The notes under the pieces: model-generated
What the model saw: only the letters and a program-made list of their open reading frames with translations
What the model was told of the DNA's origin: nothing
The model's database searches: none
Virus record (IMG/VR): IMGVR_UViG_3300020391_000001
Span: 1 to 59,212 of that record
DNA from: a virus
Taxonomy: Duplodnaviria; Caudoviricetes
DNA length: 59,212 nucleotides
Direction: 5' to 3' (one strand)
Shown: piece by piece, positions 1 to 59,212 of the stretch
Layout of the letters: every line of letters begins with the position of its first letter
Numbering within the stretch: position 1 is the first letter of the stretch
Translations under genes and position numbers: made by a program

Positions 1-77
1 GGTAACATGAGATTTAAAGCTAGAGAAAGATACTCTTTTGGATTCTCTGATCCAAGATGTATTTTTGGTAACGGAAA
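1..77. repeat. Terminal direct repeat, copy 1 (circular assembly overlap)
   Basis: Bases 1-77 are identical to 59136-59212, and the capsid reading frame continues through the join. Confidence 0.97.
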
Positions 78-93
78 TTTACCAACTAGTTAA
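1..93 (+). CDS. C-terminal end of the major capsid protein (continues from 58311)
   Basis: Frame 1 reads GNMRFKARERYSFGFSDPRCIFGNGNLPTS*, in frame with the ORF starting at 58311. Confidence 0.93.
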   Translation, partial: GNMRFKARERYSFGFSDPRCIFGNGNLPTS

Positions 94-114
94 TAGTCTT
101 TAAAATATTATATT

Positions 115-151
115 AAAGGGCGGTGTATTAATTTGCACTGCCCTTTTTTTT
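115..151 (+). terminator. Rho-independent terminator after the capsid gene
   Basis: AAAGGGCGGTGTA / TGCACTGCCCTTT stem followed by a T run. Confidence 0.85.
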
Positions 152-688
152 ATGTTAGACAAATTTATGCAAATATCCATGGAGTTAGATGAAAAAATAG
201 AAAGAAGTTATTTTTTTATAAAAGGCCACATAGATATAAATTGTGATTATTTCATTGAAAAAATAAAACGTGGTGTTGAAGAAAATGGAAATATGAGCCA
301 CAAAACAAATCTTGAAGGTAAAATGACTTCATGGAATTATTTTAATAATGATGAAAATTTTAGAAAATATATAATAAATTTTAATAGACACATGGATAAA
401 AATTATAAGTTACCCTTTTATGCTTTGGAAGATTCATGGGGATTTATAAACTCACCAGGAGATAAAACAAAATATCACTCTCACTACAAATCTATTTATT
501 CTGGAGTTATTTATTTAAATCATTGTGCACAGCCCTTATTATTTAATGAAATAAAACAAAAAATTGTTCCTGAACCAGGTTCTTTTGCAATTTTTTCATC
601 ATGGTTGACTCATGGTTGTGATATAAATGACACTAATATTAACAAATTTGGAATTAGTTTTAATATGAGTGAAAGCAATCGTTGGTAG
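152..688 (+). CDS. 2OG-Fe(II) oxygenase superfamily protein (TIGR02466-like)
   Basis: Motifs HSH...SGVIYL...FSSWLTHG...ISFN. Confidence 0.8.
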   Translation: MLDKFMQISMELDEKIERSYFFIKGHIDINCDYFIEKIKRGVEENGNMSHKTNLEGKMTSWNYFNNDENFRKYIINFNRHMDKNYKLPFYALEDSWGFINSPGDKTKYHSHYKSIYSGVIYLNHCAQPLLFNEIKQKIVPEPGSFAIFSSWLTHGCDINDTNINKFGISFNMSESNRW

Positions 689-723
689 TTTACCATTTAA
701 AATTTTTATCGTATAATAAAAAC

Positions 724-798
724 ACCTAGAATAATTTATTATGTCGACTGGCTAGGCAGACGGTATAGAGACGACATAATTAACGCTATACAAAGGAG
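724..798 (+). ncRNA. Structured leader RNA with pseudoknot(s), candidate Mu-gpT-DE-like motif
   Basis: Stem ATTATGTCG (738-746) / CGACATAAT (772-780). CCTAG (725-729) is complementary to loop CTAGG (752-756). GTATAG (763-768) is complementary to CTATAC (786-791). TATAAT lies just upstream. Confidence 0.6.
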
Positions 799-804
799 AA
801 AATT

Positions 805-1350
805 ATGGCTAACACAACATTTTCGGGACCGGTACGATCGGAGAACGGTTTTATTGGAGCAACGAAAAACGCATCTACAGGTGCTTTTACAAATGTATTT
901 GCAATTAGTTCAACAGGTGCTTACACAGGTACAAAACTTGTTGCACAAGGAACTGCAGACGTAATCGTAGCATCAACAGCTGGAACGACTGAGGTACAAT
1001 TCTCTCAGCCAGACAATTCAATTATTACTTCAATTGATATTGTTTGTACTTCCGCACCAACATTAACAGGAGCTGGTGACATTGGTTTCAAAGTTGGAAC
1101 TGCAACAGGCGGAGCACAATTAGTGGCTGCTATTACAGATGAAATTCTTGATGGTGGAACTACTGTTCCTGCAGGAGCTGGTTACAACTTGACTTTAATA
1201 AATACTACTGGAAGTGATGCATCACCTGCAGCATCTCCAGCGGCTAACGTTTCTGGTGCAGCAAGAAATATTTTCTTGCAAATTACAAATACTGTAAACG
1301 CATCAGCTAACGGTAACTTTAGATTTATTATTAACATTCAACAGTTTTAA
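805..1350 (+). CDS. Putative virion structural (head-associated) protein
   Basis: Strong AAGGAG SD; A/G/T-rich; N-terminus MANTTFSGPVRS; lies near the capsid gene. Confidence 0.65.
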   Translation: MANTTFSGPVRSENGFIGATKNASTGAFTNVFAISSTGAYTGTKLVAQGTADVIVASTAGTTEVQFSQPDNSIITSIDIVCTSAPTLTGAGDIGFKVGTATGGAQLVAAITDEILDGGTTVPAGAGYNLTLINTTGSDASPAASPAANVSGAARNIFLQITNTVNASANGNFRFIINIQQF

Positions 1351-1362
1351 TAAATAAAACTA

Positions 1363-1382
1363 GTGGCTCCTTCGGGAGCCAC
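1363..1382 (+). other. Intergenic UUCG-tetraloop hairpin (mRNA stabiliser or terminator)
   Basis: GTGGCTCC-TTCG-GGAGCCAC; no U tract on the + strand. Confidence 0.7.
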
Positions 1383-1400
1383 AAACAATAGGAGAAAATT

Positions 1401-1700
1401 ATGAGTGGTGGAGGAAGTTTTACATCAGATCAACTGTCGGTACACAAAGGAAGTGGTACCCATGTCATGATTACAGGCAGAGGAAGAATTACTAGCGTAC
1501 AAGCTAAAGGTCATGCAAGTGGTCAAGTTGAGTTTCATGATTGTGCTACTACAGGTGCTGTAGCATCAGGAAACTTAAAATTAAAATATGTTTTTGGCAC
1601 TGAAGGAATTGATATCTACATGCCTGGATCAGGTGTTTTATTTAAAGACGGTATTGTAGTAGTTGGGGCTAATACTTCAGTTACAATTACACATACGTAA
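1401..1700 (+). CDS. Small putative virion protein
   Basis: AGGAG SD; beta-rich composition; structural gene context. Confidence 0.6.
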   Translation: MSGGGSFTSDQLSVHKGSGTHVMITGRGRITSVQAKGHASGQVEFHDCATTGAVASGNLKLKYVFGTEGIDIYMPGSGVLFKDGIVVVGANTSVTITHT

Positions 1701-1701
1701 G

Positions 1702-2391
1702 ATGAGTAAGCTTAAGCTAGGTATTGCAGGTTCTAAATTTGTTGGGACAAAAATAAAAGATCTAGCTAAAAAGCTTAAGAAAAAAAAATATACAAAGACT
1801 ACAAGAAAAAACTACGAAACAGCTCGAGGTTACAAAGTAGGTAAAAGTTTAAAACCTTATAATGTAAGAGCTGGTGCAAGAGATACTAAAGTTATACCGA
1901 CTAAAGCTCAATCTCAAAAAGGTAGTTCATTTAAACCTGTAAAATTAACAGGTATTCAAGGTCCTGCATCAGCAAAACTAACATCATCAGGAACTGCAGA
2001 ATCTTTGAGAGAAGATCTAATGAGAACGCATGGATATGGTCCTTCATTTAATGAATTAATACGATCAATAACTAAAAGAAGAAAAATGAAAGGTGGCATA
2101 TTAAAATTAAAAAGAGGTGGAGATAATATGCCTGCTCGGAACAAAAAAAATTTTAGACCAACAGAAAAAGGTGCTGGTATGACTGCTGCTGGCGTTGCTG
2201 CATACAGAAGAGCAAACCCTGGATCTAAATTAAAGACTGCAGTAACAGGAAAAGTAAAACCAGGATCTAAAGCTGCTAAAAGGCGAAAATCGTTTTGTGC
2301 TCGTAGTGCAGGACAAATGAAAAAATTTCCAAAGGCTGCAAAAGATCCTAATTCAAGACTTAGACAAGCGAGACGAAGATGGAAATGTTAA
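1702..2391 (+). CDS. Lys/Arg-rich protein with a DUF6321-like C-terminal domain
   Basis: ATG at 1702 follows the previous stop. C-terminus reads GMTAAGVAAYRRANPGSKLK...RRKSFCAR...RRWKC. Possible internal start at 2128. Confidence 0.7.
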   Translation: MSKLKLGIAGSKFVGTKIKDLAKKLKKKKYTKTTRKNYETARGYKVGKSLKPYNVRAGARDTKVIPTKAQSQKGSSFKPVKLTGIQGPASAKLTSSGTAESLREDLMRTHGYGPSFNELIRSITKRRKMKGGILKLKRGGDNMPARNKKNFRPTEKGAGMTAAGVAAYRRANPGSKLKTAVTGKVKPGSKAAKRRKSFCARSAGQMKKFPKAAKDPNSRLRQARRRWKC

Positions 2392-2525
2392 CGCAGATTA
2401 TTAGAAAATTTCTAGGATATGATATACTCGACAAAAGAATAAGAATATTAGAAAGAAAAAACTATTGGAGAGAAAAATATAAAAATGGCATATCTAAACG
2501 CAAACATTCCTCCAATATATTGTAA
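2385..2525 (+). CDS. Small hypothetical protein (46 aa, not in ORF track)
   Basis: MLTQIIRKFLGYDILDKRIRILERKNYWREKY... fills the gap between its neighbours. Confidence 0.55.
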   Translation: MLTQIIRKFLGYDILDKRIRILERKNYWREKYKNGISKRKHSSNIL

Positions 2526-3126
2526 ATTAAGAAAGGAGTATCTGTATGATCTCAAACAACATCACGGAGAAAGTGAAGAATGTGTTATCTTCGCTGTTAC
2601 ATCTATTTCGGGGAGGGCTCTCCTATTTAACATCATGTTACCCAACGGTGCGTGCTATTGGCGTTTGCCTATCTCAGCGTTTTTCCAAAAACATTATGAT
2701 AGAGCCTCTGTGCCGGATATGCAGACGCACGAGCTGGAACTGTGGAACAGTTTTAGTTACTGGCCTAGTGTTACTTGCTTTGATTGGTTGGATGGTGTAA
2801 GCGGAAAATTTTTAGGTCTAGATAAAAAATTCTACCATGGAAAATATTTATTTACGATTGATTGGGCTCACCCAGACGTCAACATCTTGGATGTTGAACA
2901 TTCTGAAATACCTCAAGAGCACAAGTGTGCGCATATATTGGCTCTTAATAACGGGAATTTTGCAGCTCAGCCTAATAACCGTCTTCTTTGGCACATTAAT
3001 AGCTACACTACTGATAACAGCTGGCCTGATTACAAAGTCCAAACTACATATTGGGACGCGGAGGATAACGATATGGTTACAGAAGACAGCGATAAAATGT
3101 TCTATGAAATGGAAAAAAAAGAATGA
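2485..3126 (+). CDS. Conserved phage hypothetical protein
   Basis: 213 aa ORF with motifs RLPISAF, YLFTIDW, EHKCAH and GNFAAQPNNR. Confidence 0.8.
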   Translation: MAYLNANIPPIYCKLRKEYLYDLKQHHGESEECVIFAVTSISGRALLFNIMLPNGACYWRLPISAFFQKHYDRASVPDMQTHELELWNSFSYWPSVTCFDWLDGVSGKFLGLDKKFYHGKYLFTIDWAHPDVNILDVEHSEIPQEHKCAHILALNNGNFAAQPNNRLLWHINSYTTDNSWPDYKVQTTYWDAEDNDMVTEDSDKMFYEMEKKE

Positions 3127-3218
3127 TTGACAAATTAATATATAAATTTTTTGGTGTACTAGACAAGGCATGCTCATTCATAGATAATCTTTTCAAATCA
3201 AGAAAGAAAAAAAAATGA
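3123..3218 (+). CDS. Small hypothetical peptide (31 aa)
   Basis: ATGA overlaps on both sides; MIDKLIYKFFGVLDKACSFIDNLFKSRKKKK. Confidence 0.55.
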   Translation: MIDKLIYKFFGVLDKACSFIDNLFKSRKKKK

Positions 3219-3550
3219 ATTTAGCAGATTTACTTAAGAAAAACATAGTTATGGTTCCTGTTGTAGCTTCAGTTTTAGTTGGAACATTCACAGGTGTAAA
3301 ATACATTGTTAATTTAACAGATACTATTAATGCAAACCAAGCACAGATACGTGAATTAAAGACTATGGAGTTGGAAAATATACAGAGAGATATGAAGGTT
3401 TTAACTGACAATGTAAATACTGTAATTGCAAAATTAGAAAGAGCTGAAGGCACATGGGAAATGGCCGAAAACTTATATGAAGTTCTAGCTGATAAAGTCA
3501 GACAAATGGAATACGATATAAAAGATTTAAATAGGGAAATTAATTATTAG
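3215..3550 (+). CDS. Membrane-anchored coiled-coil protein (lysis cluster)
   Basis: N-terminal hydrophobic helix followed by heptad repeats. Confidence 0.65.
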   Translation: MNLADLLKKNIVMVPVVASVLVGTFTGVKYIVNLTDTINANQAQIRELKTMELENIQRDMKVLTDNVNTVIAKLERAEGTWEMAENLYEVLADKVRQMEYDIKDLNREINY

Positions 3551-3558
3551 GATGAATT

Positions 3559-4101
3559 ATGGAGTTAGCCAAGATGAATTATTATTTTACAGGAATATTA
3601 ATTATCTTGCTATGCTTAATTGCATGGATAGGTCCTGCGTATCCTAGAAACGAATATCTTAACAACAGCGATAGATGTGGAGAGTTTGAAGCTCGTATAG
3701 AACAGTATCAGAATGATACAAATTACAATTCCTCTGGAAGCACAGATTATAATAATGAAAACTGGAGATTTAATTTAGGTTTTAGAAAATACTTAGGCAC
3801 AGATTGCAAAACGTCAAAAGAAAACATGCAATTAAAACAACAATTAGAGTTGATGAAAATGTGTAACAAAGTAAATAGAAACCCAAGTCTTGCACAAAAT
3901 CCAAACTTTACATTGTTAGTATCAAAATGCAGAGGGGTGATACCTCAAGCAGTTGAGACAGAAACCATGCCTACAGGCAGTTTATGGGATGAATTAAAAG
4001 AAGATTATATTGAAGAAAACCCAAAATCTAAGACTTTAGACAACAATAACAGTACATTGAAAATACCACCAGAGGGTTATATACTACCTAAACCAGAATA
4101 A
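3559..4101 (+). CDS. Exported or membrane-anchored hypothetical protein
   Basis: Signal-like N-terminus; several Cys; Pro-rich C-terminus. Confidence 0.65.
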   Translation: MELAKMNYYFTGILIILLCLIAWIGPAYPRNEYLNNSDRCGEFEARIEQYQNDTNYNSSGSTDYNNENWRFNLGFRKYLGTDCKTSKENMQLKQQLELMKMCNKVNRNPSLAQNPNFTLLVSKCRGVIPQAVETETMPTGSLWDELKEDYIEENPKSKTLDNNNSTLKIPPEGYILPKPE

Positions 4102-4433
4102 TGAAAGTAAACGACAATACATCTATATCAATGCCAATAAGAAATATGTTGGCTATTATTGCAGCGGTAGCTGTAGGTGCGTGGGCATACTTTGGTGTAA
4201 TCGAAAGATTAAATAAATTAGAAACATCAGACACCCTTTTTCAAGCTGATTTGCTCAAGAAGGCAGAGCAAGAACCAAAAAATTTAGAAATGTATATGCT
4301 TATAGAACACCTTGCAGGACAAATTGAAAAAATTGAAGAAGAAATACAGGCATCTAGATATAACAAAGTAAACATAGACCACTTAAAAGAACAAGTGGAT
4401 ATGTTACAGAAAAAAGCAAATGGTAATAACTAA
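4101..4433 (+). CDS. Membrane-anchored coiled-coil protein
   Basis: TM segment LAIIAAVAVGAWAYFGVI; coupled to neighbours by TAATG overlaps. Confidence 0.65.
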   Translation: MKVNDNTSISMPIRNMLAIIAAVAVGAWAYFGVIERLNKLETSDTLFQADLLKKAEQEPKNLEMYMLIEHLAGQIEKIEEEIQASRYNKVNIDHLKEQVDMLQKKANGNN

Positions 4434-4645
4434 TGGTCGAAACTGTATTTGCATTGTTAATGATCATAGAACATGAGATAAAAGAACACCGTATACAGGA
4501 GTCACTTAGCATGTGTTTGAAACGTAAGAGGGTTGCAGAAAGGCAATTAAAAAATAAAACTATTAGTTACAAGTGTATAAAGAGCAAAGCAGAAATAGAA
4601 TTATACCAGGGTGAAAAATCAATAAAAAAATTAATATTAGAATAA
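4433..4645 (+). CDS. Hypothetical protein
   Basis: TAATG coupling on both sides. Confidence 0.65.
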   Translation: MVETVFALLMIIEHEIKEHRIQESLSMCLKRKRVAERQLKNKTISYKCIKSKAEIELYQGEKSIKKLILE

Positions 4646-5121
4646 TGAAACTAACACGTAATTTTAGCCTACAAGAACTTACCAAGTCGGATACTGCAAT
4701 ACGTAAAGGTATAGACAATGAACCTAACGCTGACCAAATAGATAAATTAAAAACTCTTTGTGAAAAAATTTTACAACCAGTACGTGACCAGTTTGGCAGG
4801 GTAAAAGTGACTAGCGGTTTTCGTAGTCCAGAATTGTGTGTGGCCATAGGATCGAGTTTGACCAGCCAACATTCAAAGGCAGAGGCGGTTGATTTCGAAG
4901 TATTAGGTGTAGACAATGCAGAGGTTGCTGATTGGGTTTATGCAAACTGTGAAACAGATCAGCTGATTCTCGAATACTATACGCCTGGAGAACCTAACTC
5001 GGGATGGATACACGCGAGCTACATACCTTTCCAACCAAGAGCTCAATACATGAGAGCATACAAAGAAGAAGGCAAAACAAAATATAAACCAATAACTGGC
5101 AAAGCTGTAGATTTAGTGTAA
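4645..5121 (+). CDS. Peptidase M15 family endolysin
   Basis: NFSLQEL...TSGFRS...SQH...AVD...WIH zinc-peptidase motifs. Confidence 0.9.
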   Translation: MKLTRNFSLQELTKSDTAIRKGIDNEPNADQIDKLKTLCEKILQPVRDQFGRVKVTSGFRSPELCVAIGSSLTSQHSKAEAVDFEVLGVDNAEVADWVYANCETDQLILEYYTPGEPNSGWIHASYIPFQPRAQYMRAYKEEGKTKYKPITGKAVDLV

Positions 5122-5130
5122 AAATCTATT

Positions 5131-5643
5131 ATGCAAATAATAGATAATTTTCTAGAGCCAGAACTATACGAAAATATTTCTAATTTTTTAAAATCCCATA
5201 ATACTAATTGGTGGTTTCAAAAAGACGATTCTTACGCAAGTCTAACTAAAAACAAAAATGGTTTTTTTGAATTTGTTTTTTATAATTATAGACGACCACT
5301 AAGTCCAAAATTTAACGATTTGATTGAACCTGTGTTAACAAAATTAGAAGTAGATGCGTGTATTCAAGTAAGAGCAAATTTAGTTGTAAGGGATAAAGAC
5401 ACAATCGAGTGTGCTTGGCATACTGACGGACAAAATCCAGCTGCAACAACAGGTATTTTATATTTAACGAATTGTAATGCAAAAACTGTATTAAGCACAA
5501 AAGAGGGTGAGGTGTTTGTTGATAGTAAAGAAAATAGGATGTTATTATTTCCTCAAACAACTAGACACAAGGTAATATATCAAACAGATGTCCACAAAAG
5601 ATATATAGTAAATTTTAATTATTTTGGAAAATTATGCAAATAA
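5131..5643 (+). CDS. 2OG-Fe(II) oxygenase (tandem paralogue 1)
   Basis: IIDNFL start, WHTD, distal His in RHKV, RYIVNFNY. Confidence 0.85.
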   Translation: MQIIDNFLEPELYENISNFLKSHNTNWWFQKDDSYASLTKNKNGFFEFVFYNYRRPLSPKFNDLIEPVLTKLEVDACIQVRANLVVRDKDTIECAWHTDGQNPAATTGILYLTNCNAKTVLSTKEGEVFVDSKENRMLLFPQTTRHKVIYQTDVHKRYIVNFNYFGKLCK

Positions 5644-6143
5644 TAGATAATTATCTTGAACCTACTATGTATAAAAATATTTCTGATTTTTTAAAATCAA
5701 ATGAAACTAATTGGTTTTTATCAAGTTTTGACACCCAAAATTTCACTAAGAACAAAAATGGTTTTTTTGAACATTTTTTTTATGATAACAACCAACCCTC
5801 ATGTCCAAAATTTTTTGATTTAATTATACCTATTTTGAAAAAATTAAAATCAACTGCTCCTATTCGAGTAAGAGCCAATCTATCTTTAAGAGATATAGAT
5901 ACCGTTGAATCTGGTTGGCACATGGATGGATACCATTCAGCTGCAACTACAGGTATTTTGTATTTAACATCATGCAATGGAAAGACTGTAGTGAAAACAA
6001 AAGATGGCGATGTATTTGTTGACAGCGTGGAAAATAGAATGTTATTATTTCCACAAAAAACTGAACATAAAATAGTATATCAAACAGACGTGCATGAGAG
6101 ATATTTAATTAATTTTAACTTTTTTGGAGAATTATGCCAATAG
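5634..6143 (+). CDS. 2OG-Fe(II) oxygenase (tandem paralogue 2)
   Basis: IIDNYL, WHMD, EHKI, RYLINFNF; colinear with 5131..5643. Confidence 0.85.
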   Translation: MQIIDNYLEPTMYKNISDFLKSNETNWFLSSFDTQNFTKNKNGFFEHFFYDNNQPSCPKFFDLIIPILKKLKSTAPIRVRANLSLRDIDTVESGWHMDGYHSAATTGILYLTSCNGKTVVKTKDGDVFVDSVENRMLLFPQKTEHKIVYQTDVHERYLINFNFFGELCQ

Positions 6144-6265
6144 GAAGAAGTCAAATAAGAAAACAAGTTGAAGGCAAGCTAAGAGGTGCAAGAGATGAAA
6201 AAAAGAAGAAAAAACGTGTTCTTGCCAAATTATATAGCAAAAAGTCTAAGGTCTTCAAAATTTAG
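6134..6265 (+). CDS. Small basic protein (43 aa)
   Basis: GGAG SD; MPIGRSQIRKQVEGKLRG... Confidence 0.6.
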   Translation: MPIGRSQIRKQVEGKLRGARDEKKKKKRVLAKLYSKKSKVFKI

Positions 6266-6338
6266 TCAAAAAGTGATACAATCTAAGAAATTGTATAACC
6301 GTAAAAAGGATAATAATGGCGACTTCAGGAACTGCTAG
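6195..6338 (+). CDS. Small basic protein, ArfA-like signature (47 aa)
   Basis: GAGG SD; NYIAKSLRSSKFSQKVIQSKKLYNRK. Confidence 0.5.
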   Translation: MKKRRKNVFLPNYIAKSLRSSKFSQKVIQSKKLYNRKKDNNGDFRNC

Positions 6339-7011
6339 TTTTGATTTATCAATAGAAGAAATAATTCAAGAGGCATACGAAAGATGTGGTATGACTACAA
6401 CTAGTGGTCATAGTCTTAAATCAGCTAGGATAAGTTTAAATTTATTATTTGCAGAATGGGCTAACAGAGGTATTCACCTTTGGAAAGTTTCACTTACCGA
6501 AGTTGCATTAGTTTCAGGAGTTGCACAATATGCTGTAGCTGACACAATTAGCGATGTTTTAGAGGCTTACATATCTTCAACATCTTTAGTTTCTGATAAT
6601 GCTAATACACAAGATGTTTCACTTACAAAAATAGATAGATCCGCTTATGCTGCATTACCAAATAAATTAGCAACAGGACAACCATCTCAGTATTATGTAG
6701 ATAGACAAACAACGCCTCAAATACTTTTGTATCAAGCACCCGACTTGAATACTTACACGACTTTAAAATTTTATGCTATTAACAGAATACAAGATGCAGG
6801 AATTTACACAAATGAAGCAGATGTAGTTTTTAGATTTTTACCTTGTATGGTATCAGGATTAGCTTATTACCTAGCTATGAAAAATTCACCACAGCTAGTG
6901 CAACAAAATAAATTAATATATGAAGACCAATTAAAAAGAGCATTAGATGAAGATGGTCAAAGAGCTTCAACATATATTACACCACAATCTTTTTATCCAA
7001 GTGGAGTTTAA
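6316..7011 (+). CDS. Head-tail adaptor / tail tubular-like protein
   Basis: MATSGT...IIQEAYERCG...SLNLLFAEWANRG pattern; opens the tail module. Confidence 0.65.
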   Translation: MATSGTASFDLSIEEIIQEAYERCGMTTTSGHSLKSARISLNLLFAEWANRGIHLWKVSLTEVALVSGVAQYAVADTISDVLEAYISSTSLVSDNANTQDVSLTKIDRSAYAALPNKLATGQPSQYYVDRQTTPQILLYQAPDLNTYTTLKFYAINRIQDAGIYTNEADVVFRFLPCMVSGLAYYLAMKNSPQLVQQNKLIYEDQLKRALDEDGQRASTYITPQSFYPSGV

Positions 7012-7013
7012 TT

Positions 7014-7478
7014 ATGGCAAAATACGCAACAGGTAAAAGATCACAATCAATATCAGATAGATCTGGAATGGCTTTTCCATACACAGAAATGGTTAAGGAA
7101 TGGAATGGTTCGTTAGTTCATTATTCTGAATTTGAACCTAAGCATCCACAGATAAGAAGAAAACATGTTACTGCTGATGCGATAGCTCTACAAAATTCTA
7201 GAAATATGAAATTTCAACAACCAATTCAACCATTTATAAATAATAATACAAGTGATGTAACTATATCAAGCTCTGGTGGCACGATGGTTGGTATAGCTAA
7301 TTTAACTTTACCTGGTGATTTTGCATTTAAAACACAAGATTTTAAAATTACAAGAGTAATTAATGGTGTCCAAGTGACTTCAGTCTTACATAGTATGATA
7401 CCAGAAGATCCCTCATTACAAAATAGAAGAAGAGAATTGTTATCTTTAATAGGCAGCGTGGAGGTAAGTATTACATAA
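7014..7478 (+). CDS. Putative virion protein
   Basis: ISDRSG...EWNG...FEPKHPQ motif; structural context. Confidence 0.6.
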   Translation: MAKYATGKRSQSISDRSGMAFPYTEMVKEWNGSLVHYSEFEPKHPQIRRKHVTADAIALQNSRNMKFQQPIQPFINNNTSDVTISSSGGTMVGIANLTLPGDFAFKTQDFKITRVINGVQVTSVLHSMIPEDPSLQNRRRELLSLIGSVEVSIT

Positions 7479-8140
7479 TGGCCATTTCTCATGCAAATTT
7501 TTTAACACAAATTAGGAACTATACAGAGGTCAGTAATACTGTCCTATCTGATTCACAAATACAAGAATTCTTAAGAAACGTTGAGTTAGATGTTGCTGGT
7601 AAAGTTGATTACGATGATCTTCGTAAATATGCTAATTCTAGTTTTACTGCAGGAAATCGTGCGGTTTCTTTACCCTCAGATGCATTAGTTTTAAGATCTG
7701 TTGAACGTGTGGATGGAAGTGGTAATAGAAGTTTCTTAGAAAAAAGAGATACTAGTTTTATATCTGAATTTAATGGAACAGGAGCACAAGGCACTCCAAA
7801 ATATTTTGCTAATTGGGATGAATTTAATATTATTGTTGCACCGGTTCCCGCAACAGCTGACACAGTGCAAATAAACTATATAAAAGATCCACCAGAATTT
7901 ACATCATCAAATCAAACGTATTTAGCTAATTATCAAGAATCAATGTTATTACATGGTGTCTTAGCTGAATGTTTTAGATTTTTAAAAGGACCTATGGATA
8001 TGTACAAGCTCTATGAAAGTAAGTATAATGAAGAGGTACAAAATTTTGCCCTACAACAAATGGGTAGAAGAAGACGAGCTGAGTATGATGATGGAGTTCC
8101 AAGAATTAAAATTCCTAGTCCTACTCCTAACACAAATTAA
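7478..8140 (+). CDS. Head-tail adaptor-like protein
   Basis: GTPKYFA...VAPVP...LLHGVLAE pattern typical of podophage adaptors. Confidence 0.65.
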   Translation: MAISHANFLTQIRNYTEVSNTVLSDSQIQEFLRNVELDVAGKVDYDDLRKYANSSFTAGNRAVSLPSDALVLRSVERVDGSGNRSFLEKRDTSFISEFNGTGAQGTPKYFANWDEFNIIVAPVPATADTVQINYIKDPPEFTSSNQTYLANYQESMLLHGVLAECFRFLKGPMDMYKLYESKYNEEVQNFALQQMGRRRRAEYDDGVPRIKIPSPTPNTN

Positions 8141-8154
8141 AAAGGAGGCCAATT

Positions 8155-8598
8155 ATGGCAATAACAACAAACGCAATATGTGATTCTTTTAAGAAACAAT
8201 TGCTACAAGCGAAACATGACTTTGATACATCATCTGACACTTACAAGTTAGCGATGTACACAAGTTCTGCAACTTTAGGGAAATCAACAACTAATTATGC
8301 AACAGCTAATGAAGTATCTTCATCTGGTTATTCTGCAGGTGGTAAAGCACTTGTTAATCAAGGTGTCAAAGTTTCATCTTCAGTAGCTATTACTGATTTT
8401 GCTGATTTATCATTTGTAGGTGTAACTCTTACGGCTAGAGGAGCTTTAATTTACAACACAACGACTGACGGTGGTTCTGGAACTACAGACGCTGTTGCTG
8501 TTTTAGATTTTGGTGGCGATAAGACTGCTACATCAGGAACTTTTACAATTCAGTTTCCTGCGTTCACAACAGCAGCTTCTATATTAAGATTAGCATAA
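8155..8598 (+). CDS. Tail/virion structural protein
   Basis: AGGAGG SD; KLAMYTSSA...GYSAGG...ARGALIYN...LDFGGD. Confidence 0.7.
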   Translation: MAITTNAICDSFKKQLLQAKHDFDTSSDTYKLAMYTSSATLGKSTTNYATANEVSSSGYSAGGKALVNQGVKVSSSVAITDFADLSFVGVTLTARGALIYNTTTDGGSGTTDAVAVLDFGGDKTATSGTFTIQFPAFTTAASILRLA

Positions 8599-8615
8599 TT
8601 TAAGGTCCTGGTGCT

Positions 8616-10304
8616 ATGGCTTTACAAACATATACGGTAACCGTAGCATCAGGAAATGCCTATGGGGGAGGCACAGGTAATGTTTATTACCTAGATGGAG
8701 CAAGAAATTCTACTGGACCAGGCACCATATCGTGGGTTCAAGGTGCAACACTTAGATTCAACCAAAACGATTATACAAATGCTAATCACCCACTAATTTT
8801 TTCGTCAACAACAAGTCAATCTGATTACTTAACATCTGGTGTTACTTATTACTTAGATGGAGTTACAACATATTCTAATTACGTTAACACCACCAACTTT
8901 AATGCAGCTACAGTACGATACGTTGAAGTAACTCCATCCTCGCAAACAGATTTTTATTATCTTTGTTACATCCATGGTATTGGTATGGGTGGTATTTTCG
9001 ATATCACTTCAACCACATGGGGAGCATTAACATGGGGTGAGGGTTTATGGAGTCAACAAGGAAACATGGATGTATCTGTTTCTGGTATGTCACTTACATC
9101 TGCAATCGGTAGTGAAACGGTTTCAGCTAATGCTGATGTAAGCGTATCTGGAATATCTCTTACTTCCACAATAGGTACAGCTCTTGGTTTTTCTCTACAC
9201 ACTGAAGTTGTAACAGGACAATCTGCAAGTGCATCAGTAAGTTCAGTGGTTGCAGGTACTGGAGATATTGTAGGATTATCAGCTGCAGGTCAATTGACTT
9301 CATCAATTGGATCAGTGACAGCCACTGGTGTAATTCAAGTTGGATGGGGTGGAGATACTTGGGGTGAAAACGAATGGGGAGATCTTTCTGGATCTAATCC
9401 TATAGCAGTTGGATCACAAGCATCTTTTTCTATTGGTGCCTTAGCAAGCGTTACTGGAAATGCTGATGTATCTGTAACAGGAATATCTTTGACATCTACT
9501 ATAGGTGCTAATATTTCTGGAACATCACATACTCAAATTGTAACTGGCCAACAATTAACAATGTCTTCTGAATCAAGCGTGGTCGATATAGGTGTGCCTG
9601 TTACTGGTATTTCATCAACTATGACTGCAGGTCAAACAACAATTGATCCTGAATTTTTAGTAGGAATAGGATGGGGTAGAGATACTTGGGGTAATCAAAG
9701 TTGGGGTCAAGCAGATTCAGTTGCTGCAAGTGGTCAAGTTTTAACGTCAGCAATTGGAAGCACTTCTGTTGTAACTGATGTAAGTGTTTCTGTTTCTGGT
9801 CAATCAATCGGAATGACGTTTGGAGTTTACTCAACATCTGCAGATTTTAATTTATCAGTAACTGTAGCTGAACACACACTTAACTCATCATTAGGATCTT
9901 TTTCATTAGAACAAACAACTAATGAATCTATTAGTGGCCAATCTGTAAGCACTTCAATTGGAGATCCAGTTGCAGGTTTATTCTTAGATGTTCCTGTAAC
10001 ATCACCTTCTATGTCATTGAGCTTAGGAACTCAAACACTAGAACAAAATACGGTAGAATCCCCTAGTGGTAATCAAGCAACTATGTCAATAGGAGCAGCT
10101 GTAGCTGTGCCTAGTGTAGAGGTTAACGTTACAGGTTCATCAATTACTGCATCTTTAGGAGAAGAAGCTACTGTAGCAAGTTCTGTCGTAACTCCAACAG
10201 GCATAGAATTGACAGCATCAATAGGAAGCGTTAATATAACTGCGTGGTCTGAAATAGACCTAGGAGTATCAAATACTTGGACAGAGGTTGATTTAGCTGC
10301 CTAG
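8616..10304 (+). CDS. Repetitive Ser/Thr/Gly-rich tail or fibre protein
   Basis: Recurrent VSGxSLTSxIG repeats and WGxxxWG motifs; N-terminal YYLCYIHGIGMG cupredoxin-like signature. Confidence 0.7.
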   Translation: MALQTYTVTVASGNAYGGGTGNVYYLDGARNSTGPGTISWVQGATLRFNQNDYTNANHPLIFSSTTSQSDYLTSGVTYYLDGVTTYSNYVNTTNFNAATVRYVEVTPSSQTDFYYLCYIHGIGMGGIFDITSTTWGALTWGEGLWSQQGNMDVSVSGMSLTSAIGSETVSANADVSVSGISLTSTIGTALGFSLHTEVVTGQSASASVSSVVAGTGDIVGLSAAGQLTSSIGSVTATGVIQVGWGGDTWGENEWGDLSGSNPIAVGSQASFSIGALASVTGNADVSVTGISLTSTIGANISGTSHTQIVTGQQLTMSSESSVVDIGVPVTGISSTMTAGQTTIDPEFLVGIGWGRDTWGNQSWGQADSVAASGQVLTSAIGSTSVVTDVSVSVSGQSIGMTFGVYSTSADFNLSVTVAEHTLNSSLGSFSLEQTTNESISGQSVSTSIGDPVAGLFLDVPVTSPSMSLSLGTQTLEQNTVESPSGNQATMSIGAAVAVPSVEVNVTGSSITASLGEEATVASSVVTPTGIELTASIGSVNITAWSEIDLGVSNTWTEVDLAA

Positions 10305-10341
10305 TTCATGTAAAATATAAAGTAATTAAGGAGAATTTTTT

Positions 10342-11571
10342 ATGGCATCAACTTACTCAAGTGATCTTAAATTAGAATTAATGGCTACCGGTGAAAACGC
10401 TGGTACATGGGGAGATAAAACAAATACCAATTTAAATTTAGTGCAACAAGCAGTTGCAGGTTTTGAGCAAGTAACACTTTCAAGTGGTGGTACTTTAGCT
10501 CTTGCAATGTCTGACGGTGCAATATCAAACGCTAGAAATTTAGTAATTAAATTTGCGACAGCATCAATTGCTGCAAGTACAGTTTGTACAATACCAGATT
10601 CAATCGAAAAATTTTATATTTTTGATGCAACAGGATTAACAAATCCAACAAACCTTACAATTAAAACTGCATCAGGAACAGGATTTACTTTAGACCAAGC
10701 AAAAATTTATGCAGCTTATTCAGATGGAACTAACCTGAATGAAATTTCTTTAGATACTTTGGGTGGAACTGTTGCAGCAGCAAATTTAACAGGCACAATC
10801 GCAACTGCACAAATCGCTGATGATGCTGTAACTTTTGCAAAAATGCAAGACACTACAACTGCAAATAGAGTTTTAGGAGCAGCCTCTGCTGGAACTATTG
10901 GTGAAGTACAAGTTGCTACTGATATGATTGCTGATGACGCTGTTACTGCAGACAAACTAGCAAACACTTCTGTTACTGCAGCATCATATACAACGGCTGA
11001 TATAACTGTTGATGCTCAAGGAAGAATTACTGCAGCTTCATCTGGGTCTGGAGGTGGAGGAGCAACTCTATTTAGATTAGTAGCTAATAGCGGAAATGGA
11101 ACTTTAACAACACAAGCAAATTCAACTGGATTAGGCGCATTCATCGGCGGCGCGGGCGGCGGAGGCGGCGGCGGAAATGTTAACAACTATCATAATGGAG
11201 GCACTGGAGGAAGCGGTGGTTTTGGCTACTACAATCTTACTGTAGCAGGAAGCACTGGATATGCTTATTCGGTCGGATCTGGCGGTAGTGGAGGAAATTA
11301 TAACAATGGAGTAGGTTGGGGTAACGCTGGTAGTGCTGGCGGGAGTTCAACTTTAGCTCACGCTAATGGAACTGCAACTGTTACTGGAGGAAATGGCGGA
11401 AATGGTGCTCAAAATGGAAACGGAAGCAGTGGAAGTAGTGGAAGTGCTTCTGGATCTTTTACAAATGATAATTTTTTTGACATGACTACAGGCAGTGGTG
11501 GAAATGGCGGAGGTACTTATCAGGGCGGAGGCTCTGGCGGATCTGGAAAAATAGTAGTAATGGAAGGTTAA
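10342..11571 (+). CDS. Tail fibre protein with Gly-rich C-terminal domain
   Basis: MASTYS...LELMATGENAGTWG anchor; IADDAVT repeats; VDAQGRIT; Gly-rich tip. Confidence 0.8.
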   Translation: MASTYSSDLKLELMATGENAGTWGDKTNTNLNLVQQAVAGFEQVTLSSGGTLALAMSDGAISNARNLVIKFATASIAASTVCTIPDSIEKFYIFDATGLTNPTNLTIKTASGTGFTLDQAKIYAAYSDGTNLNEISLDTLGGTVAAANLTGTIATAQIADDAVTFAKMQDTTTANRVLGAASAGTIGEVQVATDMIADDAVTADKLANTSVTAASYTTADITVDAQGRITAASSGSGGGGATLFRLVANSGNGTLTTQANSTGLGAFIGGAGGGGGGGNVNNYHNGGTGGSGGFGYYNLTVAGSTGYAYSVGSGGSGGNYNNGVGWGNAGSAGGSSTLAHANGTATVTGGNGGNGAQNGNGSSGSSGSASGSFTNDNFFDMTTGSGGNGGGTYQGGGSGGSGKIVVMEG

Positions 11572-11572
11572 T

Positions 11573-12046
11573 ATGGCAAGTTTTATTTTTAATAAAGATC
11601 AAGCAAAAAATCAATCTACACTTGAAAGAATATGTCAAAGCGATGATGATTTACAATATTATTCTTCAAGTGATGTTAGTGACATTGTAACAGTAAGTGC
11701 AGAAGATTTTGCAAAAGTAAAAAATAACAATTGTATGATAGAATCACATGATGGAAATAATTTTACCTGGTTTGATCATGTAACATATGATACTTCTGTT
11801 CCTGTTTCTGAACGAGATACTAAAGAAATTTTGGGAGTTTATTTAAGTCATTTAGTTAAAGCAATAGATGAGTGGTTAGTTGAATTTCCATCACATGCAA
11901 AAACTTCAGAGTGGCAAAGTTACAGAGATTATTGTAATAATTTTGATGTTGATTCAATTAGTTATCCATTAGATAAGACATGGGAACAGTATTGTGCTGA
12001 CAATTCTATAAGCTATAAAAATATATTGGAATTACCTACAAATTAA
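11573..12046 (+). CDS. Hypothetical protein, possible tail fibre assembly chaperone
   Basis: Directly follows the tail fibre; EWQSYRDY motif. Confidence 0.5.
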   Translation: MASFIFNKDQAKNQSTLERICQSDDDLQYYSSSDVSDIVTVSAEDFAKVKNNNCMIESHDGNNFTWFDHVTYDTSVPVSERDTKEILGVYLSHLVKAIDEWLVEFPSHAKTSEWQSYRDYCNNFDVDSISYPLDKTWEQYCADNSISYKNILELPTN

Positions 12047-12058
12047 ATTATAACATCT

Positions 12059-12787
12059 TTGATGTTAACTAAGATAATTGAATTTAGTGCACCTAAAGAC
12101 TATGTAAAGGTTGAAGAAAATTTACCAGTACCAATAAAAACAAATCTACCTGCATGGTTTAAAAATTTATCTAATTCAGATGATGACATGACAATTAAAA
12201 AATGCATGCCATTTTTACAAACTTTAACGTCTGGTTATCTCTTAAAAACCCCAATCGATATTGAAATTAAACATAATTTTAAAAACGATCAAGGTGAAAG
12301 ACGTACATTTTTTAATACTCGTATGGCACAGGAAGCAAAAGGTAACATAAATATAAATACCCATGGACATGCACATTCTTTTACCCAACTTAAAAACTCA
12401 CCTTTTATTAAAAAAAATTTAGATTTTGATATTTATAAAATTTTAAATCCTTGGAAAATAAAAACACCGAAAGGTTATTCTTGTTTATGTTTACCTCCAC
12501 TTAATAATAGAGATGATAGATTTGAAATATTTTCAGGGATCGTTGAAACTGATGCACATGAAATAGAAATTAATTTTCCCTTTTGTGTCAACGGAGATAA
12601 ATACCCGGTTTTGAATACTACCATTAAAAAAGGAACACCCTATGTTCAAATAATACCATTTAAAAGAGATAACTGGAGCATAAAAATTTCTGAAAATATA
12701 AATGGTATGCAAAACCATTTTTCTTTTCTTACGTGGGCAAAAAAATTATATAAAGAAAAACTTTGGAAAAAAACAAGCTGGAAGTAA
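12059..12787 (+). CDS. Conserved marine phage hypothetical protein
   Basis: TIKKCMPF...GY...NPW.IKTPKGYS...GIVETD...GTP.VQIIPFKR. Confidence 0.75.
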   Translation: MMLTKIIEFSAPKDYVKVEENLPVPIKTNLPAWFKNLSNSDDDMTIKKCMPFLQTLTSGYLLKTPIDIEIKHNFKNDQGERRTFFNTRMAQEAKGNININTHGHAHSFTQLKNSPFIKKNLDFDIYKILNPWKIKTPKGYSCLCLPPLNNRDDRFEIFSGIVETDAHEIEINFPFCVNGDKYPVLNTTIKKGTPYVQIIPFKRDNWSIKISENINGMQNHFSFLTWAKKLYKEKLWKKTSWK

Positions 12788-13021
12788 ATGAAATTTTTAC
12801 AATATAAAGATGGCTCTTGCGATATTACTTTTACTGATGTTGAAATAGATGTAATAAACAAAAACAAAAAATTACATTTGACGAGCACTTCACTAAGACA
12901 TTTTGGAAATAATTTAATGAATATCGTTGTAGAACTAAATGATTTGTTGCCTGAAGAGGATAAAATTATTGGTACAGACAGCAATGAAATAAACACTGAA
13001 AATGATAAGAATACAAAATAA
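12788..13021 (+). CDS. Hypothetical protein
   Basis: Abuts the previous stop; 77 aa. Confidence 0.6.
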   Translation: MKFLQYKDGSCDITFTDVEIDVINKNKKLHLTSTSLRHFGNNLMNIVVELNDLLPEEDKIIGTDSNEINTENDKNTK

Positions 13022-13460
13022 TTTTTTAAATAATATTGATTTTAATAAGATTGAAAATTTAATAAATCATTTACACTTTAAAATTAATGGTGATTCAAAC
13101 CAACTTTTTATGTACCATGTATTTTTTAATCAAAAAATATCAAGTCCTTTTTTTCATGTAGTTAAACCCCTAGTGGAAGATATTGAAAAATTAGAATCTA
13201 TTATTTTATATATAGTACCTGCCTCAACTAAAAATAAAATTATATTTAAAGAAATTATAGAACCATTAAATATAAAAAACACTACAACATCTATTTATTT
13301 TATAAATAAAAATAATGGCTACCTTAAATTTTTTGGTTTAAATGATATTTACCCTGAGCAAAATAGAATTTTTACATTTGATTCTAATTTTAAAATAGAA
13401 AATAATACCTGCACAGACGCTGTGTTTAAGGGGTTTATAGAGGTAGTTAACACTAAATAA
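13002..13460 (+). CDS. Degenerate 2OG-Fe(II) oxygenase-like protein
   Basis: IQNNFL, TTSIYFI..NNGY and NRIFTFDS..TCTD scaffold, but no HxD and no distal His. Confidence 0.6.
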   Translation: MIRIQNNFLNNIDFNKIENLINHLHFKINGDSNQLFMYHVFFNQKISSPFFHVVKPLVEDIEKLESIILYIVPASTKNKIIFKEIIEPLNIKNTTTSIYFINKNNGYLKFFGLNDIYPEQNRIFTFDSNFKIENNTCTDAVFKGFIEVVNTK

Positions 13461-13480
13461 AATTAATGATATAATATTGT

Positions 13481-15640
13481 ATGCCATTAACAAAAGTAAA
13501 TATAGCTCCAGGTTTCAATAAACAACTTACCCAAACAGGTGCGGAGGGTAAATGGACTGATGGTGATTTTGTGAGATTTAGATATGGATTGCCAGAAAAA
13601 ATTGGAGGTTGGGAACAATTATTAGAAAGCACTTTAGTAGGTGCAGCAAGAGAACAATTTATTTGGGCTGATTTAGATGGAAGAAAATACTCTGCAATAG
13701 GAACTAACAAAGTATTAGTCGTTTATTATGAGGGAGCTTTTTTTGACATAACACCTCTAGGCACAGCTTTAACTGGATGTACTTTTGATACTGTTAATAC
13801 CTCAGCAACAGTAACTGTAAACAAACCAGCACATGGTCTAGAGCCGGGAGACATATTTATTTTTTCATCAGTAACCCCTCCATCAGGTGCGGGATATACT
13901 GCAGCAAATTTCACAACAAACCCTTTTCAAGTAATAACCGTTCCAGGTAGTGATGAATTTACTATTACAATGGCTAGCGCAGCAGGGACAACGGTCAACG
14001 GATCGGGTTCTGCAACAGTCACACCGTATATAAAACCAGGAGCTTTAGGTTCAACATTTGGATTTGGATGGGGCACAGGTCTTTGGGGTGGTGGTCAACA
14101 AGTATTTAGCACTCTTAACGGAGCACTACTAGATGACACTGCGGGGACCGGAGGATCGGGAACTTCAATTACCTTAACATCAACAGCAAATTTTCCAGCA
14201 ACTGGCACAATAAAAGTTGGGGCTGAATTTATTTCTTACACAGGAATATCAACTAACGATCTAACAGGTATCACAAGAGCCGCAGCAGGGACAAGAAGTG
14301 CGCATTCTAGTGGTGCTGGAGTTGAAGCATTTACTGGATGGGGCGTAGAATCATTATCTCAAACATTAACAGTAGATCCTGCCTCATGGTCTTTAGATAA
14401 TTTTGGTGAACAACTTATTGCAACAATAAAAAATGGACAGTCTTTTTCTTGGAACCCAATTAATTCAAATGCAAATGCATTAAATACTAGAGCTGTACTT
14501 ATATCAAATGCTCCTACCGCATCTGTTATGTCTTTAGTTTCAGATCGTGATAGGCACTTAATTATGTTAGGAACAGAAACAACTATTGGCACGCCAGGCT
14601 CACAAGATAAAATGTTTATAAGATTTTCTGATCAAGAAGATATTACTGATTATACTCCAACCTCTGTTAATACTGCTGGTACATTTAGATTAGACTCAGG
14701 TACAAAAATAGTAGGAGCAATTAAAGGTAAAGATTATACTTTCATTGTGACAGATAATGCTGCATATGTAATGCAATTTGTAGGACCGCCTTTTACATTT
14801 TCTATTAGACAGGTTGGATCTAATTGTGGATGTATAGGGCAACACGCAATAAAATATGTAAATGGAATAGTTTATTGGATGGGTGAGTCAGGTGGTTTCT
14901 TTGTTTATGATGGAACTGTCAAATCATTACCTTGTGCAGTTGAAGATTTTGTATTTACAACAAAGAATGGTAATAACTTAGGAATAAATTATTCAGCTGG
15001 CGAATCAGTTTATGTTGGCCTAAATCATTTATACGAAGAAATATGTTGGTACTATCCACAAGCAACCTCTGATTTTAATAACAGATATGTTTGTTACAAT
15101 TACCAAGACGGAACTTGGGTTACTGGATCTTTATCTAGAACGACTTGGGTAGATGCAAATTTATATGATAATCCATACGCGACAGAATTTACATCTACAG
15201 GTGTTCCTACGTTTCCTACTATACAAGGTGTAACAAATATAAATGGATCAACTAAGTATTTTGAACACGAAAAAGGTGTTAACGAAGTTGACACTGCTGG
15301 AAATAAAACAGCTATACCTGCCTTTATTGAATCTGGAGATTTTAGTTTAAATCCTGATGGTACTAATGGTGAATTTTTTATGAGTATGCGAAGATTTGTA
15401 CCCGATTTTAAAACTATAGAGGGTGACGCACAAGTAACCATATTATTAAGAGACTTCCCAAGTGATACAGAAGTATCATCTCCTTTAGGACCTTTTACGG
15501 TTACCGGATCAACACAAAAAGTGGACACTAGGGCAAGAGCTAGATTTGCAAGTTTAAAAATAGCTAACACATCAACAGACCAAAATTGGAGGTTTGGTAC
15601 TTTTAGGGCTGATGTACAACTTGATGGAATGAGGGGATGA
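13481..15640 (+). CDS. Tail nozzle / DNA stabilisation protein (P22 gp10-like)
   Basis: 719 aa; VRFRYGLPEKIGGW, IRFSDQED and beta-propeller-like repeats. Confidence 0.7.
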   Translation: MPLTKVNIAPGFNKQLTQTGAEGKWTDGDFVRFRYGLPEKIGGWEQLLESTLVGAAREQFIWADLDGRKYSAIGTNKVLVVYYEGAFFDITPLGTALTGCTFDTVNTSATVTVNKPAHGLEPGDIFIFSSVTPPSGAGYTAANFTTNPFQVITVPGSDEFTITMASAAGTTVNGSGSATVTPYIKPGALGSTFGFGWGTGLWGGGQQVFSTLNGALLDDTAGTGGSGTSITLTSTANFPATGTIKVGAEFISYTGISTNDLTGITRAAAGTRSAHSSGAGVEAFTGWGVESLSQTLTVDPASWSLDNFGEQLIATIKNGQSFSWNPINSNANALNTRAVLISNAPTASVMSLVSDRDRHLIMLGTETTIGTPGSQDKMFIRFSDQEDITDYTPTSVNTAGTFRLDSGTKIVGAIKGKDYTFIVTDNAAYVMQFVGPPFTFSIRQVGSNCGCIGQHAIKYVNGIVYWMGESGGFFVYDGTVKSLPCAVEDFVFTTKNGNNLGINYSAGESVYVGLNHLYEEICWYYPQATSDFNNRYVCYNYQDGTWVTGSLSRTTWVDANLYDNPYATEFTSTGVPTFPTIQGVTNINGSTKYFEHEKGVNEVDTAGNKTAIPAFIESGDFSLNPDGTNGEFFMSMRRFVPDFKTIEGDAQVTILLRDFPSDTEVSSPLGPFTVTGSTQKVDTRARARFASLKIANTSTDQNWRFGTFRADVQLDGMRG

Positions 15641-16209
15641 TGGATCCAATAGAAGCACAAATTCAAGCACAACTTAATAATATAAAAAATCAACAAGGCT
15701 TTTCTAATTATACACCGTCTTTTGAACAAAACTTACAACCACAAGGTATTGCGCCTCTTATAAATTCTGATATGCAAAATAATTTTGTTATGGGACCAGT
15801 GCAAATTGATCCAAAAGAAGTTGCAGAAAATATTATTAAAAATCAAGCTGTTAAATTTGCTAGTCGCAAATTAGGTTTAGGTCAGATTGGACAAAATGTA
15901 TTGGGTTCTATGGTTGGTCTTTCTTCTGTGCCTTTTGCACCATTAACTGCTGTAAGTGCTTTAACAGGAGTATCATCAGGAATAGCAAATGTTTTGAGAA
16001 ACAAAAGAGTGAAAAAAGCAATCATGAGAGATGTAAATAGAGACAAACAAGGAGACATCACAACAGTTAATTTGCAAAATAAAGGAAGCCCTAACCCTTA
16101 TAGTGGAGGCAGTGGTGGAGTTCAATCTGGAATGGCTTCACAAGGTCAAAAAGATGCTGGTCCTGGTTTTAGTGGAAGTGGTTCTGCTGCAGAGATGGGA
16201 AGTTTTTAA
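15637..16209 (+). CDS. Hypothetical (possible internal virion) protein
   Basis: ATGA overlap; Q/G/S-rich. Confidence 0.6.
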   Translation: MMDPIEAQIQAQLNNIKNQQGFSNYTPSFEQNLQPQGIAPLINSDMQNNFVMGPVQIDPKEVAENIIKNQAVKFASRKLGLGQIGQNVLGSMVGLSSVPFAPLTAVSALTGVSSGIANVLRNKRVKKAIMRDVNRDKQGDITTVNLQNKGSPNPYSGGSGGVQSGMASQGQKDAGPGFSGSGSAAEMGSF

Positions 16210-16373
16210 TGGCTAGAGTAGATATTGTTATACCTGAACCAACGCCACAGTACACTGCAGAGAATCAAAGACAGGTGACTCAGTCTTTACGAACGATGCA
16301 AGATAAGTTAAACACTTCATATCAACAAGAATTAAAAAATGAACAAGATACTTTTACTTTCTTTTTATCATGA
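16209..16373 (+). CDS. Small virion-associated protein (54 aa, not in ORF track)
   Basis: TAATG and ATGA coupling; MARVDIVIPEPTPQY... Confidence 0.7.
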   Translation: MARVDIVIPEPTPQYTAENQRQVTQSLRTMQDKLNTSYQQELKNEQDTFTFFLS

Positions 16374-16711
16374 CAATACAATATAAAAACCAAGGAATTA
16401 ATTTAAGCACTACTGGAACTACGAGTGTTTTTACAGCACCCTCTGATGCAACTATATTAATTAAACAGGTACAAGTAAATAATGGTTCTACAGGAGCTGT
16501 AAATTTAAGTGTTCAAGTTACTGACACATCAGCGTCAACAACATTTAGAATTTTCAATCAATCTTTGACTGCTTCCTCAACTACAGATATTATAAACCAC
16601 ACTCTAATACTAGAAGCTAGTGATATTTTAAAAATGACAGCTGGTACAGCAGATGAAATACAAGGTATAATTTCTTATGCTCAGCTAGATAGATCACAGG
16701 AAAATGGCTAA
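16370..16711 (+). CDS. Small tail/virion beta-sandwich protein
   Basis: YKNQG...LILEASDILK pattern; structural context. Confidence 0.65.
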   Translation: MTIQYKNQGINLSTTGTTSVFTAPSDATILIKQVQVNNGSTGAVNLSVQVTDTSASTTFRIFNQSLTASSTTDIINHTLILEASDILKMTAGTADEIQGIISYAQLDRSQENG

Positions 16712-16838
16712 ACGTACATTTAAACATTTTACACCCAGACCAAAACCAAAAAAACGAATAAGACAGCACAAAAAAAATCTTTCAAAATCCGAAAAAAGAA
16801 GTTATAAGAAGTACAACAGACAAGGAAGACCACAATGA
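16704..16838 (+). CDS. Small very basic protein (44 aa)
   Basis: MAKRTFKHFTPRPKPKKR...YKKYNRQGR; coupled to its neighbours. Confidence 0.65.
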   Translation: MAKRTFKHFTPRPKPKKRIRQHKKNLSKSEKRSYKKYNRQGRPQ

Positions 16839-17035
16839 GTGATTTACCAAGAATACCAGCTGAAGCTAAAGAAATTATTAAACACAAAAGAACAGGAAAA
16901 GTTTATGATACTAAAGCTTCCTTTGATGCTGATGTTGCTGATCCCAATACTGATACTACTCAAGATGATTTTAGGCAAGACTTAGAAATCACCGTAACTA
17001 GAGCAGGAGTAATGGGTGCTAAAACAAAGGAATAA
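16835..17035 (+). CDS. Hypothetical protein
   Basis: Coupled ORF, 66 aa. Confidence 0.65.
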   Translation: MSDLPRIPAEAKEIIKHKRTGKVYDTKASFDADVADPNTDTTQDDFRQDLEITVTRAGVMGAKTKE

Positions 17036-17964
17036 TGAAACCTAGAGGCGCAACAGAACTTCAACATGAGCTATTAGAAAAATATGTTTCAAAAGATTTA
17101 CTAGATAAATTTCAAATCTGCACATCAATTCCTGGTAAAGTACCGTTAGATCCAAATAAAATTAATATACTCTGGCAAAAGAACTCTTGGGATCAACCAA
17201 ATTTCCAATGGTTTTTTAGAGATAAAACAAAACATAATGATTATGATTGGTATGTTTTTAATTCACATTGGAACTATGAAAAGTTTAGATATTTTTTTCA
17301 AATACCTGAAGATAAATGTATTGTTATAAAGAATGGTGCTACTCATTTTCCTAAAAGAAAAATATACAAAAAGGGAGATCCAATAAGAATAATACATCAT
17401 TGCACTCCTTGGAGAGGATTAAATGTTTTATTATTGGCTATGCAATATGTAAGAAGTCAACATATAACACTTGATGTATACAGTTCAAATGAAGTATATG
17501 GATCTGAATTTGCAAATAGAGTAAACAAAGATACCAAAGATTTAATTGACCAAGCAAAAAAATTACCAAACGTAAATTACATAGGTCATAAACCGAATGA
17601 ATATATACTAGAGCATATGTCTAATTATGATTTATTTGTGTATCCCTCAATATTTGAAGAAACATTCTGTGCCTCAGCTTTAGAAGCACTTGCTGCAGGT
17701 CTTCATGTAATTACTACAAACTTTGGAGCACTGCCAGAAACTTGTGCTGAATGGCCTATATATGTAAATTATTCTAAAAATTTTGAGCTACTAGCCACAA
17801 GTATTGCTGGAGCGATTGAAATAGCAGGACAGTATTTGCATACGGATACAATACAAAATCATTTAAATGAACAACAAAAATATTATAAAAATTTTTATAG
17901 TTGGGATAAGAAAGCTATAGAATGGGAAAATTTTTTGAAAGGAGCCCTAAGTGTCAAGCAGTAA
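17035..17964 (+). CDS. Glycosyltransferase, GT-B (GT4-like)
   Basis: RGLNVLL...YPSIFEETFCASALEALAAG...GALPE. Confidence 0.88.
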   Translation: MKPRGATELQHELLEKYVSKDLLDKFQICTSIPGKVPLDPNKINILWQKNSWDQPNFQWFFRDKTKHNDYDWYVFNSHWNYEKFRYFFQIPEDKCIVIKNGATHFPKRKIYKKGDPIRIIHHCTPWRGLNVLLLAMQYVRSQHITLDVYSSNEVYGSEFANRVNKDTKDLIDQAKKLPNVNYIGHKPNEYILEHMSNYDLFVYPSIFEETFCASALEALAAGLHVITTNFGALPETCAEWPIYVNYSKNFELLATSIAGAIEIAGQYLHTDTIQNHLNEQQKYYKNFYSWDKKAIEWENFLKGALSVKQ

Positions 17965-18826
17965 ATACATTAATGAAGATACATATCAAACATTACAAGA
18001 AGTAAACATAGAAACACAATCTGATTATGAAAAAGCGATAGAGCCGTTGTGGAAAGAAAATAAAGACCAGTTTAAAGATATAGAAATATTTGTAGCTACG
18101 CCAGTGCATAGTGAGGTTTCTATACATTATACTCAAGCTTTAATTGAATTTCAACAAGAGTGTTTTCAAAAAAAACTTAAAGTATCTTTTCATTTAATTA
18201 AATCATCATTAGTAACTCAAGGAAGAAATTTATCTGTGGCTGGTTTTTTAGGCTCAAAAGCAACACATTTGTTATTTATTGATTCTGACATTTATTTTCA
18301 AGGTAAATCAATATTCGCTATGCTAAAAGCAGACAAAGATATTATTTCTGTGCCTTACCCACTTAAAACTTTAATGTGGGATAAGGCTTTTGAAAAAATG
18401 AAACAAGGGAAAATCAAATCACCAGATGATATAAGAAAATCATTACATACATATCCAATGAAAGTCCCTGATCCAAACGATATTAAATTAAATAAAGGTG
18501 TAATGGAGGTAACAGACTCTCCTACAGGATGTATGCTAATTAAAAGAGAAGTTATAGATAAAATGATACAAAAATATCCTGACAAAGAGATAGTGCAAAA
18601 GACAGTAATAAACGGAAAATTTGTCAATAAACCTAATATGTGGAACTTTTTTGATACACTACATGACCCTAAAGAGAAAACCTATAATGGTGAGGATTTT
18701 GCCTTTTGCAAATTATGGAGAGACTTAGGTGGTAAATGCTTTGCTTATGTAAACGATTCTATTGTCCATATTGGTGAGCATCAATATCACGGCAGATTTT
18801 ATGATGAGTTGATATCAGCTAAGTAA
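17951..18826 (+). CDS. Glycosyltransferase, GT-A (GT2-like)
   Basis: VATP...RN...THLLFIDSD (DxD)...TGCMLIKR...GEDFAFC...HIG. Confidence 0.8.
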   Translation: MSSSKYINEDTYQTLQEVNIETQSDYEKAIEPLWKENKDQFKDIEIFVATPVHSEVSIHYTQALIEFQQECFQKKLKVSFHLIKSSLVTQGRNLSVAGFLGSKATHLLFIDSDIYFQGKSIFAMLKADKDIISVPYPLKTLMWDKAFEKMKQGKIKSPDDIRKSLHTYPMKVPDPNDIKLNKGVMEVTDSPTGCMLIKREVIDKMIQKYPDKEIVQKTVINGKFVNKPNMWNFFDTLHDPKEKTYNGEDFAFCKLWRDLGGKCFAYVNDSIVHIGEHQYHGRFYDELISAK

Positions 18827-18871
18827 AATGGTATTATTAAAGACTTAAGATCTTAAAAGGAGAATTTAATA

Positions 18872-19858
18872 GTGATACAATTTTTACCCTACGCATTAGC
18901 AGCATACGGAGGAGTTCAAGGATTTAGACAAGCAAGAGATTCAGGAGCATCAGGATTAGGAAGAATTTTAGGTGGAGCTTTAGGTGCTTTTTCTGGATAC
19001 AACTTAGGTCAAGTTGGAGGTTTTGCAAGAAATGCTGGTTTTGGCTCTACTGTTCCAAGCATTACACAATTCGGACCTTTACAAGCTTTAGCAGGTAAAG
19101 TACCTGGAATTCCAAGAGTTAATCCATTGCCAGGAGATGACATTGGTACAGTTTCTGCTTCTGAAGAAATACAAAAATTACAAGGCAGAGATAGAGGTAT
19201 CATTGATATTCTTACTAGAAAAAAAGGCACTGAAGAATATGATCCAGTTAAAATAGCAGCACTCGCTGGAGGTATACCTTTTGCGATGGGTGCATTTGAT
19301 AATCAGCCGACTGATATTTTTATGCCTGGATATAATGTAAATTATTTAAATTTAAGAGACAAAAGACCCGCCTATACTTATATAGATCCAACTACAGGGC
19401 AAGAAAAAGCATACGAAAAAGTTTATGCACCAGAAGAAGCAGGTAAGGATGATCGTCAAATAGGCCCTTATTCTATGATTCAACAAAGACTTAAATCTGG
19501 TGGATTAGCAGAAATAAAAAAATTTAATGAGGGAGGTATTAATTATCTTCCATCGAAAATGACTCATGATGAAAATGACTCTAATAATTATGTTAGAGCA
19601 ACAGGATATGTTGAAGACGGAGCAGGAGTAGGTGATAAAGACGAGGATACAATGTTAGCTCAATTAGCAGACGGCGAGTTTGTAACAAGAGCAGATGGAG
19701 TATTAGGTGCTGGAATCATAGCTGGAGCTAATCCAAGCAGCATGAAAGACATGCGAGAAAAAGGTGCCCAATATTTCTATGAACAACAAAGAAGATACAA
19801 ACGTGTCTTTGATTTAATTAAGGATAGAAATGGCATCAGCAAACAAAAAACGAATTAA
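18872..19858 (+). CDS. Putative internal virion / ejection protein
   Basis: Gly/Ala-rich N-terminus; AQLADGEFV motif; lies after the tail module. Confidence 0.6.
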   Translation: MIQFLPYALAAYGGVQGFRQARDSGASGLGRILGGALGAFSGYNLGQVGGFARNAGFGSTVPSITQFGPLQALAGKVPGIPRVNPLPGDDIGTVSASEEIQKLQGRDRGIIDILTRKKGTEEYDPVKIAALAGGIPFAMGAFDNQPTDIFMPGYNVNYLNLRDKRPAYTYIDPTTGQEKAYEKVYAPEEAGKDDRQIGPYSMIQQRLKSGGLAEIKKFNEGGINYLPSKMTHDENDSNNYVRATGYVEDGAGVGDKDEDTMLAQLADGEFVTRADGVLGAGIIAGANPSSMKDMREKGAQYFYEQQRRYKRVFDLIKDRNGISKQKTN

Positions 19859-20294
19859 ACCTCTTGTAAGCATTCTACCTCTTGAACCAAAAGATATAGA
19901 AACTTTTTGGCCCCTAGCAGAATTTATGGTTACTGAAGCATTAGCTTATTCTGGAAAATATGCAGATGCAAAATGGGTTCATGATGAATTAAAAAAAGAC
20001 CTAATGCAATGTTGGATTATGTTTGGTTCTGATGAAGATGAAGAAAACAAAGTGTTTGGAGTATGTGTTGGAAGAATAGGTGTATTGCCTAACTTTAATC
20101 AATATGAGATTGTAATATGTACAGGCAAAAGAAGAGATTTATGGGAAGATAATTTAGTTAAAACAATTACTGATTTTGCTTTAGTAAACAGTTGCAAAAG
20201 ATTAAGCATTATGGCTAGACCTGGCTGGGAAAGAGTATCAAAACAGTGGGGTTGGAAAAAGAAACATGTACAATTAGAAAAATGGATAGGATAA
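19830..20294 (+). CDS. GNAT-fold-like protein
   Basis: Size, position among ejection genes, and the CKRL...ARPGWER motif. Confidence 0.5.
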   Translation: MASANKKRIKPLVSILPLEPKDIETFWPLAEFMVTEALAYSGKYADAKWVHDELKKDLMQCWIMFGSDEDEENKVFGVCVGRIGVLPNFNQYEIVICTGKRRDLWEDNLVKTITDFALVNSCKRLSIMARPGWERVSKQWGWKKKHVQLEKWIG

Positions 20295-20298
20295 AATT

Positions 20299-21153
20299 AT
20301 GAGTTTTTTTGGAGGAGGAAGATCACAACAGGCTGCAACACCAAGTTCTCAAACACAGTTTGTTAGAGAGGCTCCGGGTATAGAAGAAAGAAAAATCGAA
20401 TTGATGGATATTGCTCGTCAAGTGGCGCAGCAACCAATAAATTTGCCTGACTTTCAAGTTGCTGGCTTAGGTGCTTTAGAACGACAGGGTGTGACAGCAT
20501 CGGGCACAACTGGTGTGGGTGCTCCAACAGTACAAGCAGGTATAAATCAAGTAACAGGAGCTGCAGCTCCTATAAGTTCAGCTCAAATATCTCAATTTTT
20601 AAATCCTTATCAGCAATATGTAACTGATGAGATTGCAAGACAATCAGGTATTATGTCTAATCAGATCGCAGCAAATGCTGTAGGTGCTGGAGCCTTTGGT
20701 GGTGGTAGAGAAGGAGTTCAACAAGCAGAATTACAAAATAGAACTTTAGATGCAATGGGTAGAGCTCAAGCGCAGGGTTTTAATACAGCTTTAGGTGCAG
20801 CTCAAAGACAACAAGCAATTGGATTACAAGCGGGGCAGCAATTAGGTCAATTAGGATTAGGCCAACAACAGATGGCTCAGGGTGACATAAATCAATTATT
20901 TGCAGCAGGTGGCGTGCAAAGACAACTTGCACAACAAGCGTTAGATGCTCAAAGACAATCTACTTTACAACAACAGTTTGAACCATTCCAAAGAGCAGAA
21001 TTTTTAGCTAACTTATATGCAGCAGGTCCAAAATCACAATCTACAGTAACTTTAGGTACAGCACCAAGCACTAGTCCTTTAGCACAAGCGGTTGGAACAG
21101 GAATAGGTGCTTTTGCAGCTTATCAAGGTGTAAATCAAAATAAAACTAATTAG
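20299..21153 (+). CDS. Putative DNA ejection (pilot) protein
   Basis: Q/A/G-rich; FLNPYQQYV and AGAFGGGR motifs. Confidence 0.7.
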   Translation: MSFFGGGRSQQAATPSSQTQFVREAPGIEERKIELMDIARQVAQQPINLPDFQVAGLGALERQGVTASGTTGVGAPTVQAGINQVTGAAAPISSAQISQFLNPYQQYVTDEIARQSGIMSNQIAANAVGAGAFGGGREGVQQAELQNRTLDAMGRAQAQGFNTALGAAQRQQAIGLQAGQQLGQLGLGQQQMAQGDINQLFAAGGVQRQLAQQALDAQRQSTLQQQFEPFQRAEFLANLYAAGPKSQSTVTLGTAPSTSPLAQAVGTGIGAFAAYQGVNQNKTN

Positions 21154-21160
21154 GAGGTCT

Positions 21161-23380
21161 ATGTCCATAAACAAAGTTTTAAATAGACCAATGTTTAGAC
21201 GGGAGGCTTTGAAAAAAGGTCATCTAAAACCTATTAAAGCGCGAACAGGGAGAAGTATTATTGGTCCTATGAGACCTCCAGTTCCTGCTTTGATACCTCA
21301 AGGCACAATGGGAACAATGGTTGGACCTTCTTACAATAATGCATTAGCTTTAAGAGCTCAACCAAACTTTATGGAAAGAATGGGGTCTAGACTAAGAGGC
21401 TTTGGAAGAGGAGTTTTAAGTCTTCCTGCACTAGGAGGCTATTATGCAGGAGATCAAGTAGCACAAGGATTAGGTATCCAAGACCCTATAGGTAGAACAG
21501 GTTTTGGTTTAGGAGGTGGTATTGCTGCATCTAGAGCACTGCCTGCTCTTGCTGGTATTGGAATGATACCTAGCGCGGTAGGATTAGCTACTATAGCTGG
21601 AGTACAAAATAGAGTACAGGCCGGTATAGATGAGAGAAAAAGAATTAACGCTATGTCCCCTAAAGAAAGAGCAGATTTTGAAAGACAAAATAGATTAAAG
21701 GCTACTGATATTATTAGTGAGGGTGTAAGTGATCAAGATATTTTTGGCAGATTTGATCCAAAAACTTTAGACGATATTGTAAAAAGTAATGAAAAAACAA
21801 AATTAAGAAGAGGAGTTAAAAGAGGTCAGACATCACCTAAATCTCAAGTAGCTGACATTGCTACAGAGCCACAAAACACAACTAGATTTGGTAAAAAAAA
21901 TGTAATTGATACGGCTAAAATTGCTGAAAATGCAATCGGACCAAATCCAAATATTAACTTCCCAATGCAACCGGACACCGGAACAAAATTAGTTGCAGAG
22001 AAACCAGAGGAAGAAAAAGATGCTTTTGGTTTTACAAAAACAAAAACAAAAGAAAACACAAAAGCTGATGAAGATGCAGTAAATTCTACATCACCATTTG
22101 CAGAACAAATAAAATTAGCTAGGGAAATAGCAAAAGAAATGAGAGTAGGTAAAACTTCAAATGCAAATTTAGTGTTTTTAACTAATTTAGCATCTGGCTT
22201 ATTGACAGGAACTACTAAAAGATCAGGTGTGGGAGGTGCTTTAGAAGTATTTGGCCAAGCTTTAGGACCAGCAGTAAATAACATGGTGATGGTAAAAATG
22301 AAAGAGGATGAACTAGAACAAAATCTTCTTGGTAGAGCCCTAGAGTTTTCTACAGATTATTTAAAAGCACAAAATGAAGCTTTTGAAATGCCAGATACAG
22401 AAGAAGTTGGCGTTGTTCAAATAACAAATAGAAACGGAAGAATAGTAAATATTCCAGGCAGAAGATTAAAGGATGGAACACTTCAAAGAGCCACAGGAGA
22501 AGTTGATGGAAATGGTGTAAATATTTATAGAACTGTAGATCCATCCCTAAATTTTATTGCCAATAAAGACCAAAATAAAGAAACATTAGAATTAGCAAAA
22601 GATATTGCAGGTAAATATGCAGCGGTAAATTTAATTAACAGAAGCTTAGGAATTATTACAGAAGGTGGTGCCGATGCTGGTGTTGTTGGTGCTTTTGGAC
22701 TTTATGGTGGTCGTTTAACTGAAGCTCTAGGAGATGTATTTAGTTTTGCAAAAGTAAGTGGATCAGATAAATCAGAAATAAAAGCTGCTGGTAAAGCTAT
22801 GTTTAATATTGAACAAAAGAAAGTAGCTAATGCTTTAGTAGCAAGTGGAGAATTTGAAACTGCAAACGATGCACTAAAATACTTAAACGGTAAAACAGGT
22901 TTAGGTAATTTTGAAAGAAACTATAATGATTCAATTAGAAATGCTAAGAAGAGATTAAAAGATGGAAGCACACTAGATTACGAAAGACTTGCTATTAATG
23001 AAACAGTTCTTGTTTACAAATTAGCAAACTCATTAAAGTCTAAAGATAGATTGACACAAAAGGATATTGAGATGGCCAAAGGTCTTGTAAAAGTATTCCC
23101 ATTATTAAGAGGTGAGAAAAATGTTATTGCTTCACTTACTGCTACGGCTGAAACTATTTTAGATGATATTAAGCAACAAGAACGACTTTATGAACGTGCT
23201 GGTGGTAATTCACAATATTTATTAAATGAAAGAAAAGCTTATGGATTATTACCGTCTGGAGCTACTTTAAATGACTTGAGTGATTTTGATAGTAAATTAT
23301 TTAGACAAAGACAAAAAGAATTAAAAGATATGACAATAGAAGATTTTGAAAAAGTTTTTCCACCGGAGTTTTTTAAATAA
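21161..23380 (+). CDS. Large putative ejection protein
   Basis: 739 aa; VLNRPMFR start; helical and Gly-rich segments. Confidence 0.6.
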   Translation: MSINKVLNRPMFRREALKKGHLKPIKARTGRSIIGPMRPPVPALIPQGTMGTMVGPSYNNALALRAQPNFMERMGSRLRGFGRGVLSLPALGGYYAGDQVAQGLGIQDPIGRTGFGLGGGIAASRALPALAGIGMIPSAVGLATIAGVQNRVQAGIDERKRINAMSPKERADFERQNRLKATDIISEGVSDQDIFGRFDPKTLDDIVKSNEKTKLRRGVKRGQTSPKSQVADIATEPQNTTRFGKKNVIDTAKIAENAIGPNPNINFPMQPDTGTKLVAEKPEEEKDAFGFTKTKTKENTKADEDAVNSTSPFAEQIKLAREIAKEMRVGKTSNANLVFLTNLASGLLTGTTKRSGVGGALEVFGQALGPAVNNMVMVKMKEDELEQNLLGRALEFSTDYLKAQNEAFEMPDTEEVGVVQITNRNGRIVNIPGRRLKDGTLQRATGEVDGNGVNIYRTVDPSLNFIANKDQNKETLELAKDIAGKYAAVNLINRSLGIITEGGADAGVVGAFGLYGGRLTEALGDVFSFAKVSGSDKSEIKAAGKAMFNIEQKKVANALVASGEFETANDALKYLNGKTGLGNFERNYNDSIRNAKKRLKDGSTLDYERLAINETVLVYKLANSLKSKDRLTQKDIEMAKGLVKVFPLLRGEKNVIASLTATAETILDDIKQQERLYERAGGNSQYLLNERKAYGLLPSGATLNDLSDFDSKLFRQRQKELKDMTIEDFEKVFPPEFFK

Positions 23381-26300
23381 TGAGCCAATTTATAGATAAT
23401 TTACAAAAAAAATTAGATAGTAACACTATAAATCCTAATGATTTAACTAATGATCAAAGAATGATTATTGATGAATTAATCAGAAGAGGAGAGTTAAAAG
23501 GCCCAACGATGGAGCAACTTGGTGAAATGCGTGAAGGAGCGACTGAAGAGATTGTTTCAGAAAGAGAATTTTTACAAGATCCATTAAAAGCAGCAACAGG
23601 AGTAGGTCAACCTACTTATGAACTTACTGGAGATATTGCAGGTAGTATATATCCATACGTTGCAAATAGAAAAAAAATATTTAGAGCTGCTAAAGAGGGA
23701 ACCTTATTGGGTAAAGGTCCAGGTTTTTTTGCTAAGTCTGCAATAAATGTTGCGGATAAATTACCTGGTAGATTTAAATTTTTTGGTAGTGCTTTAAAAG
23801 GTATAGGCAGACTTGTAGATCCATTATCTAGAGCATACAGAGGACCATTGCTTAAAACAGAGGTACAATCTGTTTTAGGAGGCACAGTTGGTGCAGGTGT
23901 TGGAGCGTTTACTTATGATACACTCAATGAGCAAGCAGGTGTTGAGATTGCATCAGCTTTAGCTGATGACCTATCAGAAATTCCAGAGGGAGATGTAGAA
24001 AGAGATCAACTTACAAATACAGCTGTTGCTATGAAGAATGCTATGCTGTGGAATACAGGAGCTTCATTATTATCTCCATTTTTATTCAGTCCTATAAGCA
24101 AAGGTATAAGAAATCTTTTTGGAACTGTAGGACCAAAACAAAAAGAATTAGCACAATTTGCAAGAGACAAAGGTTTACCATTACCATTGCTATCTGGATT
24201 AAAAGAAGGACAGGGTACTTTTTCAGGTCTTGGTAGAAATTATTTTAAATTTATGGGTGTATTTCCATTAGTAGCTCCTATTGGTAAGGTTGCTAAATCA
24301 GAAGCAGAGATTGCGGGTGGTAAAAGATATCTTTCAGACCTACAAGCATATTCTCCATTACTTAAAGTTAGTGCAATTAATTCATCTGTAAGACAACAAG
24401 CAGAAAAAGTATTTATCGAAAATGTAGATTTATATAATAGTGCCTATAAAACTTTTGATAATTTAGCTGCAACTTCAGGTAACCCAAGAATAATAAAATT
24501 AGAAAAAACACAAAAAGCTGCAAGAGAATTTTTAGATGAAAATGTAGCTCAGTTTCCTGAGTTTGAAACTTATATACAAGGTTTCGGTGATTTAAAACCA
24601 ATGGATATTGAAAAAGTATTGACTCTACAAGGAGATCCTATCAATTTATTTATGAAGGCTATGATAGGTATAAGAGATGGGTTAATTACACCAAAACAAT
24701 ACAAAGGTGTGATGACAATGCTTAACAATGCCATAGAGGGTAGTAGATATTCAACATTAAAAAATAATATGTTTATCATGAGAGAGGCTATGGAAACTGA
24801 CTTTGCTAAATTTGGTGAAGATATTTACAATCCAGGTAAGTATTTAGAAGACGAAGGTATCAAAGCAACTTACGATACTATAGCTGCACAAAGTGGTAAA
24901 CCTCTAGCAGATCAATACATACAACAAAATATTAAAGCTGCTGAACAATTAAAAGGTCAACTTTTAAAAGCAAATAAAATATTTGCAGACGTACAGGGTT
25001 TTTACCAGCTATCACCATTAGTAAGAAGTCTCAAAAAATTTGATAGAAATGCATTTACAGCTAAAAGTCTTGAAGGATTTCAAGGTGCAGGTACACAATA
25101 CAGAGATCAATTTTTTAAGGATCTAGGTCAAAATGTTTTCGAAAATGATTCTGTAGATGCAGTAGTACAGTTTAAAAAATTAATTGGAGCCGAACCATCA
25201 AGAGAAATAGGTGCAAAAGCCACACAAGGTGGTAAGGATTTATTTAGAGCTGTGCAAGCTAAATATGCGTTTAACAAATTCTTGAGAGCATTTAGTAGTC
25301 CATCAGATGCAGGTGCTAAATCAGTATGGAATTTTATAGATGAAGATTCATCTATAAATGCAGGTGCTTCATATTTATCTGATACATTAAAAGTTATGAC
25401 AAGAGATCAAAAAAGAAATTTAAAAGATTTTAGTATCGAAAGTGTAAAAAGAAACAACGGTATATTCAATACAACAGAATTAAAATTTGGTGGAGATGAC
25501 TTTGCTGAGTTTAGTGCAGATAAATTTATGGCTTCTTTCGGTATTAAAAATTCTTTTGATGAGGGAGGTAGAAGAAAAATACAATATATGCTTGGTGACA
25601 AAGGCGCACAAGAATTTTATAATTTTGCATCGTATATGAAAGCAATTGGTGAAACAAAACTATCTGATCCATCTCAGTTTTTAGCTAGAAGACTTACACT
25701 AGGTGGTGGTATTGCAGGTGGATTAATATTTGGTGCACCTGGTCTATTAGCCTCTGCTGCATTACTATTATTATCTAGAAGAGCAGGACAAATATTGACT
25801 GATCCTGTAGCATTAAGAGCTATGAATGATGCCTTGTTACCTGATGAAACACTTAAATTATTAAGAGGTGAAAAATTAGGAACTGGTACAATAAAAGCAA
25901 CGTTTTTACCTGGGAGAGATTATTATTCAGGCAGAAGTGTTCAAACCATAGTAGATGCTTTAAAGACAAATACTATACTTGGTAAGACAAAAGCTGTGAC
26001 TGAATCTGCTATGAAGCTTGGAATGACAAGAAAAAGAGATGCATTGGCAAGACTTATTAATTATTTAGGAGAAGAAGACAAGGATATACCTAAAGTTGAT
26101 CCAAATACTATTAGCGAGGCTGAGATAATAGAAAGAATATCTAATCTACCTATGTCCATACCAGAACCTTTATTTAAAGATAACATACCTCAAGTAGTAG
26201 AAGAAAATATGTTTGCTGATTTTAGTGAGTCATCTGGTGATGCACAAGAAGATAACAATCTAGTATCTATGATAAACAGATCCATACAAAATAATGCAAC

Positions 26301-26496
26301 TGTTGAGAGTGAAGAAGTAGAAAGAGATGCAGAAGAGTTTCAATCAGTAGTTGGTGATTTACAACTTCAAAACCCTGTTGCACAAACACCACAACAGAAC
26401 ACCGGACAAGTTACATCACAACAAGTGGCTGATTTATTTCCTAACGATCCAACTGCAATAGCTGCAGCTAGAAGAAGAGAAACACAAAATGTCTAA
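23380..26496 (+). CDS. Largest putative ejection protein
   Basis: 1038 aa helical protein with hydrophobic Gly-rich segments; ends the structural module. Confidence 0.6.
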   Translation: MSQFIDNLQKKLDSNTINPNDLTNDQRMIIDELIRRGELKGPTMEQLGEMREGATEEIVSEREFLQDPLKAATGVGQPTYELTGDIAGSIYPYVANRKKIFRAAKEGTLLGKGPGFFAKSAINVADKLPGRFKFFGSALKGIGRLVDPLSRAYRGPLLKTEVQSVLGGTVGAGVGAFTYDTLNEQAGVEIASALADDLSEIPEGDVERDQLTNTAVAMKNAMLWNTGASLLSPFLFSPISKGIRNLFGTVGPKQKELAQFARDKGLPLPLLSGLKEGQGTFSGLGRNYFKFMGVFPLVAPIGKVAKSEAEIAGGKRYLSDLQAYSPLLKVSAINSSVRQQAEKVFIENVDLYNSAYKTFDNLAATSGNPRIIKLEKTQKAAREFLDENVAQFPEFETYIQGFGDLKPMDIEKVLTLQGDPINLFMKAMIGIRDGLITPKQYKGVMTMLNNAIEGSRYSTLKNNMFIMREAMETDFAKFGEDIYNPGKYLEDEGIKATYDTIAAQSGKPLADQYIQQNIKAAEQLKGQLLKANKIFADVQGFYQLSPLVRSLKKFDRNAFTAKSLEGFQGAGTQYRDQFFKDLGQNVFENDSVDAVVQFKKLIGAEPSREIGAKATQGGKDLFRAVQAKYAFNKFLRAFSSPSDAGAKSVWNFIDEDSSINAGASYLSDTLKVMTRDQKRNLKDFSIESVKRNNGIFNTTELKFGGDDFAEFSADKFMASFGIKNSFDEGGRRKIQYMLGDKGAQEFYNFASYMKAIGETKLSDPSQFLARRLTLGGGIAGGLIFGAPGLLASAALLLLSRRAGQILTDPVALRAMNDALLPDETLKLLRGEKLGTGTIKATFLPGRDYYSGRSVQTIVDALKTNTILGKTKAVTESAMKLGMTRKRDALARLINYLGEEDKDIPKVDPNTISEAEIIERISNLPMSIPEPLFKDNIPQVVEENMFADFSESSGDAQEDNNLVSMINRSIQNNATVESEEVERDAEEFQSVVGDLQLQNPVAQTPQQNTGQVTSQQVADLFPNDPTAIAAARRRETQNV

Positions 26497-26677
26497 AGAA
26501 GCATTAAATAAAATAGAAGCTCATGAAAAGCTTTGCCGAATCATGCAAAAACAAACGCATGATAAGATAAATAATTTAGAAAAATCAGTTAGTAGATTAG
26601 AAAAGATTTTGTTGACTTCCGCAGGTGTATTAATTACAGGTATGGCATCAGTCATAATTGTATTGATTACTAGATGA
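26489..26677 (+). CDS. Small membrane-anchored coiled-coil protein
   Basis: HEKLC coiled coil plus a C-terminal TM helix. Confidence 0.65.
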   Translation: MSKEALNKIEAHEKLCRIMQKQTHDKINNLEKSVSRLEKILLTSAGVLITGMASVIIVLITR

Positions 26678-27354
26678 AACTAATAAAAAAATATCCTTAC
26701 AAACATTACAATAGATTCTCAGACACAACCGGAAGAAAATATTTAGTGGATAATATAAAAGTTCCAAGCGTGACAACTATATTGAGTGCAACTAAAGATA
26801 AACGTTTCTTAGAAAATTGGAGACGTAAAGTTGGAGATGCAGAAGCAGATAGAATAATGAAACAAGCATCAACAATAGGAACCGAAATGCATCAAGTATT
26901 AGAATATAAATTAAATGGTCAAGGATATTATAATGCCATGGAGGAGGGAACTAAACCAAGAATGATGGCTAAAACAATTTTAGATAATATTAAATTAGGT
27001 GAAATATGGGGTAATGAAATAAGTTTGGAATATAAAAATAAATTTGCAGGCACGTGTGATCTCACAGCAATCTGTTATGGAAAGCCAAGTATAGTGGACT
27101 GGAAACAAACTAACAAACCTAAAAAAGAAGAATGGGTTGAAGATTATAAATTACAACTTGGTGCTTACTATTTAGCACATACAAAAAATTATGGACCTAT
27201 TGAACAAGGTGTCATATCTATGTGTACCAGAGATTTACAATACCAAGAATTTAAACTTAATGAACCTCAATTAAAAGAATATGGAGATAAATTTTTAGAA
27301 AGAGTTGAGACTTTTAATAAAATTATAAAAAATGAAAGTTCTAATAGCATGTGA
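26674..27354 (+). CDS. PD-(D/E)XK exonuclease
   Basis: PSVTTIL...GTEMH...E...AGTCD...IVDWK...QLGAY. Confidence 0.9.
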   Translation: MKLIKKYPYKHYNRFSDTTGRKYLVDNIKVPSVTTILSATKDKRFLENWRRKVGDAEADRIMKQASTIGTEMHQVLEYKLNGQGYYNAMEEGTKPRMMAKTILDNIKLGEIWGNEISLEYKNKFAGTCDLTAICYGKPSIVDWKQTNKPKKEEWVEDYKLQLGAYYLAHTKNYGPIEQGVISMCTRDLQYQEFKLNEPQLKEYGDKFLERVETFNKIIKNESSNSM

Positions 27355-27913
27355 ATACTCTGGAACAGTCAGAGACGCATTTACAAAAAAAGGTCACGAA
27401 GCTGTAAGTTGTGATGTAATTCCAACTGAATCTCCGGGTAAACATATTCAAGATGATGTTTTAAATCATTTATATAAAGATTGGGATTTAATTATAGCTC
27501 ATCCACCTTGTACTTATTTATCAAACGCAGGTGCAAGACATTTATATCCTAAAGGTAAACTAAACCAAAATAGATATAAGAAAGGTTTAGAGGCTAAAAA
27601 ATTTTTTATGTGTTTTCATAATTTAGATTGCAAAGTTGCAATAGAAAATCCTGTTCCTTCCACTATATTTGAGTTGCCAAAATATAATCAAATAATACAA
27701 CCTTATGAATATGGACATCCCTTTCAGAAAAAAACTTGTTTGTGGTTAAAGAATTTACCTAAATTAAATCCAACTAATATTATGAAATTAAAAGAAAGCT
27801 CTAAAGTGCCTGGTAATTGGTTTAATAAAGGTGGTAAAGAAAGACAAAAAAATAGAGCTAAATTTTTTTCTGGAGTAGCTGAAGCTATGGCAGATCAATG
27901 GGGTTCTTTATAA
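27332..27913 (+). CDS. Short C5-cytosine methyltransferase-like protein
   Basis: VLIACEYSG, SCD, IAHPPCTYL (PC catalytic motif) and IENP. Confidence 0.75.
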   Translation: MKVLIACEYSGTVRDAFTKKGHEAVSCDVIPTESPGKHIQDDVLNHLYKDWDLIIAHPPCTYLSNAGARHLYPKGKLNQNRYKKGLEAKKFFMCFHNLDCKVAIENPVPSTIFELPKYNQIIQPYEYGHPFQKKTCLWLKNLPKLNPTNIMKLKESSKVPGNWFNKGGKERQKNRAKFFSGVAEAMADQWGSL

Positions 27914-29335
27914 TAACCAGCTTTTAAGATCTTCTTCACCCAATGTTTTAGCAGCAAGCTTACCTTTATTAATAAGTGATTTCATAATTGCTTCATCAAG
28001 AGTATTCCTAGCAACAATGTCTATGTAAACAACAGTTCCTTTTTGTCCAAGTCTGTGAGCTCTATCCTCTGATTGCATTCTTACCTCTAAGTTATATGAG
28101 TTTGAATAATAGATAACAGTATTACAAGCGGTAAGAGTAAGACCAAAACCCCCAGTAGTAGGATTAGCAACCATGAAACGACAGCTGTCATCATTCTGTA
28201 TGCGATCTACTGCATTTTTCCTATCTTCAACACTGACGTCACCATAAATAAAAACAGTGGATTCTTTACCATACTTAGCTATCAAAAAATCTTTTATTTC
28301 ATGGATATTATATAAATAATTAGCCCAAATAATTACTTTACCATCTGTTTCTTCTAAAGTTTCTTCCAATGCATTAAGCTTAGATTTATGTAATTGAAGT
28401 ATTTTACCATCGTCATCTTTAGTAAACCCATTGCAAACTTGATGCAACTTAATTATTTCAGTCAATTTATTAGAAAAAGATATAGTGCTATCTTCTACAA
28501 TAGCTAAAGCATGTATTCTAAGTTTTTCATAAATTTTTTTACCCTCACCATCTAATTCAATATATCTTTTAGACCTTACCTTCGGTTTTAGATCTAAACA
28601 TTGATCTTTTCTAATCCGAGTTGCAAATAGTTTCATCTTTTCTTCTAATTCCTCTAATCTTTTGTAGTATTTAGGAACCGATATGTATCTTCCAGAACCG
28701 ACTGGTATATCAGTCATTTCAGCGTATCTGTTACGAAAAGCCAAATAACTATGAAAACCTAATAATTCTGGACTTAAGAACTGACATTGTGTAAATAGAT
28801 CCAATGGAGATTTTGTTATTGGGGATCCTGTTAATATACGCTTTATATGACATAATTTTCCTAGTGATAAAATGTTTTTTGTTCGTTTTGCTGATCTGTT
28901 TTTTATTGTGGTTGATTCATCCAATGCTACAAAATTTAATTTATTTTTTCTGAGATAATCAATACAACCTTCATAACCACGTTTTGTAGATAGTGCCTCT
29001 ACATTGATTAGAAAGATTCTAAGGTGGGGTGATTCGTTTAATTTATAATAATCTTTGGATTTATCTATATTCCATTTATAAATTTTGTATTTTACTTGAT
29101 CAGGCATATGTGTTTCTATTTCAGATTGCCAATTCGTATAAACTGTTTTTGGTGCTATAATTAATGCAGATAGTATTTTTCTTTGAAAATATAAAAAAGC
29201 TATATTATCAATAGTTACTTTAGTTTTACCTGTACCCATTTCCATAAAATAAGCCCAGTTGTTTTTTTCAGCTGATTCTTTAAGAGCATTTCTTTGATGC
29301 TCGTAAGGCATCGTCTTATACGGATATATCCACAT
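27908..29335 (-). CDS. SNF2-family (SF2) helicase
   Basis: MEMGTGKT, LDEST, LTGSP, QSEDRAHRLGQ; start could extend to 29371. Confidence 0.92.
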   Translation of the reverse strand: MWIYPYKTMPYEHQRNALKESAEKNNWAYFMEMGTGKTKVTIDNIAFLYFQRKILSALIIAPKTVYTNWQSEIETHMPDQVKYKIYKWNIDKSKDYYKLNESPHLRIFLINVEALSTKRGYEGCIDYLRKNKLNFVALDESTTIKNRSAKRTKNILSLGKLCHIKRILTGSPITKSPLDLFTQCQFLSPELLGFHSYLAFRNRYAEMTDIPVGSGRYISVPKYYKRLEELEEKMKLFATRIRKDQCLDLKPKVRSKRYIELDGEGKKIYEKLRIHALAIVEDSTISFSNKLTEIIKLHQVCNGFTKDDDGKILQLHKSKLNALEETLEETDGKVIIWANYLYNIHEIKDFLIAKYGKESTVFIYGDVSVEDRKNAVDRIQNDDSCRFMVANPTTGGFGLTLTACNTVIYYSNSYNLEVRMQSEDRAHRLGQKGTVVYIDIVARNTLDEAIMKSLINKGKLAAKTLGEEDLKSWLL

Positions 29336-29403
29336 CAAAAACTTTTTATATTTTTTAATTGCAAAGATCAATTAAATAATTTAAGGACGCATAGGAGGAA
29401 AAT

Positions 29404-29943
29404 ATGGATATAGAAAAAATGTCTAAATTAGACATTAGTCAAGATAGTGTTAAATCTATTTCTGACAAATGCAACAATCTTAAAAGTTTAAATTTACAAA
29501 TAAAGCAAGAAGAAGAAAAACTTTCATTGCTCAAACATAAAGCTAGAGACATGGAAGAGAGAATAATTCCAGAGATGATGCAGGAAGCTGGTGTATCTTT
29601 GTTGAAGTTAAGTGATGGTTCGACAGTAGAAGTCAAACCTTTTTATGCAGCAAAAATTCCTGAATCAAGAGTTGACGAAGCCTTTTCATGGTTAAGAAAT
29701 AGAGGTTATGAGGATTTAATTAAGAACACCATAACTGCATCTTTCGGAAGAGGACAAGACAATCAAGTCTCGGAACTAATAAAAGTTTGTGACGATAATG
29801 GTTTTGCTTACAACAAAAAAGAAAAAGTAGAACCTATGACGTTAAAAGCTTTTGTTAGAGAACAGGTCGAAGGTGGAAAAGAATTACCTTTTGATTTGTT
29901 CGGTGTGTACATCGCAAATAAAACTAAGATAACGAACAAATAA
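29404..29943 (+). CDS. Conserved replication-module protein
   Basis: AGGAGG SD; AFSWLR...LIKN...PMTLKAFVRE. Confidence 0.75.
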   Translation: MDIEKMSKLDISQDSVKSISDKCNNLKSLNLQIKQEEEKLSLLKHKARDMEERIIPEMMQEAGVSLLKLSDGSTVEVKPFYAAKIPESRVDEAFSWLRNRGYEDLIKNTITASFGRGQDNQVSELIKVCDDNGFAYNKKEKVEPMTLKAFVREQVEGGKELPFDLFGVYIANKTKITNK

Positions 29944-29954
29944 TAGGTAACAAT

Positions 29955-30749
29955 ATGAAAATAAGAGACGGACAATCGAACGAAGTAGCGATTAAAAAAG
30001 AAGCAGGAGCACTTGCATCAGTTGATATTGAACAATTTGCTGATTCTGGTTTTGATAATGTAGATTCAAAGAGTTTAGCATTACCATTCCTTAAAGTTCT
30101 TGGTCAATTATCACCACAAGTAACTATGGGTGATAGTAATTTTATAGAGGAGGCAAGACCAGGAATGATTTATAATACAGTGACTGATCAACTATTTGAT
30201 GGTTCAAAAGGTATTAAGGTTATACCTTGTTATTATAAGTTGGAGTACATTGAATGGAGAGATAGAGGCCAGGAGGGTAGCTCTGCTCCAATAAATGTAT
30301 ATCCTGCAGACTCAGACATTATGAGTAAAACCACTAGAGGTGATGATGGTAAAGATAGACTTGAAAACGGTAATTACATCGAGGAGACAGCCTCTCACTA
30401 TGTAATGATTGTAGAAGAGGATAAATCATCAACAGCTTTAATTACTATGAAATCCACACAAAGAAAAAAATCAAAGAAGTGGAATTCAATGATGATGTCT
30501 TTAAGGCAGAAAAAAAAGGATGGCAAAGGATTCTTTAAACCTGCTCCATTTACTCAAAACTACTTGATGAAGACAGTTCTAGAGAAGAACAATCTTGGAT
30601 CATGGTATGGTTGGGAGATTGAGCATATAGGCACTGTGGAGAGCGAAGAAACAATAAAAGCAGCTTTTGAGTTTTATGGAACTTGTAAAAAAGGTGCAGT
30701 TAAAGTTAACCACGGAAAAGAAGAATCGGTAGAAAAAACTCCATTTTAA
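29955..30749 (+). CDS. Putative ssDNA-binding / annealing protein
   Basis: LPFLKVL..LSPQ, MKSTQ.K.SKKWNS; C-terminal ...TPF; lies before the primase. Confidence 0.55.
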   Translation: MKIRDGQSNEVAIKKEAGALASVDIEQFADSGFDNVDSKSLALPFLKVLGQLSPQVTMGDSNFIEEARPGMIYNTVTDQLFDGSKGIKVIPCYYKLEYIEWRDRGQEGSSAPINVYPADSDIMSKTTRGDDGKDRLENGNYIEETASHYVMIVEEDKSSTALITMKSTQRKKSKKWNSMMMSLRQKKKDGKGFFKPAPFTQNYLMKTVLEKNNLGSWYGWEIEHIGTVESEETIKAAFEFYGTCKKGAVKVNHGKEESVEKTPF

Positions 30750-30750
30750 T

Positions 30751-32322
30751 ATGGACCTACTTGACAAGACCCTGGAGGAGTTTGTAGAACTCTTTCAGGG
30801 ATCTTCTACATATTTTGGATGTTCTGCTCCTACTGGAAATAAAAATTCTAAAGGTAAAGCTGAGTTTAAACATTGGGTTGAACCTAAACCTATGACAAAG
30901 GATCATTGGGTTCAACACTTAAAAGGAGAAGCTTACTATGGATCAGTTCCCATTCGAGATGATAATACATGTAGTTGGGGGGTCATCGATGTTGATCGTT
31001 ATAATATACGCCATCAAGACGTTATATCCGTTATTCGTAAAAGAAAATACCCACTCGTCCCATTCAGATCAAAATCCAACGGACTCCATTTAATTTTATT
31101 TATCAAGGGTGTTGTTGAAGCATCTTCAATGAGAAAAAAATTAATTGAGATTGCGTCTGATTTAGGTATCAACGACACAACCACAGATATTTTTCCTGCA
31201 CAAGATGAAGTAGATTTAACTCCTGATGACTGGGATGAAAAAAGAAAAGGCAATTTCGTTAACCTTCCATATCAAAAAGCAAACATTCCTACACGAGTTG
31301 CAATGGATGATGAGTGTCAATCGATTAAAATAGAAGATCTATATAAGTTTGTTACAAAGTTTAGACTTACACCAGAAGAATTTAAAAAAATAAAAATATT
31401 TCAAGATGATGAAACAAAAGACTACCCACCTTGTGTTGTAAATTTTATGAAGAATAAAGTACAGAAAGGTGAGGGAAGAAATGATGCTATGTTTAATGTA
31501 GCAGTGTTAGCTAAAAAAATTAACCCAGATCCTGTTATGTATCAAGAGTGGACAAGAGACATGATGGATAAGGTTTGTAGTGAAAAACTTCACCCAAAAG
31601 AATTACAAAATATTTTTAAGGGTGTGGAAAACAAAGAGTATGCTTATAAATGTAAAACTTCTATTGCACGAATGCATTGTGTATCAAGTGAGTGTATTAG
31701 AAGAAAGCTTGGAATAGGTGCAAACGAGGCCTTGCCAGAAGTTGGTAAACTAATTAAAGTAAATTCATATCCAGAACCTTATTGGATACTACCTATTCAA
31801 GGTAAATCAATTAGACTATCAACAAAACAATTATATCAACAGCAACTATTAGGAGAACAGCTTTTAAATTATGATATTGTATGGCGACCCTTGAAGCCAA
31901 CTAAAAGAGATCCAGACCCTTATAGAGATTGGCTAGATGAACTTATTCAAAATAAACAAGACATGGAAGGATTTGATGCAGGAGAAGAAAGCAGCGATGT
32001 GTTTAATTCTAGGATGTCTAGATTTTTAGAAGACGTTGAAGATACTACAGAATTTGACCAGATTGATTCTGGTAATATATGGCGTGATGAAACAGAAATG
32101 CGTTTTAAATTAGAAACGTTTAGAGCATTTATGAAAAAAATGAGTTACAATTGGAATGAAAAAGAGTGCACAAGATTTTTAGAACAAGGTGGAGCAAAAC
32201 CAAAAGCCAAATTCAAAGGATTGCAATCAAGGCATTGGGTTGTTGTTTTACCAAAACAAAGCGAACATAAAAATAAAGATGTCAAATTTACTAAAGCAAA
32301 GGCTGCGTGGGAAGACAATTAA
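30751..32322 (+). CDS. Primase-polymerase (AEP-like) with PriCT-like domain
   Basis: IDVD, RSKSNGLH, NLPY, PPC...GEGRNDAMFN. Confidence 0.8.
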   Translation: MDLLDKTLEEFVELFQGSSTYFGCSAPTGNKNSKGKAEFKHWVEPKPMTKDHWVQHLKGEAYYGSVPIRDDNTCSWGVIDVDRYNIRHQDVISVIRKRKYPLVPFRSKSNGLHLILFIKGVVEASSMRKKLIEIASDLGINDTTTDIFPAQDEVDLTPDDWDEKRKGNFVNLPYQKANIPTRVAMDDECQSIKIEDLYKFVTKFRLTPEEFKKIKIFQDDETKDYPPCVVNFMKNKVQKGEGRNDAMFNVAVLAKKINPDPVMYQEWTRDMMDKVCSEKLHPKELQNIFKGVENKEYAYKCKTSIARMHCVSSECIRRKLGIGANEALPEVGKLIKVNSYPEPYWILPIQGKSIRLSTKQLYQQQLLGEQLLNYDIVWRPLKPTKRDPDPYRDWLDELIQNKQDMEGFDAGEESSDVFNSRMSRFLEDVEDTTEFDQIDSGNIWRDETEMRFKLETFRAFMKKMSYNWNEKECTRFLEQGGAKPKAKFKGLQSRHWVVVLPKQSEHKNKDVKFTKAKAAWEDN

Positions 32323-33889
32323 GATCTTTGGACCACCAGGCACAGGAAAAACAGAGAATCTTTTGAAGCGTGTAAAACGTTATCTAAAAAAAGGTTATTC
32401 ACCTGATGAAATATGTTACGTGTCTTTTACAAATAAAGCTGTCAATGAATGTGTAAGTAGAGTTAGACAAAAGTTCAAAGATTATGATGAAGATGCTTTT
32501 AAATATTTTAGAACTCTGCATTCGTTAGCAAGACAACAATTTGCTGAGATACCTGTGTTAGATCCAAAAGCAGATTTATTAATGTTTCATACACAATACG
32601 GGACTGTCAAAGTAGGTTACAAAGATACTTGGGATGATCAAAAAGTTTATAACAATTGGTCTCTTCAGATATATGACAGGGCAAGAAACATGAAAGTAGA
32701 TCCTGTGTGGTTATATAAACAACAACCTAGGAAGAATGTTAGGTTACAACAATTTAAATCTATTATTGCAGGATATGAACAATTTAAAACTATGGAATTA
32801 GAAAACGGACAACGGACACCAGATAGACTAGATTTTACTGATATGGTTCACAAATTTATAACTGATGGGCTTGTCATGCCTTTCAAGGTATTGATGGTTG
32901 ATGAAGCTCAAGATCTTACACCTCTACAATGGGACATGGTTGTTAAAATGTCTGAGGGTGTTGAACGAGTCTACATTGCAGGAGATGATGATCAAGCAAT
33001 TTACGAATGGAATGGTGCTGATGTTGTTCTATTCCAAACCTTTCCTGGCAGATCTTTGGTGTTAAAAAAATCTGTAAGACTTAATAAAAATATACATTTC
33101 TTTTCTAAATGTTTGTTAAATTCTATGGGTGATAACAGAGTGCCAAAAGAATTTTATTCTAACGATAAGGATGGTGCAGTGTATAGGTGGAATGGTTTAA
33201 AGAAAGTACCCTGGGACATGGATGGTAGTTGGATGGTGCTTGCAAGAATAAATGATGTAAAAAAAGAATTACAGACAGAGGCTAAAAATTTAGGATTGTA
33301 TTACCAAGATCAGAAAAACAATAAATCATTTGACCCGAATCAGTTTTATGCAATACAGCATTGGGAAAAAATTTGTGAGGGTGGCAGCGTTAATCGTGAA
33401 GAAGCTACAACCATGTATGAGTATTTACTAAACATAGACCACGGCTACCGGTCAACGGACAGTAAAAAATGGAGTTTTGCACACCCAAATCAAGTATTTA
33501 CTTTTGACGAATTACACTTAAGATGTGGTATGCGTGATGAAAAAGGTCCATGGAATCAAGTGTTTAAAAGAAAATTTAAAGATAAAGATAAGCAATACTT
33601 TCAAAAACTTATGGGTGAAGGCGTAGATCTAACACAACCACCTAAAATTATTATTGATACAATACACCAAGTAAAAGGTGGAGAGGCAGATAATGTTGTC
33701 CTGGCAAGTAAATGTAATTTCCCATCTCACTTCGATAAAAAAAATTTAGCAGATAAAATAAAAGAACTTAGAGTTTGGTATACAGGTGCTACAAGATCGA
33801 AACAAACGTTACATTTGTTAGGAACTTATCATCAATATAATTTTCCGTTAGGTAAATATTTCAAACAATATGAGGCAAACTATGTTTAG
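32279..33889 (+). CDS. UvrD/Rep-like SF1 helicase
   Basis: GPPGTGKT, VDEAQD, GDDDQAIY, TIHQVKGGE, YTGATR; ATG 32279 preferred over 32189. Confidence 0.92.
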   Translation: MSNLLKQRLRGKTIKIFGPPGTGKTENLLKRVKRYLKKGYSPDEICYVSFTNKAVNECVSRVRQKFKDYDEDAFKYFRTLHSLARQQFAEIPVLDPKADLLMFHTQYGTVKVGYKDTWDDQKVYNNWSLQIYDRARNMKVDPVWLYKQQPRKNVRLQQFKSIIAGYEQFKTMELENGQRTPDRLDFTDMVHKFITDGLVMPFKVLMVDEAQDLTPLQWDMVVKMSEGVERVYIAGDDDQAIYEWNGADVVLFQTFPGRSLVLKKSVRLNKNIHFFSKCLLNSMGDNRVPKEFYSNDKDGAVYRWNGLKKVPWDMDGSWMVLARINDVKKELQTEAKNLGLYYQDQKNNKSFDPNQFYAIQHWEKICEGGSVNREEATTMYEYLLNIDHGYRSTDSKKWSFAHPNQVFTFDELHLRCGMRDEKGPWNQVFKRKFKDKDKQYFQKLMGEGVDLTQPPKIIIDTIHQVKGGEADNVVLASKCNFPSHFDKKNLADKIKELRVWYTGATRSKQTLHLLGTYHQYNFPLGKYFKQYEANYV

Positions 33890-34085
33890 ACGATTAATAC
33901 TAGATGCGTTAGAAGATAGATACAACGCACAAATATCAGAGGCAGAGGCTACACTAAAAATTTATTTAGAAAAACCTGTAGCTATAGGAGAACATCCACA
34001 ACACGTTGATGAAGCAGATAAACTTATAGAAAAAATTTGTAATGCTGAGGAAAAATTAAGAACTTTACAGGCATTTAAATTATGA
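33870..34085 (+). CDS. Conserved small phage protein
   Basis: PVAIGEHPQH motif; coupled ORF. Confidence 0.7.
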   Translation: MRQTMFRRLILDALEDRYNAQISEAEATLKIYLEKPVAIGEHPQHVDEADKLIEKICNAEEKLRTLQAFKL

Positions 34086-34327
34086 GTGATAGAGATATGT
34101 TCGAAGATGCTTTTCCGCAAGATAAGCAAGTTGGGGGCAGTCATTATAAATTTTTTGAAATACAACCCTATGAGTTTATATCAAAAAACAAACTTTCTTT
34201 TTTTCAAGGTAACGTAATAAAATATGTCTGTAGATATTTATTTAAAAATAAAATTGAGGATCTTCAAAAAATTAAACATTATTGTGATTTAGAAATTTTG
34301 AGGCTAAAGGATGATAAAAAAAAATAA
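34082..34327 (+). CDS. DUF3310-family (T7 gp1.7-like nucleotide kinase) protein
   Basis: QVGGSHY...GNVIKYVCRY...EDLQKIKHY. Confidence 0.85.
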   Translation: MSDRDMFEDAFPQDKQVGGSHYKFFEIQPYEFISKNKLSFFQGNVIKYVCRYLFKNKIEDLQKIKHYCDLEILRLKDDKKK

Positions 34328-34446
34328 CAATGCACCATGGGCCAATATGAAATTAATGACTTCAATCAAAGAAACTCATTACAAATGGTGTAAAGACAAT
34401 GGAAGAGATACAAGTTGGTATAAAGAATTAAAAAAAGAATTGTTAT

Positions 34447-34620
34447 ATGGGAAAGAAAAAAAACGATCTAGTAAGATGTGAAAAGTGTAATCAACAAATT
34501 GCTATAATAATTTATGAATTATGTTATTTGTGTGCTGATTGTGCATTATTTAATATGGGAATACCTTTTAAAAAAATTATGGCTATTGAAGACAAAGGCT
34601 TAAGTAAGAGAAAACAATGA
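34447..34620 (+). CDS. Small zinc-finger protein (57 aa)
   Basis: CEKC...CADC; ATGA-coupled to the next ORF. Confidence 0.6.
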   Translation: MGKKKNDLVRCEKCNQQIAIIIYELCYLCADCALFNMGIPFKKIMAIEDKGLSKRKQ

Positions 34621-34712
34621 CAATTGGATATGGTTTAGGAATGTTAGGCATAAGTATAATTGCGTTAGCTATTGGAGCTACAATAGCTTATCTTATTATA
34701 AAAAAATTATGA
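34617..34712 (+). CDS. Small membrane peptide (31 aa)
   Basis: MTIGYGLGMLGISIIALAIGATIAYLIIKKL; ATGA overlaps. Confidence 0.6.
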   Translation: MTIGYGLGMLGISIIALAIGATIAYLIIKKL

Positions 34713-34843
34713 TCCACAAATTTAAATTTATTATTGTGGCCCTTGTATTTTGTTTGAGTCTATTAGGCTGCATAAAAGATTATGACATAAACCCAACAAC
34801 AACTATTATAAGAACATTAATCAAACATGACTCATCAACTTAA
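34709..34843 (+). CDS. Small putative lipoprotein (44 aa)
   Basis: Basic then hydrophobic signal ending in an LLGC lipobox. Confidence 0.55.
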   Translation: MIHKFKFIIVALVFCLSLLGCIKDYDINPTTTIIRTLIKHDSST

Positions 34844-36695
34844 TTTTATTTATAACGATAGCGATTGGATAGCACCTGCAGAATATCCTGATTTATCAAA
34901 AGCAACAGAAATAGCGATTGATTTAGAAACAAAAGATCCAAACATAAAAACAAAAGGACCAGGCTGGGCTACGTTTGATGGCCAAATAGTGGGTTTTGCA
35001 GTAGCTGCACTTGGTCAACAATGGTATTTTCCTATCGCACATGATGCAGGAGGCAATATGGATTTATCTATCACCTGCGCATTTATGCAGGACATTTTAA
35101 GATTACCAGCAACCAAAATTTTTCATAATGCAAGTTATGATGTGGGTTGGTTATTAGTAAATGGTTTTGAGATAAGAGGTAAAATTGTTGACACGATGAT
35201 TGCTGCAGCTTTAATTAACGAAAACAGATTTAGTTTTAGTCTGAATGCGTGTGCTAAAGATTATTTAGGTGAAATTAAAAATGAAACTTTTTTAAATGAA
35301 AAAGCTAAAGAGTGGGGTATAGATCCAAAAGCTGATTTGTGGAAACTACCTGCTGGTTACGTTGGTTTTTATGCCGAGCAGGATGCAGGACTTACTTTAA
35401 GATTATGGGAAAGATTTAAATCCGAGATATCTAAACAAAGTTTGAATGATGTTTGGGATATGGAAATGGAATTACTACCTATTTTAATTGAGACAAGAAG
35501 AACAGGAATAAGAGTTGACGAAGCACAAGCTGCTAAGTTAAAAAAGGAATTCAAACAGAAAGAGTCTGAGGTTTTATATCAAATAAAATCTCAGACCACA
35601 CTTGATGTAGATATATGGGCAGCAAGAAGTGTTGCTCAAGTGTTTGACAGGATAGGCGTTGAGTACCCACGGACACCAAAAAGTGATGAGCCAAGTTTTA
35701 CCCAAAACTGGTTAGTAAACTGTGATAACCCGATAGCCCAACTAATAAGAGAAGCAAGAGAAATAAATAAATTCCATTCAACATTCATAGACTCCATTCA
35801 ACGTTATGTTCATAAAGGTAGAATACATTCGGAAATAAATCAACTAAGATCTGATCAAGGAGGAACAGTGTCTGGTAGACTATCTTATTCAAATCCCAAC
35901 CTGCAGCAGATACCAGCTCGTAATAAAGAATTTGGAAATAAAATTAGAAGTTTGTTTCTACCTGAAGAAGGTAGGCAATGGGGTAGTTTCGACTACTCAC
36001 AACAAGAGCCTAGGCTTGTTGCTCACTACGCTGCATCGGTAGACAATACGTTTGAAGGTGCAGCGGAGTTTATCGAAGCTTACAAAAACGAATCAGCTGA
36101 TTTTCACCAAATAGTGGCTAATATGGCAGAAATAACAAGAACTCAGGCTAAAACTATTAATCTAGGGCTATTTTATGGTATGGGAAAGGCTAAATTAGGT
36201 AAAGAATTAGGCATTTCTAAGGATAAAGCTGAAAATTTGCTAAGACAATACGGAGAAAGAGTGCCTTTTGTTAAAAGATTAGCAACTGATGTGTCTAACT
36301 CTGCCTCAAAGTATGGCTTTATTCGAACAATAAAGGGTCGTAAATGCCGATTTGATATGTGGGAGCCCTCTACCTTCGGAATGAACAAAGCGATGCAATA
36401 CGAGGAGGCTAAGGCCATATATGGTAATAACATTAGAAGAGCCTTTACTTATAAGGCCTTAAATAGACTAATTCAAGGATCTGCTGCTGATCAAACAAAA
36501 CAAGCTATGATTAATTGTTACAAAGCAGGCTTCAAACCACTTTTACAAATTCATGATGAATTATGTTTTTCATTAAATAATGAAAATGATATAACACAAG
36601 TAAAGGAGATAATGGAAAATGCAATTGAAACACTTAAAGTCCCAAGCAAAGTCGATGTCGCGATCGGTAAAAGCTGGGGTGAAGCCAAAGAATAA
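34827..36695 (+). CDS. polA: DNA polymerase, family A, with 3'-5' exonuclease
   Basis: IDLET, FHNASYD, SGRLS..NPNLQQIP, DYSQQEPR, KTINLGLFYG, IQGSAAD, QIHDE. Confidence 0.96.
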   Translation: MTHQLNFIYNDSDWIAPAEYPDLSKATEIAIDLETKDPNIKTKGPGWATFDGQIVGFAVAALGQQWYFPIAHDAGGNMDLSITCAFMQDILRLPATKIFHNASYDVGWLLVNGFEIRGKIVDTMIAAALINENRFSFSLNACAKDYLGEIKNETFLNEKAKEWGIDPKADLWKLPAGYVGFYAEQDAGLTLRLWERFKSEISKQSLNDVWDMEMELLPILIETRRTGIRVDEAQAAKLKKEFKQKESEVLYQIKSQTTLDVDIWAARSVAQVFDRIGVEYPRTPKSDEPSFTQNWLVNCDNPIAQLIREAREINKFHSTFIDSIQRYVHKGRIHSEINQLRSDQGGTVSGRLSYSNPNLQQIPARNKEFGNKIRSLFLPEEGRQWGSFDYSQQEPRLVAHYAASVDNTFEGAAEFIEAYKNESADFHQIVANMAEITRTQAKTINLGLFYGMGKAKLGKELGISKDKAENLLRQYGERVPFVKRLATDVSNSASKYGFIRTIKGRKCRFDMWEPSTFGMNKAMQYEEAKAIYGNNIRRAFTYKALNRLIQGSAADQTKQAMINCYKAGFKPLLQIHDELCFSLNNENDITQVKEIMENAIETLKVPSKVDVAIGKSWGEAKE

Positions 36696-36758
36696 AAAAG
36701 AACTTGAGGGATATTACTTTGACGGCAAGAAGTTACATGTCTTATATAAAACAAAACG

Positions 36759-36872
36759 TTAATCTTCTTTTGTATCTTCTTCCTGTTGTTCTTCTTTTTC
36801 TAATTCCTTTTCTGCTTCTTCTCTCAATTTTCTTAGTTCTTTATAATAGTTTGGGTGTTTCCATTCAAACAT
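36759..36872 (-). CDS. Small acidic protein (37 aa)
   Basis: GGAG SD; MFEWKHPNYYKELRKLREEAEKELEKEEQQEEDTKED. Confidence 0.6.
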   Translation of the reverse strand: MFEWKHPNYYKELRKLREEAEKELEKEEQQEEDTKED

Positions 36873-37001
36873 TTTTGCTCTCCTTATTTTTTTTTTTATT
36901 ACCTATTATACCACGAGCAAATTTTAAGATTTTTATTTTATTGAATAGTAGACGACTCACAATCGCAGGGGTTCAATACTGGATGCGACAACGAATGCTT
37001 T

Positions 37002-37478
37002 TTAATGTTTTTCAAAATTTATTTTAAAAGCTAGTGAAATTCGTACTCCTTCGATAGGTGCAACACCTTTGTGTAATTTTTTAGAATCAAAAATTATTAA
37101 TCTATTTTGAACAAATTTAATTACTTCTTCATCTTTGATAATAAATTGACCTTTCTCTTTCAAATTTTCGCTTACCATTAATAAACAAGTAACATCACAC
37201 TTATCATAGTGAAAGGAACCTTCCATGTTTGGATGTTGAATATTTGCATAAACTTCATCTATTAAAATATTTTTAGTAAAAAAATTTTTTAATTTACTTA
37301 TTAAGTAAAGACTAAATGGTTCATAAGTGTTTAATTTAGAAATATAAAAATAATTGTTCTTATCCCCTGAATGAGACCTTTGACAAAAAAAATGAGGAGC
37401 AGAGTGTAGAAAAAAAGAATGTAAAAAATTAATTAAATCTTTTTCCAACCAATCGTCTATAATTTGAGTTTTAATCAT
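37002..37478 (-). CDS. 2OG-Fe(II) oxygenase (prolyl-hydroxylase-like)
   Basis: IIDDWL, FHYD, NRLIIFDSKKLHKG, RISLAFK. Confidence 0.85.
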   Translation of the reverse strand: MIKTQIIDDWLEKDLINFLHSFFLHSAPHFFCQRSHSGDKNNYFYISKLNTYEPFSLYLISKLKNFFTKNILIDEVYANIQHPNMEGSFHYDKCDVTCLLMVSENLKEKGQFIIKDEEVIKFVQNRLIIFDSKKLHKGVAPIEGVRISLAFKINFEKH

Positions 37479-37530
37479 TTTTATTTAGAGCGCATTAGTC
37501 TTAGGAAGAAAATTAGTTTTTTTAAAAAGC

Positions 37531-37719
37531 TTAACCTGCTTTTCGTAAAAGATCAACTTTTGCATCAATAACACTTTGTTCATTGATTTTGACCTTTACA
37601 TCTTTAAGTTCAATGTCGATCCACTTCATGTCAGTAGTCACTCTACCCTGAGACAATGCCTGTGTTGCCCACTTGGATTCCAACTGAAGTTTTTTCGCCA
37701 CTAGTTGTTGTAGAGACAT
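37531..37719 (-). CDS. Hypothetical protein
   Basis: GAGG SD; part of the minus-strand cluster. Confidence 0.6.
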   Translation of the reverse strand: MSLQQLVAKKLQLESKWATQALSQGRVTTDMKWIDIELKDVKVKINEQSVIDAKVDLLRKAG

Positions 37720-37909
37720 CTCTATCTACCTCTTCAAAGGTTAAGATTAAAATGTTGGGATCATGGAAACCAGCACCTTCAATCTCTGTTACAACTCTTG
37801 AATCAACCCTTTTTAAAAAACACTCAAGAGCGGCCTCATCGTTCTCAGCCTCAAGCATCTCATTAATATATATATTTTTATAGTTTGCTTGGACGCGATA
37901 TAGCTTCAT
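37643..37909 (-). CDS. Hypothetical protein
   Basis: TATAAT just upstream; minus-strand cluster. Confidence 0.6.
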   Translation of the reverse strand: MKLYRVQANYKNIYINEMLEAENDEAALECFLKRVDSRVVTEIEGAGFHDPNILILTFEEVDRDVSTTTSGEKTSVGIQVGNTGIVSG

Positions 37910-37944
37910 GGAGTATTATATAACAAAATGTGACCACATTGCAA

Positions 37945-38220
37945 CTATGTAGCTTTGCCTTTTGGTTTTGGGGGTGGGACGACAGGTTCTTTTAATTCAA
38001 TTGGTTTGCATTCAAATTTTATAGCTATTCTGCTATTTTCTATATACTCACTGGTAAAGTCTTCAATTCGCTCTAATTCTCTAAAAGTGCCATAGGCAAT
38101 ACGATAACCAAATTCTATGCATTCTGTATGAGTATTAAAAGAATGCCCAGTGTAATTGTATGACGGACACTGGCCACTAAGCATAGAGCACATATATAAA
38201 ACCATGTAAAATTTAGTCAT
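37945..38220 (-). CDS. Hypothetical Cys-containing exported protein
   Basis: Hydrophobic N-terminus; four Cys; Pro-rich tail. Confidence 0.6.
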   Translation of the reverse strand: MTKFYMVLYMCSMLSGQCPSYNYTGHSFNTHTECIEFGYRIAYGTFRELERIEDFTSEYIENSRIAIKFECKPIELKEPVVPPPKPKGKAT

Positions 38221-38290
38221 AATATCCTTGCATATCCCATGAAAATAATTATATTAGGAGTATTAATAATAATAACAAAGAGGAGGCCGC

Positions 38291-38554
38291 ATGGCAATAG
38301 TGACAAACAGTTCAACATCAAGCACGGTTAAATATCAAGAACCACTTAAACTAACACCAGACCTTGAAGCCACAGATTTAGATGTAGCATTAGATAATCT
38401 TGCAAAAACTTTGGCAGGACTTTTAAAAAACATGGATGAGTTACAAACTAATCTGACTAAACTTACAGAACAAAATAAAAGATTAAAAAAAGCTGTGGTG
38501 CAATTATCAGATAGTCCAATGCAAGATTTGGAGAAGATACTTAATGAAAAGTAA
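38291..38554 (+). CDS. Coiled-coil hypothetical protein
   Basis: AGGAGG SD; downstream of a TTGCAT..TATATT promoter. Confidence 0.7.
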   Translation: MAIVTNSSTSSTVKYQEPLKLTPDLEATDLDVALDNLAKTLAGLLKNMDELQTNLTKLTEQNKRLKKAVVQLSDSPMQDLEKILNEK

Positions 38555-38798
38555 ATCCGAAACTTTTAAAAATTGGTGTCAACAGGTTGACAAGATTTTA
38601 GATCAATTACCTGCGCATGCAGTTAGTGGGCAACCATTAGAATATGCAGATGACGATTTTCAAAATTGTATGAAAAGATTACAACAATGTTCATTAAAGT
38701 TTGAAGATATGCCTATCTATATAATTAATGAAAAGGTAGCATCTGAACTTGTATATGATCAATTAAAAGGATTAGAAGATGAACAACCTGATTATTAA
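38544..38798 (+). CDS. Hypothetical protein
   Basis: GGAG SD; coupled ORF. Confidence 0.65.
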   Translation: MKSKSETFKNWCQQVDKILDQLPAHAVSGQPLEYADDDFQNCMKRLQQCSLKFEDMPIYIINEKVASELVYDQLKGLEDEQPDY

Positions 38799-38886
38799 AA
38801 CAATTATTTGTGCATTGTTGTTTTTAATACCAGCGAAAATTTTATTAGTAATTTTTGGTGGTTTGTATTACATAACATTTTTTTAA
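38779..38886 (+). CDS. Small membrane peptide (35 aa)
   Basis: MNNLIIKTIICALLFLIPAKILLVIFGGLYYITFF fills the gap. Confidence 0.5.
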   Translation: MNNLIIKTIICALLFLIPAKILLVIFGGLYYITFF

Positions 38887-38895
38887 GGAGAAAAT

Positions 38896-39108
38896 ATGGA
38901 CATAAACAAATGGAAGTCTTGTGCAGTTGATATCGAATCATATACAATAATTAGAGCGATGGGTTCAAATGGTTTTAGAAGACCAGGCAATATGATTGCA
39001 AAGTTGGTAGACGAAGAGATTAAGAAGATAGCAAAGAAAGAGGGCATACCTTATGCTAAAATGAAAGAGAACTTACTTAATCAAGGAAAGAAACTCTTGA
39101 ATGGGTAA
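38896..39108 (+). CDS. Small protein, possible ribbon-helix-helix regulator
   Basis: AAGGAG SD; KWKSCAV strand followed by two predicted helices. Confidence 0.55.
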   Translation: MDINKWKSCAVDIESYTIIRAMGSNGFRRPGNMIAKLVDEEIKKIAKKEGIPYAKMKENLLNQGKKLLNG

Positions 39109-39122
39109 TAGCCTCCACTGGC

Positions 39123-39154
39123 GAAAAGGGGTCGGGAGACTGGCCCTTTTTTTT
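39123..39154 (+). terminator. Rho-independent terminator
   Basis: AAAAGGGGTCGG-GAGA-CTGGCCCTTTT plus a T run. Confidence 0.85.
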
Positions 39155-39155
39155 C

Positions 39156-39184
39156 TTGCAATTAAATTTCAAATAAAATAATAA
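39156..39184 (+). promoter_or_regulatory. Sigma70-like promoter
   Basis: TTGCAA-17 nt-TATAAT. Confidence 0.7.
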
Positions 39185-39291
39185 TCAATTACGTATTCCT
39201 AAGCCTAAATGAGATAAGTGGGGCTTTCAAAACACTTTATTTTCACCGAACAACGAATCATAAAATTAACTTTTAATAAAAGGATTATTTT

Positions 39292-39543
39292 GTGGGTAAA
39301 GCTGTAAAAAAAGGCAGCGAAGAAGCATTAAATCAAGCTTTGGACAAGCTAGTAATGGTGTGTCCAAATAAAAAAACTTATGATGAGTTAACAAGTTTGA
39401 TGTTTCAGTTGTATTGTGGAAATGACTTTGGTTTAGGAAATTTTAGTCTTTCTTTCCTTGATAAGATCGAGGATAGATGGCGATCAGGACGTAAAACTGC
39501 TGCGCAAGCTAAAGGCATAAAACTGGTCGTTAAAAATGTATAA
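39292..39543 (+). CDS. Hypothetical protein
   Basis: GTG start with AAGGA SD. Confidence 0.65.
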   Translation: MGKAVKKGSEEALNQALDKLVMVCPNKKTYDELTSLMFQLYCGNDFGLGNFSLSFLDKIEDRWRSGRKTAAQAKGIKLVVKNV

Positions 39544-39581
39544 CCACGGTGTAATTTTTCCATATCATCTTTTCCCGCATC

Positions 39582-39815
39582 GTGGTTATGCGAATGAATA
39601 CAAAAGTCTCTAATAGATTATTAAAGCATTCTATTGTTCTGCTCACCGTTATGACAGGTGAAGAGAAGATGAACTATTTAGAACGTATGTGGGATTTGTA
39701 TATCGAGGTATACACCACTCCTAAATTTAGAAAAAAACCTTCACGGACTTATGAGATGGATAAATTAAAAGCTTATGACTTGTGCTCCAAGCTTACTAAA
39801 ATTTTTGGGCATTAA
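39582..39815 (+). CDS. Hypothetical protein (start uncertain)
   Basis: Fills the gap in a + strand operon. Confidence 0.5.
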   Translation: MVMRMNTKVSNRLLKHSIVLLTVMTGEEKMNYLERMWDLYIEVYTTPKFRKKPSRTYEMDKLKAYDLCSKLTKIFGH

Positions 39816-40200
39816 GTTGAGCCTAGAGATTACACGACCTAAAGCCTACGCTGAACAGAGATTGTTTCAGGCGATACTTGTGCAGGCCTTAGAAGATGCA
39901 ATTAATCCGTCTAATTTTAAAAAAGAAACGTATCATAAACATGATAGTCATTGTTGGTTTTTAAAAAATTCTGATGATTTTCAACGTGTGTGTTGGGGAG
40001 CTGAGATGGACCCAGACTTTGTACGTGGCGAATATAAGAAGTTGATTGAAATTGGTAAAATAAAGTTTACTAAATTACAATCTTCATGGATCCGTTATCG
40101 AGATTTGTATAAACGTTATCGTAATGCAAGTAATAAGGAAGAAAGAAGAGAGATTAGAAAATTAATTAATGAAGAAAATTTTGAAAGGTTAAAGGAGTAG
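39775..40200 (+). CDS. Hypothetical protein, possible transcriptional regulator
   Basis: EQRLFQAILVQALEDA...WF...DFQRVC..AEMDP motif. Confidence 0.6.
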   Translation: MTCAPSLLKFLGIKLSLEITRPKAYAEQRLFQAILVQALEDAINPSNFKKETYHKHDSHCWFLKNSDDFQRVCWGAEMDPDFVRGEYKKLIEIGKIKFTKLQSSWIRYRDLYKRYRNASNKEERREIRKLINEENFERLKE

Positions 40201-40403
40201 TCACGGAGGTCTAATATATTTGATCCCTGGGGGAACTAACCAGAGAGCAAGTAAACCCCCAAGAATCGAGCAAAGAACGTGTATTAAACAAATAAACACA
40301 TATTCACTGTACACGAAAACCGGACACCGGACAAATAGAAAAATTTTACTATATAGATATCTCAGACTAATGATTAATAAAAAGTACCCCAGGGGGTAAA
40401 AGA

Positions 40404-40510
40404 GGTGTATCTGGTGTATCTAAACGTCTATTAGTCAATTATACCAATACTTTTAATCAATTTTAGTGGTGTATCTATGGTGTATCCGTGGTGTATCTAG
40501 GATACACCAC
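40404..40510. repeat. Iteron-like GGTGTATC repeats, probable replication origin
   Basis: Direct copies at 40404, 40413, 40468, 40479 and 40490; inverted copy at 40501; non-coding with AT-rich flanks. Confidence 0.75.
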
Positions 40511-40581
40511 TCTTGCGGGAACGCTATCGAAACTTTTTGGGGCTATTACTATAGGTTGAAATAATCTATATAATAAAAATT

Positions 40582-40746
40582 ATGAACAAAAAACAAATTT
40601 ACGTTGTAGATATGATGAATCGATTCGGTAAGGATCGAATCAGAAGAGCATTAACTCAAAGAAGATTTAAAAATAAAAAAAAAGTTGAAGAACGTAAAAC
40701 AGGGCAAAAGAATTTTGGATTTAAAAAAGGTGGTATGAATAAATAA
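40582..40746 (+). CDS. Small basic protein ending FKKGGMNK (54 aa)
   Basis: TAATG-coupled to terS. Confidence 0.6.
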   Translation: MNKKQIYVVDMMNRFGKDRIRRALTQRRFKNKKKVEERKTGQKNFGFKKGGMNK

Positions 40747-41276
40747 TGCCTGGTGGACTTAAAAAGAAATCATTAAGAACTGAACTTGATCTAACTCCTA
40801 AACAAAAAATGTTTGTAGAGATATACGTAAAAGATTGGGGATCAATTACACAAGCTGAAGCACTTAAACGTGCAGGCTATGTTTGTACTAATGAAAGAGA
40901 TTATGGATCTGTTGCATCTAGAATGTTATCCAGAAAGCATAGTCCACATATTGCAAATTATTTTGATAAATTATTTGATCTTGAAAAAAAGAAATACGAG
41001 AGTGACAACTTAAGAAGATTTAAAAGATTAGAACGAATTTCTGACAAAGCTGAGAAAGATAAACAATACGCTGCTGCTATAAATGCTGAATATAGATCAG
41101 GTCAATTAGCAGGCGCATATGTAGATCGTAAAGAAGTAACTGTCAGTGGTTTGGAGGGTATGTCACGTGAACAACTTGAGAAAAAACTTGAGGAACTGTC
41201 AAACAAGATCGATGGATACAACGCTAAAACAATCGAGATTGAGTCAGAGGACGTTACAGCAATTGAAAAAGGCTAG
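40746..41276 (+). CDS. terS: Terminase small subunit
   Basis: LTPKQKMFVEIY...A..RAGY...ASRML helix-turn-helix pattern. Confidence 0.8.
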   Translation: MPGGLKKKSLRTELDLTPKQKMFVEIYVKDWGSITQAEALKRAGYVCTNERDYGSVASRMLSRKHSPHIANYFDKLFDLEKKKYESDNLRRFKRLERISDKAEKDKQYAAAINAEYRSGQLAGAYVDRKEVTVSGLEGMSREQLEKKLEELSNKIDGYNAKTIEIESEDVTAIEKG

Positions 41277-41350
41277 CTGGTCTGATTGGTTAGACGCATT
41301 CAATCAAGTACATAACTCTACAATGTTTACATCTGTAGGTAAGATTAAGG

Positions 41351-41659
41351 TTGAGATTGATGATTAGAAAAAGAATTGCGATGCCAAAGAAAGTTAAACA
41401 GGAGATTGATAAGTATCCAATGGTTTCTGTTGAATGGTTCGATATCGTTTCGGATTCTTCGTGGTCTTCGTTTTCAGATGTAAAGAAAGCCAAGCTAGCT
41501 ACTTGCATAACCAAAGGTCACCTTCTCTCCCAGGCAAAAGGTGTTACAAGAATTTTTGGAGATTATTCTTATAACGATAATAAAACAGAGATAGAATCAA
41601 TTGGTAATACAACTCTTATTCCTAATTCTGTAATTAAAGAAATCAAAAAACTTACTTAA
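41351..41659 (+). CDS. Conserved phage hypothetical protein
   Basis: VEWFDI..DSSW...GHLL...IGNTTLIP. Confidence 0.7.
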   Translation: MRLMIRKRIAMPKKVKQEIDKYPMVSVEWFDIVSDSSWSSFSDVKKAKLATCITKGHLLSQAKGVTRIFGDYSYNDNKTEIESIGNTTLIPNSVIKEIKKLT

Positions 41660-41661
41660 TC

Positions 41662-42069
41662 ATGAGTAATAAAAATGGGGAGTCTAGGCTATGGCAAAAG
41701 GTAAAAAAAGGACTGACTGATTGCTTTCTAACTCGCATAGAATCTAGCACAATTAATGGTATACCTGATATTCATGCAGTCATGAATTCTGAAATTTTTT
41801 GGATTGAACTTAAATCAGATTCATTAAGTTATCCTAAGCTAAATAAGTGGCAAATTGTTTGGATCAACAAATATATTAGGACAGGTGGTAAGGTAATTAT
41901 CTTCAAAGAGACCCTCTTGCAGAAGTCTCTTAAACTGTACAGACCGGTGTCCGTGTTTACTGATCCTCGTACCCTCGTTGCATTTGCCTCTTTCTCGTTC
42001 CCGTTACAATGGCCACTGGTCCAGCAGGCGATGCTAACGGAGCTGGGACGGCAGCCCGATGCAGCATGA
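41662..42069 (+). CDS. VRR-NUC / Holliday junction resolvase-like nuclease
   Basis: E..LW...RIES...GIPD...WIELK...Q..W. Confidence 0.8.
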   Translation: MSNKNGESRLWQKVKKGLTDCFLTRIESSTINGIPDIHAVMNSEIFWIELKSDSLSYPKLNKWQIVWINKYIRTGGKVIIFKETLLQKSLKLYRPVSVFTDPRTLVAFASFSFPLQWPLVQQAMLTELGRQPDAA

Positions 42070-42295
42070 TCCTCGTTCTCGTTCCCTGGCCACTGAACTT
42101 TTCCCTCTTTGTTTGTTCAGTGGCCTGGGATCCAGCAGCAGGTGATACCGAAGCTCGTTCTCGTTCTCGGTAACCAGCAAATGTCGTTTCTCGTTCAAGG
42201 AACTGGTGAGCCAGCAGCAGCACGAAGCTGGGGCTACCCCGTCAGGAGCTGATAGCTGGTATGAACTGCTACGTTAAAAATACTTCGTTGGGCTA

Positions 42296-42324
42296 TTGAC
42301 ATGTATCCCATGATATCTTATATG
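42296..42324 (+). promoter_or_regulatory. Sigma70-like early promoter
   Basis: TTGACA-17 nt-TATATG, with ATCCCAT in the spacer. Confidence 0.65.
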
Positions 42325-42378
42325 TATAGTTTCCCCTCAGCAGGGCGAACTACAGTTAACAAACAAAGGAGAAAAGAT

Positions 42379-42594
42379 ATGAAGCTCGGAAAATTAATTA
42401 AGAAACTTAACAAGGAAAACTCACCGCCGGATGGTTGGTCCGCTACAGATGCTGTAGACAAACCTGAAGGAGGCAAAGTATACGCACTAACTGGATCTCG
42501 GGGCTCGCGCTGCATTGCAAACGGTAATACTTGGGCCGAGTCTGAGGTGAAGGATCCAGCAGCAGCTGATGCTGGAGAAGCTAAGTGGGACTAG
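42379..42594 (+). CDS. Putative early protein
   Basis: AAGGAG SD before ATG 42379. Confidence 0.65.
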   Translation: MKLGKLIKKLNKENSPPDGWSATDAVDKPEGGKVYALTGSRGSRCIANGNTWAESEVKDPAAADAGEAKWD

Positions 42595-42781
42595 TTCTCG
42601 CTTACCTGTGCATGCTGTTCCTTTTCCCAAACTTTACTTTACTGGTATCAGGACTCCTGCTACTCTCGCTCGTTGGTATCCTGTGACGCCGTCCTCGTCT
42701 CGTTCTAGAAGACTGGCTGGGCAGCACACGGATCCATCAGAAGCTGGGGCTTTCACAGAAGTTCAGGTTCGGGTTTTGCAG

Positions 42782-42798
42782 TTTAGAATGATTCTAAA
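42782..42798. promoter_or_regulatory. Palindromic operator matching the Irr/ICE box
   Basis: TTTAGAA-TGA-TTCTAAA, 9 nt upstream of a TTGCAA -35 element. Confidence 0.6.
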
Positions 42799-42868
42799 AG
42801 ATAATTGTTGCAATGGTCATGGGATTTGATAAGATGAAGTTGTCTAATAAATAAAGGAAAGGAAATTT

Positions 42869-43294
42869 ATGGGATTAGATCAACACGCACATCTTCGTGG
42901 TCATAAGGTAGATTGGGAGAAATACTATGAAGATGATAAAGAGGAAAACGAAAAAGTTTTTGTGTGGAGAAAACACGCAAGACTTCAACAGTTCATGTCA
43001 ACTAAATGGAATGAACAAAACACTAACCACGAACATAAAGGAATGCTTTCACATCTCGGTTTTAATGGAGATGATGACAGTCCTGTTTATATAACAGAAG
43101 AGGTGGCGAAAGAGTTAGCCGAACAAATCCAAGAGGGGTACAAGGATTATGTTGCCGAAGATGGTTTCTTCTGGGGTCAGCAGTTCCAAGAGGAAAGTGT
43201 TAAAGAATACAAGGAACAAGACATCAAGTTCCTAAAGTTTTGTCAACAAGCGATCAATGATAAAAAGGTCGTTGAATATTGGTGTAGTTGGTAA
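42869..43294 (+). CDS. Conserved phage early protein
   Basis: MGLDQ...WRKH..LQQFM...FFWG...YWCSW. Confidence 0.8.
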   Translation: MGLDQHAHLRGHKVDWEKYYEDDKEENEKVFVWRKHARLQQFMSTKWNEQNTNHEHKGMLSHLGFNGDDDSPVYITEEVAKELAEQIQEGYKDYVAEDGFFWGQQFQEESVKEYKEQDIKFLKFCQQAINDKKVVEYWCSW

Positions 43295-43512
43295 TGGCTA
43301 AAAAATTTAAAAAAGACGAGGCGACAGATGTCGCCTCGTTCTCGACAAAGAAAGACAAACTTAAGATTACTAAGCTAGAGCGTGGCACGGCGCAGCAAGA
43401 TGCGTTCTTAAATTATATAATTAAATCGATTGGAGATGACAAAGATGTAAGTATTAGTATTGAGGGAGGTAAAAGAATACCTATTAAAGACTTAAAAAAA
43501 AAAATTAATTAA
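43288..43512 (+). CDS. Hypothetical protein
   Basis: Coupled to the previous gene (probable ATG 43294); contains a perfect hairpin at 43316-43339. Confidence 0.5.
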   Translation: MVMAKKFKKDEATDVASFSTKKDKLKITKLERGTAQQDAFLNYIIKSIGDDKDVSISIEGGKRIPIKDLKKKIN

Positions 43513-43573
43513 GGGGTTGCATAAGATGAGATAAGATATATATTCTTACTGTCAAACAAACAAAGAGGTAAAA

Positions 43574-43897
43574 ATGGCAAATGCAATAAAAAAGTTAAGG
43601 CAAGATGAAAAGAAAGTAGTTCTTGCTTATGCTCAGTTAAAGCTAAAGTCTAATAGACTTGCTAAAGAGTTAGACACAATGAAACAGAATGTTGTTGATG
43701 TGTTTAATAGATCAAACCAAAACTTAATCATAGTTCAAGATGAACATGGAAATAGTTTTGGCTTACAAAAAATAAATCGAAAGAGAAAGAAATTTGAAAC
43801 TGCTAATTTCAAAATTGCTCATAATGATTTATTCAACAAGTTCTGTACTGAATTAGAGTACAGCGAATATAAAGCGATAGGGGATAACAATGCCTAA
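43574..43897 (+). CDS. Putative early protein
   Basis: GAGG SD; own TTGCAT..TATATT promoter at about 43517-43545. Confidence 0.7.
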   Translation: MANAIKKLRQDEKKVVLAYAQLKLKSNRLAKELDTMKQNVVDVFNRSNQNLIIVQDEHGNSFGLQKINRKRKKFETANFKIAHNDLFNKFCTELEYSEYKAIGDNNA

Positions 43898-44150
43898 TAA
43901 TGATTTAATTAATATCGCTAACGTGTTAAGTGAAAGACTTAACACGTCAACACCAACCTCATTAGCTGATATGGTTATTGAGAATGGTCAAAAGAAACAA
44001 CTCAATTATGAGATTATGTTCCAACTATTAATGGGCGAATGTGAAAAGCATATACTCGAGAACGTTGGTAATCCTGTTGTTGATGAGTTCAAGGATAATG
44101 TACTAAAGAAATTTAGCACATTAGTTCAAGCCTTACACTCCCAAGAATAA
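43890..44150 (+). CDS. Putative early protein
   Basis: Coupled ORF, 86 aa. Confidence 0.7.
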   Translation: MPNNDLINIANVLSERLNTSTPTSLADMVIENGQKKQLNYEIMFQLLMGECEKHILENVGNPVVDEFKDNVLKKFSTLVQALHSQE

Positions 44151-44159
44151 TAATAAACA

Positions 44160-44189
44160 ACCAATGGCGTTATAACTAACGCCATTGGT
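44160..44189. other. Perfect 13-bp inverted repeat closing the early operon
   Basis: ACCAATGGCGTTA-TAAC-TAACGCCATTGGT. Confidence 0.8.
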
Positions 44190-44329
44190 CTAGCCTGTTA
44201 GAAGGCTCATTTCATTTATAAAAATCAAAAAAGCAGGTAGAAGTTACAGGTCACGCACACGACTGTGGCAACGCTAGGCGAACGGGTTTACAAAGTAGGA
44301 TATATAAATATACTAAGGACCCAAACGGT

Positions 44330-45808
44330 ATGAAAATTGAAAACCTTACTGAGGAAGAATTAAAAGATATTATTCTAAAAAAACAATTAGAGTGGATCAA
44401 GTTATGCCAGGATAATTTTTTGGTATTTGCTGAATCTGTTTGGCAGGATTTTATTTATAGAAAAACAAAGGACCCAAAGAAATACGGGCACCATCAAATT
44501 ATTTCTGAAGCGTTTCAAGATATTGCAGATGGAGACGCAAAGAGGCTCATAATCAATATGCCTCCACGACATACTAAATCAGAATTTGCATCTTATTTAT
44601 TTCCTGCTTGGTATGTTGGAAAGTATCCAAAGAAAAAAATAATGCAGGTATCACACAACGCTGAACTTGCTTCAAGGTTCGGTAGCAAAGTTCGGAACTT
44701 AATGAACACCAAAGAGTATAAAGAGATATTTGGAAATGTTACACTTAGAGAAGATAGTAAAGCAAAAGGTAGGTGGGAAACCAATCACGGTGGTGAATAC
44801 TTTGCAGCGGGTGTAGGCGGTTCGATTACAGGACGAGGGGCCGATTTGCTTATTATCGATGATCCACATACTGAGCAAGATTCTATGTCTGACTCAGCTA
44901 TGGAACGTGCTTATGAATGGTATAACTCTGGACCTAGACAACGTTTACAGCCAGGCGGAAGAATTTTGGTAGTCATGACACGATGGGCTACTGATGATTT
45001 GACAGGAAGATTAGTGAAGGCTCAAGGAGAGGTAAAAGCGGATCAGTGGAAAGTAATTTCTTTTCCTGCAATCATGCCCAACGATAAACCAGTTTGGCCT
45101 GAGTATTGGAGTAAAGATGATTTAGATTCTGTGAAAGCCTCAATCTCTACAAAAAATTGGAATGCACAGTATATGCAGGACCCAACCTCAGAGGAGGGTG
45201 CAATTATAAAAAGGGATTGGTGGCAGGATTATGATAAGGAGTATCTTCCAAAACTGCTACACGTGATACAATCCTATGATACTGCATTTTCTAAAAAAGA
45301 ATCCGCTGATTACTCTGCTATTACTACGTGGGGTATCTTTGAACCTGTACAAGGCTACGAAAAATGCATAATTCTTCTTGATGCTATGAAGGGTAGATAT
45401 GATTTTCCAGATTTAAAAAATGTTGCTTTAGAACAATATAATTATTGGGAACCTGAAACAGTTATTATTGAGGCCAAAGCTTCAGGACAACCTTTGATAC
45501 ATGAGCTTAGACGTGCAGGCATTCCTGTAGTTGATTTTGTGCCAGCTCGTGGAAGAGACAAGCATACACGTATTAATAGCTGTGCACCTGTATTTGAGTC
45601 TGGTATGGTGTTTGCACCTTTAGATGAACACTGGGCACAAGAAGTTATTGAGGAATGTGCATCTTTTCCTAATGGTCAGTATGATGACTATGTAGACAGT
45701 ATGACCCAAGCTGTGTTAAGATATAGGCAAGGTGGATTTGTTTCTACATATTCTGACGATTGGGATGATCCGCCAATGAAATTAGAAAAAGAGTATAAAT
45801 ATTATTAG
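44330..45808 (+). CDS. terL: Terminase large subunit
   Basis: MPPRHTKS (Walker A), IIDDP (Walker B), MTRW, SYDTA, DDYVDS. Confidence 0.96.
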   Translation: MKIENLTEEELKDIILKKQLEWIKLCQDNFLVFAESVWQDFIYRKTKDPKKYGHHQIISEAFQDIADGDAKRLIINMPPRHTKSEFASYLFPAWYVGKYPKKKIMQVSHNAELASRFGSKVRNLMNTKEYKEIFGNVTLREDSKAKGRWETNHGGEYFAAGVGGSITGRGADLLIIDDPHTEQDSMSDSAMERAYEWYNSGPRQRLQPGGRILVVMTRWATDDLTGRLVKAQGEVKADQWKVISFPAIMPNDKPVWPEYWSKDDLDSVKASISTKNWNAQYMQDPTSEEGAIIKRDWWQDYDKEYLPKLLHVIQSYDTAFSKKESADYSAITTWGIFEPVQGYEKCIILLDAMKGRYDFPDLKNVALEQYNYWEPETVIIEAKASGQPLIHELRRAGIPVVDFVPARGRDKHTRINSCAPVFESGMVFAPLDEHWAQEVIEECASFPNGQYDDYVDSMTQAVLRYRQGGFVSTYSDDWDDPPMKLEKEYKYY

Positions 45809-45816
45809 GAGAACCT

Positions 45817-46605
45817 ATGGCACTAAAAGGTAACCAAAAGAAGATAGACAAAAATAATAATAACAGAATTGATGCTGAGGATTTCAAAATCTTAAAAGCA
45901 GAAAAAGCAAAAGGCAGAGGCATGGGTTTACAAGATGAGAAAGTAAAACCAGGTAAAGTTATGAAAGCAAGAGTTGGTAAATCTATTAAAAAGGACCCAA
46001 CAAAAACTGTAAATCCATTTGAAAAAAAAGCTAAAAAAATTAACAAAGTAAAAAAAATTATTAAAGGGGTTGGTAGACTTGGTATTGCAGGTGCAGCGTT
46101 GGGTGTGGCAGGAGCAGGTGCTGCTAAACTTGGACAAACTATTGGTAGAAAAATGACTGAGAAAAAAATGGGTGGTGGAATGATGAAGAAATATAAAAAA
46201 GGTGGAATGTCAGCTGGTGATAAGTTTAGTGCAAAGATAGATGGATTGCTTGACTCCTATAATGATAAAACAACTCCTATGAAAAAAGATAGAATCAAAC
46301 AGAAACTAAAAGCATCTGGAAAAATGGGTGGTGGAATGATGAACAAACCTATGCCTATGTATACTAAGGGTGGTGGTGCTGACACTGGAACTATGGGTGA
46401 AGCAAAAAGTAAACTATCTACAGCAATTGATGCTTTTGAAAGAAGAAGAAAAAATAAAAAATTAGAAGCACCTAAAAGAGGTCCAATGAAACCTGCAAAA
46501 GTCATGGGTGGCGGAATGATGATGAAGCCTATGGGTTACAAAGCAGGCAAATCTGTAAAAGCAAAATGCAAACTAGGTAGAAACAAACCTACAAAAATGT
46601 ACTAG
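45817..46605 (+). CDS. Lys/Gly/Met-rich protein with repeated MGGGMM and KxGG motifs
   Basis: AGGAG SD; N-terminal EF-hand-like DKNNNNRIDAEDF; three MGGGMM copies. Confidence 0.75.
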   Translation: MALKGNQKKIDKNNNNRIDAEDFKILKAEKAKGRGMGLQDEKVKPGKVMKARVGKSIKKDPTKTVNPFEKKAKKINKVKKIIKGVGRLGIAGAALGVAGAGAAKLGQTIGRKMTEKKMGGGMMKKYKKGGMSAGDKFSAKIDGLLDSYNDKTTPMKKDRIKQKLKASGKMGGGMMNKPMPMYTKGGGADTGTMGEAKSKLSTAIDAFERRRKNKKLEAPKRGPMKPAKVMGGGMMMKPMGYKAGKSVKAKCKLGRNKPTKMY

Positions 46606-46613
46606 GAGGGGCA

Positions 46614-48533
46614 ATGTCCCTAAAGGCATTACTTAGGTTCGGTAAAGAATTATTGAAGGCGAAGAAGCCTTCAGCAACACCGACCACCGGACAACAACAA
46701 AAGCAAATCACATACACTCCAAAACCATCACAGGCACAAGGACAAGAGTTAGCTGTACAAGAAATACGTAACCCACCTATAGTTTTAAAAAAAACTAAAC
46801 CATTACAGATGGGTGATGACACTGCACCTGCTTTTGGTTCATCGACATACGATTGGGCCATGAGAATTGGTAGAGGAAAGTATACAGCAGATGAATGGTT
46901 GAATCATTTAACTTCTACTAGAAAAGTAAACTTCAAAGTATTTGGTAAACCCTCAAGTAGAATAGAACGTGCAGAAAAAAGATTTAAATATGATTCAGGA
47001 CCCTTTGCAGGTAAAGAAGTAAATATTTCTAAAGATGAATTATTTGACACTAATCTTGCTGCCTTCAATGAAGCAGGAGATCTTACAGGTGGTTTATTAT
47101 TTGCAGCTAAAAAATTTGGTATCAAACTTGATGCAAATGAAGTAGGGGCGATGATTAAGCTAAATCCTCTTAATAGATTAAAACCAGTAGAGTTTGGGGT
47201 ATCTAAAGGTGCACAAGAAAATTTAGATGTAGCAGTAAAAAATATGGACAACGTGTTAGAAAATTTAAAACGAAAGTTTTCATCTGATGCTGATTTATCT
47301 GATGTTCTTGGACAAGCGGGATCTGCAGTTCGTGCAATTAAGATGGGTAACACAGATAAACAATATTTTAATAATTTAAGAGATGCTTTAAAAATGGTAA
47401 AAGCTAGACAAAATGTAGTGACCAGAGAAGAGGCAGCAACTTTAAATCAACTTGAGGCAAAACTTAATAATGCTGTAGGACCCCTGAGAGCTAATAAAAC
47501 AAAATATGGTGGCGAAACTAATTACACTTTACAAGGTGGTAAAAATTACAGAGAAACTGTTTTTACTTTAGATGAAGCTATTCCTACTAATAACAGGCCT
47601 TTTAATAAAGGTGGTCATTTTACAGAATCTCTTCCAGAAAATACTAATAATATTTATCATATAAGATATGATACTAGATTTACACCAGAGGGTAAAAAAG
47701 TATTTATGATTAATGAAATACAATCTGATGTTAACCAAAGTATTGCAAAGTCTTTGAGTAAATCACAACAACTTAATCCAGAAATAAGAATCAATCCTTT
47801 TCAAAAAGATATTGAACTATCTTTTATGTTAAACCAAAGAGGAAAGTTGACTAACGAATTATCTGAAGCTATTGCAAAGGGCGATCAAGGTTTAGTTAAT
47901 CAAATATCAAATGATCTTGGTAGAACATCACAGATTTTAAATCGACTTGGAGTAAGAAGCGGTAATCAAAAAGATTACTTCCCTTTAGTCGAAGCAGATC
48001 AATATGGAGATCATGCTTTAAAATATTTAATGAATAAAGCAGCTAGAGAGAATGTGGATTACGTAGCCGTTGCCCCGTTTGACAAATTAAGTTTTAGACA
48101 AGGTTATAAAGCTGGTAACGAAAGATTTTATGGATACGCATCTGGTAAGGGCATTAACAAAAGTGGTTCTGCAGTTATGCCAAATAATATGAAAAGGGCA
48201 GCAAGATTTTATAATTCTAAGGCAGGACCCATAAAAATTTCATTATCAGATCCATCAAAACCTTACAAAAGTATTTCACAAGATACCTTTAAATATCCTA
48301 AAGGTCACAAGTTATCTGGTAAAACTATCAATAGTAATTATCATAGTGAGGCTAGTAGTAACCCTTTTAAAGGATCTAAACAAATAACGACTAACAATCC
48401 CAACTTGTATTTTGATGGTTTTGCTATAGAAGTTAACTCCTTAATGAGAGGTACACAAAAAACCTACAAAGCTACAGGGGGACTTGTAGTAGATATATTT
48501 AAACCAATAAGGTACAATCAACCATGGCTGTAG
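46614..48533 (+). CDS. Large protein resembling a phage polyvalent-protein domain
   Basis: NYRE...GGHF...HIRYD...MINEIQSD signature; lies between terL and portal. Confidence 0.55.
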   Translation: MSLKALLRFGKELLKAKKPSATPTTGQQQKQITYTPKPSQAQGQELAVQEIRNPPIVLKKTKPLQMGDDTAPAFGSSTYDWAMRIGRGKYTADEWLNHLTSTRKVNFKVFGKPSSRIERAEKRFKYDSGPFAGKEVNISKDELFDTNLAAFNEAGDLTGGLLFAAKKFGIKLDANEVGAMIKLNPLNRLKPVEFGVSKGAQENLDVAVKNMDNVLENLKRKFSSDADLSDVLGQAGSAVRAIKMGNTDKQYFNNLRDALKMVKARQNVVTREEAATLNQLEAKLNNAVGPLRANKTKYGGETNYTLQGGKNYRETVFTLDEAIPTNNRPFNKGGHFTESLPENTNNIYHIRYDTRFTPEGKKVFMINEIQSDVNQSIAKSLSKSQQLNPEIRINPFQKDIELSFMLNQRGKLTNELSEAIAKGDQGLVNQISNDLGRTSQILNRLGVRSGNQKDYFPLVEADQYGDHALKYLMNKAARENVDYVAVAPFDKLSFRQGYKAGNERFYGYASGKGINKSGSAVMPNNMKRAARFYNSKAGPIKISLSDPSKPYKSISQDTFKYPKGHKLSGKTINSNYHSEASSNPFKGSKQITTNNPNLYFDGFAIEVNSLMRGTQKTYKATGGLVVDIFKPIRYNQPWL

Positions 48534-50842
48534 AAAAAGTAACAGAAGAATTTAAAGAAGAGGCTCAGGTAGAACAACCTGAAGGTCTTCCAATTGATGT
48601 AGAAGTTGAAGGCGAAGAAGTTGTAGAAGAGGAAAGACCCCAAGACGATTTTAACGCAAACCTAGCATTAGGTATGGATGAACGTACCCTAAAAGATATG
48701 GGTATGGATCTTATACAAGAATATAAGAAAGATAAAACATCAAGAAAAGAATGGGAAGATGCATATATAAAAGGTTTAGATTTATTAGGCACAAAGTATC
48801 AAGAGGTAACAAAACCATTCAAAGGTGCATCCGGTGTCACGCATCCATTATTAGCTGAGTCTGTTACACAGTTCCAAGCACAAGCATACAAAGAGTTAGT
48901 CCCATCTGATGGGCCAGTTCGAACCCAGGTTGTAGGTGCAGTTACACCGGCCACCGAACAACAAGCAGACAGAGTAAAAGATTATATGAATTATCTTCTT
49001 ATGGAAGAGATGGAAGACTACACAACTGATATGGATCAGATGTTATTTTATTTACCATTGTCTGGATCTACTTTTAAAAAAATATATTACGATGCATTAC
49101 TAGATAGACCCGTATCAAAATTTATACCAGCAGAGGATTTGGTTGTTCCATATTATGCATCTGATCTTAAGGATTGTGAGAGAATAACTCACGTAATTAA
49201 AATGACAGCTAATGAAGTTACAAAAAAAATGGCTGCAGGCACTTACAGAGATATAGATTTAATAGATTCAAATAGTGAACCAGATCAAGTACAAAAGAAA
49301 TTAAATGAATTAGAAGGAGTCAAAGGCACAGGATCAGATTATCTGCACAATATTTTAGAAATGCATGTAGATTTAAATCTAGATGACTTTGAAGATTTTG
49401 ATGATAAAGCAAAAAAAATTAAAATTCCTTACATTGTAACAATCGATGAGGGATCTGGAGAAGTGTTATCTATTTATAGAAACTACAGACCCAATGATAT
49501 TACTTTTCAAAGAATAGAATACTTTGTCCACTATAAATTTTTACCTGGTTTAGGTTTCTATGGTTTTGGTTTGACACATATGATTGGTGGCTTATCACAA
49601 GCAGCAACTCAAGCACTTAGACAATTGATAGATGCAGGAACTTTAAAAAATTTACCTGCAGGATTTAAGTCAAGAGGTATGAGAGTAAGAGATGATGACC
49701 AACCTATACAGCCTGGAGAGTTTAGAGATGTGGATGCTCCTGGCGGAAACATCAGGGATCAATTTTTTAATCTACCATTTACAGAACCATCACCTACTTT
49801 ATACAACCTTATGGGTTTTGTAGTGCAAGCAGGACAAAAGTTTGCTGCCATAACTGATAACAATATAGGTAACGATCTACAAAACAGAGCTGTTGGCACT
49901 ACGATGGCTATGATGGAGCGTGGATCACGTGTTATGAGTGGTGTTCATAAGCGTTGTTACTATGCAATGAGGTTGGAATTCAAAATTTTAGCAAGAATTT
50001 GTGGAGAATCTTTACCACCTGTTTATCCATATGATGTTTATGGTGGCCCAAGAGAAATAAAACAATTAGATTTTGACAACAGAGTAGATATTTTACCTGT
50101 TGCTGATCCAAATATTATGAGTATGGCTCAAAGAGTTACACTTGCACAAGCACAATTACAGATTGCTCAGTCAAATCCACAACTTCACAACATACATGAA
50201 GCGTATAGACGTGTTTATGAAGCGTTAGGCACTAATCAAATAGAAGCTTTACTAAAACCACCACCAAAACAACCAGAACCTTTAGATCCTGCAAAAGAAA
50301 ATGCACGTGCTTTGCAAATGAAACTACTTACTGCGTTTGAATTTCAAGATCACGATGCTCATATTGCTGCTCACATGGCGTTCATGGCTACACGTATGGT
50401 GCAAATTAATCCACAAGTCTACGCTTTGATGCAATCGCACATATCAGATCATATTTCTTTCAAAGCAAAGGCAGAAGTAAAAGCAACAATGATGGAAAAT
50501 CCACAAATGCAACAGATGGCTCAAGGAGATCCACAACAATTTGAGATTATGTTTGAAGCAGAGGTAGCAAAAGCTGCTGCAAGGATTACGCAGGAGTTAG
50601 CACAAACTGAAATGCAGGCAAATGCTGCTAAACAAGACCCGTTAGTCAGAATCAAACAACAAGAAATTGATTTAAGAGCTATGGATCTTCAAAGAAAAGC
50701 TGAAGAAACTAAATTTAGAGCAGATCAAGAGAACCAAAGAGTTGCTGCACGTCTTGAGTACGATTATGATAGACTTGCTCAACAAGATGACCAGTCTGAG
50801 GACAGGTTAGACATAGCGAGACAGAAACTTGAAAAAAAATAG
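48524..50842 (+). CDS. Portal protein
   Basis: 772 aa; SRKEWE, HPLLAES, GSTFKK, GFYGFGL, DAGTL.NLP; long coiled-coil tail. Confidence 0.9.
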   Translation: MAVEKVTEEFKEEAQVEQPEGLPIDVEVEGEEVVEEERPQDDFNANLALGMDERTLKDMGMDLIQEYKKDKTSRKEWEDAYIKGLDLLGTKYQEVTKPFKGASGVTHPLLAESVTQFQAQAYKELVPSDGPVRTQVVGAVTPATEQQADRVKDYMNYLLMEEMEDYTTDMDQMLFYLPLSGSTFKKIYYDALLDRPVSKFIPAEDLVVPYYASDLKDCERITHVIKMTANEVTKKMAAGTYRDIDLIDSNSEPDQVQKKLNELEGVKGTGSDYLHNILEMHVDLNLDDFEDFDDKAKKIKIPYIVTIDEGSGEVLSIYRNYRPNDITFQRIEYFVHYKFLPGLGFYGFGLTHMIGGLSQAATQALRQLIDAGTLKNLPAGFKSRGMRVRDDDQPIQPGEFRDVDAPGGNIRDQFFNLPFTEPSPTLYNLMGFVVQAGQKFAAITDNNIGNDLQNRAVGTTMAMMERGSRVMSGVHKRCYYAMRLEFKILARICGESLPPVYPYDVYGGPREIKQLDFDNRVDILPVADPNIMSMAQRVTLAQAQLQIAQSNPQLHNIHEAYRRVYEALGTNQIEALLKPPPKQPEPLDPAKENARALQMKLLTAFEFQDHDAHIAAHMAFMATRMVQINPQVYALMQSHISDHISFKAKAEVKATMMENPQMQQMAQGDPQQFEIMFEAEVAKAAARITQELAQTEMQANAAKQDPLVRIKQQEIDLRAMDLQRKAEETKFRADQENQRVAARLEYDYDRLAQQDDQSEDRLDIARQKLEKK

Positions 50843-51116
50843 AGATCCAAAAGTAGGAACTGGTAAAAAACCAAAAGGTTCAGATAGAAGATTATATACT
50901 GACGAGAATCCTAAAGACACAGTAAGAATAAAATTTAAAACACCTGCTGATGCAAGTGCTACAGTAGCAAAAGTTAAGCGTATTAACAAACCATTTGCTA
51001 GAAAAATACAAATTCTAACCGTTGGTGAACAAAGAGCTAAGGTTATGGGTAAGACAAGGGTAGCTTCAATATTTAAAGCAGGAAAAAATGCAATCAGAAA
51101 ATCAAAACAAGCGTAA
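50829..51116 (+). CDS. Conserved basic hypothetical protein
   Basis: DPKVGTGKKPKGSDRRLYTDENPKDTV. Confidence 0.7.
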   Translation: MKKNRDPKVGTGKKPKGSDRRLYTDENPKDTVRIKFKTPADASATVAKVKRINKPFARKIQILTVGEQRAKVMGKTRVASIFKAGKNAIRKSKQA

Positions 51117-51252
51117 AGGGCTAAGTGGAGGTGTAAAATCAGGTCCACCACCTAAAAGAGGGCCCAACCCACAGGGACTAAAACGAAAGGAGTTTAAAAG
51201 TGTCAAAAAAAACACTAAAAAACTCATACGAAAGTCTCTCAGTAGAGTCTAA
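51088..51252 (+). CDS. Small basic Pro/Gly-rich protein (54 aa)
   Basis: AGGA SD; GLSGGVKSGPPPKRGPNPQG. Confidence 0.6.
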   Translation: MQSENQNKRKGLSGGVKSGPPPKRGPNPQGLKRKEFKSVKKNTKKLIRKSLSRV

Positions 51253-51616
51253 ATTACTTTTTCTTGCTGGGATATTTGATGGAGAAGGAAGTTTTGGCAT
51301 TTGGTCAAAAGGTAAGGGTAGAAAAAAGGAATTTGCTTGTACTATTGAAATGACAGACAAAGATACCCTTCAAAAATTTTCAGATATGTTCGGTGGTCAG
51401 TTATTTTCATGTAAAACAAGAAAAGCACATCATACACCTACCTGGAGATGGAGACAAAACGGCTACAGGGCTTTTCAAATAATGGATAAAATGATAGAAT
51501 TTATGAGTAAACGAAGACAGGAGAAATATTATGTGGTTAAGCGCGATAAAATTGGCGGCACAAGCAGGTACGCACATATTCAAGAAGCGTCAAGAGACCA
51601 AGATGCTGATGGCTGA
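51200..51616 (+). CDS. Free-standing single-motif LAGLIDADG homing endonuclease
   Basis: FLAGIFDGEGSF motif; AAGGAG SD before the GTG start. Confidence 0.85.
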   Translation: MSKKTLKNSYESLSVESKLLFLAGIFDGEGSFGIWSKGKGRKKEFACTIEMTDKDTLQKFSDMFGGQLFSCKTRKAHHTPTWRWRQNGYRAFQIMDKMIEFMSKRRQEKYYVVKRDKIGGTSRYAHIQEASRDQDADG

Positions 51617-51917
51617 TGCACAGATGATGCATGCTAGAAAGATGGCCCAAGGTGAGGAAGCTTACCAGGGCAAATTATTAGAAGCTCGTCAGTCAGACTG
51701 GAAGGACGAGGCCGTTCTCATAATTTTAAGTTTGCCCGTGTTGGTGCTCGCGTACGCAGTCATATCGGATGATCCGACAGCGATGGACAAAGTAAAATTG
51801 TTCTTTGAGATGTTCTCGCAGCTTCCTTCATGGTTCACAAATTTGTGGATCTTGGTTGTAGCTTCAATATATGGTATAAAGGGTACACAAATATTCCGTA
51901 ACGGAGGAAAAAAATAA
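51531..51917 (+). CDS. Putative holin (3TM-like)
   Basis: SDWKDE followed by two TM helices; LPSWF...ASIYGIKG. Confidence 0.65.
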   Translation: MWLSAIKLAAQAGTHIFKKRQETKMLMADAQMMHARKMAQGEEAYQGKLLEARQSDWKDEAVLIILSLPVLVLAYAVISDDPTAMDKVKLFFEMFSQLPSWFTNLWILVVASIYGIKGTQIFRNGGKK

Positions 51918-52363
51918 TGACTAAACTATGTCCTAGAGGTAAAGCTGCAGCGAAGCGAAAATTTAAAGTTTACCCGTCTGCATACGCGAATGCATACGCT
52001 AGCAAAATTTGTGCTGGTAAAATTAAAGATCCATCAGGTGTAAAAAGAAAAGATTTTAGAGGACCAAAACCAAGTGGTGCTAAAGTTGGAATGGCTGTGA
52101 CTGCAGGCTCACAATCAGCTACTGGTAGATTACAAAAATCAGGAATGGCTAAAGCTAAAAAAGGTAAGATGATGATTTTAATTGCAATTGGTAAACCTAA
52201 GAAAGCTGTAAAAAAAGCAAACAAAGGTGCGATTATGAAAGTTGCAAACAAATTAGAAAAAGCATCTAAAGCTCATGCAGGTCAAGCTAAAACTTTAAAA
52301 TCAATTAAAGTTAGAGGTGGCGGTATGGCAATGCAAGGAATGAATTTTAAAGGCGTATTCTAA
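51917..52363 (+). CDS. Basic protein ending FKGVF
   Basis: KLCPRGKAAAKRKFKVYPSAYAN. Confidence 0.75.
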   Translation: MTKLCPRGKAAAKRKFKVYPSAYANAYASKICAGKIKDPSGVKRKDFRGPKPSGAKVGMAVTAGSQSATGRLQKSGMAKAKKGKMMILIAIGKPKKAVKKANKGAIMKVANKLEKASKAHAGQAKTLKSIKVRGGGMAMQGMNFKGVF

Positions 52364-52713
52364 TGTATAAGCGAGGTACTTGTTGGGAGGGCTATGTCCA
52401 AGCAGGTATGAAAAAAAAGGGAAACAAAATGGTTCCTAACTGTGTGCCCTCAAGTTCTGCGAAAAAAATGAAAGAAGGTGGATTAACAAAATGGTTCAAA
52501 CAGAAATGGGTAGATATTGGAAGCAAACGAGCAGATGGTTCATTCGCTCCTTGTGGCCGTTCAAAACAAAAAGCAGATGCGAAGAGAGCTTATCCAAAAT
52601 GCGTCCCACTTGCAAAAGCCACACGGATGACAAAAGGAGAACGGGCGAGTGCTGTCAGACGAAAAAGAGCAGCAGGTAACACAGGACCAAAACCAACTAA
52701 TGTGAGGACATAA
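52363..52713 (+). CDS. Basic protein (DUF5872-like)
   Basis: CWEGY...VPNCVP and GLTKWFKQKWVDI...YPKCVP. Confidence 0.7.
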   Translation: MYKRGTCWEGYVQAGMKKKGNKMVPNCVPSSSAKKMKEGGLTKWFKQKWVDIGSKRADGSFAPCGRSKQKADAKRAYPKCVPLAKATRMTKGERASAVRRKRAAGNTGPKPTNVRT

Positions 52714-52714
52714 A

Positions 52715-52855
52715 ATGAAAATATGGAAATGGATTAAAAACTTATTTACACCGAAAAGAATAGAACCAACTATTAGTTCTGTTAAACCAAAGGTAGACTT
52801 AACAGGTCTTACAAAAGGTGATATAAAAAAATTAAAAGCGCAAGGAAAATTATAA
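52715..52855 (+). CDS. Small basic protein (46 aa)
   Basis: GAGGA SD; TAATG-coupled to the next ORF. Confidence 0.65.
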   Translation: MKIWKWIKNLFTPKRIEPTISSVKPKVDLTGLTKGDIKKLKAQGKL

Positions 52856-53307
52856 TGACTATTGAAAAAAAAGGTCCAAGTAAACTATCCGCAGACAAAA
52901 CTGATAAAGCTATAAGAAAATTTGTTTTGGATAATCCAGTGTTAACTAGAACACAATCAGTAATTGACAAAATAGATAGAGCGAAAAAAAAAGGGACACT
53001 TCCAATTAAAAAAAATAAAGGCGGTGAAATGAAAGATCTGCCATCAGGTTTAAGAAAAGATACAACTACAAGTGCATATGGTGATGCTGGAAGAGGAAGA
53101 TCAGTCCCAGAGTTTTTAAAAGATAGTAAACCAAAAAGACCTCCTATAAGAACTAGACCAGGACAGAACCCAAAAGGAAAAAATGCTCCAATACTTGAGC
53201 GAGCTCCTAAAGAACTCTCTACTAGAAGAAAAAAAATGAAAGAGGGTGGTCTTTGTAGAGGTGCGGGTGCTGCTATTAAAGGCACTAAATTTGAAGGTGT
53301 TTTTTAA
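52855..53307 (+). CDS. Basic protein ending FEGVF
   Basis: MKEGGLCRGAGAAIKGTKFEGVF C-terminus. Confidence 0.7.
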   Translation: MTIEKKGPSKLSADKTDKAIRKFVLDNPVLTRTQSVIDKIDRAKKKGTLPIKKNKGGEMKDLPSGLRKDTTTSAYGDAGRGRSVPEFLKDSKPKRPPIRTRPGQNPKGKNAPILERAPKELSTRRKKMKEGGLCRGAGAAIKGTKFEGVF

Positions 53308-53342
53308 TTTACATATCTTAAAAATATATTTATAAGTCGAGC

Positions 53343-54971
53343 ATGCGAGTGCTTGGAATATCCCCAATGCATGATAGCTCAGTAGCTATTGTACACAATG
53401 GTAACATAGAATATTTTTGTAAAGAGGAAAGACTTACAAGAAAAAAAAGAGAAGGTCACCCTTTCAAATCATTACAAAACGCTTTAGATCAAGCTAAAGG
53501 TGAAATAGATTATTTTGTAATTTCATCCCCAACTAAAAACGATACATTTAATTCATATTTGGAAGAACACCTGCTAAAAAAATTTAATAAAAAAGTAATA
53601 CGTCTTTGCGACCATCATCACTTAACACACGCAAGTTTATGTTTTTTTAATAGTGGTTTTGAAGATGCTTTAGTTGTTATAATTGATCGAAATGGTTCAC
53701 ATCATAAAAGATTAAGAGAGAGTGAAACAATTTTTGATTGCACTTACCCCAATAATTTTAAAACTATTTACAAATCTTTTTGGCTTGAAAAAATAGGTTT
53801 AGGAGAAGATTTATTAAATTTTGAGACTGTAAAAGAAATTTGTAAAGATTTTAATTGCGATATTGTTGCTGAAAGCACCATGAATATAACAAAAGTTTAT
53901 GAAAGTGCCACAACTTTAATTGGAGAAAATGTTTTAGAGAATGGCAAAACGATGGGTTTAGCCGCGTACGGTAAAAAAACAAATCAAACAAATTTGTTTG
54001 TTGATGGTGTGCCTAATACTAATTTGTTTATTTCAAATAATGATTATTTTCAAAGCGTGTTACAAAGAAAACATATAGAGAAAACAACATTCGACCTGAA
54101 AGAAGATGATTTTTCATTTTACGCAGATTATGCTTTTCATGTCCAGAAACAAACACAAGAAGAAGTATTAAGATTAGTAGAAAAATATTTAAGTAAAACA
54201 AATAAAAAAAATATTTGTCTTTCTGGTGGCTATGGTCTCAACGTAGTTACTAATGAATACCTAATTAAAATGTTACCGAATCATAATTTTTATTTTGAAC
54301 CTTTAGCAGATGATAGTGGTAATAGTATTGGTGCTGCAATGTGGATTTATAGATCTTTAACTAAAGACAAAAAAGTAAATAAATTAAAGCACACTTTTTT
54401 TAATAATAAAGATCAAGATATAAATATAAAAGGAATTAAAACTACACCACTTGAAATCGCCAAATTTTTAAACGATCAAAAGATAGTAGCTGTATTTAAT
54501 GGAAAAGCAGAAGCTGGACCTAGAGCTTTAGGAAACAGATCAATATTGTTTGACCCAAGAAACAGTTATGCAAAAATAATTGTGAACAAAGTAAAAAATA
54601 GAGAATGGTATAGACCTTTTGCAGCATCTATTCTTAAACCATATTTCAAAGAATATTTTGAAACTCATGGATTAAACGAATCTAAATTTATGACTATTTC
54701 TTTTCAAAGTAAAACTCAAAAAATTCCAGGTGTTATTCATGTAGATAATTCATGCAGAGTACAAACAGTTGATACTGACATACCACACTTTCACGCTTTG
54801 CTAGAAGAATTTAATAAAATCACTAAAATCCCTGTTTTATTAAATACAAGTTTTAACAAGGCTGGCGAGGCTCTTGTAGAGACTGTAGAAGACGCAATAT
54901 TTACATTTGAAAACTCAAAAATTGATATATTGTGGTTTCCTGAAAAAAATAAAATGTTAAAAAAAATATAA
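53343..54971 (+). CDS. Carbamoyltransferase (NodU/CmcH/TobZ family)
   Basis: HDSS, EERL.R.K, HHLTHA, GKTMGLAAYG, SGG..LN, GPRALGNRS, RPFA, LLNTSFN. Confidence 0.93.
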   Translation: MRVLGISPMHDSSVAIVHNGNIEYFCKEERLTRKKREGHPFKSLQNALDQAKGEIDYFVISSPTKNDTFNSYLEEHLLKKFNKKVIRLCDHHHLTHASLCFFNSGFEDALVVIIDRNGSHHKRLRESETIFDCTYPNNFKTIYKSFWLEKIGLGEDLLNFETVKEICKDFNCDIVAESTMNITKVYESATTLIGENVLENGKTMGLAAYGKKTNQTNLFVDGVPNTNLFISNNDYFQSVLQRKHIEKTTFDLKEDDFSFYADYAFHVQKQTQEEVLRLVEKYLSKTNKKNICLSGGYGLNVVTNEYLIKMLPNHNFYFEPLADDSGNSIGAAMWIYRSLTKDKKVNKLKHTFFNNKDQDINIKGIKTTPLEIAKFLNDQKIVAVFNGKAEAGPRALGNRSILFDPRNSYAKIIVNKVKNREWYRPFAASILKPYFKEYFETHGLNESKFMTISFQSKTQKIPGVIHVDNSCRVQTVDTDIPHFHALLEEFNKITKIPVLLNTSFNKAGEALVETVEDAIFTFENSKIDILWFPEKNKMLKKI

Positions 54972-55547
54972 ATGATTCGTGGAGACAGCACAGAATACGA
55001 ACTCCTTAATAAATGGTGTGGAACCCTTCAATTTTTCGAAGAACCTAAATCTGTTACAACTTGTGAAATAGGAGTCAGAGAGGGACTAGGCTCAAAGGTT
55101 ATCATGATGGGTATAAGAGATAGAATTGGTAAAATACCTTATGAACACATTGGCATAGATCCATATAACGATTTAAAATATCAACATTACGATAATAGAG
55201 AACCAGAAACAGCAGATTATACAGATGACATGAGGTTACAAATGTTAAAAGATTTAGCTCATGAAAAAAATTTTAATTTTTATCATTTTACAGATCTACA
55301 GTTTATGAATTTATTTAATGCTACAGATAAAATTTTTGATTTAGTTCATTTTGATGGACCACATATGACAAGAGATGTTTTAAGAGAGTCTTTATGGTTT
55401 GCTGATAAAACTAGAAAAGGCACTAGATTTGTTTTTGATGATAGTCAATTTTTTGATATGGAAGTCGTAGCAAAAGCTTTAAGTTATTGGAATTTTCAAG
55501 TTTTTGAATCAGGTAAAAATAAAGTTTGCTTACAAAGAGAGGTGTAG
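54972..55547 (+). CDS. Class I SAM-dependent methyltransferase
   Basis: EIGVREGLGS, IDPY, VHFDGPH, VFDD. Confidence 0.85.
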   Translation: MIRGDSTEYELLNKWCGTLQFFEEPKSVTTCEIGVREGLGSKVIMMGIRDRIGKIPYEHIGIDPYNDLKYQHYDNREPETADYTDDMRLQMLKDLAHEKNFNFYHFTDLQFMNLFNATDKIFDLVHFDGPHMTRDVLRESLWFADKTRKGTRFVFDDSQFFDMEVVAKALSYWNFQVFESGKNKVCLQREV

Positions 55548-55765
55548 TGGATATTGATACAATATCATTAGTACAAAAAAAAATTAAAATTAATCTTCAA
55601 CGTCTAAAGGACAACGCTATATATGGTGTTGACACCATGGAGAAACTACAATATGTTAGGGGTCAAATCAGGTCTCTTGAAGACCTGCAACAGGATCTTA
55701 AAGACCTGCTGACAACAACGGAGTATGAAGATGAACAAGTCCACGGAGACACCGAAACGGACTGA
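55547..55765 (+). CDS. Conserved small protein
   Basis: GAGG SD before GTG 55547; YVRGQIRSL. Confidence 0.65.
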   Translation: MDIDTISLVQKKIKINLQRLKDNAIYGVDTMEKLQYVRGQIRSLEDLQQDLKDLLTTTEYEDEQVHGDTETD

Positions 55766-56177
55766 AGCACTTCTGGATGCTTATAAAGCTAAAGAAGAAA
55801 TAGAAACAGTCCTAGATCCTAATGCGATCGATAAATCAACATTAGATAAATTACCAACACCAACTGGTTATAGAATTTTGGTACTGCCCTTTGCAGGACC
55901 TAAAAAAACTAAAGGTGGAATTCTTTTATCTGATACAACACAAGAGACCATACAAATGACAACAGTATGTGGCCTTGTGCTTAAAATGGGAGATCTTTGT
56001 TATCATGATAAAGATAAATTTCCAAAAGGACCATGGTGCAAACTAAATGATTGGATAATTTTTAGTAGGTACGCAGGTTCAAGATTCAAAATTGATGGAG
56101 GAGAAGTAAGAGTATTAAATGACGATGAAGTCATTTCTACAATTATAGATCCAAATGACATTTTGCACCATTACTAA
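55725..56177 (+). CDS. groES: GroES-like co-chaperonin
   Basis: PTGYRILV...KTKGGILL...YAG...VLNDDEVI. Confidence 0.9.
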   Translation: MKMNKSTETPKRTEALLDAYKAKEEIETVLDPNAIDKSTLDKLPTPTGYRILVLPFAGPKKTKGGILLSDTTQETIQMTTVCGLVLKMGDLCYHDKDKFPKGPWCKLNDWIIFSRYAGSRFKIDGGEVRVLNDDEVISTIIDPNDILHHY

Positions 56178-56187
56178 GGAGGATTAA

Positions 56188-57189
56188 ATGGCTGAAGAAA
56201 ATAAAAGTCCAGAAGTTGAAATTGATACGGATGGCGTTAATGAAGAAACGATTAGTGTAGATGCACCCGAGGTATCTAATGAAGCGTTTGAAAAAAAACA
56301 AGAAGTAGATTTAGGCTACGTAGATGTAAGCTCTGGTGGCAAAAGTGCTAAAGAGTTATTACAAGAAACAAAAACAGAAGATGAAGAACCTAAGCCTGAA
56401 CCAAAATTTGAACAAAAAGAAGAAACAGAAGAAGATCCAGGTTTAGCTGAATATTCTGAAAAAGTTCAAAAAAGAATAAAAAAACTTACCTTTCAAGCAA
56501 AAGAAGCTGAACGTAGAGAAAAAGCAGCTGTAGAATATGCTAAAGGTTTGAAAAATAAGTATGAGAGTGCAGAAAAGAAATTTGAAGAGACTGACACTAA
56601 TTACTTAAATGAATATAAAGCTAGAATAGATTCAGAAAGAGAAAAAGCAAAATCTGAATTAAAAGCAGCTTTAGATGCACAAGATACAGATCAAATTTTA
56701 GAAGCACAAGATAAGCTTACAAAATTAGCTGTAGAAAACGAAAAAGTTTCTATGACTCTTGCAGATAAAGAGTCTAAGAAAAAAGAAGTTGAATCACAAC
56801 CTGCTCAACAAGCAGTAGAGACTCCTCAACCACCAATAAGTTCAAAAGCTCAGGAATGGGCTACTGATAATGAATGGTTCGGAAGTGACAGAGTCCTTAC
56901 GTCTGCTGCTATGGGAATACATGAAGATCTCTTAGGGGAGGGAATTGACGCGGAGAGTGATGAATACTATAATCAAATCAACAAACGTATGAAGGAGTAT
57001 TTCCCTCAGAAATTTGCCACTTCTACTGAAGAAAAAACTAAAGCTACACCCGTCCAAAACGTAGCTTCTGTAAGTAGAAGATCAGGTGGACGCAAGTCTG
57101 TGAAACTCACCAAATCGCAGGTAGTTATCGCTAAGAAATTAGGGGTGCCACTAGAGGAATACGCAAAATACGTGAAGGAAGGAGCCTAA
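56188..57189 (+). CDS. Putative capsid scaffolding protein
   Basis: Acidic coiled coil; C-terminal IAKKLGVPLEEYAK; upstream of the capsid gene. Confidence 0.7.
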   Translation: MAEENKSPEVEIDTDGVNEETISVDAPEVSNEAFEKKQEVDLGYVDVSSGGKSAKELLQETKTEDEEPKPEPKFEQKEETEEDPGLAEYSEKVQKRIKKLTFQAKEAERREKAAVEYAKGLKNKYESAEKKFEETDTNYLNEYKARIDSEREKAKSELKAALDAQDTDQILEAQDKLTKLAVENEKVSMTLADKESKKKEVESQPAQQAVETPQPPISSKAQEWATDNEWFGSDRVLTSAAMGIHEDLLGEGIDAESDEYYNQINKRMKEYFPQKFATSTEEKTKATPVQNVASVSRRSGGRKSVKLTKSQVVIAKKLGVPLEEYAKYVKEGA

Positions 57190-57190
57190 T

Positions 57191-57658
57191 ATGAATAAAG
57201 TTAAAACTTCACGCGAGTCTGAATCTAGAACTAAACTTTCTAGAAAGAAAGATTGGACTCCACCATCCAGTTTGGATGCGCCAGCTGCACCGATGGGTTA
57301 TGCCCACAGGTGGATAAGAACTTCTACGAATGGTTTTGAAGATCCAGGTAATGTTTCTAAAAAACTTAGAGAAGGTTGGGAATTTTTGAAAGCTGAAACA
57401 CTTTTAAGTGAAATAGGTGAACATGATTACCCTGTTATCCATGAAGGAAAACATGCTGGTCTAATCGGAATTGGTGGCCTTGTGTTGGCAAGGATACCGG
57501 AGGAGATATTGAAAAGTCGTGCTGAGTATTTTAGAAAAATTACTCAAGATAGAACAGACGCGATAGATCGGGATCTTATGAAGGAGCAACACCCGGACAT
57601 GCCTATCAATATTGATAGACAGTCTAGAGTTACCTTTGGTGGTAGTCGTAAAAAATAA
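57191..57658 (+). CDS. Conserved head-module protein
   Basis: WTPPSSLDAP...HRWIR...LREGWE...GGLVLARIP. Confidence 0.7.
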   Translation: MNKVKTSRESESRTKLSRKKDWTPPSSLDAPAAPMGYAHRWIRTSTNGFEDPGNVSKKLREGWEFLKAETLLSEIGEHDYPVIHEGKHAGLIGIGGLVLARIPEEILKSRAEYFRKITQDRTDAIDRDLMKEQHPDMPINIDRQSRVTFGGSRKK

Positions 57659-57717
57659 TTTTTTTGCATTACCTACCCGATGTAGCTTGGATTAATAAAC
57701 TATAAGGAGAAACAACA

Positions 57718-58293
57718 ATGGCTAATGTCGAAGAAAAGTTTGGTCTAAGACCATACAGAAAACTAGACGGTACACCTTTAGCTGGAGCTCAAAACAGATA
57801 TACGATTGCATCAGGATATGCAGACGCGATATTCCAAGGAGAAATGGTTGAACCATTAACTTCTGGAAATATCCAAAGACATGGTCCTAATACATCGGAC
57901 GCTGTTATTGGGGTCTTTAACGGATGTTTCTACACAGATCCAACTACTCAAAAGCCAACTTACAGTAACTATTATCCTGGTGGCATTGCTGCTAGCGATA
58001 TTACTGCATTCGTTATTGACGATCCAGATGCAGTATTTTTAGTTGATGCTGACGCGGCTTTCACTAGAGCAGATTTGTTTAAGAACTATTCTGTTACAAA
58101 CACTACTGGTGTTACACAAACAGGAATATCTAAACAGCAATTAGATGTAAGTGTATCAGGAACAGCAACTACTTTCGCTATTCAAGCGATTGATATTTGT
58201 CAAGATCCAGATAACTCTGACACGTCTGTTGCTAATGCAAATATTCTTGTTAGAATCAACAATCACTTCTTTAGAAGTGGTACAGGCTTGTAG
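57718..58293 (+). CDS. Putative minor capsid / decoration protein
   Basis: AAGGAG SD; FGLRP...GVFNGC.YTDP; directly before the capsid gene. Confidence 0.7.
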   Translation: MANVEEKFGLRPYRKLDGTPLAGAQNRYTIASGYADAIFQGEMVEPLTSGNIQRHGPNTSDAVIGVFNGCFYTDPTTQKPTYSNYYPGGIAASDITAFVIDDPDAVFLVDADAAFTRADLFKNYSVTNTTGVTQTGISKQQLDVSVSGTATTFAIQAIDICQDPDNSDTSVANANILVRINNHFFRSGTGL

Positions 58294-58310
58294 GATAAAG
58301 GAGAATAACT

Positions 58311-59212
58311 ATGGCAATATCACGATCACAACTAGTTAAAGAACTAGAGCCAGGTTTGAATGCTTTATTCGGCCTGGAATATAGTCGTTATGAAAATCAG
58401 CATGCTGAAATTTTTGCGACTGAAACATCTGACAGAGCTTTTGAAGAAGAAGTAATGTTAAGCGGTTTCGCTTCTGCACCAACTAAACAAGAAGGTGCTG
58501 GAGTAGTGTTCGATCAAGCAGGTGAAACTTTCACAGCTAGATACAACCACGAAACAATAGCTTTAGCATTTGCTATTACTGAAGAAGCAATCGAAGACAA
58601 CCTATACGATAGACTTGCGGGCAGATACACAAGAGCTCTTGCAAGATCTATGGCAAATACGAAGCAAGTTAAAGCTGCTAATGTATTGAACAATGCGCAA
58701 GTATCTACTGTAACAGGTGGTGACGGAGTTTCATTAATTAATGCCTCCCACCCACTAGCTACTGGTGGTACTTTCTCAAATGTTCTTACAGTTGCTGCAG
58801 ATCTTAACGAAACTTCACTCGAGCAGTCATTAATTGACATTGCTGGATTTGTCGATGAAAGAGGCTTGAAAATAGCTTCTACTGGAAGAAAAATGATTAT
58901 TCCAAAAGAACTACAGTTCACTGCGGAAAGAATCATGAAATCTCCAATGAGACCGGCAACTGCAGACAATGACATTAATGCGATCAATAACATGGGAATG
59001 GTTCCTGAAGGTTACAGAGTTAATAACTTTTTAACTGACACAGACTCATTCTTCTTGTTAACTGATATACCAAACGGATTAAAAATGTTTGTTAGATCAC
59101 CGATCAAAACTGCTATGGAAGGTGACTTCGATACAGGTAACATGAGATTTAAAGCTAGAGAAAGATACTCTTTTGGATTCTCTGATCCAAGATGTATTTT
59201 TGGTAACGGAAA
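58311..59212 (+). CDS. Major capsid protein (Mu gpT-like), about 305 aa across the join
   Basis: MAISRSQLVKELEPGLNALFGLEY...ITEEAIEDNLY; missing from the ORF track because its stop is at 91-93. Confidence 0.93.
   Translation, partial: MAISRSQLVKELEPGLNALFGLEYSRYENQHAEIFATETSDRAFEEEVMLSGFASAPTKQEGAGVVFDQAGETFTARYNHETIALAFAITEEAIEDNLYDRLAGRYTRALARSMANTKQVKAANVLNNAQVSTVTGGDGVSLINASHPLATGGTFSNVLTVAADLNETSLEQSLIDIAGFVDERGLKIASTGRKMIIPKELQFTAERIMKSPMRPATADNDINAINNMGMVPEGYRVNNFLTDTDSFFLLTDIPNGLKMFVRSPIKTAMEGDFDTGNMRFKARERYSFGFSDPRCIFGNG
59136..59212. repeat. Terminal direct repeat, copy 2
   Basis: Identical to 1-77. Confidence 0.97.

Follow-up and report, generated by a model that had tools for sequence, protein, structure and literature searches.

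Three conserved RNA hairpins near the small terminase gene of an HTVC023P-type pelagiphage, one with a loop complementary to two ribosome-binding sites

The window analyzed, 59,212 nucleotides in length, is a complete 59-kb genome of an HTVC023P-type pelagiphage, a marine phage of SAR11. It carries three hairpins, termed a, b and c, whose folding far exceeds that of shuffled sequence and which are kept in dozens of related viral contigs. The hairpins are read here as three independent conserved RNA structures, namely a cis-acting coupling element (a), a segment of a small RNA or antisense transcript (b) and a loop directed against ribosome-binding sites (c), a division of roles in which we place about even confidence. 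The analysis shows the structures, how they are conserved, which strand they belong to and that loop c is complementary to leaders. In a nucleotide search with the window, cultured phages returned just 2 short, weak matches.

All three hairpins are present where the initial annotation had placed them, a and c on the + strand and b on the − strand. The strand was assigned from the G-U pairs of relatives; the numbers of G-U cells valid on the + strand only versus the − strand only were 24 vs 0 for c, 66 vs 1 for a and 0 vs 48 for b. Folding was compared with shuffles (200 each for a and b) and is given in kcal/mol and as z-scores. Hairpins as a class were not enriched genome-wide; with stems of at least 10 bp, G-U pairs allowed, loops of 8–30 nt, and both strands and nested records counted, 137 were found as compared to 124.8 ± 15.2 in 20 dinucleotide shuffles. 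Stability and, above all, conservation in relatives are what set a, b and c above chance.

A scan for intrinsic (Rho-independent) terminators picked up neither a nor b nor c; the loops are 16–24 nt long and no U run follows any of the stems on the 3′ side. Rfam models gave 0 matches over the whole window at gathering thresholds, with C4 antisense RNA, RsaE and Flavobacterium-1 included, and 4 chance-level matches, none at the hairpins, between 39000 and 43600 at E up to 10. A tRNA scan of the window returned nothing. The consensus promoter scan was uninformative as a whole since its 26 sites did not outnumber the 27.2 ± 5.6 obtained in shuffles. Metatranscriptome contigs from 4 runs of 2 studies span the regions of a and c, although strand and RNA ends are not visible in such contigs and DNA carry-over is possible; positions 39920–40291, which include hairpin b, were uncovered, which says nothing either way.

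Hairpin c (42083–42130, + strand) is composed of a 4-bp outer stem (42083–42086/42127–42130), a U-U mismatch, a perfect 11-bp inner stem (42088–42098/42115–42125) and a 16-nt loop (42099–42114). It folds with −31.0 kcal/mol; the z-score is −6.3 for the + strand and −6.5 for the − strand. Across 42 unique relatives, pairing is kept in 95.7% of the cells and 8/15 pairs have changed on both sides, which was as good in 0/500 shuffles. The core of the loop, CCUCUUUGUU (CCTCTTTGTT at 42104–42113, + strand), is the proposed anti-RBS sequence and is invariant in the 42 unique sequences that were aligned first (42/42), while the flanking loop columns vary. In 14 more distant hairpin c loci the core reads CCUCUUAGUU (CCTCTTAGTT). 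The hairpin is located in the 3′ untranslated region of a nuclease gene (VRR-NUC/Holliday-junction-resolvase-like; 41662–42069, + strand) and begins 14 nt past the stop codon, a column that holds TAG in 20, TGA in 11 and TAA in 10 sequences (n = 41). The nuclease has PHROG matches at ~1e-10 (annotated as DNA helicase) and 2e-7 (endonuclease) and a weak Hjc match. Neither a promoter nor a terminator of its own was found for hairpin c, and the same goes for hairpin a. A search of bacterial genomes with the exact hairpin c pattern returned 21 unrelated contigs and no SAR11 copy; these matches are due to chance as they score ≤17.4 bits with covariance model R1, compared to 104.8 bits for the window.

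As its reverse complement, the core of loop c reads exactly AACAAAGAGG, a block that genes 38291–38554 and 43574–43897 both have at their ribosome-binding sites. The first candidate target is the leader and ribosome-binding block AACAAACAAAGAGG of gene 43574 (43555–43568, + strand), where an unbroken 14 nt can pair with loop c and 2 nt of its stem. The second is the block AACAAAGAGG of gene 38291 (38274–38283, + strand), an exact 10-mer complement of the loop core, and a weaker site is the leader AACAAACAAAG of gene 42379–42594 (42358–42368, + strand), which in the window has 11 nt of complementarity. The initial annotation had described the complement of loop c as matching the first of these leaders and resembling the other two, and this is borne out. 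A match of 14 nt was reached by 1/1000 shuffled loops. The 10-mer AACAAAGAGG occurs 3 times in the window, in the two leaders and, on the opposite strand, in the loop, as compared to an expectation of 0.24, and 0/100 shuffles had 3 copies.

Conservation of the complementarity was evaluated with homologue leaders that were located by tblastn irrespective of the motif and each compared with the loop of its own locus. For gene 43574, at least 10 nt of complementarity was present in 40/42 unique loop/leader pairs, and for gene 38291 the complementarity was kept in 4/4 relatives whose sequence reaches that far. In each of 8 control genes 0 of 29–63 pairs had at least 10 nt. The same length was kept in just 2/23 relatives for gene 42379; its leader is probably not a conserved target. 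Within its own operon, loop c matched the translation starts of terS, of 41351 and of the nuclease gene over ≤9 nt, in 46–63 pairs each. Divergent loop c types lengthen the match to 14–16 nt, for example UUUUACCUCUUUGUUA versus UAACAAAGAGGUAAAA, in a count that is biased because its sites were picked by motif pattern. Displayed single-stranded, the core would pair with the block AACAAAGAGG in the mRNAs of 43574 and 38291 and thereby block translation of these genes, each of which opens another transcription unit, either in trans or through long-range pairing on read-through transcripts.

Hairpin c was distinguished from shuffled controls by match length but not by duplex energy, where the best value was −18.3 kcal/mol compared to −16.5 ± 1.9 kcal/mol for shuffled loops and 28/200 shuffles were as good. 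Loop-leader covariation was mixed. The loop variant CUUAG is present in 14 loci, of which 9 retain AACAAAGAGG leaders (9 sites), 1 has compensated AACUAAGAGG sites (2 sites) and 4 have no site; 2/7 CUUAG loop/leader pairs fall to 7 nt. The ribosome-binding block and loop c could each be conserved for separate reasons. This would be the case if the hairpins were protein-binding or processing elements with loops read by S1, a phage RNA-binding protein, a ribonuclease or an RNA-stability factor, the complementarity of loop c being a by-product of selecting a pyrimidine tract and a Shine-Dalgarno sequence separately. Covarying stems with conserved loops suit protein operators equally well as antisense RNAs, hairpins a and c both begin at or just past a stop codon, hairpin c lies within arrays of the strand-specific hexamer CTCGTT, and its energy test was not significant. 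However, the conserved block of loop c at 42104–42113 has exactly the same boundaries as the block complementary to the leaders, variants in its flanks lengthen the complementarity instead of leaving it random, the control genes lack it, and the neighboring genes yield no candidate RNA-binding protein. We regard recognition by a protein as unlikely. Anti-RBS pairing is plausible for c alone among the three hairpins; the complementarity of loops a and b was no better than chance.

Loops complementary to the ribosome-binding region of phage genes are known from the c4 antisense RNA of P1 and P7, to which the initial annotation had likened the hairpins. As no Rfam model matched, none of a, b and c is placed in the P1 c4 family; hairpin c is furthermore a single hairpin with no tRNA-like fold and its genomic context differs. 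RsaE carries a CCCCUUUGUUU-like motif. Staphylococcal and Bacillus sRNAs (RsaE/RoxS, RNAIII) carry a conserved unpaired C/U-rich loop motif (UCCC) on variable helices, which pairs with Shine-Dalgarno regions and prevents formation of the initiation complex (PMC2790875). Loops a and c are similar in holding UUCCC and the core of loop c in being complementary to a Shine-Dalgarno block. A conserved unpaired C/U motif on variable helices is seen in c and b; in a the loop block is conserved and the stem changes are mostly wobble. Unlike the RsaE class, hairpin c is phage-borne and situated in a 3′ UTR, a dedicated promoter and terminator were looked for and not found, and the host is an alphaproteobacterium. 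In the 3′-UTR of S. aureus icaR, a UCCCCUG motif pairs with the Shine-Dalgarno region, hinders initiation and makes an RNase III substrate (PMC3868564). Hairpin c resembles it in being a 3′-UTR pyrimidine motif complementary to a Shine-Dalgarno sequence. It differs in that the icaR motif pairs with the Shine-Dalgarno sequence of the same mRNA, whereas loop c matches the first genes of other transcription units and not its own operon.

All + strand copies of the CTCGTT hexamer (10/10) fall within 41974–43340, and such strand-specific arrays suggest a sequence-specific binder. Iterons of the type GGTGTATC were also observed near the small terminase gene. The remainder of the GC-rich island between terS and terL, folded as 4 segments, was no better than shuffles as a large structured RNA (z −0.56 to +0.76). 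A Rho-utilization site in the island was rejected on account of a GC skew of just about −0.05 to −0.1 and a G-containing hexamer that is too specific, and the 54-aa ORF preceding terS had no Pfam match that would identify it as ArfA. In the related phage HTVC027P the equivalent terS–terL GC-rich island contains a Flavobacterium-1 RNA (Rfam RF02976; 90.2 bits compared to a gathering threshold of 58.9), so such islands do host structured RNAs. The consensus of this RNA has an unpaired UUUCCCU like the loops described here, a resemblance that serves as a lead only; its architecture differs, and relaxing the cutoff to E = 10 brought out no match in the window.

Hairpin a (39538–39591, + strand) has a 15-bp stem (39538–39552/39577–39591) and a 24-nt loop (39553–39576) with a conserved 3′ part, AUCUUUUCCC. 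Its + strand fold has an energy of −20.9 kcal/mol and a z-score of −4.7, equaled by 0/200 shuffles, compared to a z-score of −0.4 on the − strand. In 32 unique relatives 93.3% of the cells are paired, where a − strand reading would give 79.8%. Changes in the stem are nearly all wobble-compatible and on the + strand only (66 G-U cells), and formal covariation is weak, with 1 pair changed on both sides and 91/500 shuffles equally good.

The stem of hairpin a is built around two codons. The stop codon of gene 39292–39543 (39541–39543, + strand) lies inside the 5′ arm and pairs with UUA at 39586–39588. The start codon of gene 39588–39815 (39588–39590, + strand) lies inside the 3′ arm, where A39588 is the partner of U39541, with which the stop codon begins. 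Among the 32 relatives the stop columns hold TAA in 18, TAG in 12 and TGA in 2, and the use of all three indicates that the stop is genuine. Gene 39588–39815 has ATG in 32/32, followed by a second in-frame ATG in 32/32. The N-terminus MxM...LLK.SI of its protein is kept in 51 unique contexts and the frame is conserved from that ATG. No Shine-Dalgarno sequence 5′ of this gene was visible in alignment A2.

In MS2 and several bacterial operons a downstream start is sequestered in a stem that is opened by the ribosome ending the upstream gene. Hairpin a is similar in that it has the stop in one arm, the AUG in the other and no Shine-Dalgarno sequence. It differs in that stop and start are 44 nt apart and joined only by the fold, and in its 24-nt loop with a conserved pyrimidine block. 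We read hairpin a as an intercistronic translational-coupling device acting in cis, in which a ribosome finishing gene 39292–39543 would melt the stem and gene 39588–39815 would be translated only then. Being built around stop and start codons, it is better read in this manner than as a trans-acting sRNA. Bypass of the T4 gene 60 type was rejected, as the take-off codons GTA, GCT, AGC and GGC are without a matching in-frame landing codon and the downstream protein has a conserved ATG of its own as its start. Pairing of the loop with a downstream partner, or in a pseudoknot, was likewise rejected; the longest complement within 300 nt 3′ is 5–9 nt and varies in position in the 51 contexts.

Hairpin b (40222–40267, − strand) has a 12-bp stem with 2 G-U pairs and a 22-nt loop with the conserved core UUGCUCYCU. 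The − strand fold reaches −24.2 kcal/mol with a z-score of −4.0 and was equaled by 0/200 shuffles; the z-score is −2.6 on the + strand. That the stem pairs fully only on the − strand had been noted from the window and holds in relatives, where 99.3% of the cells are paired on the − strand compared to 88.4% on the + strand. In 40 unique relatives 6/11 pairs have changed on both sides, with 0/500 shuffles as good, and RNAalifold independently recovers the hairpin. The loop motif, AGRGAGCAA in + strand reading, almost always lies within a hairpin, the stem of which differs in sequence among relatives.

The hairpin is located about 30–75 nt downstream of a conserved sigma-70-like − strand promoter, predicted at 40306–40334 with a −35 box TTGTCC (40334–40329), a 17-nt spacer and a −10 box TACAGT (40311–40306). 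The pattern TTG(T/C)CC-N17-TAnnnT is present in 42/44 unique contexts, with TTGTTC in the remaining 2. The spacer never departs from 17 nt, and variation in the −10 box is confined to the non-critical positions 3–5. The promoter scores below the threshold of the consensus scan. This promoter lies in the gap that precedes the small terminase gene, and a short transcript with hairpin b near its 5′ end would be made from it. Neither a terminator nor a target was found for hairpin b, and relatives have no conserved site complementary to the loop. We take hairpin b to belong to the 5′ portion of either a small RNA or a transcript that is antisense to gene 39775–40200 at its 3′ end.

The initial annotation had united a, b and c in one system of trans-acting antisense sRNAs with CU-rich loops that cover ribosome-binding sites in the early mRNAs of the phage or in those of the host. 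The loops do have conserved, pyrimidine-rich cores in all three hairpins, loops a and c have CUUUUCCC in common, hairpin b has its own predicted promoter and loop c has specific complementary leaders. Among 90 phage translation starts, however, the longest match was 10 nt for loop a, reached by 168/1000 shuffled loops, and 7 nt for loop b, reached by 973/1000. Duplex energies were equally good in 50/200 and 145/200 shuffled loops, respectively, and relatives had no conserved site complementary to either loop. Hairpin a is moreover tied to a stop and a start codon, and the genome count of 3 for CUUUUCCC equals chance (2.85 expected). Covariance models for a and c (R1, R2) detected no extra copies in the window and no copies in HTVC023P 8500–18800 or HTVC027P 11579–30946; a, b and c are not one family. 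The anti-RBS proposal is supported in part, being specific in loop c and kept there for two promoter-proximal genes, and a common system of all three is improbable. More improbable still is a role at the DNA level, in which cruciforms or hairpins of single-stranded DNA would serve packaging (pac/cos) or replication, or the palindromes near the terminase genes would bind proteins: the hairpins surround the small terminase gene and adjoin the iterons and hexamer arrays, and the arms of hairpin a are highly conserved with little true covariation, but G-T wobble is strictly one-sided, which would not be selected for in double-stranded DNA sites or cruciforms, stems b and c alter their sequence yet keep pairing, and hairpin a is phased to codons.

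To a further, tentative scenario we attach rather low confidence. Upon transcription of the terminase-nuclease operon, the 3′-UTR RNA c might shut off translation of 38291 and 43574, each the first gene of an early operon driven by sigma-70, and so act as a temporal switch. It would belong to a GC-rich terS–terL "RNA hub" that in sister phages contains other structured RNAs (Flavobacterium-1 RNA in HTVC027P) and strand-specific hexamer arrays, with hairpin b as another sRNA of this control region, expressed from its own promoter. Transcription, timing and regulatory outcome are what we infer.

SAR11 hosts have very few regulators, and no RNA polymerase gene of their own was found in HTVC023P-type phages. 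The literature search found no description of regulatory RNAs in pelagiphages, and the HTVC023P-type papers that were searched make no mention of promoter, hairpin, intergenic, sRNA or antisense. In the single transcriptome study of an HTVC023P-type member the early genes are all of unknown function and the temporal classes form a mosaic along the genome. Per-gene temporal classes of HTVC027P are given in PMC12753301. Anti-Shine-Dalgarno loops, coupling hairpins and antisense RNAs are mechanisms already of known kinds. Three conserved RNA structures, one of them with named candidate targets, offer a way into post-transcriptional control of these phages. If hairpin c acts as proposed, the SAR11 phage group that is the most abundant one known would possess a temporal switch based on RNA.

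The 59,212 bases constitute a complete viral record with terminal repeats and a GC content of ~33%. The large terminase protein (44330-45808) has 69% identity to that of Pelagibacter phage HTVC023P, and a nucleotide-level search returned two pelagiphage matches, both short and weak. The hairpin region sits between the replication module (SNF2 and UvrD helicases, primase and family A DNA polymerase) and the packaging and structural genes, with the small terminase gene (terS) at 40746-41276. No matches to the whole window were obtained with Rfam at curated thresholds or with a tRNA scan, and a permissive Rfam search of 39000-43600 gave four chance-level matches, none of them at the hairpins.

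Hairpins a (39538-39591, + strand), b (40222-40267, - strand) and c (42083-42130, + strand) were found where the initial annotation had placed them and fold as it had described. The folding energy was -20.9 kcal/mol for hairpin a (z -4.7, versus -0.4 on the opposite, - strand), -24.2 kcal/mol for hairpin b (z -4.0, versus -2.6 on the + strand) and -31.0 kcal/mol for hairpin c (z -6.3). Stems of at least 10 bp with loops of 8–30 nt are not enriched genome-wide (137 nested records versus 124.8 +/- 15.2 in shuffles), so that the geometry is unremarkable by itself and the case for the hairpins rests on their stability and on comparison with relatives. Elsewhere in the window, a hairpin with 14 stem pairs and a 21-nt loop (8606-8654) surrounds the start codon of gene 8616-10304 and may sequester its translation start.

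Relatives were collected from IMG/VR. A scan with the small terminase gave 349 related stretches (80 retained), the exact hairpin-c pattern gave 69 stretches and a looser pattern with an unconstrained loop at least 119. Unique homologous sequences for each hairpin were drawn from these scans and then aligned. For hairpin c (n=42), 95.7% of the cells were paired and both sides changed in 8 of 15 pairs (46 cells), a covariation equalled in 0/500 shuffles, while slid controls were 26–52% paired. Both-side changes were observed in 6 of 11 pairs of hairpin b (n=40), again equalled by none of 500 shuffles, and RNAalifold on the - strand of 15 sequences recovered hairpin b and no other structure. Hairpin a (n=32) was 93.3% paired with one pair changed on both sides, which is not significant against the shuffle control (91/500 as good); its arms are very conserved and their changes are wobble-type. 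Cells that form G-U pairs on one strand only numbered 66 on the + and 1 on the - strand for hairpin a, 0 and 48 for hairpin b, and 24 and 0 for hairpin c. Read as + and as - strand, respectively, 93.3% and 79.8% of cells are paired in a, 88.4% and 99.3% in b, and 95.7% and 91.7% in c. The asymmetry agrees with the strands originally assigned (a +, b -, c +) and argues for RNA and not for double-stranded DNA sites.

Hairpin c starts 14 nt past the stop of a small nuclease gene (41662-42069, + strand), the stop codon of which is TAG in 20, TGA in 11 and TAA in 10 of 41 sequences. The loop columns CCTCTTTGTT (42104-42113) are identical in 42/42 unique sequences, with variable flanking columns, and are the exact reverse complement of AACAAAGAGG. 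Only two further sites in the window carry AACAAAGAGG, and they are the ribosome-binding blocks of 38291 and 43574, both promoter-proximal genes; the resulting 3 occurrences of the loop c 10-mer compare with 0.24 expected, and 3 was reached in 0/100 shuffles. The reverse complement of loop c had initially been noted to match the leader of gene 43574 and to resemble those of genes 38291 and 42379. The match to the 43574 leader spans 14 nt, equalled by 1/1000 shuffled loops, and 12 nt when the 18 loop bases are taken alone (8/1000). Homologues in relatives were located via protein, blind to the motif, and unique loop/leader pairs were scored for at least 10 nt of complementarity to the locus's own loop. 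This was retained by 40 of 42 pairs for the 43574 homologue (range 7–16 nt; 32/32 in an earlier run on fewer loci) and by 4/4 pairs for the 38291 homologue. For the 42379 homologue it was retained by 2/23 pairs, and the starts of eight other genes gave 0 of 29–63 pairs each. The match lengthens in more distant loop types, UUUUACCUCUUUGUUA pairing with UAACAAAGAGGUAAAA over 16 nt; such sites were chosen by motif pattern, and the protein-located homologue test is the only unbiased one.

The loop and the leader blocks could also be conserved independently, each for reasons of its own. The best duplex energy of loop c is not exceptional relative to shuffles of the same composition (-18.3 versus -16.5 +/- 1.9 kcal/mol; 28/200 as good). 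CU-rich loops in general find some purine-rich start site to pair with. A central loop change, CUUUG to CUUAG, was observed at 14 loci. Nine of these keep the leader AACAAAGAGG (9 sites), four are without a site and one carries a compensating AACUAAGAGG at two sites. In the CUUAG variants a second loop change moves the match toward the start codon, to AAGAGGUAAAAA; of 7 unique pairs, 5 still reach at least 10 nt and the other two drop to 7 nt. Hairpin c is proposed to occlude ribosome binding at genes 43574 and 38291. Neither a promoter just upstream of hairpin c nor a terminator after it was found, so that it would be transcribed as the 3' end of the nuclease mRNA.

Genes 38291, 43574 and 42379 are each preceded by a similar promoter-like element, namely TTGCAT-N16-TATATT at 38228 and 43517 ahead of genes 38291 and 43574, and TTGACA-N17-TATATG at 42296 ahead of gene 42379 (TTGACA-N17-TATGGT in relatives). 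In the proposed mechanism these would be early promoters read by the host polymerase, with the terS operon on later. The elements at 38228-38255 and 42296-42324 have the spacer motif ATCCCATGA in common, relatives retain TTGACAGGTATCCCATGATGTCGTATGGT, and the shared motif may mark a promoter class specific to the phage, or an operator.

Hairpin c lies inside a GC-rich island (~41925-42800, 50–58% GC versus 33% for the genome). All 10 + strand genome copies of the hexamer CTCGTT fall within 1.4 kb (41974-43340), in clusters with ~83 bp spacing on either side of hairpin c, and CTCGTTCTCG with at most one mismatch occurs 8 times versus 0.94 expected. These strand-specific arrays are invariant in relatives, at 5–16 copies each and mostly at least 8, and could be protein-binding sites in RNA or DNA. 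The last ~40 codons of the nuclease gene (41940-42069) are also GC-rich; positions 42007-42044 and 42118-42155 share 71% identity, and the 3' end of the gene looks like a duplicate of the non-coding hairpin-c unit. Synonymous changes and the conserved stop indicate that 41940-42069 is translated. Two related loci (L021 and L064) contain two extra small genes between hairpin c and the 42379 homologue, each preceded by a promoter-like element of the same type, which marks this interval as a hotspot of small-gene gain and loss. The related phage HTVC027P (locus L136) carries arrays of a different hexamer, (C/T)CAAGC, at ~4950-5090 and 5810-6170 (- strand reading). At two promoter-like sites they lead straight into the -35 box (…CAAGCTTGACA), a parallel to the window, where CTCGTT arrays precede the promoter-like site at 42296. 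Its equivalent GC-rich island between terS and the large terminase gene terL holds a Flavobacterium-1 RNA (RF02976, 90.2 bits, gathering 58.9; L136 6175-6295, - strand, or MN698241.1 ~17753-17873) upstream of gp34, an RNA left unannotated in the record, and terS-terL islands therefore do host structured RNAs. Both gp33 and gp34 are reported to be highly expressed early-to-middle genes (PMC12753301).

Hairpin a spans the junction of two small genes. The stop codon of gene 39292-39543 supplies the first three bases of its stem core and is genuine, since TAA (18), TAG (12) and TGA (2) alternate in the same columns of the 32 sequences. The start codon of gene 39588-39815 is within the 3' arm, its A paired to the first base of the stop codon, and the fold brings stop and start adjacent, with the start buried. 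All 32 sequences have this ATG as well as another in frame two codons later, the protein continues from that ATG in 51 unique contexts with in-frame indels, and no Shine-Dalgarno sequence was found upstream of the gene in the hairpin a alignment. A gene 60-type bypass was rejected, as a matching landing codon is missing and translation of the downstream protein begins at a conserved start of its own. The layout is that of translational coupling, as in classical coupling hairpins, and the two small genes are probably coupled; the 5' arm would have to be open once a ribosome arrives at the upstream stop. For the conserved part of loop a, AUCUUUUCCC, no conserved complement was found either downstream or in the rest of the loci, and it is only a guess that this pyrimidine tract acts as a standby site for ribosomes or as an S1 site.

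Upstream of hairpin b on the - strand, 42 of 44 unique contexts combine TTG(T/C)CC with TAnnnT across a spacer that is always 17 nt long, the remaining two having TTGTTC at the -35 box. The -10 variants (TACAGT, TACACT, TATAGT, TACATT, TATACT, TACAAT and TATAAT) are constant at positions 1, 2 and 6, and the box accordingly behaves like a real -10 element. In the window the boxes lie at 40334-40329 and 40311-40306 (- strand), which predicts a start at ~40299 and hairpin b at approximately +32 to +78. The element is below the reach of the consensus scanner, which overall performed at chance level. No terminator was found 3' of hairpin b, and RNA from this promoter may extend across the end of gene 39775-40200, to which it would be antisense. 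The loop b core UUGCUCYCU had no match at phage translation starts (longest 7 nt, equalled by 973/1000 shuffles), and its complement occurs almost only in hairpin b or divergent versions of it (30/32 unique contexts by eye). Hairpin b probably structures the 5' part of a small or antisense RNA.

Further elements surround hairpin b. GGTATCC, similar to the spacer motif of the promoter-like elements at 38228-38255 and 42296-42324, stands just after the -35 box of its - strand promoter. A terminator-like - strand hairpin at 40375-40398, ACCCC(CU)GGGGU followed by CUUUUUAUUA, is kept in relatives and hints at a second short - strand transcript originating in the adjoining iteron region. The iterons (40402-40511), immediately ahead of the small terminase operon, comprise GGTGTATC in five direct copies and a single inverted one, are 82–98% conserved across 74 related loci, and are candidate sites for terminase (pac/cos) or regulator binding. 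A 54-aa basic ORF (40582-40746) overlaps the terS start at the same position as HTVC027P gp30, named an ArfA ribosome-rescue factor (PMC12753301); no supporting match for the window ORF was found in Pfam or PHROGs.

The three hairpins had been read as one candidate sRNA system, a reading that did not hold, in that covariance models of c and a match only themselves in the window. The same models gave no significant matches in HTVC023P 8500-18800 or HTVC027P 11579-30946, and the octamer CUUUUCCC, shared by loops a and c, has 3 genomic occurrences versus 2.85 expected. Among 185,579 prokaryote genomes the hairpin-c pattern had 21 unrelated chance matches and no SAR11 copy. Four marine metatranscriptome runs from two studies contained contigs of close relatives, one covering hairpin a (39414-39598) and another hairpin c (41985-42160). 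This is a weak hint that both regions are represented in RNA libraries, the contigs being without strand or end information and possibly derived from DNA.

The nearest kinds to hairpin c are, in descending order, the Firmicutes anti-SD loop sRNAs, which carry unpaired UCCC motifs (PMC2790875), the icaR 3' UTR, paired to the SD of its own mRNA (PMC3868564), and P1 c4 RNA, the comparison drawn at the outset. On paper hairpin c would work like all three. It is a member of no family for which a model exists, having neither an Rfam match nor pairing to the start sites of its own operon. No known function is assigned to the candidate target genes, and no regulatory RNA is described in the literature searched on this phage group. 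The hairpins would represent known kinds of RNA control. Should the promoter-like elements drive early expression and the terS operon switch on afterwards, a supposed order of events, hairpin c would be a timing switch.
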